A stretch of 37,477 nucleotides of DNA, from contig DAOUKN010000314.1 in NCBI GenBank assembly GCA_034421255.1, forward strand, positions 1-37,477. The letters are read 5' to 3'. Positions 1-37,477 of this stretch are shown in pieces (positions within the stretch are counted from its first letter, which is position 1; the number at the start of each line of letters is the position of its first letter). Source of the stretch: Chloroflexota bacterium. GTDB lineage: Bacteria; Chloroflexota; UBA11872. The notes beneath the pieces were generated by a model, which was given only the letters and a program-made list of their open reading frames with translations, had not been told where the DNA came from and searched no databases. The translations under genes were made by a program, and so were the position numbers.

Positions 1-1
1 C

Positions 2-1138
<1,137 letters not shown>

Positions 1139-1161
1139 GCGGAGGTTGCGCTCTGCATCTC

Positions 1162-2163
1162 GTGGCTCCCCGAATCGCGCTCGATGCGATGGGCGGCGAC
1201 TACGCCCCGGCGGAGACCGTGCGCGGCGCCCTGGTCGCACAGCGCGAGGCCGGCGTCACGCCACTCCTGGTCGGCGACGAAGCCGCGCTCCGCGCGCAGT
1301 TGGACGCCGAGGGTGTCGAGGCGGCGCCCTGGCAGATCGTGCACGTCCCCGAGGCCGTGGCCATGGACGAGCACGCCGTAGAAGCGGTGCGCTCGCGGCG
1401 GCCCACGTCGATTCGAAAATCGGCCGAGATGCTGGGCGCGGACGAGGTCGATGCGGTGGTCACCATGGGCCACACCGGGGCGGCCGTGGCTGCCGGCGTT
1501 CTGATCGTAGGGCGCCTGCCCGACGTCGAGCGCCCGGGACTGGGCGTGCTGCTGCCGGCGCACGATCCGCGCCCGCTCCTGATTGACGTGGGCGCCAACG
1601 CCGAGGCGCGCGCCCGGCACCTGGTGCAGTTCGCCGTGATGGGGCGCGTCTATCAGGAGCGCCTCCAAGGCCTTGAAAATCCCCGCGTCGGGCTGCTGAG
1701 CATCGGCGAGGAGGAATCCAAGGGGAATTCGCTGGTGCACGAGGCGGCCGCCATGCTCGCGTCGGGCAGCGTCAACTACGTCGGGCACGTCGACCCGGCG
1801 CACATCTTTCACGATGAGGCCGACGTGATCGTGTGCGACGGGTTCACCGGCAACGTGGTGATCAAGACGGCGGAAGCCACGGCGGAGTATGCGTTCGGCG
1901 AGCTGCGAGCAGAGGTGGTCAAGCGCCCGCTGGCGAAGCTGGCGGCGCTGGGTCTGCGGCCCGCGTTCCGCGCGCTGCGGCGGCGGATCGACTATGCGGA
2001 GATCGGCGCGACGCCGCTGCTGGGCCTCAAGGGCCTGCTGCTGATCGGCCACGGCCGATCCAAGGCTCCGGCCGTGACGAACGCGCTGCTGGCGGCCGAC
2101 CGCGCGGTGCGCGCGAAACTGGTGCCGACCATCGCATCCGGACTGGAATCGGCGACAGCCTAG
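1162..2163 (+). CDS. plsX: Phosphate acyltransferase PlsX
   Basis: 333 aa with a GTG start. Contains IALDAMGGDYAP, MGHTGA, DGFTGNVVIKTAEA and LLIGHGRS, which are typical of PlsX. GGAGG lies upstream at 1141-1145. Confidence 0.9.
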   Translation: MAPRIALDAMGGDYAPAETVRGALVAQREAGVTPLLVGDEAALRAQLDAEGVEAAPWQIVHVPEAVAMDEHAVEAVRSRRPTSIRKSAEMLGADEVDAVVTMGHTGAAVAAGVLIVGRLPDVERPGLGVLLPAHDPRPLLIDVGANAEARARHLVQFAVMGRVYQERLQGLENPRVGLLSIGEEESKGNSLVHEAAAMLASGSVNYVGHVDPAHIFHDEADVIVCDGFTGNVVIKTAEATAEYAFGELRAEVVKRPLAKLAALGLRPAFRALRRRIDYAEIGATPLLGLKGLLLIGHGRSKAPAVTNALLAADRAVRAKLVPTIASGLESATA

Positions 2164-2187
2164 CGGCACTTGACGACCATTCGCTGA

Positions 2188-2228
2188 GGGTGTCGGTCGT
2201 GCGTGCGTCACGACCGGACGCGGCTGAA
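2188..2228 (+). repeat. 41-nt conserved leader motif, copy A (GGGTGTCGGTCGTGCGTGCGTCACGACCGGACGCGGCTGAA)
   Basis: 38/41 nt identical to copy B at 3637-3677, in the same orientation. Contains an internal hairpin CGGTCGT-N9-ACGACCG. Lies in the 535-nt non-coding leader before the exported-protein gene at 2700. Confidence 0.6.
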
Positions 2229-2699
2229 CCTCCGTGCCTCGCGATGTGCCGGGTTGCCACCCTCGTGGATGCAGCGTGGCGGCGGTGCACCAACGAGCTT
2301 GAGCGGCCTGGGCGGACCGGCGAGATCGACGCGCTTCCCGCTAAACAGTGACGCCGGTTGGGTGAGCGGACCGCATTGACCAGGACGGGGTGCCGACGCG
2401 ACCTTTCCGTGTTGCCGTGACGTGACCTTCACATTGACGACGACGTCCCGATCCTCTCGGAAAGCACGACGACTACGACGGATTTGCGGGCGCTCTCGTG
2501 GGCCGGAAGTTTGCGCGGGATGCGCCGGAATCACGCGACACGCCGACGTGACGACGTGAACGTCGATTCACTCGAGGCGGCCGAGGGTTCTGCTACTCTT
2601 CGCGTAGCATCGCGCAGCGTCATGGGGCGCCGGGAGGCGCCGATGCTCGGTAACGCCTGCGGCTGACTCTAGCCGCTGATCGAGCAGGAGCATGGCAGC

Positions 2700-3326
2700 A
2701 TGCGACGACGGATTCTCGCGCCCGTTCTGGCTTTGGTATTGGCCCTCACGACCGGGGGCGTGGTATTCGCCGTCAACTATTTCGGCGAAGACTTCTGCCG
2801 GGACACCAAGGCGTGGCCCGGCGGCTCCTACCTGGGCCAGAGGCACCCCTTCCACGTCGAAACCTATACGGCCCACGCCGGCGTCACCGGCCAAGACCCG
2901 TGTAACCTCTGGGCGCTCGACCAGCGATATTCCGCCGTCCGCGGGCTGCGGGAGCTTGGCTATACCGTCTTCGGACCCGGCGAGTTCGCTTGGCCGGAGT
3001 CCCCGCCGCTGATCAGCGTCGCCCCCGACGACCTCGTCTACCGAGAAATCTCCGGCTACGGCGCGAGCAGCGGCACACTGCACCTGCTGCGCGGGGTCCA
3101 TGCCATCAACTCGGAGTTTGGCGGGTGGCAAGCGGGTCCCATCCAGATTGTCATGCATCGGCCGGACGGCACGGCAGTGGTCGTGCATGACGGACCGAGG
3201 CATTACAGCGGCGCGTTGCGCATCGAGGTCGAGCGCGCCGGCAGCCACCATTTCAGCGTCCAGACCGAAGGACCGTGGCGCATGTGGACCGGCAAGCGGC
3301 CGGAGGTCATCAAAGTCCCCGCCTAA
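2700..3326 (+). CDS. Hypothetical exported protein (N-terminal signal peptide)
   Basis: 208 aa with an ATG start and GAGCAGGAG upstream. N-terminus MRRRILAPVLALVLALTTGGVVFA looks like a signal peptide. No recognisable catalytic motif. Confidence 0.7.
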   Translation: MRRRILAPVLALVLALTTGGVVFAVNYFGEDFCRDTKAWPGGSYLGQRHPFHVETYTAHAGVTGQDPCNLWALDQRYSAVRGLRELGYTVFGPGEFAWPESPPLISVAPDDLVYREISGYGASSGTLHLLRGVHAINSEFGGWQAGPIQIVMHRPDGTAVVVHDGPRHYSGALRIEVERAGSHHFSVQTEGPWRMWTGKRPEVIKVPA

Positions 3327-3636
3327 GTCGACGTCGGGGTCGAGATCGAAGTGCCGGCCGAACTGACGGTGGAATCTTGCAACGCCTTCTTCAACAGCTT
3401 GTAACAGCTAGTCAGACTCGCGCTGGGCCGGCCCCGCACGCCTGCTCGTCGCGGCTTTGGTGGGGGTGGTTTCGGTAGCTTCCAAAATGGGGCAACCAGC
3501 ACCGCGAAGCGGCTAGGACGCGCTGTCGCGACAGACAACTGAGCGGACGGAGACACGCAAATCATCCGGTCTCCGTAGGCGAATTCCGCATTCCACGGCA
3601 AAGGACCGGCAGGCGCGCTCGCCGGCCGTGCCCAGC

Positions 3637-3677
3637 GGGTGTCGGCCGTTCGTGCGTCACGACCGGAGGCGGCTGAA
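3637..3677 (+). repeat. 41-nt conserved leader motif, copy B (GGGTGTCGGCCGTTCGTGCGTCACGACCGGAGGCGGCTGAA)
   Basis: 38/41 identity to copy A. Lies about 160 nt upstream of the hydrolase start at 3835. Weaker similarity continues about 35 nt downstream (GATGTG..GG..TTGCC.AC). Confidence 0.6.
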
Positions 3678-3834
3678 TTGCCGCGCAGCTTGATGTGTGG
3701 CCTTGCCCACGGCAGCGGCGTCGACCGCATGCCACGATGAGGAGATCCATGAGCAGGATTGCCAGTCACGTTTACGCGGACTGGCGGAACCAATCGTCGT
3801 GAGGCCGCCGTTAAACTCGCGTGCAATCAGACCC

Positions 3835-4815
3835 ATGAAGCGCTCGGGAAACGACCAAATGCGGACATTCCGACTATCGCGACGCCGTCTGCTGGAGGGG
3901 GGCGGCGCGGCCCTGGCGGCCGGCGCCGCACAGGCATGCGACGCGTGGTCGGTGGTGGGCAATGCCGACGACCGCTATCCCGGTGGGTCGCCGTTCGCCA
4001 TCGAGGCGCTGCGGGCGAGGGACTATCGCGCCGGCGACATTCGCTTGCACCGCACGCTCAACCAGCGCTCCAGCTATACGACGTACGCCATGACGTACCG
4101 CTCGGACGGGCTGCTGGTCACAGGCGTGGCGACGATTCCCAAATCGGCCGGACCGCACCCGGTCGTGGTGCTCAATCATGGGTTCACGCTGCCGGTGCAG
4201 TACGAAAGCGGGGATGGCACGCGCGCCTTGGCCGCCGAGCTGTCTCCGCGAGGCTTCATCACGCTCGCCAGCGACTATCGGGGGCTCGGCGGTTCCGAGG
4301 ACGACTCGCGGCTGAACACCGGCGCACGGCTCGACTTCGCGATCGACGTGCTCAATCTCGTCGCCTCGATCCCCTCGCTGCCGGACGCCCAACACGAGCG
4401 GGTGGGCATGTGGGGCCATAGCCTGGGATGCGACCTGGCCCTGCGCGCCGCCGAGGTTGACGCGCGGGTGAAGCCCGTGGGCATGTGGGCGCCGCTGAGC
4501 GCCTGGGCCGAGGACCTCGTGGACTACTACCGGCTGCCGACGCTGTCGTCTTCGGAGAACCTCCGCTATCACCTGTCGCCGGGAAACTTCCTGAAGTACC
4601 TCGCTGGGCCGGTGGCCATTCATCAAGGCTCGGCCGATCTCGCAGTCAAGCCGAACTGGGCGTCGCGGCTTCACGCCGCCCTCGAAGAGGCGGGCGTGGA
4701 AAGCGAACTGACGATTCATCCCGGCGTGGGGCACTACCTGACCCGGAACGCGCGCTTGGCAGTCACCGCAACGGCGGACTTCTTCGAGCGCGAGTTCATG
4801 GGGCGCGGCGCATGA
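3835..4815 (+). CDS. Alpha/beta hydrolase (S9 / dienelactone-hydrolase-like) with Tat-type signal
   Basis: The ORF-track ORF is 3697-4815. I prefer the internal ATG at 3835 (or 3859), which gives MKRSGNDQMRTFRLSRRRLLEGGGAALAAGAAQA with a twin-arginine signal. Nucleophile elbow GHSLG, then GSADLAV and GVGHY as candidate Asp and His. Confidence 0.8.
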   Translation: MKRSGNDQMRTFRLSRRRLLEGGGAALAAGAAQACDAWSVVGNADDRYPGGSPFAIEALRARDYRAGDIRLHRTLNQRSSYTTYAMTYRSDGLLVTGVATIPKSAGPHPVVVLNHGFTLPVQYESGDGTRALAAELSPRGFITLASDYRGLGGSEDDSRLNTGARLDFAIDVLNLVASIPSLPDAQHERVGMWGHSLGCDLALRAAEVDARVKPVGMWAPLSAWAEDLVDYYRLPTLSSSENLRYHLSPGNFLKYLAGPVAIHQGSADLAVKPNWASRLHAALEEAGVESELTIHPGVGHYLTRNARLAVTATADFFEREFMGRGA

Positions 4816-5351
4816 CCACTCACCACGGCGATCACGGCGAGACGAGCCTCTTTGACGGGACGCGGGTGGGAAAGGTCGACGAGCGGATCAAGGCGCTGGG
4901 CTCGGTGGACGAACTCAACTCGTGGCTGGGATTCGCCGCGGCACAGCCGGATGTCGCCGACGTCGGCGACCGGCTGCGGTGGGTGCAGGAACGGCTGCTG
5001 GAGGTCGGCGCCGACCTGGCGAATCCGGGTGGCCGCGCCCGCAGCACCTCGCTCGCGCCCGGTTCGTTGCAAACGCTCGACGACTGGCTGGCCGAGTATC
5101 GAGATGCATTGCCGCCGCTGCGGCATTTCATCCTGCCCGGCGGGCACGCGCTGGCCGCCGCGCTGCAGGTGGCCCGCTCGGTGTGCCGCCGCGCCGAACG
5201 CGGCGTGTGGCGCGTGGTGACTGACCCCGCGCCGGAAGGCTCGCCGGTGTTTCTCAACCGGCTGTCCGACGTGCTCTTCGAAATGGCCCGCGCGGCCAAC
5301 GCCGCCTCGGGGACCGAGGATCCCCAGTGGCGCGGACGGGGCGACGTCTAA
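4812..5351 (+). CDS. pduO: PduO-type ATP:cob(I)alamin adenosyltransferase
   Basis: ATG at 4812 overlaps the upstream stop (ATGA). MTTHHGDHGETSLFDGTRVGKVDERIKALGSVDELNSWLGF and RHFILPGG are typical of the PduO/MMAB family. The longer 4485 ORF start is an Arg-rich artefact. Confidence 0.85.
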   Translation: MTTHHGDHGETSLFDGTRVGKVDERIKALGSVDELNSWLGFAAAQPDVADVGDRLRWVQERLLEVGADLANPGGRARSTSLAPGSLQTLDDWLAEYRDALPPLRHFILPGGHALAAALQVARSVCRRAERGVWRVVTDPAPEGSPVFLNRLSDVLFEMARAANAASGTEDPQWRGRGDV

Positions 5352-5612
5352 CTTGCCTGCCCAAACCTAAGTTCCCGCCTACACCTTCAAGCTTCCCGTT
5401 ACACGTCGTCAGTCGCTCGCGGTCCCGGGGCGAGCTTCGGCCCACACATCCCCACCGCGAAGCAGTGCCGGGTGATCGAATTCCCGATCCACTGCCGTCG
5501 CCCTGGCCGGATGCCCTGCTGACATTGCCGTCCAGCCACAGCTTTGCCGCGGGAAGGAAGGCCAACCGTTGTATGATCTCGGGTTATATGCGGATCAGGC
5601 GAGGATCGACCA

Positions 5613-6134
5613 GTGAATACGCAACTATTTGGCGAGCGGATCCCACCTCGGATTCGCAATATCTTTAGCTTTCCAAACCCGGTCAACGAAGTGGCTGCAA
5701 GGATCGTAGCCGGAATGGTAGTCATCCTATCCATTATTGTGTTGATAACCGGTCAGTGGTGGCTAATGTTCCTCATTGCATACGGCTTCTTGGCCAGAGT
5801 AGCCACCGGACCTACGCTTAGCCCGATGGGCCTGCTGGCGACCAGGGTGATCGCGCCGCGAATTGCTCAACCGCGGCTCGTTCCGGGGCCGCCCAAGCGC
5901 TTTGCTCAAACGGTGGGGCTCATCTTCTCGGTGACCGCACTGGTGTTGCACTTCGTCGCCGGATTGTCGGTGGCGGCTGGCGTCGTATTGGCGGTGCTGA
6001 CGACATTTGCCGCGCTTGAGTCATTTCTGGGTTTCTGCGCCGGGTGCTTTGTATTCAACTACATGATTCGCTGGGGGCTGGTGCCGAAGTCGGTCTGCGA
6101 GGAATGCCTCAAGTTTGACTCGACACGGACTTAG
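5613..6134 (+). CDS. DUF4395-like integral membrane protein
   Basis: 173 aa with a GTG start and four hydrophobic segments. The C-terminal ESFLGFCAGCFVFNYM and CEEC cysteine motifs resemble the DUF4395 family. Confidence 0.65.
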   Translation: MNTQLFGERIPPRIRNIFSFPNPVNEVAARIVAGMVVILSIIVLITGQWWLMFLIAYGFLARVATGPTLSPMGLLATRVIAPRIAQPRLVPGPPKRFAQTVGLIFSVTALVLHFVAGLSVAAGVVLAVLTTFAALESFLGFCAGCFVFNYMIRWGLVPKSVCEECLKFDSTRT

Positions 6135-6816
6135 GCCGCTTTTTGACCACCGACTCAGGCGAGCCGTATCACGCGAGCATTGGCGGGGCGCATCGCGGCT
6201 GGAGCGCCTGAATCGAGCCGCGCCGCCCGGATTGCAGAGCGTCCGTTCCGAACTCGAGCCCTCGTATGCCCGGTTTTCCGCTCGCGATTGCAATCCGCGC
6301 TCTCGCTTTCGCCTTCCAAGAGCCGACCGCACTCAGAAGAGCCTTGATCTCCTCGGCCACCAGGGACGCCGATGTGGCAATGGTCTCCCCGGTCCCCGTA
6401 TCCGCCCCCTGACCTTTTCGAGGGCGTAGCCCTTCCCCCACTCTGCGTTCAGGTCGCGGGCGGTGCACGTGGCCTCGTCCGCGGCGGCAGGCTGTCGCAC
6501 ATGCCGTGGGCGAATCTCCCACCGTTGGCCCCCTGGCTGTTGGCCTGCTCCGCTTTATCGTTGATCGTGGCGACAACCGTGAGTCTGCTTGCCGATCTTC
6601 CGAGGCGCCACCCTCGCACTCGGTAACAATCGTTCCGAGGGTGATCGCTGGTTGAGCGCGCCAGCGCCGGTGTGTACCATCGACGGGCCTCTTATTGAGA
6701 CGATATCGCAACACCATCCGAGTGCGGTTCTGGATGGACACGCCGAGCAAGCGAAGGGCTGTCGAATCCGTGGGCCATCCGGGCTGGTTTCGCCATCTCG
6801 AGGGAGGGGCGACCGA

Positions 6817-7125
6817 ATGTTGATCAACACATCACCACGCCGCCCGAACCTCGAACGGGCTCGACGTATCAAGAAGGCGTTGCGCGAAGCGCTGAGCCTT
6901 TCCGATGACGTGACGGTCACGGTCACCGAGTTGGCGTGTCTCGAAGAGGACTGCGCCCCCCTCGAAACCGTGATTGGTCTGCTTCGGCCCGATGCGCCAC
7001 AGCTTCAGCGCAAGCTACACAAACCGATGGACGACGTTGACGCAATGGACCTTGTCCAGGTCTGCGCGGCGTGGGGATTCGACGTAGAGATTCCGGTGCT
7101 CGCACGGCCGCTCCAGGAGGACTAG
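6817..7125 (+). CDS. Small hypothetical protein (102 aa), first gene of the COG0523 operon
   Basis: Internal ATG at 6817 preceded by GAGGGAGGGG (6799-6809). The stop abuts the ATG of the next gene (TAGATG). Contains a CLEEDC motif. No family recognised. Confidence 0.6.
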   Translation: MLINTSPRRPNLERARRIKKALREALSLSDDVTVTVTELACLEEDCAPLETVIGLLRPDAPQLQRKLHKPMDDVDAMDLVQVCAAWGFDVEIPVLARPLQED

Positions 7126-8508
7126 ATGGACACGCCTCGAAACATACCTGTGACGATCCTTACCGGCTTCCTTGGCTCCGGCAAGACGACCCTGCTCAAC
7201 CGGATCTTGCGGGAGGAGCACGGCAAACGCATCGCCGTGGTCGAAAACGAATTCGGGGAGGTCGGCATTGATCAAGCGCTCGTCATCAACGCTGACGAAG
7301 AGATCTTCGAGATGTCGAACGGCTGCATCTGCTGCACGGTGCGCGGCGACCTGATTCGCGTGCTCGGCAACCTCATGAAACGCCGAGACAAGTTCGACTA
7401 CGTGTTGGTGGAGACCACGGGGCTCGCCGATCCCGGTCCGGTCGCTCAGACCTTCTTCATGGACGACGAGATTCGCGCGGAGTACGCGCTGGACGGGATC
7501 GTCACGCTCGTCGATGCCGCCCACATCGAGCAGCAACTCGGCCGCAGTGACGAAAGCACGGAGCAGATCGCGTTCGCGGACGTCCTGGTGCTCAACAAGA
7601 CGGACCTCGTCCATGACGACGCGCTCGACGGGCTCGAGGCTCGGCTCCGCGACATGAACCGCATGGCGCGAGTCGTCCGCAGCGAGCGGGCGGAGGTCCC
7701 CGTCGATACGGTCCTGAACCTCGGCGCCTTCGATCTGGACGAGGTGCTCGGGCGTCGTCCCACGTTTCTCGAGCCGGAATACCCGTTCGAATGGACCGGC
7801 GTCTATTCGCTCGATGTCGGCCGCTACGAGCTCAGTCTGGATGATGGACCCGATCCGTCGATGTCGCTCGTCGTCGCACCCGACCAGGGCACGGATGACT
7901 TCGCACTTCGCGAAGGTGCGGAGTGGTGTGTGCGTCGGTACGCCGAACCTGCGGATCTCGTTCGCCCGGGGGACCAGATTCGTGTCGGCGAGCACCTGAA
8001 CCTCCAGCTGGACTCCCCAGGGCGCAAGCCGTTCTTCTTGGAGGTCGATACCCCGGTGCGGGTTGGCGTTTTCACCCAGCACACCGCGGAGGAGTTCGAT
8101 CTGCAACTGACGAAGGTGGATGGCGCGACCCCCACAGCGAACGGGGCCCCGCGCACCAAGGAAGCGGTTCCAGTCGAGGTCGAGCGAACCTGGGTCGCCC
8201 AGCATGAGCACGACGACGAAGTCGGATCGATCGCCATCGAGCTGGAGGGCGACGTCGATCCCGACAGGCTCAACCTGTGGCTGGGCCAGCTGCTCAGCGA
8301 ACGCGGGGTGGACATCTTCCGCATGAAGGGTTTCATCAGCCTCGCGGGAGAGTCGCGCCGCTTTGTCTTCCAGGGAGTTCACATGCTCTTCGATGGACAG
8401 CCGGATCGTCCCTGGGGGGACGCGCCCCGCCGCAATCAACTCGTATTCATCGGCCGCAATCTCGACGAGCCTTCCATGCGGCAGGGATTCGAGGCCTGTC
8501 TGACTTGA
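7126..8508 (+). CDS. COG0523-family metallochaperone GTPase (CobW/YjiA/ZigA-like), long form
   Basis: P-loop [16 protein letters not shown] metal motif [14 protein letters not shown] and LNKTDL. The CobW_C-like end reads [10 protein letters not shown]...RRFVFQGVH. About 130 extra residues sit between the GTPase and C-terminal domains. Confidence 0.9.
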
Positions 8509-9539
8509 GTGTCGACAGGCCGCAGGGTGTGCTTCGCCGGGGCTGGTCGGCGGAGGTCGGTGACTACGCCATCGCCGGGGGCTGGACCCGGCGCGGTGAG
8601 GCACTGGTGGTCGGGGATGCCGCGGGTGGCGTCTACGCATTCGACGGCACGTCTGGCGCGACCATTTGGACGCAGCGCGAAGTCCATGAAGGCGGGGTGC
8701 TCGCGGTGGCGATGCACCCAAACCGCCCCGAGTTCGCGACGGCCGGCCAGGACGGCCGAGTCTTGGTCTGGAGCGCCGCCGACGGTCGGGTCAGGGAGGC
8801 TTTCGACGTCGGAAACGGTTGGGTGGAGCACGTGGCGTGGTCGCCGGACGGCACGTGGTTGGCAGCCTCCTGCTCCCGGCAGGTTCACACGTATGGGCCG
8901 GATGGAGAGAAAACCTGGCAATCTGACGATCATCCCAGCACCGTCAGCGCGATCGCGTGGTCCAGCACCGGGGATCTGGCGACGGCCTGTTATGGGCGCG
9001 TGACGTTCTTCGACGCGTCCACCGGGGAGGTCCGCCAGCAGCTGGAGTGGATGGGCTCCCTGGTGTCGCTGGTCCTAAGCCCGGACGGGGATATCGTGGC
9101 CTGCGGCAGCCAGGACAACTCGGTGCACTTCTGGCGTCGATCCACGGAGCAGGACTCGATGATGTCGGGGTATCCGGCGAAGCCGTCGGCCCTGGCCTTC
9201 GATGACAGCGGCACCCTGTTGGCCACCGGCGGAGGCGAGGAAGTGACGGTCTGGAGCTTTCAGGGCAGTGGTCCCGAAGGCACGCGGCCCGGCGTTCTGG
9301 AGCTTCATGTTCAACCCATCACGACGCTTGCCTTCGCACCCGGTGTGACGCAGCTGGCCTCGGGGGCACGCGATGGCACCGTGGCTGTGTGGTCGCTGCA
9401 GAAAGATGCCAAAGGCCGCCCGATAGGGGCTGCGGTTGTGGCGGACGCAGTGGCCGACTTGTACTGGCGACCGGATGGACGCGCGCTTGCGGCGCTCGAC
9501 GCTCAGGGTGGCGTGACGGCCTGGCGGATCGGACGATAG
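8505..9539 (+). CDS. WD40 / beta-propeller repeat protein
   Basis: About seven repeats ending in VW/FW/AW dipeptides, for example [25 protein letters not shown] and [13 protein letters not shown]. The start is uncertain: TTG at 8505 overlaps the upstream stop, or GTG at 8529. The ORF-track start at 8277 lies inside the preceding gene. Confidence 0.85.
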
Positions 9540-9715
9540 AAGGTCCGAATCGTCCGCGTCCGCGGAAGTCTGCGCCGCAGTGCGGGCATCGGCAGGTCGC
9601 GCTCCAAAGCAGTGCATACAGTGTCCCACCACCGATCACGAACGCGAATTCAAGTAGCGCTGCAAGACGGGCCTGCCTGAACAGGCCGGCGCTGGTGATC
9701 GTTCGTCCGCGTCAG

Positions 9716-9907
9716 TCAATCCCCTAGTCGCCGGAGACGCGGGTCCAGCAGGTCTCGCAGGCCGTCACCCACGAGGCTAAACCCCAACACCGCAACAAAG
9801 ATGGCCGCTCCCGGAAGCAGCAGGAGATGCGGCCCGGTTTGCAGGTGCGGGCGGAATCTGCTTGAGAGAAGGGTAGGCCAAAGCGTACCGTACTGCGAAC
9901 TTTCCAC
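9716..9907 (-). pseudogene. C-terminal stub of a DppC/OppC-type ABC peptide permease
   Basis: 63-aa ORF whose end, LLLPGAAIFVAVLGFSLVGDGLRDLLDPRLR, is the canonical C-terminus of binding-protein-dependent peptide permeases. The remaining 200-plus aa of such a protein are absent and the frame is closed by a stop upstream. Confidence 0.7.
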
Positions 9908-9994
9908 TGGGAAGTTCTGATTTGAGGTGGAGCCCGTAGAGGGACACCCTGCCGGCTCCGTTGCCGTTCCGGGCGCGTGACGATCGGACTACCC

Positions 9995-10940
9995 TCAGGG
10001 CTCGCAGGTCGCCCCGTTCTTGTCCGGCACGCCGTCCAGCCACTCCTGGAACTCGTCGTTGGCCGGGGCGCACAGGCCCGTGTCGTCGAAGTGCAGGTAC
10101 TGCATCGCGCTGTTGATCAGGCCCTGCGGCAACTGTCCGCTCAGCCCCGTGCGGGAGACCGCCAGCCGCTTCAGGCCGGACATATTGCCGATCCCGGCGG
10201 GCAAAGGCCCGCTCAACCCGGAGTCTTCGTGCAGCGACAGGCGGTTGAGGCCGCTCAGGTTGTCCAGGCTCGTCGGCAGCGTCCCGCTCACATGATCCCG
10301 GGCTAAGCTGATGATGCCCAGGTTGGACAGGCCGCCCAGCTCCGACGGTATGGCCCCGGTGAGCTGGTTGCGGTTCATGGCCAGCCGGGTCAGGTTCGAC
10401 AGGTTGCCCAACTCGGCGGGTATCGCGGACCCACCGATGCTATTGCGGTCCAGCGACAGAACCTCCAGGTGCGCCATCTTGCCCAGTGCGGCGGGCAGGG
10501 AGCCGCTCAGGTTGTTGTCCCAGAGCGCCAGGTCGGTGACCTGTCCCTGTCCGTTGGTGGTCACGCCGTGACACTCGTGCAGTGGCTTGTCGCTCAGCCA
10601 GTTGGCGTTGCTGGACCAGCTGTCGCCGCCCGTGGCCTGGTAGAAGTCCCGGAGGACCTCCCGGTTGCCGTCGTCGTCGATTAAGCCGACGGATACGGAG
10701 GACGCCGTCACGCCATTGTAGTTGCCGCCGCTGATCAAGTGGGTGATGGTGGCCCGCTCGTTCGCTTGGTCGTCGTCCTCGCCGGCGCTGACGGGTACCG
10801 TCTGCGCCGTCAGCCAGTTGTCGGGTGTGAAGGTGAGGCTGGCCGGATGTCGCTCCTAGATCGTCTGCCCGGAGGCTGAGGTGGCTATCGCTCAACGTCA
10901 CGCTCCCGGCCGTGTCGTCACCGCTGACCAGGATTGTCAA
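9995..10940 (-). pseudogene. Leucine-rich-repeat surface protein, 5'-truncated and frameshifted
   Basis: The C-terminal 247 aa carry about seven 24-aa LRRs of the L..L..L.L..N.L.G.IP type. The upstream frame stays open without a start (ASLTFTPDNWLTAQTVPVSAGEDDDQANERATITH, a Calx-beta/cadherin-like repeat signature). The sequence continues in another frame (TILVSGDDTAGSVTLSDSHLSL) after a shift near 10850-10860. It ends at the GC break near 10.94 kb. Confidence 0.7.
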
Positions 10941-11132
10941 AGTCCACCATCACCCGACAGCCGGATATCTGTCCGAAAGCATCAAAATCACGTAAAATGC
11001 GCCCGACAAACGCTGTCAGCCACGACTGGTGAGAAGAGACTCATCAACACCGTGATCTTCTCTCCAGTTAATGCCTGCAAATGGAGCTTTCGATTGCAAT
11101 TGCCTGAAGAGCTGTAAGCGGGATGTTGTCCA

Positions 11133-13004
11133 ATGACGCAGAATGAGCGCGAAACACGAACCATCCAACTCGAGAGTTGGGAAGTCGGTGGTGAGCTGCT
11201 AGACGTCTTATCTCGCGGCTTGTATTCAGATGCGAAAGACACGCTAAGAGAATACGTACAGAACGGCGTCGACGCTGGAGCCAAGCACATCCTGATAACC
11301 GTGGACGGGCCCCAGGTAGTTGTCAGAGACGACGGGACCGGAATGGATGACGAAGGCATTCGAGCTGCTCGCAGATTTGGAATGTCCGACAAGAGTCCCC
11401 AAGAAATGGTGGGATACCGTGGAATCGGAATCTATTCTGCCTTTGGCATATGCGAAGAGATGTCGATCACAAGTCGCCGAGAAGGAATGTCACACTTAGT
11501 GGGTTGGAGATTTAAGTTTGGTGAAATGCGGCGTTTGCTTGAGAGCGACAAAGCATCTGATGTCAGGCAAGGAATTGGATTGCCAGATCTATTGCGCGAG
11601 TATACAGAACTATTCACCGAGCCCTACTACGGAAATGTTGATGACCACTTCACCGTCGTCGAGCTTGACGGCATTGATGACGAGTACCGCGCGCAATTGA
11701 ATGACGCCGCAGAGGTAAACAGCTACCTGCTGCGTACGATTCCCGTTGCATTTGAGTCAGAGGGCTATGGAATCGCAGTCAATGAATGGGTCGCAGAGCA
11801 TGTTGGACTGAATCCTGTTCGGATCTCGCTACGGATTGCAGACGACACTGAGTTTGACGTTTTGCCGCCAGTGGCTACAGATGTCTATAGGGCAGAAACA
11901 GACTGGATCAAGGCCCCGGATGGTACAACCCTAGCGTTTGTATGGTACGCCCTTTCCACAAATGGTCGACAGCTTCCTTCGTATGATGGATCGTCAGTGA
12001 GTGGATTCTTACTGAAGATCAGGGGATTCACACTTGGCAATAGGGATTTGCTTAAGCCGCTTTGGCCCGCCGTTGGCGGGCGCACCCTGTATCATCACTA
12101 CACAGGCGAAGTCCACATATTGGGAACTGCGCAACTGTTTCCCAATGCAGCCCGAGATGACCTGGAATCGAGTCCGGCCAAGCAGCAATTTTCGAAATTG
12201 GCATCGGACTTCTTCTATCCTCTGAGCCGTAAGGCACGAACAATGCAAGCCCAAGCTCGCGCTGTCCGTCTTTTGGGTGGCATCGATGCGACGATCGCGC
12301 GGTTCAATGCACTAAGAGATGCACCTGATTCGAATGCGTTCGAACTATACCGGGAGAGTGAAGATTACCGAACTGGCCTAGAAAACGTATATCAGGAGAT
12401 TCGCAGGCACATGAGGAAGCCTCGGGGGCGACCACGCACGCAATTCGACAGTGTCCAGAAGGCTTCGCTAGACGACGTACTTCAGCAGCTACAACAGTCG
12501 ATAAGGCAACTGGGAGGAGTGGTAAAGGGTGCCCAGCGTAGGACTCAGAAGACTGGTGCCCACGGTAACCAACGCTCGACGCAACTGCCGCCGCAAGCTC
12601 TTCTACTAAACAAAGCTCTTGAGGCAACCGTCGCAATGTCGGAGAAGTCAGCGGATATTCGATACAGAGAGGCCGTGGCAGCCTTGAGGCCATTGGTCCG
12701 CATGAGGGCGATTGCACGCGCAGTAGGCGTCCTCGACAACCTCAAGGCCTCGGGTACAGAACTTGGAACAGACCTAGAAGCGTCCAGAAGGGAACTGAGA
12801 TCAGCCATTGGGTGGTCTCCGCTGGCACCAGTCTCACTGGAGGAGGCCCTTGGACAACAGGGAGTATCTCTGGAAGACGATGAGGAAAAACTGATTAGAG
12901 CAGTTGACCGTGGACTAATCGCAGGACTAGGAGGACGAGGAGATGCATATGAAGCAGTCTTGCGGGCCATCGCCGATTCGTTAGCTGAGGAACGGGGGAG
13001 CTAG
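11133..13004 (+). CDS. GHKL-superfamily ATPase (HATPase_c_3 / MORC-MutL-like), paralogue 1
   Basis: 623 aa. Bergerat-fold motifs: N-box REYVQNGVDAG, G1 VRDDGTGM, G2 GYRGIGIYSAFG. The C-terminal half is alignable with the 18039-19640 protein (GEVHIL....PNAARDDLE against GELHIV....PNARRDYFE). Confidence 0.8.
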   Translation: MTQNERETRTIQLESWEVGGELLDVLSRGLYSDAKDTLREYVQNGVDAGAKHILITVDGPQVVVRDDGTGMDDEGIRAARRFGMSDKSPQEMVGYRGIGIYSAFGICEEMSITSRREGMSHLVGWRFKFGEMRRLLESDKASDVRQGIGLPDLLREYTELFTEPYYGNVDDHFTVVELDGIDDEYRAQLNDAAEVNSYLLRTIPVAFESEGYGIAVNEWVAEHVGLNPVRISLRIADDTEFDVLPPVATDVYRAETDWIKAPDGTTLAFVWYALSTNGRQLPSYDGSSVSGFLLKIRGFTLGNRDLLKPLWPAVGGRTLYHHYTGEVHILGTAQLFPNAARDDLESSPAKQQFSKLASDFFYPLSRKARTMQAQARAVRLLGGIDATIARFNALRDAPDSNAFELYRESEDYRTGLENVYQEIRRHMRKPRGRPRTQFDSVQKASLDDVLQQLQQSIRQLGGVVKGAQRRTQKTGAHGNQRSTQLPPQALLLNKALEATVAMSEKSADIRYREAVAALRPLVRMRAIARAVGVLDNLKASGTELGTDLEASRRELRSAIGWSPLAPVSLEEALGQQGVSLEDDEEKLIRAVDRGLIAGLGGRGDAYEAVLRAIADSLAEERGS

Positions 13005-13012
13005 AGGCCGTA

Positions 13013-14011
13013 ATGGCGCCAAGGGGCCGACGGCGGCGGCCAGGTTTTCAATCAAGCCAAGACAAAGACCTAGTTCGAGAAAAGTATGATCTCCCGTTAG
13101 TTGAAGCAGTCGCTCGTCGGAAGGCCGGCCCAATTCGGTACTTTGGACTACCTGGAGTTCAGGCGCTGGATCTACGGAGTTGGGGGCATCTCTGCGAGTA
13201 TGTGGCTGCCGTTGAGGTTTTTCCCGATCAGTTTCAACAGTTGAAACATCAATTGAGGACTCAGTTCGGCACCCTGGACCATCGGGCCCATTTGGGTGAT
13301 GTCGATGAGGTCATTCTGAGAAACGGAGGTCGTAATTCACAATGGACGTTCGTGTCGACGACGTTCCGCGAAGACGTCGGCTTCATATGGGATTTCGATG
13401 TCGTTTATTTGGACTACTATGGGAAGTTCCTTCCGTACAATAGAGGCGGTCCCGGAGTGCAGAAAAGAGCACGTGCCTTGCGACACCTATTCGCTTCGGA
13501 CCGACAGAACGCATGGCAGCCATGGCTCCTTATCCTTACAGTCGAGTCTCGGCTCTTCGGACCGCAAGACAGAAGCCAGATGCGTCAATTCCTAACAGTG
13601 TCCAAGGAACAAGCCGACGAGGAGACAGGAACCATAATCGACTACCTCTTGTCTGAAGCTGGAACCGCGACTGACCAGGCAGCAAGATTGGTACATGGTA
13701 CCCTCAGCTACATCATTGCCCTGGCAGCGAGCAATTCTGATGTGAGCATCTCACCCAGACCTACTGTCCTGTACCGCGGCGGGAACAACACACCCATGCT
13801 TCATTTCGCCTATGAAATGAGCCCTTCAGATCTGTTGTCCGGCTATAGTTCGGTTCTACCGCTGCTAAGGTCTCCCTTTCTACGCGTACGCCACGATTAT
13901 GCCGAGCCATGGTTTCAGTTGTTGCCTTCTCAACCACCCGGACAGACAGAGTCTGATCTACGGGCAACGTTGGATTTCCTGGACGACCGACAAATCAAGC
14001 AAATCGTATAG
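13013..14011 (+). CDS. Hypothetical protein, weak Rossmann/methyltransferase-like pattern
   Basis: 332 aa, starting 9 nt after the GHKL-1 stop. The pattern YFGLPG ... AAVE ... GDVDE ... FDVVYLDYYG ... LLILTVE is reminiscent of SAM-MTase strand order, but no canonical DPPY/NPPY or PC motif is present. Confidence 0.55.
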   Translation: MAPRGRRRRPGFQSSQDKDLVREKYDLPLVEAVARRKAGPIRYFGLPGVQALDLRSWGHLCEYVAAVEVFPDQFQQLKHQLRTQFGTLDHRAHLGDVDEVILRNGGRNSQWTFVSTTFREDVGFIWDFDVVYLDYYGKFLPYNRGGPGVQKRARALRHLFASDRQNAWQPWLLILTVESRLFGPQDRSQMRQFLTVSKEQADEETGTIIDYLLSEAGTATDQAARLVHGTLSYIIALAASNSDVSISPRPTVLYRGGNNTPMLHFAYEMSPSDLLSGYSSVLPLLRSPFLRVRHDYAEPWFQLLPSQPPGQTESDLRATLDFLDDRQIKQIV

Positions 14012-14037
14012 GGTCCTTCCCAAGCGATCAGCACAAT

Positions 14038-15045
14038 TCACCCTCTACTCTGCCTCTCGATACGCTTAACTGCTTCTCGAATTTTACGAAGCTCGAAGAG
14101 GCACTTCTTGCGTTGCTCTACATCCATGTCTTTCATATCAGGAATCAGATCCCTATCTAGAAGTCCCTTGCGAAATCTCTTGAAGCGGTTAAGCCACATG
14201 TTGTCGACGCCACGATCCCTAGCGCTTTCGAATGCTCGTTCAAACGTCCCTTCCCCGGACATCAGGATCTTGATTGGCTGAGGGCCTGCTTTGGCAACAT
14301 CAAGAACCTTGACCAGTTTATCCCTGACGTCTCTTGCCGTTTCAATTTCGTTGCTCTTGATCTTCTTGACAACCACGTCATCCAAACCCGGGTTCCTCTG
14401 GCGAGCCTTCTTTACAGCGTTTGACTTTAAGTACTCGTCGTAATAGCTCCATCTATTTACATCGTTCTCGTCGTGATCAACCATGAATTGGTACGTGCTC
14501 ACAAGGTGATTCACGAGTCGACTTGAAAGACCCATTTCTTCAGACATAGTTTGAACACTGACGCCGTGCATGGCATTGCGGCGATATAGGTAACCTGCTT
14601 GCTCGAACGGTGCCCAGTCCTTCCGTCCGATGATGTGGTACTCGCCGAGCAGTGCAAATACAAGCTTCTCGCTTATGTCCGCGGGCAGCAGCCGCACTTT
14701 GGCTTTGCCCCACCGCACAGCATCTAATCTAGCAAGTTCACGATATGCAGCGAGTCTGCTGTTCCCCTCAAGTACTACAAGGTCACCACTCCTCACCAAC
14801 ATGGGGTCCGTAAGGCCACCGTTTGCCCTTATTGATTGGATGAGTTGTTTGACGTGATCCATTCTGTTCAGCCGCTTGTGAATCTCTTCTTGAGACGGCA
14901 CATCATGCTGCCTCTGTATGAACGAGTAAATCCTCGGGTTATCGGAATAGAAACTCAGATCAAGGACAGGAAGGTACCCGCTTTTGACCGGCACCTCCTG
15001 ACCTCCAAGTGTGAGGGAGTCGTCGACCCACGCGTAATCGGTCAT
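14038..15045 (-). CDS. ParB/Sulfiredoxin-domain protein, paralogue 1
   Basis: ATG at 15045 with GGGAGG 8 nt upstream (the ORF track gives TTG at 15048). ParB N-terminal box DPMLVRSGDLVVLEGNSRLAAY, then WAPFEQAGYLY. Last gene of the minus-strand operon. Confidence 0.75.
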   Translation of the reverse strand: MTDYAWVDDSLTLGGQEVPVKSGYLPVLDLSFYSDNPRIYSFIQRQHDVPSQEEIHKRLNRMDHVKQLIQSIRANGGLTDPMLVRSGDLVVLEGNSRLAAYRELARLDAVRWGKAKVRLLPADISEKLVFALLGEYHIIGRKDWAPFEQAGYLYRRNAMHGVSVQTMSEEMGLSSRLVNHLVSTYQFMVDHDENDVNRWSYYDEYLKSNAVKKARQRNPGLDDVVVKKIKSNEIETARDVRDKLVKVLDVAKAGPQPIKILMSGEGTFERAFESARDRGVDNMWLNRFKRFRKGLLDRDLIPDMKDMDVEQRKKCLFELRKIREAVKRIERQSRG

Positions 15046-15066
15046 CAAATGTGCCTCCCAACTGGC

Positions 15067-16536
15067 CTATGCATTCAATATGGCCCGCAGAATTCCCCCA
15101 AATTCATAGGACATCTCCTTCCGATAGGCCTCCCTGTCGATATCTCCCTGTGCGAACTGTGCTGCTACGCGTTTCGAGTGAAGCAACGCTTCAATCCACT
15201 CGTCAATTGAGTCGCGCATAATCAGGTTATGGACGTGGCATACCCTATCCTGGGATATCCGATGGACCCTGTCCTGAGCCTGCAGATAGTCGTCCAAACT
15301 GAACATCCGGTCGTAGAAGACAACGTGGTTCGCCACGGTCAGAGTCAGGCCTTCCTTTGCCGAGCCTGGTGTGGCAATGAACACCTTGGCACTTGGCTCA
15401 TCAAGAAAGGTCCGAATTGCATCGGACTGCTCCCTTGTGCTCAGCATGCCGTGGACCTGCTGCGGGCTGTGCTGGCGCAGAACTTTCGCCAGCCACTGGA
15501 CGTTCTCTACGAAGGACGTCCAGACAATACACTTCTCACCACCCTTGACTATCGAAGAGACCACCTCCAGCAGAGTCTCAAGCTTCCCGGGCTCAACCTG
15601 GTAGCTCGGATCAACCAAGGTGGGATTCGACGTGAGCTGTACGAGCCGGAGTAGGCGCTTCAACACCACGTCCGACTCGTCGGCCACGAGCTTTCCGTCC
15701 CGGAAGATGATAGCTCGGAGAGACTCCCTTACTTGTCGGTAAATCTCTCGCTGCCTCGGTTCCCATTCGGTCACCACAGAATGCACGACTTTCTCAGGCA
15801 AGCTTATCTTGGCACTTGCCTTAGTCTCCCTCACGGCAAAACCCGAGATTGAGTGAAATATGCGCTGCAGCTGAGTCTCTAGAGCCTTCTGCCGGCTATT
15901 GGCCCCGGCTAGGTCGGCTGACAGGTTCACTGAGCGCTTGAATTCTCCGAAATCGTCTCCAAGCGATGCACCGGAGTCGAGGAATTTGATCTGCGACCAG
16001 ATGTCGTGTGGGCGATTCGACACCGGGGTTCCGGACATTATCACTCGCCTAGTGAACATTGGCGCGAGACCGAGGAACACGCGGGTAAGAGCAGCGTCGG
16101 GGTTCTTGATCTTGGTGGACTCGTCGAGTATCACTCCGACATTCCTAGTCTTTAGAAACAAGTGCATTCGTTCCTCTTCGGCTCTCACGGCCTCATAGTG
16201 AGCGAGCATGACCCGAGCGGGACTGTTGAAAACATAGAAGTTTCCACTACGGCTCGTGGTCAGGACTCGAGGAACGAGTTGAGAGTGAGAAGCGAGTTCG
16301 TTCTGCCAGTTGTTGAGAAGTCCCTTCTTGACAACGATCAATGCTGTGTCCAATAACCGGTGCGACAGCCAGTAGACTATTAGGTCTATTGCAACCTTTG
16401 TCTTGCCCAACCCCTGCTCATGAAATATGGCAGCGTACTCAAGATCCTTGACGGCATCAACAGCCTCCAACTGGTATGCGAACGCCTGGTGTTTCAGGGT
16501 TAGGTCTGGCTCCCTCTTTAGTGTCAGCTTCTGCAT
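15067..16536 (-). CDS. SNF2-family helicase/translocase
   Basis: 489 aa. Motif I EQGLGKTKVAI, motif II VILDESTKIKN. C-lobe EGLTLTVANHVVFYD and motif VI QAQDRVHRISQDR. The start overlaps the upstream nuclease gene by 13 nt. Confidence 0.9.
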   Translation of the reverse strand: MQKLTLKREPDLTLKHQAFAYQLEAVDAVKDLEYAAIFHEQGLGKTKVAIDLIVYWLSHRLLDTALIVVKKGLLNNWQNELASHSQLVPRVLTTSRSGNFYVFNSPARVMLAHYEAVRAEEERMHLFLKTRNVGVILDESTKIKNPDAALTRVFLGLAPMFTRRVIMSGTPVSNRPHDIWSQIKFLDSGASLGDDFGEFKRSVNLSADLAGANSRQKALETQLQRIFHSISGFAVRETKASAKISLPEKVVHSVVTEWEPRQREIYRQVRESLRAIIFRDGKLVADESDVVLKRLLRLVQLTSNPTLVDPSYQVEPGKLETLLEVVSSIVKGGEKCIVWTSFVENVQWLAKVLRQHSPQQVHGMLSTREQSDAIRTFLDEPSAKVFIATPGSAKEGLTLTVANHVVFYDRMFSLDDYLQAQDRVHRISQDRVCHVHNLIMRDSIDEWIEALLHSKRVAAQFAQGDIDREAYRKEMSYEFGGILRAILNA

Positions 16537-16979
16537 TGATCCGACCTACGTGAAGATTTTGTTGCATTCAGCCGATTCATTTCGGACAGAACGACGGTTT
16601 CAAATTGAGGCAATCCGACTCCGGCTCGAAAGTTTGCGAGTAATTTCCCCGCGAGTCGCTCAATGGGCCAGGGCACTGCCAGTATGAAGACAGAGCCGTC
16701 CGCCATCCCACATCTTCTTAGGAATGCTGTGACTTGAGCCTCCGTGTGCGAGTTCTCCAGGTCCGCCATACTCTTGGCTTCTCCAATGACCACTCGTCCC
16801 TGTTCGTCGAGCATGATATAGGCATCAGGTACGTACCCTTCGATGGGAGGTGGGCGATGCGTCGATTGACTCCCTACGGAGTCGGTAAGGACACGTTCTC
16901 CCCGACCTTCACAGAATCTCTCCGAGATATATCTGTGGAGTATGGCAACCAAGTTCGCGTGTTCCATTGATTCAGGCAT
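16524..16979 (-). CDS. PD-(D/E)xK restriction-endonuclease-fold protein
   Basis: 151 aa. GYVPDAYIMLDEQGRVVIGEAKS gives the PD...E-A-K catalytic pattern. Overlaps both neighbours: 8 nt with ParB-2 and 13 nt with SNF2. Confidence 0.65.
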   Translation of the reverse strand: MPESMEHANLVAILHRYISERFCEGRGERVLTDSVGSQSTHRPPPIEGYVPDAYIMLDEQGRVVIGEAKSMADLENSHTEAQVTAFLRRCGMADGSVFILAVPWPIERLAGKLLANFRAGVGLPQFETVVLSEMNRLNATKSSRRSDQCRS

Positions 16980-18000
16980 TGGTGGTGGACGGCGAGGCGA
17001 TGAGCCTACAGAGTTCAGCCAACTGATCCCTGGCGTCGGTTAGAGCGAGATTCTCAGGAGTATTGAGGTCTTCGCGAAGGCGAAGCAAGTCAGCGTAAGC
17101 CATCTTGGCTATTCGATTCGATAACGCGTCGGTCAATTGGACCAATGTGGCGTCCTCCAAGGCCTCAACCGTCGAGGGGCTGTCCAGCACTTTTTCGGCC
17201 TCACGCGCTCCGTGTGTAAGAAACACACGCTGGGCCTGTGGATTGCCGAGGATCGCGGGGAGTTTTCTGACACGGTCACTCGGATACAGAATCTGATCTT
17301 TAACCCACCCGGCGAAGTCTTTCTTCGTGTAGCCTGAGGTTACGAGAGCTTCCTGCACTCTTGGGGCTTGCATTTCAAGAAAGGCGCTGAACCGCGTCGG
17401 ATCAAACTGATCGTCACTTGCGAGAAGAGTTCGGTAATGGTCCTCCATGTCGTTGTAGGCGTCGATGAATCGGTGCACCTCGGTCCTCTGCCCGCCGCAG
17501 AAATCGATAATCTGATCCGTTGTCAGGTGCTCCGAGTTGCTGAGATAGTCGAGGTACTTGGCCTTGGAGTAAGGGTCCCACTGCCTCGGACCAACTAGGT
17601 GAGCTTGGAGCCGAATGGCATCAATTTCCTTTTTGTCAAGCCGGTCGTAGACGATCGCTGGGATTTCGTCCCATCTACCACTATCATCGTCCCGTCTGAA
17701 CTGGCGGTAGATCAGGGCACGGGTATTCCCCTCGATGACAACTAGCCTATTCACGGTTTCTCGGTTGACCAGAATGGGATGGATTAGCCCGCCATGCGTC
17801 CTGATCGACGCCCTTAAGCTCTGAAAGGTGGTCGTACTCTCTCCTTGCTCGTAGTTGGCAGCTCCAAGTGCAAGACTCATCTGTTCATTGGTTACGTCTC
17901 CACCATACATCTCAATGTAGCGCGCCACCCGTGGATTGGACGCATCGAGCACAAGCGTCTCGACCGGAAGTGCCTCAAATTGACCGTTGCCTGCAGCCAT
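16972..18000 (-). CDS. ParB/Sulfiredoxin-domain protein, paralogue 2
   Basis: ATG at 18000 with GAGGAGG 6 nt upstream (the ORF track gives 18018). ParB box HPILVNRETVNRLVVIEGNTRALIY, then WDPYSKAKYLDY. Collinear with the 14038-15045 protein. Confidence 0.75.
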   Translation of the reverse strand: MAAGNGQFEALPVETLVLDASNPRVARYIEMYGGDVTNEQMSLALGAANYEQGESTTTFQSLRASIRTHGGLIHPILVNRETVNRLVVIEGNTRALIYRQFRRDDDSGRWDEIPAIVYDRLDKKEIDAIRLQAHLVGPRQWDPYSKAKYLDYLSNSEHLTTDQIIDFCGGQRTEVHRFIDAYNDMEDHYRTLLASDDQFDPTRFSAFLEMQAPRVQEALVTSGYTKKDFAGWVKDQILYPSDRVRKLPAILGNPQAQRVFLTHGAREAEKVLDSPSTVEALEDATLVQLTDALSNRIAKMAYADLLRLREDLNTPENLALTDARDQLAELCRLIASPSTTNA

Positions 18001-18038
18001 GCTGTACCTCCTCAGCAAACATCAGCCGAACGGGGACC

Positions 18039-19640
18039 CTAGCTCGGCATCGGTGCGCCAGTGTCATCAAGTGTCAGCCGGGCCTGAGAATCATTCACAG
18101 CCCCTTGGTCGGGATCTTCGGCTGAACCATCTCGCCCCACCCTGGAGGCTTCTGCGAACACGATCTCAATCAGTTCTCTCGCGGATCCCGGTGAGGGCGC
18201 GAGAGTCGCTAATGCCCCAAATAGTTTTCTGTACACAACAGCCTCTGCGTGAGGCACGTCGCCGAACTGCTGCGGATCGGTCCCGACTGAAAAGTTGTTC
18301 AGCTTGTCTTCCGCACTATCTAGCCTCTCAAGAGTGCCATTGTCGAGTTTTCTTTTACCGACGCTGTTGCGAATCTCCTCCACTTCCCGCAATGCTTGCC
18401 GAACCAAACCGGTCGAGTCCCTTGAGGTGAGATAGCCGGACGTCGCTAGGGCATAGAGGTCCTCGACATTGCTCAGTGCAGCGAGCATCTTCCTAGCACG
18501 GTTGCGAGCCGTGGACTCCCGCCTGCACCGCGTGACGATGCTGCGCAGAATAGGTATCAAATGGTTCTCGAGGTTACGCAGATGGGGTCCGAGTTCAAAG
18601 TAGTCACGCCTGGCGTTGGGAATGATTCGTGAGTCCACGATGTGCAGTTCGCCCACACACCATCGGTTGAAGCGTTCCTCTGAAAAAAGGTGGTCGAACA
18701 CTGCTTCGCTACCAATCTGAATATTCCCCACCCTGGCCCTGATGCCACGCACTCGCTGGTTTTTTGGGATCGCGCTCAGGTAAGATGAATGTGCGACCCA
18801 GCCAATGGCCGCATCACCAGTGTCGTCGACGCTAGGTATGCGGACTGCCTGAAACTCAGTATATTCGGCATTCCTATTTGCCGAGAGTTGGATTGATTTC
18901 CCGTATGGTCTCTTTACCGGGCCAGGATCTCCTTTCAACAGTACTTCAAATGTGAGCGGTGCTTCAGCGTGATGGAACAGCCCTTCGACACTGTCGGCAA
19001 AGGGGAAGTTTGAGCGCATGGGAACCGGGCACGCTTCGCTCACATAGTCGCGCACCGCGTCGCGATTGAGCAGCAATCCCGTGGAGTGACGCGCCACGTC
19101 TCCAACTTCGACCTCAAAGAAGTGCTCAGGATGATCCGGCCCTGGCAGGGACTCCACGTCGACGCAGCCAAGAATGGCATCTTCAAGCTTTAACTTCGAG
19201 GAAGTCAGCTGCGGAAGCCGGTCGCTATGCCATGTGATTCGGGTTACAACCTCAGCCTCGTGGGCGCGTGTGGTGAATGAAACCGTCTTCGCGAAGGCGA
19301 GGCCGGCGAGCCTTCCGACGCCACGGAATCCCCTGTCTATTCCCAGTGTCTTGTCACTTCGTCCAATGGGCAAGAGCCGCTCAAGCGCATCTTCGGGAGA
19401 CAGGCCCGGACCGTTATCTCGAATCCTGATCCGGCGTTCAGCGACATCGATCGTGATTTCTACCCTCGCTCTTCGGGATAGCCCACTCGTCGCGGCAGCA
19501 TCGGCCGCATTTTGTATGTACTCCCTGTACATGGACAGCGGGTCGTGGTACATCCCGGTTGTCACAAGGCCGAGAAGGCCTGCACCCGAGAGCATAGACG
19601 TTTTCTGAGCGTCGAGCGGATTAGTGATGTCCGTAATCAA
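18039..19640 (-). CDS. GHKL-superfamily ATPase (HATPase_c_3 / MORC-MutL-like), paralogue 2
   Basis: 533 aa. N-box REYIQNAADAA, G1 IRDNGPGL, G2 GFRGVGRLAGLAF. The TTG start overlaps the radical SAM stop (TTGA), so the two are probably translationally coupled. Confidence 0.8.
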   Translation of the reverse strand: MITDITNPLDAQKTSMLSGAGLLGLVTTGMYHDPLSMYREYIQNAADAAATSGLSRRARVEITIDVAERRIRIRDNGPGLSPEDALERLLPIGRSDKTLGIDRGFRGVGRLAGLAFAKTVSFTTRAHEAEVVTRITWHSDRLPQLTSSKLKLEDAILGCVDVESLPGPDHPEHFFEVEVGDVARHSTGLLLNRDAVRDYVSEACPVPMRSNFPFADSVEGLFHHAEAPLTFEVLLKGDPGPVKRPYGKSIQLSANRNAEYTEFQAVRIPSVDDTGDAAIGWVAHSSYLSAIPKNQRVRGIRARVGNIQIGSEAVFDHLFSEERFNRWCVGELHIVDSRIIPNARRDYFELGPHLRNLENHLIPILRSIVTRCRRESTARNRARKMLAALSNVEDLYALATSGYLTSRDSTGLVRQALREVEEIRNSVGKRKLDNGTLERLDSAEDKLNNFSVGTDPQQFGDVPHAEAVVYRKLFGALATLAPSPGSARELIEIVFAEASRVGRDGSAEDPDQGAVNDSQARLTLDDTGAPMPS

Positions 19641-21262
19641 ATCAGTTGCGTGCCCTTGATCGCGACTGCTTCGTCATGGTCGAATAGGCCGGCATCTTCA
19701 ACGATTTCGTCTTCCTCAAGGTAAGTTCCGTACCCGGCCATTTCCTTGATGAGCTGACGACCGTTCGTCTTCGCGTCGTCCTTAGTATCCAACCCGTGGA
19801 ATGCCATCAACTGTCGGATTTTTCGGTCGACTGTTTGGTCGTTCGCCAACTCCCGAAAATGCCTTGGCCCCATTCCATTCCCGTTGGACGGATTAGCCAG
19901 TAGACGCACCAACTCCCTCTCCTGGGAATCTGAAAGGCGCTGGCGAAGCGAGTCATACTCCTCTCTCTGGGCTCTCCCCTCTCCCTCTTCAAAGTACTCT
20001 CGGTGGAATATGAAGGCATGCGGCTGCCTGAGCAGCCTCTCGAATTCTTCAGCATTGTCGCCATAGGCTCTTAGGAAAAAGGGTGGGCTTCCACTGACAA
20101 CCCCCTTGGTTGCCTGGAGCATGAGTTGGAACGAACGGAGGTAATACCGGTTCCACCTTTTGCCCACGTGTGACCGGTCCTTCAAAGTCACAGGCTGGTA
20201 CCGCATCGGGAAAGACCAAATACGGATCCCCAACTCCTCATTTAGATCGATATTGAGACGCATTCGCAGGTAGAGGTCTGTTGGAGTGTCCATGAAGTTG
20301 TACAGCATGTAATTGGACAAAGAGGTAATCTGATTGTCTGCGGCCATGCGAATCGACCGCTCGTAGACCTTTCGGACGCCGATATGGTCGAAGGCGATTC
20401 GAAGGGGGCTGATGCAGATCGTCGACATCTCGCGTAGGAACATTTCCGACTTGGCGAGGATTCGTGCGTCCACTCCCTGGTTGAAGTCCACTCGGCGCTT
20501 GACTGGCCTGTTGCTACCGCGTATCAGCTTGGCTCCCGGCGTGAAGCCCAGGTCGCGTATCTCCGCAATCACCTCTTTGTAGCGAGCCGATGCGGTGATG
20601 TTGTTGTCCATGAGCACGAGGTCCTTCTTCTCCCCGTGTCGCTTGATAACGCCTTCAACTAGATTGACAAGTGGTGGCATCTCGCGTTGGGCGCCCTCCA
20701 ACTTCGGCACTCCGCAGAATGAGCACTTCCTCACGCATCCACGCGACGCGTATCCGAAATACGCATCATGCACTGGGTAGCTGTAATTGATGTGTTCGAG
20801 GATCCCATAGTCGGGAACTAGTTCCTCGATCGGTGTACCGAACAAGTCGTCGGCTCCGAAGTCATAGTCGTCAGCCGACAACGCGAGGGAAGCTGCCGGA
20901 GGACCGTCGAGTATACCTTTGACGAAGCGTACGCCAGCCCAGCGAGATTCATTGAGGAATGCATCGAGCATGAGCGAGACTGCAATTCCGCCAACAAACA
21001 CATTTTCCGGTTGACCGCCTGCAGCCCGTATGGCGAAGTCAATTGCCGAAGCAGTGCGACTCCACTCAAAGGTGAAGAGAGTGGTCACATAGACTCGGTC
21101 CCATGCTTGATTCAGCACCTCATGGTCTTCACCCTTTATGAACTTGACGCGGTCGCCTCGGCCGGATCTTCCGTGATAGGCGGCAAGTTTCATCAAACCC
21201 AATGGCGGATATTTGTTCGGGTAGTTGGGTTCAATTAGCAGGACCTCCTTGGATGGCATCAT
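19637..21262 (-). CDS. Radical SAM enzyme with B12-binding-like N-terminal domain
   Basis: The CxxxCxxC cluster CVRKCSFC is encoded at 20714-20737, which I verified by hand translation. The N-terminal LIEPNYPNKYPPLGLMKLAAY resembles the B12-binding-domain rSAM class. ATG at 21262 is preceded by GAGGGG (the ORF track gives TTG at 21265). Confidence 0.8.
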   Translation of the reverse strand: MMPSKEVLLIEPNYPNKYPPLGLMKLAAYHGRSGRGDRVKFIKGEDHEVLNQAWDRVYVTTLFTFEWSRTASAIDFAIRAAGGQPENVFVGGIAVSLMLDAFLNESRWAGVRFVKGILDGPPAASLALSADDYDFGADDLFGTPIEELVPDYGILEHINYSYPVHDAYFGYASRGCVRKCSFCGVPKLEGAQREMPPLVNLVEGVIKRHGEKKDLVLMDNNITASARYKEVIAEIRDLGFTPGAKLIRGSNRPVKRRVDFNQGVDARILAKSEMFLREMSTICISPLRIAFDHIGVRKVYERSIRMAADNQITSLSNYMLYNFMDTPTDLYLRMRLNIDLNEELGIRIWSFPMRYQPVTLKDRSHVGKRWNRYYLRSFQLMLQATKGVVSGSPPFFLRAYGDNAEEFERLLRQPHAFIFHREYFEEGEGRAQREEYDSLRQRLSDSQERELVRLLANPSNGNGMGPRHFRELANDQTVDRKIRQLMAFHGLDTKDDAKTNGRQLIKEMAGYGTYLEEDEIVEDAGLFDHDEAVAIKGTQLI

Positions 21263-21354
21263 CAACCCCTCAAACTGACCTTTTGAGCGTCCAAAACTGT
21301 GCCGCGAAACTGGTCTAACACTCTACGCTGCCTTTCTGAGAGAGATGCTTGATA

Positions 21355-21543
21355 TCATGGATTATTTTCCTGTTTCGCTCGTGGTTTGGATTGCCCGTCA
21401 AACGCGCTCTCGTCAAGATGATCCCGAATTAACCGAGCTATCAATGTACTTTTCTTGAAGCCCCTCTCTTGGCAGTAGGCGTCGAATCGGTCAAACTCCT
21501 CAGAGTCTAGGAGAACGCTGATTTTCGCACGTCTACGGTTCAT
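21355..21543 (-). CDS. Ribbon-helix-helix (CopG/MetJ-like) DNA-binding protein
   Basis: 62 aa. The N-terminal beta-strand pattern KISVLLDSEEFDRFDAYCQERGFKKSTLIARLIRDHL is typical of RHH proteins. GGAGAAAGG RBS. First gene of the minus-strand operon. Confidence 0.7.
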   Translation of the reverse strand: MNRRRAKISVLLDSEEFDRFDAYCQERGFKKSTLIARLIRDHLDESAFDGQSKPRAKQENNP

Positions 21544-21563
21544 GCCTACACCTTTCTCCGTTG

Positions 21564-21592
21564 CTTATAGCTCACTTCTACTCATAAGTCAA
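21564..21592 (-). promoter_or_regulatory. Sigma70-type promoter for the island operon
   Basis: On the minus strand: TTGACT (21592-21587), a 17-nt spacer, then TATAAG (21569-21564). This lies about 20 nt upstream of the RHH start codon. Confidence 0.55.
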
Positions 21593-21970
21593 CACATTTG
21601 CTCATATGTGCGCATCAGCTGTCGATGACCGCTGACATCTGTGAGAGGCGCGACAGATCGGGTAAGACCGGGTCCACAGACATCGTGATGGAGGGGCTTT
21701 CCCGTGGGAGACTTCAAGTGACCGCTACACGTCTATGAGGATGGGCAGCCAACAGGCCCGGGACATGGAGTCAACGGGCAAGCGGGGTTCTTGCTGGTGG
21801 TCGGGAGGCGGGTCGCGATGGACTTCGAGGAGGCCCGTGCAGACTTTATCCTCGGTATCCGCACCCAGGTCATACTCCTTTTCCACACGAGGATAGATTG
21901 GCCTTGGCCTCCCAGGCCTGCCACAACTGCGCAGCTCTGCTTGACTGCATCGCGTCCCTGTCTCCTCCGG

Positions 21971-22342
21971 CTATGCTCTGGCCTCTATAACGACGTGGCC
22001 CCCGCTCTCGACTTCGATGTTCAAGTTGTGCCTGTCGAGCAGCAGCATACCCACCAGTGGTGTGCTGCCGGTCGCGTCGGCCTTAATATGTCTCGGCTGG
22101 CCGTCCCAGAGCACAGTCACGTCGTGGACATCGAAGCTCACAACGTCGTCGTTTGCCAGAAACGCCCAGCCCATGTGCGAAAACGACAACCCCAAGTCAG
22201 CAACCACGGCGGTCGGCAACGTCAAGGTGCCGGTGTAGCCAGTGTCGATAACGGCCTGGATGTCCCGCGTCCGTCCATCTGGGCCCTGTAAGGGAAGGGT
22301 CACCACCGCTTCATAGGCAGCATTCACGGCCCCTTCAATCAT
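21971..22342 (-). CDS. Retropepsin-like (clan AA) aspartyl protease
   Basis: 123 aa with the active-site signature VIDTGYTGTLTLP (D-T-G) and a C-terminal GMLLLD flap-like segment. Overlaps the upstream partner gene by 4 nt. Confidence 0.75.
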   Translation of the reverse strand: MIEGAVNAAYEAVVTLPLQGPDGRTRDIQAVIDTGYTGTLTLPTAVVADLGLSFSHMGWAFLANDDVVSFDVHDVTVLWDGQPRHIKADATGSTPLVGMLLLDRHNLNIEVESGGHVVIEARA

Positions 22343-22629
22343 CCCCTCCTCCGCAGGGACCCGGCTCCGAAGCTGCGAATCGCCCGGTACCCGACTCGCT
22401 CCACCAAGACATCGACGGCACCGGGGCGCTGCGCTCTCAGACGATCCACCACGCCACTCTCACTGTCGGCTATGGCCCAATCCCCGGTCTCAACATCAAT
22501 GGCGACGTAATCTCCGCGATGGCCGGCTTCGACCTGCGGCAGGATGTCTCGCTCGTATATCTCTCTGCCGAGGCTGGCCGCCTCTTCGCGGGGCCTGCGC
22601 TGTCGCGCCGGGGTATCTGCGGTGGTCAT
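22339..22629 (-). CDS. Small hypothetical protein paired with the aspartyl protease
   Basis: 96 aa, translationally coupled to the protease (ATGA overlap). Contains GDYVAIDVETGDWAIADSE. No family assigned. Confidence 0.6.
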   Translation of the reverse strand: MTTADTPARQRRPREEAASLGREIYERDILPQVEAGHRGDYVAIDVETGDWAIADSESGVVDRLRAQRPGAVDVLVERVGYRAIRSFGAGSLRRRG

Positions 22630-22756
22630 CGCTGGTCCCTTTCAGTGCGTTCCCCTCCACATATCGTATTACCGTTTCGCGGAGTCTCGCGGCAACGAAA
22701 AGCCCCCGCACACATGGCCCACGCATGGCCGCACGGGAGCCGTATGGCCTGAAACG

Positions 22757-22815
22757 CCAAAAAGCCGCATACATGGGCGTGCGGGAGAGAACACCTGGAT
22801 TAGGTGTCCTCTCCC
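22757..22815 (-). terminator. Tandem hairpins downstream of the helicase gene
   Basis: Hairpin 22783-22815 (GGGAGAGAACACCT/AGGTGTCCTCTCCC, one mismatch). Hairpin 22765-22784 (CCGCA.AC/G.GTGCGG) is followed on the minus strand by CUUUUUGG (A-run at 22759-22763 on the + strand). Confidence 0.55.
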
Positions 22816-22826
22816 GTGTTTTCGAT

Positions 22827-25202
22827 CTAGCGTCCCGCGCCGACCGGCGCCCGCTCCTGTTCCAACGCCCATTCGAACAGGGACAGCGCCGGAGCCGGAG
22901 CCTTACGGCGGCGGCGCTTCGGCTTCGCCGGCGGCTCAGCCATGAACTCCGCCCAGGAGAACAGCGACGGCTGTCCCTCGTCGGCCTCGGCCTCGTGGCC
23001 GTGGGCCCCGTTGCCGTTGACCGGGACAGGCGCGTGGCCGTTCCCGTTGGCGTGGCCGGTGTCCGGGACCAGCTCGAAGCTCGGTCCGAGCCCGATGGCT
23101 TCGTGATGGCCGTTGCCGGTCGCTCCGTTGCCGTTGACCGAGACGGCCGACGGCTCGACCTCGACCGCCTGCCAGCCATCGTCCACCAGCAACTCCTCGG
23201 CGCTGGCGGCGGCGTCCCGCGCTTGCGCAAACACCGCCTCCACCGTTTCGGCGTCGGCCTCGTGCTGCCCATTTACGATCTGGCGGGCCAGCGCCATCAT
23301 CAGGTCATCGCCGTCGTCGCCGTAGGCGGCCAGGCCATCCTCGGGCAACTCCCCCTCGACGGCCAGCGAGCTTTGCAGCTTCTTGGCCACCAGTTTCAGC
23401 GCGTCGGCCTGGAGGGTGTTCCGGTAGGCCATGAAGACGACCTTGACGGGGCGCGTCTGGCCGATGCGCCACGAGCGGCGCGAGGCCTGACGCATGGTGT
23501 AGACCGAGTAGTCGGTCTCGTACCAGCAGATGGTGGGGAAGTCCACCAGATCGAGGCCGGTCTGCACCAGCCGGGGGTGGCAGATCAGCACGTCAACGCC
23601 CTCGTTGACCTTCCGCGCCACCCACGCCTCGCGACGGTCCGGGGGCACGGCGGCGGCCTTCATCACCGCGACCCGGAACCCGTGCCGGGTGAGGATGTCA
23701 TCCATCCGTTCGGTAATGTCCCGCGTCCCGGTGTGCGTGGCGTAGACCAGCACCCGGCGGCCCGCCATGCGCTCGCCGGCCACCAGGTCCATCAGGGCCT
23801 GCTCCTTGGGGTAGAGCCGGTCCTCCGACAGCGGCGGGACCTGCACGAGGATGTCGCCGGTGCTGGGATCGAACACCGTCTCGCCGCGCGTACAGCCGTC
23901 GGGATAGGCCAGCAGCGTCTGCAGGTAGGTGGCCAGCAGCCGCTTGGAGCCCGTCGAGAGCGCGTCGGCGAGGGCGGCGCGCAGCTCCTCGAAGACGTGG
24001 ACGTACGCCGTCCGCTGGGAAAAGCCCGTGGCGTCGGGGTCGCGGTCCATCGAGGTCAGCCGCACCTGCTCGTCGTAGGGCGGCAGCCCGGAGGCTACGT
24101 CCGCGAGTCGGAGGAACACGCTGTGGCCGATGAGATGGAAGAGCGCCGCGGGCGCCAGCCCCGGTCGCTCCCGGACCACCTTGCGGTAGCGCCGGCGGCG
24201 GCTTGCGCGCCCGTCCTCCAGCGCGGTGTCGTCGGGCCGGCCGACGGTATGCTCGACGAAGCCGTAGCGTTCGATCCAGCGCGACTCCTCCGAGCGCCCA
24301 AACTCCGTCCTGATCTCCGGGCTGAACCGATAGAGCAGGTGGAAGAGCGTGGAGGCGTAGCCGCCCATCAGGGTGCCCGACAGGCTCAGAGACGTGCCGC
24401 AGGCGTCGGCGAGGATCCCGGCGGCGATGCCCTGCGCGGAGCCGCGGCCCTTGTACTCATGCACCTCGTCGCCGATGAGCAGGTCGAAGTATCCCTTCAT
24501 CCGGTGCTTCACGTAGTCGGCGAGCGGGTAGCGCTTGGGGCCGGCGGCGTCGGCCTGCCAGAGGGGCGCGGCGCAGTGCTGGCAGCGGTGCTTGCGGCGG
24601 GCCAGCGCCCGCGCCGTCAGCGGCACCCCGTCCTTGTCCACGATCTGGCCGGCGCAGGACGGGCAACAGGGGACGCGGAACGGCGCCCCGGTTTCCTCGT
24701 CCCGCACCAGCCGGCCGTTGGCGGCGGCCCAGCGCTCGACGACGGCGGGCTGCCAGCGGTAGGAGAGCTTGGCGCGTTCGCGGGACATGACGGCGAAGCA
24801 GGGACCGGCGCCGCTCCAGCGGCGCAGGCTTTCCAGGTCGGTGATGGAGGCGACGATGGCGGTCTGGGCGCCGGGCACCGTCGCCTCCACCTCGCGCTTC
24901 CACTTGCGGGTCAGGTGCGGCGGGCACAGGACCAACACCCGGTGGAAGTCCGCCGCGTGGGCGGCTGCGGCGGCGATGAAGGACTTGCCGGTCCCCATCT
25001 CGCCGACGATGGTGGTGCCGCGGTGCGCCCGCAGCGAGAGGGCCGCGCCGCGGATGGCGTCCGCCTGCGCCCCCAGGGGCGAGCGGAGCAGGCGGGGGAG
25101 GTCGTGGCCGATCTCGGACGGCCGGTACAGAGGCGGGTAGGACTCCACCACCCGCTGGGCGATGGCGTCCTTGTAGGTGTCGATGAACGCTCCGAGGTTC
25201 AT
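22827..25202 (-). CDS. SNF2/DEAD-like helicase with inserted zinc ribbon
   Basis: ATG at 25202 preceded by GGAAGGAG (the ORF track gives 25262). Walker A GEMGTGKS, motif II LIGDEVHEYKG, Zn-ribbon CPSCAG...CQHCAAP, motif VI QASRRSWRIGQTRPV. The C-terminal tail has NGNG low-complexity repeats. Confidence 0.85.
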   Translation of the reverse strand: MNLGAFIDTYKDAIAQRVVESYPPLYRPSEIGHDLPRLLRSPLGAQADAIRGAALSLRAHRGTTIVGEMGTGKSFIAAAAAHAADFHRVLVLCPPHLTRKWKREVEATVPGAQTAIVASITDLESLRRWSGAGPCFAVMSRERAKLSYRWQPAVVERWAAANGRLVRDEETGAPFRVPCCPSCAGQIVDKDGVPLTARALARRKHRCQHCAAPLWQADAAGPKRYPLADYVKHRMKGYFDLLIGDEVHEYKGRGSAQGIAAGILADACGTSLSLSGTLMGGYASTLFHLLYRFSPEIRTEFGRSEESRWIERYGFVEHTVGRPDDTALEDGRASRRRRYRKVVRERPGLAPAALFHLIGHSVFLRLADVASGLPPYDEQVRLTSMDRDPDATGFSQRTAYVHVFEELRAALADALSTGSKRLLATYLQTLLAYPDGCTRGETVFDPSTGDILVQVPPLSEDRLYPKEQALMDLVAGERMAGRRVLVYATHTGTRDITERMDDILTRHGFRVAVMKAAAVPPDRREAWVARKVNEGVDVLICHPRLVQTGLDLVDFPTICWYETDYSVYTMRQASRRSWRIGQTRPVKVVFMAYRNTLQADALKLVAKKLQSSLAVEGELPEDGLAAYGDDGDDLMMALARQIVNGQHEADAETVEAVFAQARDAAASAEELLVDDGWQAVEVEPSAVSVNGNGATGNGHHEAIGLGPSFELVPDTGHANGNGHAPVPVNGNGAHGHEAEADEGQPSLFSWAEFMAEPPAKPKRRRRKAPAPALSLFEWALEQERAPVGAGR

Positions 25203-25381
25203 GTCGAGTCTCCTTCCGTGCGATGGGGCCTGAGGACGACGCCGGGACCCGGGACGCGCCACGCCCCCGGCGGGGACGTGTCAGCGCGGCGGGTTCCCTG
25301 GACACGTCCCCAGGCGGTGGTTGAACGGGCAAGGCCCGCCGGTGGCGGGGCCTTGTGGATGCGGCGGTGCGTGGCCGCCGT

Positions 25382-25588
25382 CTACGCGGCCTTCGGCTCC
25401 TGCCGGCGGTCCGCGGTTGCGGCGCTGGCGTCGTCGGCGCAGCGGCCCGCGAGGTGGGAGACCCTCACCGGGGAGGCGACGGCCCGTCCACCGATGATGT
25501 CCACCGAGGCGGTCTGCCTGACGGGTTCGCCGGGGCGGATGGGCCGCCCGCACTGGCAGCAGGCCTGCGGCGTCATGGTCAGCTGCAT
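25382..25588 (-). CDS. Small hypothetical protein (68 aa)
   Basis: ATG preceded by AAGGAAGG. Contains CCQCG. Followed by two GC hairpins (25270-25311 and about 25333-25356). No family assigned. Confidence 0.45.
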   Translation of the reverse strand: MQLTMTPQACCQCGRPIRPGEPVRQTASVDIIGGRAVASPVRVSHLAGRCADDASAATADRRQEPKAA

Positions 25589-25637
25589 TGGTCGACCTTC
25601 CTTTCTTTAAGGGGGTTGCGGTTCCTTCCTAATGACG

Positions 25638-25677
25638 CGAGGCCCCGTCGGTTCCCGTGAGGGCCGACGGGGCCTCG
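25638..25677 (-). terminator. 14-bp perfect stem hairpin after the methyltransferase stop
   Basis: CGAGGCCCCGTCGG (25638-25651) pairs with CCGACGGGGCCTCG (25664-25677), with a 12-nt loop. It lies 25 nt downstream of the stop at 25702 on the minus strand. There is no clear U-tract. Confidence 0.45.
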
Positions 25678-25701
25678 TGACGCGACGCTGGGGGGCGCCG
25701 T

Positions 25702-26739
25702 CTAGGCGGTGATGTCGGTGATCTGGCCGTCGTCCAGGTCGAGGGCGACGACGGTGGTCGACAGCCGCTCGCGGTAGATCTCCTTGTCCGCGGTGGTCTC
25801 GACCAGGACCATCGCCTTGGAGGTCCGGCCCTTGACCAGGACGCGCCGGCCGTCGGCCTCCAGACAGAGATTGTCCAGGAAGCCCGCCGCGACCAGCATG
25901 GCCAGGTGACCCCGGCGCAGCGGCATCAGCGGACGGGTCCTGTGATCCCCGGTGGGCCAGAGCGCGTCCGTGATCTGCGGGCTGGTCCAGAGTCCCGATC
26001 GACGGGCCTCGGCCGCCGCCGCCAGCGGATCGACGCGACGGGTGGTGAAGAGGATGTCCCCAGCGGGCGTGGTCGGCGGGCTGACCACCGGATAGGGGGA
26101 GAGCCCCAGCGGTTCCGGCGCGCCCTCGGCCCACGCCCTGATGCGATCCGCGGCGTAGGCATCGGCGGTCGGCTCCGCTTTGCGGGCGCCCATCAGCACC
26201 ACCTGGTCAAAGACCGCGCGCTCGGGGTCCGGGAAGGCCCAGCACCGCAGCCGCCCGTAGTGCGAGGCCAGATAGCGGGCCGAGACCGTCAGCCGCTGGC
26301 GGGGGACGATGAAGACCAGGAGGCCCCCGTCCGCCAGGTAGCGGGTCGCGTGGACCAGGAAGCTGTGCTCCGTCCGCTTCCGTTCGGCATCGTGATCGTA
26401 CGGCGGATTGAGGTACAGCAGTCCGAAGGCTCGGTTGGCGATGGAGGTCTGGAACAGGTCGGCGGCGAGGACGCGGTCGATCCGTTCCTGCGCCTCGCTC
26501 GCCCGGTCCCGGTGCAATTCCACACCATAGGTCTCGACGGGGAGGGTCCCCCGGCGACGCAGGTTGTCAGCCAGCTGCGCCGCGGCCTCCCCGGCCCCGC
26601 AGCAGGGGTCGAGGATGCGCAGCGTCTCCCGGTTCCGGGCGTAGGCGCCGGAGGGCGCGTGCACCAGCTCCGCGAGCAGGTGGACGACTCGGGGCGGCGT
26701 GGGGTAGAAGCCCCCTTTCGCCTGGGCGGCCAGTCTCAT
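25702..26739 (-). CDS. N6-adenine (amino-) DNA methyltransferase, orphan
   Basis: ATG at 26739 with AAAGGAGA RBS (the ORF-track 26943 start is an Arg-rich extension). Motif I ILDPCCGAGE, motif IV LLYLNPPYDHD. No adjacent restriction endonuclease. Confidence 0.85.
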   Translation of the reverse strand: MRLAAQAKGGFYPTPPRVVHLLAELVHAPSGAYARNRETLRILDPCCGAGEAAAQLADNLRRRGTLPVETYGVELHRDRASEAQERIDRVLAADLFQTSIANRAFGLLYLNPPYDHDAERKRTEHSFLVHATRYLADGGLLVFIVPRQRLTVSARYLASHYGRLRCWAFPDPERAVFDQVVLMGARKAEPTADAYAADRIRAWAEGAPEPLGLSPYPVVSPPTTPAGDILFTTRRVDPLAAAAEARRSGLWTSPQITDALWPTGDHRTRPLMPLRRGHLAMLVAAGFLDNLCLEADGRRVLVKGRTSKAMVLVETTADKEIYRERLSTTVVALDLDDGQITDITA

Positions 26740-27455
26740 GCCAGGTCTCCTTTCAGGTGCGTCGGTGTCCGATCCGTTGCGGGAGGCTCCGTCCCGTCGT
26801 CCCGAGGCAGGGTCAGCCGCCCAGCGGCCACGGCCGCGGAGAGGTCGTCCCGCAGCCGCTCCCCGTCGGGGTGGCAGCGGTAGGCGACGACGCCCGCCGC
26901 CTGGAGCGGCATGACCTCGCCGGTGTCCAGGCCCCGCCGCCACAGCCAGGGCGCCCAGGCGCGGTGCAGCGGCAGCGGGCTCCGCTTGTCGAGGAAGCGG
27001 TGGTGGAGCGCCGGGGCGGCGTCCGCGCTGGGGGCCAGGAGCAGGAACGCCTCACGCTCGAAGCCGTACTCGGCCAGCTTGGTGTAGACCAGGGCGTGCC
27101 AGCCGCCGGTGACCGGGAGGCGGGCGATCCTGGTGGTCCAGGTGCCGATCGTCTCGTGAGGGATGCCGCAGCGCTGGTAACGGCCCGACAGCGCCATGCC
27201 GTCGGCGCCTTGGATCAGGTGCGCCGCCTCGGGCGGCTGCTTGAGCAGGGAGGCCCAGATGGCCTTGAGGGCGGTCTGAGAGCCGACCATGGAGAGGAAC
27301 CAGAGGCTCTCGGCGTCGGGGTCGCGGGCGAAGGCGTCGGCCGTGGCCGAGAAGCCCGCGGCGTTGATGGTGTACAGCGTTGGCCCCGGCCTCGATCCGG
27401 GGTCCTGGGGTCCGAGGGGGTGACTGTCCCCGGACAGGGCGTGCGTCGGCAGCAT
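26736..27455 (-). CDS. Hypothetical protein (239 aa)
   Basis: ATG preceded by GAAGGAGA. The stop overlaps the MTase start (ATGA). No recognisable motif. Confidence 0.6.
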   Translation of the reverse strand: MLPTHALSGDSHPLGPQDPGSRPGPTLYTINAAGFSATADAFARDPDAESLWFLSMVGSQTALKAIWASLLKQPPEAAHLIQGADGMALSGRYQRCGIPHETIGTWTTRIARLPVTGGWHALVYTKLAEYGFEREAFLLLAPSADAAPALHHRFLDKRSPLPLHRAWAPWLWRRGLDTGEVMPLQAAGVVAYRCHPDGERLRDDLSAAVAAGRLTLPRDDGTEPPATDRTPTHLKGDLA

Positions 27456-27585
27456 GAGAGGTCTCCTTCATCAGGGGGATGAGTACGGGGCGGCGGAGCG
27501 GTTCCGCCGCGTGAGGCCCCGAGGGCGGGGTTGGGTGGATGGGCGAGCGCGCGGTTGGGCTCGCGGCGTGGGTCTCGGGCCGGCG

Positions 27586-28098
27586 TCAGGCGGCCATGAG
27601 GCCGCGGTCCTTGAGGCTGACCGTCTGGGCGCCGCCGATGACCACGTGATCGAGTAGCTCGACGTCCAGCAGCTGGGCCGCCTGCGCCAGTTTCCTGGTG
27701 AGGGCGACGTCCTCCGGGCTGGGCGTCGGATCGGTGCTGGGATGGTTGTGGCAGATGATGATCTTCGGCACGGCCTCCACCACGGCCGGCCGCAGGACCT
27801 CCGCCGCACGGACCTGGCACGACGAGATGGTGCCCTGGTAGATCACCCGTTGGCCGACCACGTGGTTCTTGGTGCTCAGCAAAAGGACGCGCACCTGCTC
27901 TTGAGCCAGGGGCGCCATCTCCGGCGCCAGCAGCCGCCCCACGTCCTCGGGACAGGTGATGACGGGACGATCGTCATCGGGCCGCTCCGGCTGCGTCTCG
28001 ATCTCGTAGCGCACGGCCAGTTCGCCCAGCAGGGACAGGTTGCTGCGCAGGGCATGCAGCAACGCGTCGTCCTGCGCGGGTCGCTTCGTCTGGGTCAC
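27586..28098 (-). CDS. radC: RadC-like JAB/MPN domain protein
   Basis: 170 aa. JAMM motif IICHNHPSTDPTPSPEDVALTRKL. GTG start with AAGGAGA RBS. Confidence 0.9.
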   Translation of the reverse strand: MTQTKRPAQDDALLHALRSNLSLLGELAVRYEIETQPERPDDDRPVITCPEDVGRLLAPEMAPLAQEQVRVLLLSTKNHVVGQRVIYQGTISSCQVRAAEVLRPAVVEAVPKIIICHNHPSTDPTPSPEDVALTRKLAQAAQLLDVELLDHVVIGGAQTVSLKDRGLMAA

Positions 28099-28212
28099 GT
28101 CAATCTCCTTCGCTGTGGGGTGGAAACACGAGCGGGGCCGCCCCCTGGGATGGGAGCGGCCCCGTGGTGCGCCCGCCGGTCGGGCGACGAGCGGTGGGTG
28201 GGTCCTGACCGC

Positions 28213-28581
28213 TTAGAAGGGCAGGTCGTCGCCGTCAGTCGGCGCCGGCGTGCCGCTGCCGCGGGCGTCCAGGAAGATGACGTCCTGGGCGTGGACCTCG
28301 GTGCGCTGCCGGCGCTGGCCGTCGTCGGCCTCCCAGGCGTGCTGGACGAGGCGCCCCGCCACGTAGATGCGGGCGCCTTTCCCGATGTACCGGGCGACCG
28401 CTTCCGCCTGCTTGCCCCAGACGACGATCTGGTGCCAGTCGGCCGTCGTCTCGCCGTTCTGGCGACGGCGGTCGGTGGCCAGCCGCAGCTGGACGACGGC
28501 GGTCCCGCTCTGGGTGTGGCGCATCTCCGGGTCAGCGCCGACCCGGCCCAGCAGCTCGACGCGGTTGATGGTCTTCGACAT
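28213..28581 (-). CDS. ssb: Single-stranded DNA-binding protein
   Basis: 122 aa. OB-fold N-terminus INRVELLGRVGADPEMRHTQSGTAVVQLRLAT, WHQIVVWGKQAE, and an acidic C-terminal tip DGDDLPF. Confidence 0.92.
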   Translation of the reverse strand: MSKTINRVELLGRVGADPEMRHTQSGTAVVQLRLATDRRRQNGETTADWHQIVVWGKQAEAVARYIGKGARIYVAGRLVQHAWEADDGQRRQRTEVHAQDVIFLDARGSGTPAPTDGDDLPF

Positions 28582-28695
28582 TGCGCTCCTCCTTGGGAGT
28601 GCTGGCGCGCGGTCCTGCCGCGCTCGATGGTGAAACCAGCGGGGCCGCCCCGTTCCTCGGGTGCGGCCCCGGGTTGCGCTCCGTGACGGGAGCGT

Positions 28696-29847
28696 CTAGT
28701 TGACCCGAACGAACTCCGACGCGCGCTCGGTGACGATCTCGGCGCGGGTCGCCGGATCGAGGAGCGCGTTGAGCTTGCGGTGGTCCACCGCGTAGCGTTT
28801 CGCCTGCACCAAGCTGACCGTGTGGCCGGCGATGGTCGTCTTGGCCGCCCCCTGCCGACGCATCCAGGCCTTGAGGGTGTCGAGCGCCGCACGCTTGTCA
28901 CGCTCAGGGTCCTTCAGGGCGTCCCGGGCCGCCGCGTACGCCGCCACCGCCGCCTGGGCCTCCGCGGCGCTCACCGCCGCGTCGTCACCCTCGGGCACGG
29001 CGTCCGCCGCGGTCTCGTCCCCCGCGCCCGGCAGGCACCCGGCCAGGAAGGGGCAACTCCGACACTGCCAACTCCCGGCGGCGAAGTCCCGCGCCGGCAG
29101 CGCGTCGGGATCGGTCCCGTGCACCGCGTAGTGCGCGCCCAGCGGATTCAGCCAGGCGCACGCCCGCTCAAGGGCCTGCGCCACCCGACGGGCCGGGATC
29201 ACCTCGTAATCCCAGATGCGGCTGGCCGTGTCCATGGTGGCGATCACGGCGTCGCGCACGCGGCCGAAGGTCCCGAGGGTGTAGACCGCGGCCTGCGCCA
29301 CCGCCGTCGGGTGGCTGCGCTCCGCACCCAGGGTGCGCCAGCGCTTGAAGGCCTCCGGCCCCCGGGTCTTGACCTCCACGATCATCTCGTCGCCGAGCGC
29401 CGGAGGGTCGTCCTCGAACAGGAACATCGACGCCGGGGTCCCGGTCACGGGCCCCGTGGCGTCCTGCGACCGAGGTCTCCGGCCCGTGGCGTCCGGGTGA
29501 CCGGTCACCACGAGGTGCGGGTCGATCCGGATCGACGCCGGCTGGGGATCGGACGGGTCGGCGGGGGTGACCGTCCAGCCGGCCCGCGCCATCGCGCGCA
29601 GCACCACCGGCTCCAGGGCGTTCCCGGTCTCCATGACCGTCAGCGCCGCGTCAGTCGGCGGGTTGGTCGGCTGATAGCCGGTCGCCGCATACCAGAGCGC
29701 GCGACGGCAGGCGCCGACCGCCGACGCTCGGACTTCCAGCGTCCCGTCCGCGTCGACGCGAGCCGCGGGTCGGGCATAGACGTCCGCTCGCGCGTCAGCG
29801 TCAGGTACCGACCCCGTGGTCGCCACGGGGGACGTGTGCATCGTCAT
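28696..29847 (-). CDS. Cas4/RecB-like PD-(D/E)xK exonuclease with 4-Cys cluster
   Basis: 383 aa with an AGGAGG RBS. N-terminal Cys in GACRRALWY, IVEVKTRG (E-x-K), and C-x2-C-x5-C in CRSCPFLAGC, the Cas4/AddB Fe-S cluster pattern. An extra C-terminal region of about 100 aa follows. Confidence 0.7.
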   Translation of the reverse strand: MTMHTSPVATTGSVPDADARADVYARPAARVDADGTLEVRASAVGACRRALWYAATGYQPTNPPTDAALTVMETGNALEPVVLRAMARAGWTVTPADPSDPQPASIRIDPHLVVTGHPDATGRRPRSQDATGPVTGTPASMFLFEDDPPALGDEMIVEVKTRGPEAFKRWRTLGAERSHPTAVAQAAVYTLGTFGRVRDAVIATMDTASRIWDYEVIPARRVAQALERACAWLNPLGAHYAVHGTDPDALPARDFAAGSWQCRSCPFLAGCLPGAGDETAADAVPEGDDAAVSAAEAQAAVAAYAAARDALKDPERDKRAALDTLKAWMRRQGAAKTTIAGHTVSLVQAKRYAVDHRKLNALLDPATRAEIVTERASEFVRVN

Positions 29848-29871
29848 ATCGTGTCCTCCTATACATAGAAC

Positions 29872-29901
29872 GCGGGGCCGACTCCGACGAGTCGGCCCCG
29901 C
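29872..29901 (-). terminator. 13-bp perfect hairpin between the Rad52-like and nuclease genes
   Basis: GCGGGGCCGACTC-CGAC-GAGTCGGCCCCGC. Shares the CGGGGCCG stem core with the hairpins at 28133-28164 and 28640-28671. Confidence 0.4.
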
Positions 29902-29932
29902 ACTGATGTCGGGTGCGCCGGACGGCCTGGGC

Positions 29933-30775
29933 TCAGGCCGCCGGCGCGAGCCGCGTCTGCTGGAGCTTCCGATCCGCGGCCTCCACGAGCGTCGTCAACT
30001 CCGACGCCGGCAGGTCGTCGAGGTCCCGGCCCGTCCGGCGCTGCACGGCGGCGCGCACCTGGGCCTCATCGAAGCCCTGCGCGACGCCGAGCTCGACCAG
30101 CCGCGCGCGCAGGGTCCGCGTTGCGGACTCGTCGCGGCGGTTGACCGGGGCAGGGCCCGCCGGCCCGACGTCTCGCGCGCGGACAGCCGCCGGGCGCGGC
30201 GAGCCGATCGCCGACGGCGTGGGTTGTCCCGCGCCGGTCGCCGACGCGCCGTAGAGGCCGTTGCCAAAACGGTCGCCGAAGCTGCGGAGGGCGCGCTTGA
30301 GGCCGTCGGTGACGGCGCCCTTGCAGGCGGTCTCATGCCCGTCGACGGTCTCGTCGGCCACCGCGTGGAAGCCGACGTCGGTGCGCGGCGGCGCGCCGGG
30401 GACGGCGACTCGCACGGGGGCGCTGTACGCGTGGGTGCGCGTTACCTCGCCGGTCGAGGGATCGACGAGCTCGATCTGCCGCAGGGTCACGTCGCCCGCC
30501 ACCTCGTAGCCCCAGCCGCCGTGGCCGAAGATGCGGTTGGCTTGGTCGATGACCACGTGGCCCTCGAGGTAGTCGTAGGTCCGGCCGGCGCGACCCTTGC
30601 GCTGCGAGACCAGGCTGGGGTCCAGCGGCTGTTCCAGCGCCGTGATGACGGCTGGGGGCAGGCTGTCCCAGAACAGATCGTGGCCCGTGTCGGACCCGGG
30701 GCCACGGTCGGTGTCGATCGCGGCGTCCGTCTGGACGCTGGTGGTGGTTCCGTTCGTGTGGATGCCATGTGACAT
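29933..30775 (-). CDS. Rad52/Rad22-family single-strand annealing protein
   Basis: 280 aa. Contains YDYLEGHVVIDQANRIFGHGGWGYEV and ACKGAVTDGLKRALRSFGDRFGNGLY, which are hallmark Rad52-family blocks. AAGGAG RBS. Confidence 0.85.
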   Translation of the reverse strand: MSHGIHTNGTTTSVQTDAAIDTDRGPGSDTGHDLFWDSLPPAVITALEQPLDPSLVSQRKGRAGRTYDYLEGHVVIDQANRIFGHGGWGYEVAGDVTLRQIELVDPSTGEVTRTHAYSAPVRVAVPGAPPRTDVGFHAVADETVDGHETACKGAVTDGLKRALRSFGDRFGNGLYGASATGAGQPTPSAIGSPRPAAVRARDVGPAGPAPVNRRDESATRTLRARLVELGVAQGFDEAQVRAAVQRRTGRDLDDLPASELTTLVEAADRKLQQTRLAPAA

Positions 30776-31018
30776 GGCAGGTCTCCTTTGTGCGGGGTGC
30801 CACGGCGTGTGGTGGCGTTATCGGTGCGGGCGTCCGCTGGGACGCCCGTGCGCGGGGCACGCTCCGTATCGCGTACGGGGCAGGCTCCGTCGGGCTGTGG
30901 GCATAGGCCCTCCTTGCGTGGTGGGTGGGAGCAACGAATGGGGCGGGGTGGAGTCCCGCCAGCAGAAATCGGGGGCGAAGCCGCGCCGCGGGCGGCGTGC
31001 GCCTGGAGTGGTGGCGCG

Positions 31019-32071
31019 CTACCTGGCGGCGTGCGCCGCCCGCCCGAGCTGATGGAGGAAGGCGGCGCGACCACGGGGACGGGCCGCCAGCTCGGCCACG
31101 TCGCCGACGCCCGTGGGCAGGGTCACCACGGCCGCCCGGCGCCCCAGCAGGTCCCCAAGCTGCGCGGCCGCCGCCCGGCCCGCGGCGTCCGCGTCGAAGG
31201 CCAGGAAGACCCTGGGGCAGCCGCGCAGGGCAGCGGCAATCCGTGCCATGCCCTGCGTGCCCAGGGCGGCGCCGGCGGGCAGGCCCCACTGCGCCAGCGC
31301 CAGCCAGTCGAAGAGACCCTCGGCGAGCACCAGCCAAGGCGGCGCGGGGCCGCACCGCCCACGCCCAAGCACCGGCTTGGGGCCGGGCAGCGCCTGGAAC
31401 CGGGGCGACCGGTCAGGGTCGACCGCTCGCCCCGCGAGCCAGCGGACGCGTCGGCCGGCGACCTCGGGGACGACCACCATCCCGGCGAACCGCTCCGCGC
31501 CTCGGGCGGTGAACAGCCCGGACGCCCTGAGCCGCCGCTCCGAGCATCCCACCGCCGCCAAGGCTTGCCGTAGCCCGTGGCCCGGCGCATAGCCGAGACC
31601 CAGGCGGACGGCGGCATCACGACCGACGCCCCGGGCGGCCAGGTACGCCTGGGCCTCCGAATGACGCCGCAGCTGACCGGCGTAGAACCGCGCCGCCGCC
31701 GTCAGCAGCGCCACGTCGCGGGGCGGTGACGCGGCGGACGTGGGCGGCGGCGCGTGGGCCGGACGAGCGACGGTCCCGGCCGCGGGCCGGTGGCCCCCGT
31801 CCAGCCACCGGATCGCGTCGGGCAGGGTCAGCCCCTCGACCCGCTGGATGAAGTCCAGCACGTCGCCGCCCGCCCCACAGCCGAAGCAGCACCAGCGGTC
31901 CGAGTCGGCGTACACCGTGAAGCTGCCCTGAGTCTCGGCGTGGAAGGGGCAGACGCCCTGGCGGACGCGGCCTCGGCCGCGCAGCCGCACGCCCGACGCC
32001 TCCACCACGTCGCCCAGGGGGTGGCGGCGCTTGAGCGCCGGGATGTCCACCGGCGCGCTGGCCCCGATCAC
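31019..32071 (-). CDS. DNA primase-like protein (CHC2 zinc finger + Toprim)
   Basis: GTG at 32071 overlaps the upstream stop (GTGA). The ORF-track 32272 start is an artefact. CHC2 finger CPFHAETQGSF...CCFGCGAGGDVLDF. Toprim VLAEGLFDWLAL ... VFLAFDADAAGRAA. Confidence 0.8.
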   Translation of the reverse strand: MIGASAPVDIPALKRRHPLGDVVEASGVRLRGRGRVRQGVCPFHAETQGSFTVYADSDRWCCFGCGAGGDVLDFIQRVEGLTLPDAIRWLDGGHRPAAGTVARPAHAPPPTSAASPPRDVALLTAAARFYAGQLRRHSEAQAYLAARGVGRDAAVRLGLGYAPGHGLRQALAAVGCSERRLRASGLFTARGAERFAGMVVVPEVAGRRVRWLAGRAVDPDRSPRFQALPGPKPVLGRGRCGPAPPWLVLAEGLFDWLALAQWGLPAGAALGTQGMARIAAALRGCPRVFLAFDADAAGRAAAAQLGDLLGRRAAVVTLPTGVGDVAELAARPRGRAAFLHQLGRAAHAAR

Positions 32072-32523
32072 GGCGCGCCGCTCCGCAACGGCTTCAGACC
32101 CCGCAGGCTGCGCCGCGAGACGACCTTGCCAAGCGGCCAGCGCATCCCCAGCACGGCCACCACCTGCAGGGCGCCGTCCGTCCTGGGCGCGAGCGCCGCG
32201 GCCCGGCCCGTGCCGGGGCGGTAGAGCCACGCCGGGTGCTCGCCAACGCGCCGCCGGGCCACGTCCAGCCACTCGGCGTAGGCCCAGCGCGCGTCCGGCG
32301 TCGCCGCCCGCGCCAGGTCCATCCCGGCGAGGATGGACAGGGCCTCGTCCAGGTCGCCCGCCTGCCGCCGCCGTCGGGCGTCGTGGATGGCGCCGGCCAC
32401 GCGCTGGGCCGGGGCCTGAGCCGTGACCGTGCCCGTGACCGCCATCCCCCGATTCGCCTGCCGGTCCGGGCGAAGCCGAGGGTCTGCCATCGGTGGTCGA
32501 TGGCTTGCTACTGCCGTCGTCAT
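32068..32523 (-). CDS. Hypothetical protein (151 aa)
   Basis: ATG at 32523 preceded by GAGGAGG and translationally coupled to the primase. The ORF-track start at 32922 is an Arg/Pro-rich extension. No family assigned. Confidence 0.55.
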   Translation of the reverse strand: MTTAVASHRPPMADPRLRPDRQANRGMAVTGTVTAQAPAQRVAGAIHDARRRRQAGDLDEALSILAGMDLARAATPDARWAYAEWLDVARRRVGEHPAWLYRPGTGRAAALAPRTDGALQVVAVLGMRWPLGKVVSRRSLRGLKPLRSGAP

Positions 32524-33186
32524 TGGATCCTCCTCACTGGTGGGCGCGTGTCGCCCGTTTCTCGTCTGAACTCGTTGCTGCATGAGCCGGTGCACCTCCG
32601 TGGGTGTCGCCCCGCGCGGCATCCGGGACGCGGGGCATGGGTGATGGATGGGTTGACGCGGGACGCACGCCGCCTCCGGTCGGATGCGGGACGCAGGACG
32701 CGGCGTGGGAGCAGACGCCGACGCACCTCGGCCGGGGTCTAGGGCAGGAGCGGCTGGCCCGGCGGAGCTACGGGAATGTGGGGCGGCCGGCCGACTCCGA
32801 CGTTGGCGGTCGGCGCGCGGGGAAGCTGCGGCCCGTCGATGCGAAGCCGCGCCGCAGGCGTGGGACGACGGTCCGCGCGCATGGCGCACGCCGACCACGG
32901 TGGTCAAGCGGTCGCCGTGCACACGCCGACCGCTGTGGCGTATCCCTCGTGGGCGACCGGGCGGAGAGCGAGGCTCGATCCGCCGCGGTCAGTCCCGGGC
33001 GCAGGGACAGGACCCCCAGGTTTCTAAGGCCGGAAACGCTGGAAAAACCTGACACTGCCCTCAGTATGGCGGGCCGCGGGGGTGGTTGGAAGGGGTTGGG
33101 CGGCTCCCACCCCCAAATGCTTGCTCCGCTGCAGCGCCACTGGCGCGGACCCAGCTCCGCCCCCCCGCCAACCCGCCGTCGGCGAC

Positions 33187-33972
33187 CTACCGCCACCACA
33201 GGCCCAGGGTGAGGACCCGGCGCACCCAGCGCAGCAGCTCGCGCCGAACCCGCTCCGTCTGGAGGTCCGCCAACGCCCGTCGACGCCAGCGCAGATAGCC
33301 CTCCCGCTGGGACGGGTGCAGCGGATCCGTGTCCGGCGGCAGGGTCAGTTCGTACTCCTCGATCAGGGCGATCTCCAACGCCATGATCCGCTCGCGGGTC
33401 TTCACCTGGTCGAGCTTCGTGCCGTCCCCGCGCTGCCGGGTCAGCCGCCGCCACTCCGCCACCGCCGGCATCCCCGGACCGTAGGACGCTTCTTCGCCCG
33501 GGTGAGGGTCTGCGGTGACCACGCCGACACGGCTCGGGTCGTCGACCGCCCATCGCCGCTTATGCTCCGGGGTCTCGGGGCCGGTGGCCGGCACCGTTCC
33601 CTGCCCCCGCTCCAGCCGCGCCACCCGCCGGGTCAGCGCCTCCACCGCCCGCCGCTCACCCCCGCCGTCATCGGGACCGCGCCGCTCGCACTCCACCGCC
33701 GTCAGCCGCGCATCCAGCTCCGCAATCCGCTGTGCCACGGCCTGCCCCTCGGCCCGCTGCTGGGCCGTTGTCGCCTCACCCTCGGCCAGCCGCCGCCGCT
33801 CCAGGGCGTCGCGCATGCGCCGCGACCGCTGGCCCGACTCGATGGCCCTGACCAGGGTGCGGTAGTTGACGCCCAGCGCGTGCGCCGCCTTGAGCCGGCC
33901 CTCGGCCCGCACCAGGTCGCCGAGTAGTTCCAGGAGCTGCGAGTCCGTCTCGGTCGGGGGCTGGCCACTCAT
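33187..33972 (-). CDS. Helix-turn-helix / coiled-coil protein, possible element regulator
   Basis: ATG at 33972 (MSGQPPTE...). HTH-like AAHALGVNYRTLVRAIESG is followed by charged helical repeats. Confidence 0.55.
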   Translation of the reverse strand: MSGQPPTETDSQLLELLGDLVRAEGRLKAAHALGVNYRTLVRAIESGQRSRRMRDALERRRLAEGEATTAQQRAEGQAVAQRIAELDARLTAVECERRGPDDGGGERRAVEALTRRVARLERGQGTVPATGPETPEHKRRWAVDDPSRVGVVTADPHPGEEASYGPGMPAVAEWRRLTRQRGDGTKLDQVKTRERIMALEIALIEEYELTLPPDTDPLHPSQREGYLRWRRRALADLQTERVRRELLRWVRRVLTLGLWWR

Positions 33973-34231
33973 CCCACTGTCCGTCGTCCGCCCCGCTGGC
34001 TCGCGTTGGCACCTGGCCAGAGCCACGCCCGCCGGCTGACGCCACCTGCACTTGTGCAATATCCGCTGCAACCGAGCCTTATGCCGCCGTACTTGCCGGC
34101 ATGCAGCCCGCCGCTCGCATTGCGCCCGGGTACACCTGGGCCACGACCCACGTGCATTTCTGCAACGTTCCTCGTTTCTCTGTACACCCCCATGACATCA
34201 CGCGGCGTCCGCACACGTGCAGACCCTGGGA

Positions 34232-34255
34232 GGGGGGCCTGCGCGCAGGCCCCCC
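34232..34255. promoter_or_regulatory. Perfect 24-bp palindrome GGGGGGCCTGCG/CGCAGGCCCCCC
   Basis: Lies in the divergent intergenic region between the HTH gene (minus strand, start 33972) and the T4SS-side genes (plus strand, from 34338). Confidence 0.5.
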
Positions 34256-34337
34256 TCACAAGCCATTACGTCGAGCCGCGCGGCTCTTCAGACTCGATGG
34301 CAGCAACTGACGACTCCATCACCGCAAAGGCAGCGCG

Positions 34338-34976
34338 TTGGCACGGCAATCGACCCGCAGGCTCAGGAGCGCCCGCCCCGTCCTCGATACCGGGGCCAAG
34401 CGGCTGATAGCGCCGCTGGCCACGGCGCTGCTGGTGGCGGCGCTGCTGGCGATCCCGTCGAGCACCCCCGCCCTGGCCCAGGACCCGCCCGGTGCGGGCC
34501 TGACCCTCGTCAACGAGCACCGGGATCCCATCGAACGCAAGGACGACGGACGTTTCATTGCGCGGCCCCTCTTCAGCCAAGCGGTCGACGTTCTTCACTA
34601 CGGCGTGCGCCACCCCGACAGCGGCAACTGGATCACGAGCGTGTATCAGGTGCATGGCGGAGCCACGCGGCGGGCCGACGGCTGGGAGTACAGCTTCGAG
34701 TACCCCGTGCTGGACGAGCAGCCCGCGCTTGACCCCGAGCAGACCTATCTCCTGATCCTGCTGGTGGACGACGGCGGCGGAACGCCTCACGCCTTCCACG
34801 CCGTGATCCCGGTGTATCAGCCCACCGGCCTGTGGGACCAAGTGCTGGGCGCCCTGGACCCGGAGCGCTGGGCCAGGGCCTTTGCCCACTGGGTCATCGA
34901 GGGGGTCCACGGGACCCTCTGCGGCGTGGTGGAGCGCGCCAGCGGCGCGGACGCCGCCACCTGCGAAGCGGAATGA
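34338..34976 (+). CDS. Hypothetical exported protein
   Basis: 212 aa. TTG start is uncertain. Signal-like LIAPLATALLVAALLAIPSSTPALAQDP. Confidence 0.55.
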   Translation: MARQSTRRLRSARPVLDTGAKRLIAPLATALLVAALLAIPSSTPALAQDPPGAGLTLVNEHRDPIERKDDGRFIARPLFSQAVDVLHYGVRHPDSGNWITSVYQVHGGATRRADGWEYSFEYPVLDEQPALDPEQTYLLILLVDDGGGTPHAFHAVIPVYQPTGLWDQVLGALDPERWARAFAHWVIEGVHGTLCGVVERASGADAATCEAE

Positions 34977-34983
34977 CGACGGC

Positions 34984-35964
34984 ATGAGCGACGTTTTCAC
35001 CGGCACGCCCGCCGAACTCACCTACGACCACGCATTGGTCCGGCAGGCGTGGACGGTCGTCTGGGCCATTGCCTCCGGCGCGTTGGTCGTCATCCTGGGC
35101 TGGCTGGGGCTGAGCCTCATCATGAGCGAGCACTTGGGCCAGCCGCAGACGGGCTGGCGGGACCTGGGGCCCCGGCTGGTCCTGGGGCTGGTGGCCGCCG
35201 CCACGTCGCTGTGGTGGTGCGCGTTGGTCATCGACGTGGCCCACGCCGTCGCCGGCTTCATCGCCGCGTCGCTCGACGTCACCGCCGGCGACCTGCTCCG
35301 AGCCTCGGCCGAGACGTTGCTCACCGCCGTCGCGGCCGGGAGCGTGGGCCTCGCCGTCCTCTTGGCGCTGCTCTATCTGATCTACGGCTTGTTCGTCCTC
35401 TACGTGGTGGTGCAGATGCTCCTGCGGCTGGCCCTCATCGACCTCCTCCTGGCGCTGGCGCCCATCACGTGGGGGTTGTGGATCCTGCCGCACACGGCGG
35501 GCTGGGGGCGGCACTGGCTGCGCACCTTCATGACGACCGTGTTCCAGCAGGCGGTGCAGCTGATCGCCCTGGCGTTGGGCTTCGGGTTCCTGCAGGAGTT
35601 TGCGGGCATCGCCGCCTTCGAGCCGGTGCAGGACCTCATCTGGAAGCTGCTGCTGTCGCTGGCCTTCGTGTACCTGGCGACGCGCGTGCCGACGCTGCTG
35701 GGCAACGCGGGGACCTTCGACGCCTGGCTGCGCACCCTCCACTTCGGGATGTCCCTGCCCGGGAACATCGTCCGCTCCGCCCGGGCCGTCGGGATGCTGG
35801 CCGGTGGAACCGCCGGCGGCCCGGCTGGGACGGCGGCGGGCGCGGCGCTGGCGGGATCGAGCCTGGGATCAGGCGCGGTCGGCGGCGTCCGCTCGGCGGC
35901 GGAGACAACCACCTCGTCGGGCCGTGGCGGGAGCGGCGGAGCGCCCCGAAGCGCCCATGAGTAA
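34984..35964 (+). CDS. TrbL/VirB6-like polytopic T4SS membrane protein
   Basis: ATG at 34984 (the ORF track gives 34882). About six predicted TM helices followed by a Gly/Ala/Ser-rich tail (GGTAGGPAGTAAGAALAGSSLGSGAVGG), as in TrbL/VirB6 proteins. Confidence 0.6.
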   Translation: MSDVFTGTPAELTYDHALVRQAWTVVWAIASGALVVILGWLGLSLIMSEHLGQPQTGWRDLGPRLVLGLVAAATSLWWCALVIDVAHAVAGFIAASLDVTAGDLLRASAETLLTAVAAGSVGLAVLLALLYLIYGLFVLYVVVQMLLRLALIDLLLALAPITWGLWILPHTAGWGRHWLRTFMTTVFQQAVQLIALALGFGFLQEFAGIAAFEPVQDLIWKLLLSLAFVYLATRVPTLLGNAGTFDAWLRTLHFGMSLPGNIVRSARAVGMLAGGTAGGPAGTAAGAALAGSSLGSGAVGGVRSAAETTTSSGRGGSGGAPRSAHE

Positions 35965-36130
35965 CCACCCACGACGCCCGACGGCGGGCGATCGCGTCCA
36001 CCTCCCACCCGGGGAAGGAGGCGCGATGGGCCAGTAGCGCGGCGGCACGCGAAGCGAGCACGCGAAGCGAGCACGCGACGGACGGAACGGCGAGTGAGGA
36101 AACACTCGGCAACGAACAGGAGACACACGC

Positions 36131-36424
36131 ATGGCACAACTGACCCAGACCATCTCGAACCTCGTCGGCATCCTGCTGGGCGTCGTCGGCGCGGTAGGCG
36201 TCGGCTTCTTCGTCTACGGGGCCTATCTGTATCTGACGGCCTCGGGCGCGCCCCACCAAATGGAGCGCGGCAAGAGCGCCATGTTGACCGCCGTCGCGGG
36301 CATCGTGCTGGCGATGGTGGCCTACGGCATCGTCGGGTTGGTGATGAACGCCGTCGTGAGCCCGACGGTGACGCCCAGCCTGCCCGTCCCCACCACCCCC
36401 GCGCCCTCCACCAACGGCGGCTAG
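36131..36424 (+). CDS. VirB2/TrbC-like pilin-type small membrane protein
   Basis: 97 aa. Two hydrophobic helices flank a short polar loop (ASGAPHQMERGKSA), followed by a Pro/Thr tail. Position is directly after the VirB6-like gene. Confidence 0.5.
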   Translation: MAQLTQTISNLVGILLGVVGAVGVGFFVYGAYLYLTASGAPHQMERGKSAMLTAVAGIVLAMVAYGIVGLVMNAVVSPTVTPSLPVPTTPAPSTNGG

Positions 36425-36466
36425 GCGGCGGTGGGGCAGAAGGAAAACAAACCGGAGCAAACAGCG

Positions 36467-37477
36467 ATGAACGAACACGAAGTCCCGACCCACGTGCAGG
36501 CCGAGGACCGCGTCCTGCTGTGGTTCACGTTCCCGCAGATCGTCGCGCTGACGGCGGTGGGCGCCTTGGCCTACGGCGCCTACCAAGTCGTGCCCGTCGG
36601 CTCCGCGGAAGTCCGCCTGGCGATCGCCGTCGGCCTGGGCCTGCTCGGCCTGACGGCCGTCGCGGGCAGGATCGGGGGCCGGCGGCTGCCGCTGGTCGCA
36701 GCCGACCTGCTGCGGTTCTGGCTGGGGCCGCGACGCTACGCGGGGACCCAGGCCCAGCTGCTGCGCCGCCAGGCGCCCCCGCCGCCGCCGACCGCGTCGG
36801 AGCGGCTCCGGCTCCTGGCACGGCGCGCCCGGCGCGGCCTCCGCCGTCGGCGCAAGCGCAAGCCGCGCCGCCGAGAACGGCGGCGCTTGCGGCCCCGCGC
36901 ATGGTTCGGCAAGCGGTGGCGCAAGCTGCGGCGCACGCCCGGGCACGGCCAGACCACGGCGACCCGGGACGCGAAACGTCGAACGGGCTGGTGGGGCATC
37001 GCCCTGGCCATCGCCGTCCTGGCGGCGGCGCCGCTGACCGTCCCGCCCGTGGCGCTGGCCGAGGAGCCCTGGCAGGACGAGATCGAGTTCGAGATGCCCG
37101 CGCCGGTTCCCGGACGGCGGCTCTTCGTCGAGGAGCTTCAGGTGACAGACGATCGCGCCACGGTCACCCTGCGGGCAGCCACCGACCTGGACCTGCGGGT
37201 GCGGGCCTACGGTGACCGTCGGCAGCCGTCGTTCACCGGCATGGCCTCGCTGGCACAGGGCGAGCGCATCGTCTACCACCTGCCCCTGGCGGGCGCCGCG
37301 CCATCCCTCGCATTTGCCTGGGAGGACGCGAGGGGTCAGGCGGGGGCCGTGACCCTGAAAGGGCCGCAGCTGCCCTATCCGCTCCCCGTGGTCGAGGGCG
37401 ATATCTGCGACGCCCGCGTCGTGTCCCTGAGTTGGAAGCCGGGCGGCATCGAGGGCGTACTGGTCTCCGATTGCGTC
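36467..37477 (+). CDS. PrgI/VirB3-like T4SS protein with a large C-terminal extension (3' end outside window)
   Basis: Not in the supplied ORF track because it has no in-window stop. I hand-translated the frame and it is open from ATG 36467 to 37477. The N-terminus MNEHEVPTHVQAEDRVLLWFTFPQIVALTAVGALAYGAY plus a second TM segment matches the PrgI-family layout. An extremely basic linker, a third TM segment and a beta-rich domain follow. Confidence 0.6.
   Translation, partial: MNEHEVPTHVQAEDRVLLWFTFPQIVALTAVGALAYGAYQVVPVGSAEVRLAIAVGLGLLGLTAVAGRIGGRRLPLVAADLLRFWLGPRRYAGTQAQLLRRQAPPPPPTASERLRLLARRARRGLRRRRKRKPRRRERRRLRPRAWFGKRWRKLRRTPGHGQTTATRDAKRRTGWWGIALAIAVLAAAPLTVPPVALAEEPWQDEIEFEMPAPVPGRRLFVEELQVTDDRATVTLRAATDLDLRVRAYGDRRQPSFTGMASLAQGERIVYHLPLAGAAPSLAFAWEDARGQAGAVTLKGPQLPYPLPVVEGDICDARVVSLSWKPGGIEGVLVSDCV

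Follow-up and report, generated by a model that had tools for sequence, protein, structure and literature searches.

Gene Content and Mobility of the Island

Do nine neighboring genes of a Chloroflexota bacterium, whose domains recall several antiphage systems without adding up to any of them, form one system, and what might it do? The window analyzed here (37,477 nucleotides, contig DAOUKN010000314.1 of assembly GCA_034421255.1) holds all nine genes listed in a preliminary description: A and B on the plus strand and, convergent to them, the operon of C to I on the minus strand. The low-GC island and sharp composition break reported there are also present, with a GC content of 0.50-0.57 at about 10.9-21.7 kb vs 0.65-0.75 in both flanks. 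Three of the gene spacings given earlier are exact overlaps of -4 (H/G), -8 (F/E), and -13 (E/D) nt; the other two, +38 and +21, are obtained with internal ATG starts for F (18000) and C (15045), while the longest ORFs give gaps of 20 and 18 nt instead.

The edges of the island were set by homology. Positions 10960..21777 (no strand assigned) align at 90.5% DNA identity over 10,833 bp with a locus from a Chloroflexota MAG (L006) whose flanks are unrelated. System GC is below flank GC in 80/80 related loci (mean difference -0.084), related copies are carried by conjugative plasmids, and IS-disrupted copies occur among the related loci. Together, these observations identify the island as a real, horizontally spread, mobile gene system. 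The island is not marked by a tRNA gene, an Rfam match, or direct repeats at its flanks. Upstream of the RHH gene I and within the island lies a conserved noncoding leader/promoter region (21544..21777, no strand assigned) that aligns with L006 and L007 at the identity typical of the island; it has no Rfam match and no convincing sigma-70 consensus. Cultured carriers include Rhizobium leguminosarum WSM1325, whose operon spans RLEG_RS34150-34120, and Novosphingobium pNL1, with the operon at SARO_RS17510-17535; a relative of the rSAM neighbors HerA-NurA in a prophage. The carriers also include elements bearing ERF, RadC, and DUF932 genes, and genes of type III R-M, CBASS-like, or NACHT kind adjoin some related loci.

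As the preliminary description had stated, the island matches no named system, here within the libraries and literature searched. Neither PADLOC-DB v2.0.0 (2023) nor NCBIfam 20.0 (2026) holds a system-level model that covers it, these libraries and Pfam return domain-level matches only, and a full-text literature search found no description of such a system. Nothing in these sources pairs a radical-SAM (rSAM) enzyme with a GHKL ATPase. TGT, PAPS reductase, PglZ, and cysteine desulfurase, earlier said to be missing, have no matches in the island by PADLOC or NCBIfam; the accompanying claim that there is no canonical methyltransferase survives only in part, given the methyltransferase fold of B described below.

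The rSAM-GHKL Core

The signature gene of the system is H (19637..21265, minus strand), which encodes an rSAM enzyme of 542 aa. Its Radical_SAM match is weak (8.6e-4), and C177/C181/C184 of the CxxxCxxC motif are invariant among homologues, which conserve no second cysteine triad. The predicted architecture comprises an N-terminal Rossmann/B12-binding-like domain, the rSAM barrel, a helical C-domain, and a tail of acidic character in which a VEDAxL motif is invariant; G526 is conserved in at least 90% of homologues. The best fold matches of the AF2 model (pLDDT 86) are MiaB/RimO, followed by the B12-dependent rSAM enzymes OxsB/CysS/TokK, all of them remote (TM 0.4-0.48, 12-14% identity). At the sequence level, H weakly matches RimO, BchE, HpnJ, and B12-rSAM models; it has no PADLOC match whatever, and no curated family covers it. 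Homologues in 80 MAG loci are 64-94% identical, and the wider family comprises 6,907 close clusters and 1,674 clusters at 50% identity.

The adjoining gene G (18039..19640, minus strand) encodes an Hsp90/HtpG-like GHKL ATPase of 533 aa (HATPase_c_3, 3.8e-11; HtpG N-domain, 4.6e-12) with invariant Bergerat motifs (E40/N44/D47, D75xGxG, G104xRGxG). The C-terminal two-thirds of G, and of its paralogue A, are without known relative. Synteny in other genomes had been set beforehand as a test of the proposed unit, and rSAM is followed by GHKL in 78/79 related loci from >10 phyla; this sample, gathered by scanning genomes for peptide patterns of the window's rSAM, is biased to close relatives. Among 72,556 plasmids, H and G match the identical 12 records. 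G is thus an obligate partner of H, translationally coupled to it via the 4-nt overlap. No orphan rSAM-GHKL pair was seen among the related loci, the sole exceptions being the IS-disrupted copies. Catalytic motifs are intact in H and G as well as in D and E.

Exchangeable Modules around the Core

Four genes of the minus-strand operon form a block, F-E-D-C. F (16972..18018, or from the possible start at 18000; minus strand, 348 aa) is a ParB/Srx-fold protein (ParB_N, 7.7e-4; PADLOC PDC-M38A, 6e-10) with weak profile matches to Noc/ParB structures and invariant NPR and EGNTR motifs. Its paralogue C (14038..15048, minus strand, 336 aa; 29% identity over 205 aa, E 1e-16) is a second such protein (parB_part, 1.1e-3; PDC-M38A, 2e-8), with invariant NPR and EGNSR. 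No ParA or parS-type partition context adjoins the ParB-like genes here. E (16524..16979, minus strand, 151 aa) has no sequence match in Pfam, PADLOC, or the PDB, so its assignment as a small PD-(D/E)xK (restriction-endonuclease-fold) nuclease is motif-based; 29 homologues, with identity down to 23%, all keep H7, P51-D52, E67-x-K69, and Q82. D (15067..16536, minus strand, 489 aa) is a minimal SNF2 translocase (SNF2-rel_dom, 8.7e-27; Helicase_C, 2.2e-14) with GLGKT, DEST, and QAQDRVHRISQ motifs. In PADLOC it scores best against ZorD (7e-46) and DpdE (7e-36), in each case over the helicase half, and its NCBIfam matches all fall far under their cut-offs.

On the plus strand, A (11133..13004, 623 aa) is a second GHKL ATPase (HATPase_c_3, 1.8e-14) that shares 25% identity with G across about 390 aa (E 4e-12) and is always accompanied by B in the loci examined. 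B (13013..14011, plus strand, 332 aa) had been left unassigned. AF2 fold prediction (pLDDT 89) and Foldseek indicate a Trm1-like class I SAM-methyltransferase fold, with the tRNA m2,2G methyltransferase Trm1 ranking first (E 1.8e-7) ahead of hundreds of SAM methyltransferases. The modeled fold is accompanied by G-x-G, acidic, and D-Y-F-G motifs, in which G45/P47/G48 and E68 are invariant and D134, in 'LDYFG', is at least 90% conserved. B is distant from the NCBIfam family PP_RS20740 (35.5 bits, cut-off 200). The ninth gene, I (21355..21543, minus strand), encodes a ribbon-helix-helix protein of 62 aa (RHH_9, 3.7e-4) and is probably a local regulator; only L006, L007, and L037 (3/79 related loci), all close relatives, have homologues.

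The F-E-D-C block accompanies the rSAM-GHKL pair in 52/79 loci, upstream in 37, downstream in 13, and inverted in 2. The order F-E-D-C-H-G is kept at 44% rSAM identity (L087) and on the Rhizobium plasmid pR132505; in this alternative order, the stop of C overlaps the start of the rSAM gene. F occurs in just 7 plasmid records, all among the 12 that are rSAM-positive. Other loci place different modules beside the core: 11 carry a NurA-like gene with a 565-aa protein and a second GHKL, 6 carry a DndB-HEPN fusion, and still others have the A-B pair or a GHKL with a PIN-like protein. In plasmid versions, a DpdB-like DGQHR protein (PADLOC, 1.5e-17; NCBIfam, 2.7e-17) immediately precedes the rSAM. 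Median identity falls from H (67%) through D (49%), G (46%), F (37%), and E (33%) to C (28%). The proposed nine-gene unit is therefore a conserved system with no fixed set of nine genes: the invariant core is rSAM plus GHKL, F-E-D-C and A-B are exchangeable modules, and the RHH gene is local. The survey of co-occurrence called for at the outset likewise yields strict rSAM-GHKL linkage and, in a crude sample of 118 flanking ORFs, no clear defense-gene enrichment. Housekeeping genes make up most of the closest flanking ORFs, and integrases or IS genes only a few, so the sample does not demonstrate enrichment in defense islands.

Relationship to Known Systems

One close parallel is Dpd, the 7-deazaguanine DNA modification/restriction system (DpdA-C plus DpdD-K), in which DpdB is a ParB-like ATPase aiding base insertion (PMC12839542). 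Like the island, Dpd is a mobile genomic island with a multigene writer-plus-restriction layout (PMC12839542). Both combine a modification-type enzyme with a ParB-family (DGQHR/DpdB-like) NTPase and a SNF2-type helicase, D scoring against DpdE as given above. The island differs in lacking TGT (DpdA), DpdC, and preQ0 synthesis genes; its candidate writer is a large B12-domain-type rSAM enzyme with a GHKL ATPase, and F and C fall short of DpdB models. DndB is a DGQHR ParB-family protein, and Dnd/Ssp phosphorothioation likewise associates such a protein with an operon of DNA-modification type whose restriction modules are separable, while a DndB domain fused to HEPN is an alternative partner of the rSAM-GHKL core. 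DndA/C/D/E, SspA-D, PAPS reductase, and cysteine desulfurase are, however, absent from the island.

ZorD of Zorya is a SNF2 helicase fused to an Mrr-like nuclease, and E and D, which overlap by 13 nt, resemble a split ZorD: D aligns to positions 440-879 of the 908 in the PADLOC profile (7e-46). The NCBIfam ZorD score is 81.9 bits vs a cut-off of 1500, the nuclease is a separate 151-aa protein, and ZorA/B/C are absent. MutL-MutH-UvrD, MORC/paraMORC, BbrUII/HgiDII, and MzaB also join a GHKL ATPase to a partner enzyme, such as a nuclease or helicase, and a role as an ATP-driven clamp or matchmaker is plausible in common. The island GHKLs match MutL, HtpG, BbrUII, and MzaB models at the domain level, with scores far under the family cut-offs (BbrUII 48.6 vs 550; MzaB 19.9 vs 850).

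H shares with MiaB/RimO and the cobalamin-dependent (class B) rSAM enzymes OxsB, TokK, and CysS an N-terminal Rossmann/flavodoxin-like domain followed by the rSAM barrel. It has neither an N-terminal three-cysteine auxiliary cluster nor a TRAM domain, and its helical C-domain and acidic tail are its own. To our knowledge, the prokaryotic viperins (pVips) are the only established rSAM antiviral family. H shares with them the enzyme class and a putative antiviral context; it has no match to PADLOC pVip models, its size and domain architecture differ, and its system is obligately multigene, with ATPase, ParB, and nuclease partners.

Proposed Function and Alternatives

We tentatively favor, at somewhat less than even confidence, a mobile conflict system in which nucleic acid is modified by the rSAM-GHKL core, with a ParB/DpdB-like partner, and restriction falls to the helicase-nuclease modules. 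Modification of nucleic acid is suggested by the fold of H, which is nearest to the nucleic-acid-modifying MiaB/RimO and to B12-dependent rSAM methylases. The conservation gradient, highest in H and lowest in C, points to a writer set against effectors, and the DpdB-like DGQHR protein ahead of the plasmid rSAM provides a Dpd parallel for the writer. Whether the rSAM provides modification-based self/non-self discrimination is doubtful, though such a role is conceivable: modification genes of R-M-type systems are often found alone, and the absence of an orphan rSAM-GHKL pair counts against it.

That absence is what one would expect of a modification-independent sensor-effector system, possibly abortive, in which DNA carries no self-mark. 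The rSAM-GHKL pair would make or sense a small molecule, such as a viperin-like modified nucleotide or chain terminator, or would itself be a radical-based effector, and infection would activate the nuclease modules (REase-SNF2, HEPN, PIN, NurA-HerA). HEPN and PIN domains are usually RNases, so for some modules an abortive logic, of which such partners are typical, fits better than DNA restriction. The very high conservation of the rSAM would suit a universal small-molecule substrate, and GHKL/MORC-type ATPases serve as switches in other conflict systems. Yet H lacks similarity to pVip models and its fold is not viperin-like, the DpdB-like or ParB-like proteins translationally coupled to it point to DNA, and the methyltransferase-fold partner also suggests nucleic-acid marking. 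We consider this alternative unlikely.

Less likely again is a benefit to the mobile element rather than to host immunity. The rSAM could hypermodify the DNA of the element or its host to evade restriction, or the genes could be a DNA-repair/maintenance kit in which a MutL-like GHKL, a SNF2 motor, and a nuclease are joined by NurA-HerA for end resection and by an rSAM that, like spore photoproduct lyase, reverses lesions. This reading would be in keeping with carriage on conjugative plasmids, in a prophage, and on elements bearing ERF, RadC, and DUF932 genes, as well as with the frequent housekeeping flanks, strong purifying selection on the rSAM, and the repair roles known for all component families. 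Patchy spread by horizontal transfer, fast diversification, and the swapping of nuclease modules are instead traits of conflict systems, unlike repair pathways; HEPN, PIN partners, and DpdB-like proteins are not repair components, and the ParB-like proteins have no partition context.

The convergence of A-B with the operon in the window, its absence from most related loci (strict criterion 8/79, B-like genes in 11), and the lack of plasmid homologues of A-B might suggest two or three independent systems side by side with A-B unrelated to the operon, a very improbable arrangement that is largely refuted by the paralogy of A and G, by loci in which A-B is contiguous and co-directional with the operon (L001, L008, L016) or the only rSAM-GHKL partner (L014, L019, L031, L036, L038, L090), and by distant B homologues (25-27% identity) that, used as queries, again land beside rSAM-GHKL. 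These B-started look-ups tie A-B to the core, and the island is almost certainly a real integrated system, not a chance cluster.

Under the favored reading, the rSAM would draw on SAM and its [4Fe-4S] cluster to mark nucleic acid covalently, with a DNA base as the likeliest target. The ParB/DpdB-like NTPase and the GHKL ATPase may load or clamp it on DNA, much as DpdB aids DpdA. The split ZorD-like nuclease and SNF2 motor, flanked by the ParB-like proteins, would translocate on unmarked DNA and cut it, giving a writer/reader logic. The GHKL paralogues would act as MutL-like ATP-driven matchmakers, each linking one enzyme to DNA, be it the rSAM, the methyltransferase-fold protein, or a PIN/NurA nuclease. 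Of the earlier proposal of a multicomponent modification/restriction or abortive system, the existence of one conserved system is supported, and its domain content, modularity, and mobility suggest that it probably serves in conflict or defense against foreign DNA.

Limits and Surroundings of the Island

The island differs sharply from its surroundings in composition, with a GC content of 0.50–0.57 (∼10.9–21.7 kb) against 0.65–0.75 on either side, and window positions 10960–21777 align to a related locus from a Chloroflexota metagenome-assembled genome (MAG; L006), with 90.5% DNA identity over 10,833 bp and unrelated flanks. We set the edges of the island by this homology; tRNA genes, Rfam families, and flanking direct repeats give no marker, and none of these insertion-site signatures is found at the island. 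A scan for promoter and terminator consensus sequences returned fewer matches than shuffled sequence and was uninformative.

In the ORF listing, the plus strand carries A, a GHKL ATPase (11133–13004), and B, a 332-aa protein (13013–14011). The minus strand carries C (ParB-like, 14038–15048), D (SNF2, 15067–16536), E (151 aa, 16524–16979), F (ParB-like, 16972–18018), G (GHKL ATPase, 18039–19640), H (radical SAM, hereafter rSAM, 19637–21265), and I (RHH, 21355–21543). The composition break and the nine genes of the preliminary description were both reproduced by the GC profile and the ORF listing; its gene overlaps (4, 8, and 13 nt) agree to the nucleotide, its +38 and +21 gaps match internal ATG starts of F and C, and its domain calls agree with Pfam, PADLOC, and NCBIfam at the domain level only. 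The ∼240 nt of noncoding DNA 5′ of the RHH gene (window 21544–21777) has no Rfam match and is kept at island-level identity in L006 and a second related locus, L007; just past it, both loci contain 56 nt inserted relative to the window.

Genes for a CobW GTPase (7126–8508, plus strand), a WD40 beta-propeller protein (8277–9539, plus strand), and a leucine-rich-repeat protein (9995–10738, minus strand) lie upstream of the island. Just outside it on the other side, on the minus strand, are a 123-aa protein with a D-T-G motif that is possibly retropepsin-like (21971–22342) and a 96-aa protein whose gene overlaps it (22339–22629), neither of which has a Pfam match. An 811-aa ResIII/Helicase_C helicase (22827–25262, minus strand) adjoins the island on the right, and a DUF6094/N6-methylase-like methyltransferase (25702–26943, minus strand) is found just to the right as well. 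These last two suggest that another mobile module, R-M-like in content, travels close to the system; in one related locus (L054), DNA 77.9% identical to the helicase gene directly follows the rSAM-GHKL pair.

Conservation and Spread of the rSAM-GHKL Core

Relatives of H make up 6,907 protein clusters at E ≤ 1e-5, the best 120 of which are 82–92% identical, and in a library clustered at 50% identity H matches 1,674 clusters at E ≤ 0.001 and 266 at E ≤ 1e-30. The rSAM family is large and highly mobile, and it is without a curated model. A genome scan limited to one genome per species yielded 80 loci, all from MAGs, with rSAM identities of 64–94%; the hosts include Dehalococcoidia, other Chloroflexota, Binatia, Latescibacterota, Nitrospirales, Poribacteria, Gemmatimonadota, Acidobacteriota, Spirochaetia, Acidimicrobiia, and Alpha- and Gammaproteobacteria. 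Such identities across more than 10 phyla document intense gene exchange. Spongiihabitans and Poriferihabitaceae are among the taxon names of these MAGs, and sponge symbionts typically carry repeat proteins of eukaryotic type; from the names and the WD40 and LRR proteins in the flank of the window, we infer an association with sponge symbionts, the names suggesting that many of the carrier MAGs belong to such organisms.

We searched the related loci with the nine window proteins by tblastn, counting over 79 distinct loci. H is followed by G in 78 of the 79, the lone exception being an IS-truncated copy. The same linkage holds in a plasmid set (n = 72,556), where H matches 12 records, G matches the identical 12, and F matches 7, all among those 12. 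The F-E-D-C module (ParB/PD-ExK/SNF2/ParB) is present in 52 of the 79 loci: upstream in 37, downstream with the orientation seen in the window in 13, and downstream but inverted in 2. Where the module is upstream, the C gene ends in a stop codon that overlaps the start of the rSAM gene. A ParB-family protein is translationally coupled to the rSAM in most arrangements. The order F-E-D-C-H-G also occurs on the Rhizobium leguminosarum WSM1325 plasmid pR132505 and is kept at only 44% rSAM identity in L087, a small element with ERF, RadC, and DUF932. Median identities to the window in the group with the alternative order are 67% for H, 49% for D, 46% for G, 37% for F, 33% for E, and 28% for C. Homologues of the RHH protein were found only in L006, L007, and L037. 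We are almost certain that this is an integrated system and not a chance cluster.

The GC content of the system is below that of its flanks in 80/80 loci (L006–L085; mean difference −0.084), by more than 0.03 in 72 of the 80, across host GC contents of 0.45 to 0.72, and conjugation is predicted for 7 of the 12 plasmid carriers. IS elements interrupt some copies of the system: in L002–L005 and L017 the rSAM gene is intact and DUF4096/DDE transposase genes lie where the GHKL gene is expected, and in L096/L097 a DDE_3 transposase separates the two GHKL genes. Neighbors of the system at some loci include a type III R-M system with an integrase, and at others SMODS/CD-NTase and NACHT-type genes. 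When the closest large ORF to the left and right was surveyed crudely with Pfam (n = 118), mostly housekeeping families were returned, with no more than three integrases, two IstB, four DUF4143/AAA_14, and two DndB proteins; because the flanking ORFs are mostly housekeeping, we do not claim enrichment in defense islands.

Exchangeable Partner Modules

Loci that carry the rSAM-GHKL core without F-E-D-C have other partners. In 11 of them, a second GHKL occurs with two further proteins, one of 360 aa and weakly NurA-like, the other of 565 aa; in 6, the partner is a 772-aa fusion of a DndB domain with a Swt1-type HEPN. The 360-aa and 565-aa proteins have no PADLOC or NCBIfam match and, compared as possible equivalents of the PIN-like and DGQHR proteins of the plasmid versions, show no pairwise similarity to them. 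On pNL1 of Novosphingobium aromaticivorans the order is PIN-like, GHKL, DGQHR protein, rSAM, GHKL, and a convergent DGQHR-HEPN gene, and the Rhizobium plasmid has F-E-D-C and a DGQHR protein together with rSAM-GHKL and, in convergent orientation, a GHKL/PIN-like pair. The plasmid DGQHR proteins score as DpdB-like, with 1.5e-17 in PADLOC and 2.7e-17 in NCBIfam, the latter below cut-off (62.7 bits vs 300).

An A-like GHKL with a B-like protein is the partner in L014, L019, L031, L036, and L038, and also in L090 at 47% rSAM identity. Two remote homologues of B, sharing 27% and 25% identity with it, again lie in rSAM-GHKL-GHKL-B loci, whose rSAM proteins have 83% and 69% identity to that of the window, and we therefore assign the A-B pair to the system; B has no homologue in the plasmid collection. 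Within the island, A and G are paralogues (25% over ∼390 aa), as are C and F (29% over 205 aa).

Among more distant rSAM relatives, one in the prophage Marinitoga camini virus 1 lies next to HerA and NurA, and another lies beside a DUF87/HerA-like ATPase in an element that carries a serine recombinase. A 474-aa relative with 44% identity (L088) sits in a different putative defense context, with an alkaline-phosphatase-family (Phosphodiest) protein, a 1,480-aa DEAD/MZB helicase, 1,029-aa and 398-aa unknown proteins, a SEC-C protein, and a small methyltransferase. If our reading of the system is true, the combination of a single, extremely conserved enzyme with five or more alternative partner modules amounts to a natural experiment on the assembly of defense systems.

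The rSAM Enzyme

Across 38 close and 51 distant homologues, the CxxxCxxC motif of H (C177-x3-C181-x2-C184) shows no variation. The Pfam radical-SAM score is 19.9, below the gathering threshold of 29.5; with the motif present and the fold confirmed by AlphaFold2 and Foldseek, H is a member of the radical-SAM superfamily. C284 is invariant as well, in close relatives only, and no second cysteine triad is conserved across the wider family, which excludes an auxiliary cluster of the methylthiotransferase type. The model (pLDDT 86, pTM 0.85) comprises an N-terminal Rossmann-like domain, an rSAM barrel, an all-helical C-terminal domain, and a disordered acidic tail. Among solved structures it is closest to RNA-bound MiaB and to RimO, and then to the cobalamin-dependent OxsB, CysS, and TokK, all of these matches being remote (TM 0.4–0.48 at 12–14% identity), and the viral matches are likewise generic methylthiotransferase or B12-like rSAM enzymes. 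A sequence search of the PDB with the rSAM and E profiles gave at most marginal matches.

An assignment of H to the MiaB/RimO methylthiotransferases was rejected, as it lacks their N-terminal three-cysteine auxiliary cluster and its C-terminal domain is helical, not TRAM. Viperin (pVip, ∼300 aa) was rejected too, with zero PADLOC matches at E ≤ 0.01 and no viperin among the 50 fold matches listed. We examined a cobalamin-type architecture through the Rossmann-like N-terminal domain, the OxsB/TokK/CysS fold matches, and weak scores against B12-rSAM models; distant members of the family weakly match the class B models BchE, HpnJ, and MJ_0865. On the basis of the fold and these weak model matches, we assign H to the B12-binding-domain type of rSAM architecture, outside every curated family and with putative cofactor binding.

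The tail (window 19637–19780, residues 496–542) is predicted to be disordered (pLDDT below 50), and in it V522-E-D-A525 and L527 are invariant, G526 is at least 90% conserved, and F528 is not among the conserved positions. Acidic residues precede this motif, which resembles the acidic docking tip of the SSB type. The tail could bind a GHKL or ParB partner.

The Partner Proteins

Both A and G match Pfam HATPase_c_3 above cut-off, and Bergerat motifs I–III of G (ExxxNxxD, DxGxG, GxxGxG) are invariant (n = 27 homologues). The N-domain of G is Hsp90/HtpG-like (HtpG N-domain match, 4.6e-12), and its C-terminal two-thirds, for which no relative is known, carries conserved Arg/Asn/Trp motifs. D consists of an SNF2 core alone, in which the GLGKT, DEST, and QxxRxxRxxQ motifs are intact; in PADLOC it is closest to the helicase halves of ZorD and DpdE. 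E has no profile match in Pfam, PADLOC, or NCBIfam; when 29 homologues are aligned, the most distant at 23% identity, H7, P51-D52, E67-x-K69, and Q82 are invariant, a motif set that is a PD-ExK signature and makes E a putative nuclease. As candidate members of the ParB/Srx superfamily, C and F have invariant NPR and EGN(T/S)R boxes, Pfam and NCBIfam matches below cut-off, and weak profile matches to Noc/ParB structures.

The AlphaFold2 model of B (pLDDT 89) has a class I SAM-methyltransferase fold, and Foldseek returned 454 PDB matches at E ≤ 0.001, with the tRNA methyltransferase Trm1 first and other SAM methyltransferases after it. Neither the F-G-L-P-G loop (G45/P47/G48) nor E68 varies, and D134, conserved to at least 90%, stands in an L-D-Y-F-G sequence that resembles the D-P-F-G motif of Trm1. 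Judged by model and motifs, B is a class I SAM-methyltransferase fold with cofactor motifs and predicted activity, and not a canonical DNA methyltransferase. The earlier claim that the island has no methyltransferase is correct as to the canonical DNA type and only partly right overall, because of this fold and these motifs. Precomputed tables give PF28273 for relatives of B, "faint" where strength is stated; B itself was not placed in the PP_RS20740 family (NF047698/PF28273), as it scores 35.5 bits against a cut-off of 200 over residues 127–204 only.

Comparison with Known Systems

An assignment of the system to Dpd, Dnd, Zorya, BREX, DISARM, MZA, pVip, or MiaB was rejected because the defining components tested are absent. 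For Dpd, none of the nine proteins matches TGT or DpdA in Pfam, PADLOC, or NCBIfam; C and F of the window do not match the DpdB model, a DpdB-like DGQHR gene occurring only in the plasmid versions; and D scores 38.5 bits against the NCBIfam DpdE cut-off of 500, its PADLOC DpdE match (7e-36) covering the helicase core only. For Dnd/Ssp, there is no DndC/SspD PAPS-reductase-type enzyme, DndA/SspA cysteine desulfurase, or DndD/SspC ATPase. ZorD of Zorya is matched in its helicase half only (81.9 bits vs a cut-off of 1500), and ZorA/B/C are absent. D gives weak DrmD/BrxH helicase-core matches, and PglZ, DrmA, and DrmB, expected for BREX/DISARM, are missing. MzaB is matched at 19.9 bits against a cut-off of 850, in the N-terminal GHKL domain only.

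The nearest analogues are Dpd and Dnd, which pair a ParB-family partner of a DNA-modifying enzyme with a separate restriction module. ZorD, an SNF2 and nuclease effector, is a near analogue, D with its overlapping E resembling a split ZorD, as are the MutL/MORC-type GHKL ATPases of restriction systems. PADLOC-DB v2.0.0 holds nothing for the rSAM, and NCBIfam release 20.0 has no model for the rSAM, G, E, or the 565-aa partner. That no named system matches, as first proposed, is borne out by these two databases and the literature covered, which gave no system-level match. The full-text literature covered here, which includes few subscription-journal papers, does not describe the system, and a published name may exist there or in newer DefenseFinder models. 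Neither a 2024 Dnd paper nor a 2026 BREX paper covers it; its sole trace is the ParB-HEPN fusion Saro_3948 of pNL1, listed in the table of a 2013 HEPN survey (PMC3710099).

Proposed Mechanism and Alternatives

Catalytic motifs are intact in the rSAM, GHKL, SNF2, and nuclease proteins, and we consider it probable that the system has a role in conflict or defense, classing it as a multi-gene modification/restriction-type defense island. In the mechanism we propose, a ParB/DpdB-like NTPase and a GHKL ATPase would help the rSAM enzyme onto DNA, where it would write a covalent mark, and the ParB/nuclease/SNF2/ParB module, or one of the alternative nuclease modules, would attack unmarked nucleic acid. 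Help of this kind has a parallel in DpdB, which assists DpdA (PMC12839542). The GHKL paralogues suggest MutL-like matchmakers, because each recurs with one enzyme (rSAM, methyltransferase fold, PIN-like, or NurA-like).

That the rSAM writes a self-mark is possible, and we hold it with some doubt, as the absence of orphan rSAM-GHKL pairs and the presence of HEPN and PIN partners both speak against a writer/reader arrangement. HEPN and PIN domains are usually RNases. Such partners would suit an abortive design, in which the system is a modification-independent sensor-effector; we regard this as rather unlikely. A function for the element itself, for example in anti-restriction or repair, seems improbable. 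That independent systems are merely adjacent is very improbable, being largely refuted by the paralogy of A and G, the A-like and B-like pair of L090, and the return of the B-homologue loci to rSAM-GHKL. Culturable carriers include Rhizobium leguminosarum WSM1325, Novosphingobium aromaticivorans DSM 12444 (pNL1), Mesorhizobium, Bradyrhizobium, and Roseomonas mucosa, and the question is therefore accessible to direct testing.

Returning to the writer mechanism, its fullest version is one we offer only tentatively. The system would be the first of an immune type in which radical-SAM chemistry, possibly cobalamin-dependent, writes a new carbon-linked DNA mark and Hsp90-like GHKL matchmakers couple the writer and interchangeable nuclease modules to DNA, and it would be spreading horizontally via sponge-symbiont communities and onto alphaproteobacterial conjugative plasmids. 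If this is true, a new nucleic-acid modification is probably revealed, radical-SAM chemistry on DNA would be categorically new, and radical-SAM with GHKL would join methylation, phosphorothioation, and 7-deazaguanine on the short list of ways in which DNA is marked and policed. The reach of the finding exceeds the nine-gene cluster of the preliminary description, extending to a large unannotated family built around a radical-SAM and GHKL core.

Follow-up and report, generated by a model that had tools for sequence, protein, structure and literature searches.

The window, by which we mean the whole 37,477-nucleotide stretch of Chloroflexota DNA analyzed here, encodes a predicted radical SAM (rSAM) enzyme on its minus strand. 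As the preliminary description had it, the rSAM open reading frame (ORF) occupies 19637..21265 (542 aa) when read from a TTG codon, with CVRKCSFC at about residue 177. The true start is likely the ATG at 21259, which is favored because a GAGGGG Shine-Dalgarno sequence precedes it and because the resulting product of 540 aa (19637..21259) agrees in length with almost every database homologue. In this 540-aa protein the motif spans residues 175-182 (177-184 in the longer reading) and reads C175-x3-C179-x-F181-C182 (CxxxCxΦC). The CxxxCxxC pattern is kept in all 80 homologous rSAM loci and its three cysteines in 81-82 of 84 diverse relatives, among which no column outside 175, 179 and 182 reaches 30% cysteine. 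Profile searches, alignment, an AlphaFold model and fold comparison all bear on the assignment of this protein, which comprises a B12-binding-type Rossmann domain (residues 1-115, with (S/T)xL at 59-61 and GG at 90-91), an acidic linker (116-165), the rSAM core with its three cysteines (166-390), a helical domain (391-500) and a disordered acidic tail (501-540) bearing a conserved VEDAGLF(D/E) motif. The AlphaFold (AF2) model shows only helices in the C-terminal region, and the core is basic (computed pI 9.9, net charge +15).

The enzyme had been placed at the head of its operon, and it is indeed the first large gene; however, a 62-aa ribbon-helix-helix (RHH) ORF (21355..21543, minus strand) lies 95 nt upstream of it. 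The match of this ORF to Pfam RHH_9 (E 3.7e-4) does not reach the gathering score; the RepB regulator and ParG are matched more weakly still. It is present in the closest loci only; in L001, L002 and L032 the encoded protein is 82-86% identical and the DNA changes are mostly synonymous. Judging from its sequence, the product is probably the operon regulator. Upstream again lies a promoter-like site (TTGACT-17 nt-TATAAG, 21564..21592, minus strand), recognized from sequence and from alignment with the same three loci, in which it is invariant or almost so; it is not among the predictions of a generic promoter scan.

Directly downstream of the rSAM gene is a GHKL ATPase of the MutL/MORC/Hsp90 type (533 aa, 18039..19640, minus strand; HATPase_c_3, E 3.8e-11), the TTG start of which (19640) shares 4 nt with the rSAM stop codon TGA (19639-19637) within ATTTGA, so that the TTGA overlap noted earlier is present. 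Its best NCBIfam match is an HSP90-family model (E 1.7e-9), its match to the MutL N-terminus in the PDB is weak, and its ATPase motifs (N-box, DxGxG, GFRGIGR) are conserved in 107 homologues. A GHKL gene directly follows the rSAM gene on the same strand in 78 of the 80 loci, across more than ten phyla, with the same 4-nt overlap as in the window in 25 of the 78. Relatives at 40-46% identity retain the pairing, including some in the reversed order, GHKL before rSAM. The rSAM enzyme and the MutL/MORC-like GHKL ATPase are an evolutionarily obligate pair, adjacent, often overlapping and found in either order. As a counterpoint to this pairing, the relatives P0249, P0316 and P0372 have no GHKL neighbor; P0316 has a Metallophos gene downstream, and P0372 adjoins MetH-like and MTHFR genes.

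The next genes on the minus strand begin with a ParB/Srx-superfamily protein (about 342-348 aa, 16972..18018, probable ATG start at 18000), which matches ParB_N (E 7.7e-4) and the PADLOC model PDC-M38A (E 6e-10) and has a conserved GNxR motif. It is followed by a 151-aa protein (16524..16979) with a PD...(E)xK motif; the PD-x12-I.EAK pattern is conserved in 44 homologues, neither Pfam nor PADLOC gave a match, and by motif alone it is probably a small nuclease of the restriction-endonuclease fold. An SNF2-family helicase/translocase (489 aa, 15067..16536) comes next, identified by SNF2-rel_dom (E 8.7e-27) and Helicase_C (E 2.2e-14) and matching ZorD (E 7e-46) and DpdE (E 7e-36) in PADLOC. Then comes a second ParB/Srx-superfamily protein (336 aa, 14038..15048; PDC-M38A, E 2e-8; TIGR00180 parB_part, E 1e-3), which clusters with the first. 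Convergent with these genes, on the plus strand, are a second GHKL ATPase (623 aa, 11133..13004; HATPase_c_3, E 1.8e-14) with a BbrUII/HgiDII-like N-terminus (E 4.6e-13) and its 332-aa partner (13013..14011), which has conserved YFGLPG and LDYxG motifs and a weak match to the NCBIfam PP_RS20740 family (E 6.9e-9). This accessory pair is recurrent, standing beside the rSAM-GHKL core in 11 of the 80 loci.

The fold of the rSAM enzyme was examined in its AF2 model (pLDDT 89.5, pTM 0.87), which Foldseek matches to radical SAM enzymes with probability 1.0. The best match in the PDB is MgmA (9ccb; E 1.6e-10), followed by MiaB (about 2e-9), OxsB (3e-8) and RimO; the match to MgmA is at the level of the fold (14% identity, TM 0.45-0.56). 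Radical_SAM (PF04055) matches 81 of the 84 relatives (best E 1e-10), and P0249 and P0250 exceed its gathering score of 29.5, whereas the window protein reaches only 20 bits and falls below it. Sequence and model place the ORF firmly in the radical SAM superfamily, with a single predicted [4Fe-4S]/SAM site. The N-domain had been described as B12-binding-like, a reading that both fold and profiles bear out: Foldseek pairs the isolated domain with AerR and photocobilin, both B12-binding proteins, and Pfam B12-binding (PF02310) matches 40 of the 84 relatives (best E 1.6e-8), although the window protein itself gives no match to it at E<=1. The motifs of cobalamin domains are likewise conserved, since (S/T)59-x-L61 and G90-G91, 28 residues apart, are kept in at least 90% of the 84 sequences; the canonical spacing in cobalamin domains is SxL-x26-28-GG. 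DxHxxG is absent, and this motif is usually missing in base-off/His-off class B enzymes. The predicted architecture is class-B-like, with a cobalamin-binding-type Rossmann N-domain followed by the rSAM core; MgmA is itself B12-dependent (PMC11796369, PMC9401015).

Several better-known rSAM families were considered and rejected. A viperin-type (pVip) architecture had been doubted from the start, and we agree, as the cluster sits at residue 175, after a Rossmann domain of 115 aa, PADLOC gave no match to the enzyme with any model, those for viperins included, and no viperin is among its best 50 Foldseek matches. The enzyme had also been said not to be obviously QueE; Pfam and NCBIfam gave no QueE match, and B. 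subtilis QueE appears in Foldseek only at E 0.025 over 202 columns. Methylthiotransferases were rejected because the N-domain lacks the auxiliary-cluster cysteines; in addition, Pfam found no UPF0004 match among the 84 family members and no TRAM domain in the enzyme or its relatives. With MiaB, RimO and MtaB the enzyme has in common the two-domain fold of a flavodoxin-like N-domain and an rSAM core (Foldseek E about 1e-9), and they alone give weak sequence matches around the cluster motif. On the modeled structure, the fold comparison does not single out DNA as the substrate, since MgmA modifies protein, MiaB tRNA and OxsB free nucleotide.

Profile and structure searches placed the enzyme in no housekeeping rSAM family, and neither Pfam, NCBIfam nor PADLOC holds a specific name or model for its family, which falls into at least 6,900 clusters when grouped at 90% identity, or about 1,700 at 50%. 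The preliminary description had named as its alternative a housekeeping family never linked to GHKL, ParB or SNF2 genes; the linkage to all three is instead kept in more than ten phyla, down to about 40% identity. The rSAM proteins are 64-94% identical across more than ten phyla of metagenome-assembled genomes, many with sponge-symbiont names, and are far more conserved than their partners. Found with the core pair are the ParB-PD-ExK-SNF2-ParB module of the window, NurA-HerA-GHKL, DndB/DpdB-HEPN and GHKL-332aa (53, 13, 8 and 11 of the 80 loci, respectively), as well as a PIN-like+GHKL module on plasmids (PIN_8 assignment). The ParB-SNF2, NurA-HerA and DndB-HEPN modules are nearly exclusive of each other, and each provides a nuclease accompanied by a motor, a ParB/DndB-type domain or both. 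The ParB/SNF2 cassette lies upstream of the rSAM gene in most relatives, whereas in the window it lies downstream; the window shows just one among several gene orders. A 770-aa partner in sister loci matches DpdB (E 2.9e-26) and DndB.

The window locus is a low-GC island, and other members of the family reside on conjugative plasmids (pNL1, pR132505), on IMG/VR and prophage-like contigs, and in the vicinity of serine recombinases and IS elements. Carried by mobile DNA, the core pair joins one or another of the alternative modules, and TIR/ThsB, SLATT and Eco57I systems are among the neighbors of its loci. Only two of the 80 loci carry the core pair without a nuclease module, a counterpoint to a modifying ("writer") role; Dnd-type modification modules frequently occur alone. 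Such near-constant linkage to nucleases is as compatible with an integrated sensor-effector complex as with a writer. The HEPN partners are usually RNases, a counterpoint to restriction that would suggest abortive infection instead.

Relatives in phages bear on the substrate. The window enzyme matches the phage family phrog_9298 (E 5.7e-38), and on one viral contig (L114) the gene order is DnaB, clamp, Pol-exo, rSAM, Pol, DNA methyltransferase and clamp loader; in LoVEphage, a short relative is surrounded by methylase genes of the C5 and Dam types. The phage homologues in such replisome/DNA-methylase modules have no GHKL partner. Among the partners in the bacterial loci, the DpdB-like proteins recall DpdB itself, the ParB-like ATPase that the Dpd system needs to exchange DNA bases (PMC12839542). 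The ParB/DndB/DpdB-like partners, the basic catalytic core and the setting of the phage homologues together suggest that the rSAM enzyme probably modifies nucleic acid, with DNA favored.

We tentatively propose, at somewhat less than even probability, that the locus encodes a modular anti-invader system resembling restriction-modification, in which the rSAM enzyme would be the DNA writer. The GHKL ATPase would dimerize on DNA and deform it at the cost of ATP, and NTP-dependent DNA clamps of the ParB/DndB type would, together with the SNF2 motor, load or spread the complex. With its 5'-deoxyadenosyl radical the rSAM enzyme would modify a DNA nucleotide at a carbon that is ordinarily unreactive, with cobalamin serving as methyl carrier provided that the N-domain binds it. 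The nuclease modules would attack DNA without the mark or, in a type-IV-like variant, DNA with it. The acidic C-terminal VEDAGLF peptide probably functions in docking or active-site occlusion, in that it may dock the enzyme to a partner or cover the basic active-site face until DNA is delivered.

The same enzyme might instead be a small-molecule factory, turning a free (deoxy)nucleotide into an antiviral chain terminator or antimetabolite, with the GHKL ATPase as infection sensor or activator and the nucleases as a second line of defense. The models here would be viperin, which makes ddhCTP, and the B12-dependent OxsB, which makes oxetanocin from dAMP/dADP/dATP; pVips and Ophion (bioRxiv 10.1101/2025.09.30.679545) are precedents for rSAM enzymes in defense. 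OxsB is among the top fold matches, the basic catalytic core would suit such a substrate, the enzyme is more conserved than its partners, as a fixed small-molecule substrate would predict, and one distant relative that is followed by an overlapping Metallophos phosphoesterase recalls the OxsB-OxsA pairing. We nevertheless consider this unlikely, as the likeness to OxsB is no better than that to MgmA or MiaB, PADLOC detects no viperin, the conserved partners include no kinase, NTPase or phosphoribosyltransferase, and the known nucleotide-modifying defense rSAM enzymes stand alone or join nucleotide-metabolism enzymes, not GHKL, ParB, SNF2 and nuclease proteins. Distinctly less probable is an enzyme that C-methylates or otherwise modifies a side chain of the GHKL ATPase, another component or an invader protein, the Hsp90/MutL-like ATPase presenting the client. 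That the best Foldseek match is a protein glutamine C-methylase, that the GHKL ATPase is closest to an HSP90-family model, and that tight translational coupling and a docking-like conserved tail suggest a stable enzyme-partner complex would all agree with it; yet the resemblance to MgmA is one of fold, all accessory modules are directed at DNA or RNA, the phage homologues lack the GHKL partner, and no precursor-peptide-like small ORF is conserved beside the pair, the RHH ORF being restricted to the closest loci.

Two further readings have a low probability. The module might serve the mobile element rather than immunity, for example by anti-restriction modification of plasmid or ICE DNA during transfer, or in partition, maintenance or addiction with the ParB-like proteins and with nucleases as toxins. 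Its occurrence on conjugative plasmids, on prophage-like contigs and in recombinase-bearing islands would accord with this, as would a role of plasmid ParB-superfamily proteins in inter-plasmid conflict (Maindola et al. 2014, as cited in PMC10853773), whereas the ZorD/DpdE-type SNF2, HEPN, NurA-HerA, PIN and DndB proteins are defense hallmarks and the neighboring systems are typical of defense islands; we judge it improbable, and since it would still require rSAM nucleic-acid chemistry, it differs in purpose, not in mechanism. A MiaB-like, RNA-directed enzyme that modifies or damages tRNA or rRNA and, with HEPN or PIN RNases, shuts down translation on infection (abortive infection) seems the least probable of all. 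In its favor are strong matches of fold to MiaB, MtaB and RimO (E 2e-9 to 8e-7) and the HEPN and PIN-like partners, which are typically RNases, but the methylthiotransferase hallmarks are missing and the dominant module consists of the DNA-handling ParB, SNF2 and PD-ExK proteins.

Set against known systems, the class B enzymes MgmA/QCMT (9ccb) and OxsB (5ul2/5ul3) have the same domain order, a Rossmann N-domain and then the CxxxCxxC barrel; the window enzyme, however, is only 10-14% identical to them, has an unrelated C-terminal helical domain and acidic tail, and keeps company with GHKL and nuclease genes on mobile DNA where theirs are biosynthetic or methanogenesis contexts. It likewise departs from MiaB, RimO and MtaB, which act on tRNA or a ribosomal protein, in having no N-domain cysteines, TRAM or UPF0004. 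The Dpd and Dnd/Ssp systems offer a parallel in organization, as multi-gene mobile systems that combine a DNA-modifying enzyme with a ParB/DndB-type NTPase (DpdB, DndB), SNF2 or other helicases and nucleases, and that have interchangeable restriction modules like those of the rSAM-GHKL system. In contrast to these, homologues of TGT (DpdA), DpdC, DndA/C/D/E and Ssp are all missing from the rSAM operon, and the putative writer would be the rSAM-GHKL pair; a scan of the operon proteins found no DpdA or DpdC, only a DpdE-like SNF2 and, in sister loci, DpdB-like proteins. Prokaryotic MORC/paraMORC loci (Iyer, Abhiman & Aravind 2008, PMC2292703) similarly place GHKL ATPases with SF-II helicases and restriction-fold nucleases in laterally transferred loci, but the text of that paper contains neither "radical" nor "ParB", and the invariant partner of the GHKL ATPase here is an rSAM enzyme. 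In prokaryotic viperins and Ophion an rSAM enzyme is likewise the catalytic component of an anti-phage system; Ophion comprises the rSAM enzyme OpnA, a PHP phosphatase and a PRTase (bioRxiv 10.1101/2025.09.30.679545), whereas Pfam finds no PHP or PRTase domain in the window operon, and viperins differ in that the window cluster lies behind a B12-type domain and the partners are GHKL, ParB, SNF2 and nuclease proteins.

We regard the rSAM enzyme as the probable catalytic core of a previously undescribed system for immunity or DNA marking in bacteria; an anti-phage role is suggested solely through guilt by association, namely mobile islands, defense-type partners and TIR, SLATT and restriction-modification neighbors. 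We know of no radical SAM enzyme that sets a routine epigenetic DNA mark. It is a possible but doubtful extension of our proposal that the mark would be the self-signal of a widespread, modular restriction-like immunity, written by the first radical-SAM epigenetic DNA writer and spread horizontally through sponge-symbiont communities and the plasmids of cultured Alphaproteobacteria. If so, radical and possibly B12-dependent chemistry would join the few known ways to mark or attack DNA in genetic conflicts, and the orphan GHKL/MORC-like ATPases of bacteria, a large class, would gain their first functional partner. Even without the mechanism, this is a very large, conserved and unnamed family with an obligate partner and a modular nuclease grammar, and its 64-94% identity across more than ten phyla points to striking community-wide horizontal transfer. 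The obligate partner and the clear modular grammar make the family directly testable, and members reside on plasmids of the cultivable, genetically tractable Novosphingobium aromaticivorans (pNL1) and Rhizobium leguminosarum WSM1325.

The open reading frame (ORF) of the radical SAM enzyme (rSAM) is real and occupies 19637..21265 of the minus strand. The sequence 5′ of the gene reads GAGGGG-TTGATG-ATG, and because homologues in the databases are nearly all 540 aa long with an N-terminus of MPS... or MLS..., translation most likely begins at the ATG at position 21259. The cluster motif CVRKCSFC, which the preliminary description had placed at about residue 177, is present, and in the 540-aa numbering its position shifts to residues 175-182. 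Coupling to the downstream gene is as described: the stop codon TGA (19639-19637) shares 4 nt with the TTG start (19640) of a 533-aa ORF, which encodes a GHKL (MutL/MORC/Hsp90-type) ATPase (HATPase_c_3, E 3.8e-11) whose N-box (ExxxN..D), DxGxG, and GFRGIGR motifs are kept in 107 homologues. The six co-directional genes of the operon encode, in order, rSAM, GHKL, a ParB-like protein of 348 aa, a 151-aa protein with a conserved PD...ExK signature, an SNF2 helicase of 489 aa, and a second ParB-like protein of 336 aa, separated by gaps of -4, +20, -8, -13, and +18 nt.

That rSAM leads this operon is correct for the large genes only: a 62-aa ribbon-helix-helix (RHH) ORF (21543..21355, minus strand; Pfam RHH_9, E 3.7e-4, below the gathering score) precedes it and probably encodes a regulator. 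This small ORF is confined to the closest loci, and a conserved promoter-like site, TTGACT-17-TATAAG, lies at 21592..21564 on the same strand. The 520-nt leader 5′ of rSAM is 86% identical to that of one related locus (L001) and 75% identical to those of two others (L002 and L032); the L032 leader is separated from rSAM by an inserted IS5-like transposase.

The operon belongs to an island of ~11 kb (11000-22000) with a GC content of ~53% against a background of 65-74%, which is completed by a convergent pair on the plus strand (11133-14011). One member of this pair is a second GHKL protein of 623 aa whose N-terminus is BbrUII/HgiDII-like; the other is a 332-aa protein with conserved YFGLPG and LDYxG motifs and a weak match to the PP_RS20740 family. 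A search around the island for att-like repeats, tRNA genes, and terminators returned nothing informative. At the island border lies the gene for a 123-aa clan AA (retropepsin-like) aspartic protease (21971-22342, minus strand; TIGR03698, E 9e-14), homologues of which (75% and 42% identity) are found 6-8 kb upstream of rSAM in two relatives (L039 and L079). A separate high-GC element adjoins the island (22827-26943 and 31019-32272, both minus strand) and encodes an 811-aa SNF2-like helicase with a CxxC...CxxC zinc ribbon, a DUF6094/N6-methylase-like methyltransferase with an NPPY motif, and a DnaG-type primase; its helicase-methylase pair (74% and 71% identity) recurs in L048, no more than 6 kb from the rSAM locus.

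No above-threshold match to rSAM was found in Pfam, NCBIfam, or PADLOC, and in the last of these there were no matches at all. The Pfam Radical_SAM model gave 20 bits (gathering score 29.5) and the RimO and rSAM_ladder_B12 models ~18 bits, all of these sub-threshold matches falling around the cluster motif, and two family profiles searched against PDB sequences yielded marginal matches alone, to RimO, MiaB, and PDB entry 9ccb. The family is nevertheless large: word-indexed searches recovered 6,922 and 7,389 clusters at 90% identity, and among 1.84 billion representatives at 50% identity there were 1,672 homologues at E<=1e-3 and 266 at E<=1e-30, almost all unnamed, with one NCBI record labelled 'radical SAM protein'. 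More distant relatives do clear the Radical_SAM threshold (P0249, for example, at 35.1 bits). When each of the 84 members of a diverse family alignment was scanned against Pfam, 81 had a Radical_SAM match (best E 1e-10) and 40 a match to the B12-binding domain PF02310 (best E 1.6e-8). The methylthiotransferase N-domain matched none of them. Since three cysteines and no others are conserved in the alignment, rSAM is predicted to carry a single cluster without a MiaB-type auxiliary cluster; a methylthiotransferase was rejected on these two grounds. A catalytic role for C282 was likewise rejected, as this residue is invariant in close relatives but not conserved across the family.

An initial AlphaFold model from a shallow alignment (sequences 64-92% identical) reached a pLDDT of 62, and its fold matches were mainly noise except for MtaB; the fold comparison rests instead on a model from a deep alignment (pLDDT 89.5, pTM 0.87), in which disorder is limited to residues 502-540. 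The best Foldseek match to this model in the PDB is MgmA (9ccb; E 1.6e-10, TM 0.45/0.56), a glutamine C-methylase that depends on cobalamin (PMC11796369, PMC9401015). It is followed by MiaB (~2e-9), MtaB, OxsB (3e-8; likewise cobalamin-dependent), and RimO. QueE appeared at E 0.025 only and viperin was absent from the top 50 matches; as the defining features of both are also lacking, these assignments were rejected. The alignment also shows conserved (S/T)59-x-L61 and G90-G91 at a distance of 28 residues, spaced as in the classical SxL...GG cobalamin-domain motif, and further invariant polar residues (D218-N-N, D258-F-N-Q-G, D291, and P351) lie along the predicted barrel strands. The PF02310 matches, the MgmA-like fold, and the conserved motif pair together uphold the class-B-like architecture proposed earlier. 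By sequence and model, rSAM is a real class-B-like radical SAM enzyme, sharing its architecture with class B enzymes, in a family without a specific description; its cobalamin binding is a prediction.

The segment pI values, a crude proxy for surface electrostatics, indicate a strongly basic catalytic core (pI 9.9, net charge +15), a linker of net -11, and a tail of net -7. This disordered tail (residues 501-540, about 19637-19759, minus strand) ends, beyond a variable linker, in the conserved acidic peptide (E/D)x(V/I)EDAGL(F/Y)(D/E). In contrast to the basic core, the tail resembles a docking or auto-inhibitory motif.

The genomic context of rSAM was scanned using one genome per species, giving 80 loci, nearly all from metagenome-assembled genomes, in more than 10 phyla, with taxa including Dehalococcoidia, Binatia, Latescibacterota, Nitrospirales, Gemmatimonadota, Acidobacteriota, Alpha- and Gammaproteobacteria, Poribacteria, and Spirochaetia. 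GHKL lies directly 3′ of rSAM in 78 of the 80, with the identical 4-nt overlap in 25 of these 78, in agreement with the linkage first noted in the window. Of the whole set, rSAM shows the strongest conservation (64-94% identity, compared with 40-88% for GHKL and 23-94% for the ParB-like proteins). This conservation across so many phyla, the low GC of the island, and the marine-sponge-symbiont-type names of many of the genomes (Poribacteria, Poriferihabitaceae, Spongiihabitans, Binatia, and Dehalococcoidia) imply that rSAM has undergone extensive recent horizontal transfer within the sponge-symbiont community.

Clustering of the neighboring ORFs defined four partner modules. Module A (ParB-151aa-SNF2-ParB; 53 loci) either lies downstream of GHKL, as it does in the window, or immediately precedes rSAM; module B (13 loci) comprises a NurA-like protein, a 565-aa HerA-like P-loop protein, and a second GHKL; module C (8 loci) is a ~770-aa protein with a DndB/DpdB (DGQHR) domain (Pfam DndB, E 5e-14; PADLOC DpdB, E 2.9e-26) and a C-terminal Swt1-type HEPN domain; and module D (11 loci) is the GHKL-332aa pair. 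Modules A, B, and C nearly exclude one another, and just two of the 80 loci lack all four. The core pair of rSAM and GHKL combines with interchangeable nuclease-bearing modules, which usually also bring a motor and/or a ParB/DndB-type domain.

The linkage persists down to 40-46% identity. Among the distant relatives, P0250 combines rSAM>GHKL with DndB-770, P0273 has a complete module A plus rSAM>GHKL inside an element with ERF, RadC, and DUF932, P0248 has the inverted order GHKL>rSAM, and ~17 IMG/VR contigs carry NurA-HerA-GHKL>rSAM with the 4-nt overlap. Neighbors of the relatives include TIR/ThsB, SLATT, and Eco57I systems, serine recombinases, and IS elements. The exceptions are P0249, which adjoins a giant DEAD helicase, P0316, which is followed by a Metallophos phosphoesterase, and P0372 (398 aa, 34% identity), which has both domains and an intact cluster, lacks the C-terminal domain, and directly follows MetH-like (Pterin_bind + B12-binding) and MTHFR genes in biogas-reactor bacteria (L088-L090). 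This one-carbon/methyl-cobalamin context could hint at the ancestral chemistry of the family. The rSAM-GHKL pair is obligate across deep divergence, and it is mobile.

In cultured organisms the system is borne on conjugative plasmids. Plasmid pNL1 of Novosphingobium aromaticivorans (L091, 119857-121470) has the order PIN-like, ATP-binding, DGQHR-335, rSAM, ATP-binding, DGQHR-769, and pR132505 of R. leguminosarum WSM1325 (L092, 14930-16561) has module A, DGQHR, rSAM, and GHKL, then a GHKL/PIN-like pair. In both, an extra DGQHR/DndB-like gene of 335-350 aa overlaps the rSAM start, and the PIN_8-like+GHKL pair is placed similarly to the GHKL-332aa pair.

Phage relatives also exist, as rSAM matches the phage protein family phrog_9298 ('radical SAM domain protein', E 5.7e-38). 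A viral contig (L114) encodes a full-length homologue (8004-9536, 32% identity) in the order DnaB helicase, sliding clamp, polymerase exonuclease part, rSAM, polymerase part, DNA methyltransferase, and clamp loader; the gene lies within a split family-A DNA polymerase and replisome module. Elsewhere, a homologue comes after a YqaJ recombinase (L122), HerA and NurA neighbor the one in Marinitoga camini virus 1, and a short relative in a Bacteroides LoVEphage sits amid C5- and Dam-type methylase genes and a PAPS reductase. These neighborhoods point to a probable tie between the phage relatives and DNA or nucleotide metabolism. In two further loci (L116 and L138), the gene after the phage member is again a radical SAM gene, but of a different kind (Radical_SAM + Radical_SAM_N2).

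None of our full-text literature searches turned up an account of an rSAM-GHKL system, and the text of the 2008 MORC paper (PMC2292703) contains neither 'radical' nor 'ParB'. PADLOC holds no model for rSAM and gave weak candidate matches (PDC-M38A) for the ParB-like proteins. Ophion, the sole other rSAM-based defence found, has partners that differ from the GHKL-ParB-SNF2 set; membership in it, and in Dpd, was rejected as their defining features are absent.

Of the readings considered, we tentatively favor one in which rSAM and GHKL would be the catalytic 'writer' in a defence system that resembles restriction-modification. The GHKL ATPase would clamp and deform DNA, ParB/DndB-type proteins and SNF2 would load or translocate the complex, rSAM would modify a DNA nucleotide by radical chemistry, probably cobalamin-mediated methyl transfer, and nucleases would discriminate on the resulting mark. 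This reading draws on the phage replisome context, the basic catalytic core, and analogy to Dnd, Ssp, and Dpd, in which restriction modules are swapped much as the partner modules interchange here. In Dpd and Dnd, the ParB-like NTPases DpdB (PMC12839542) and DndB (PMC10853773) work with DNA-modifying enzymes.

Several observations argue against a writer. The closest folds target protein (MgmA), tRNA (MiaB), or a free nucleotide (OxsB), and the core almost never occurs without a nuclease module. The presence of HEPN and PIN domains among the partners, moreover, points to abortive infection of an RNase type. Among the rival readings, a nucleotide-analogue factory is conceivable but unlikely; modification of a protein, as by MgmA, we regard as distinctly improbable, and modification of RNA, as by MiaB, as very improbable. 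That the system serves the mobile element itself rather than immunity we likewise think improbable.

We rate the system as a multi-gene, mobile, modification/restriction-like conflict system. The hosts of pNL1 and pR132505 are cultured and genetically tractable and thus offer ready-made experimental models, and direct radical chemistry on DNA, if true, would be categorically new.
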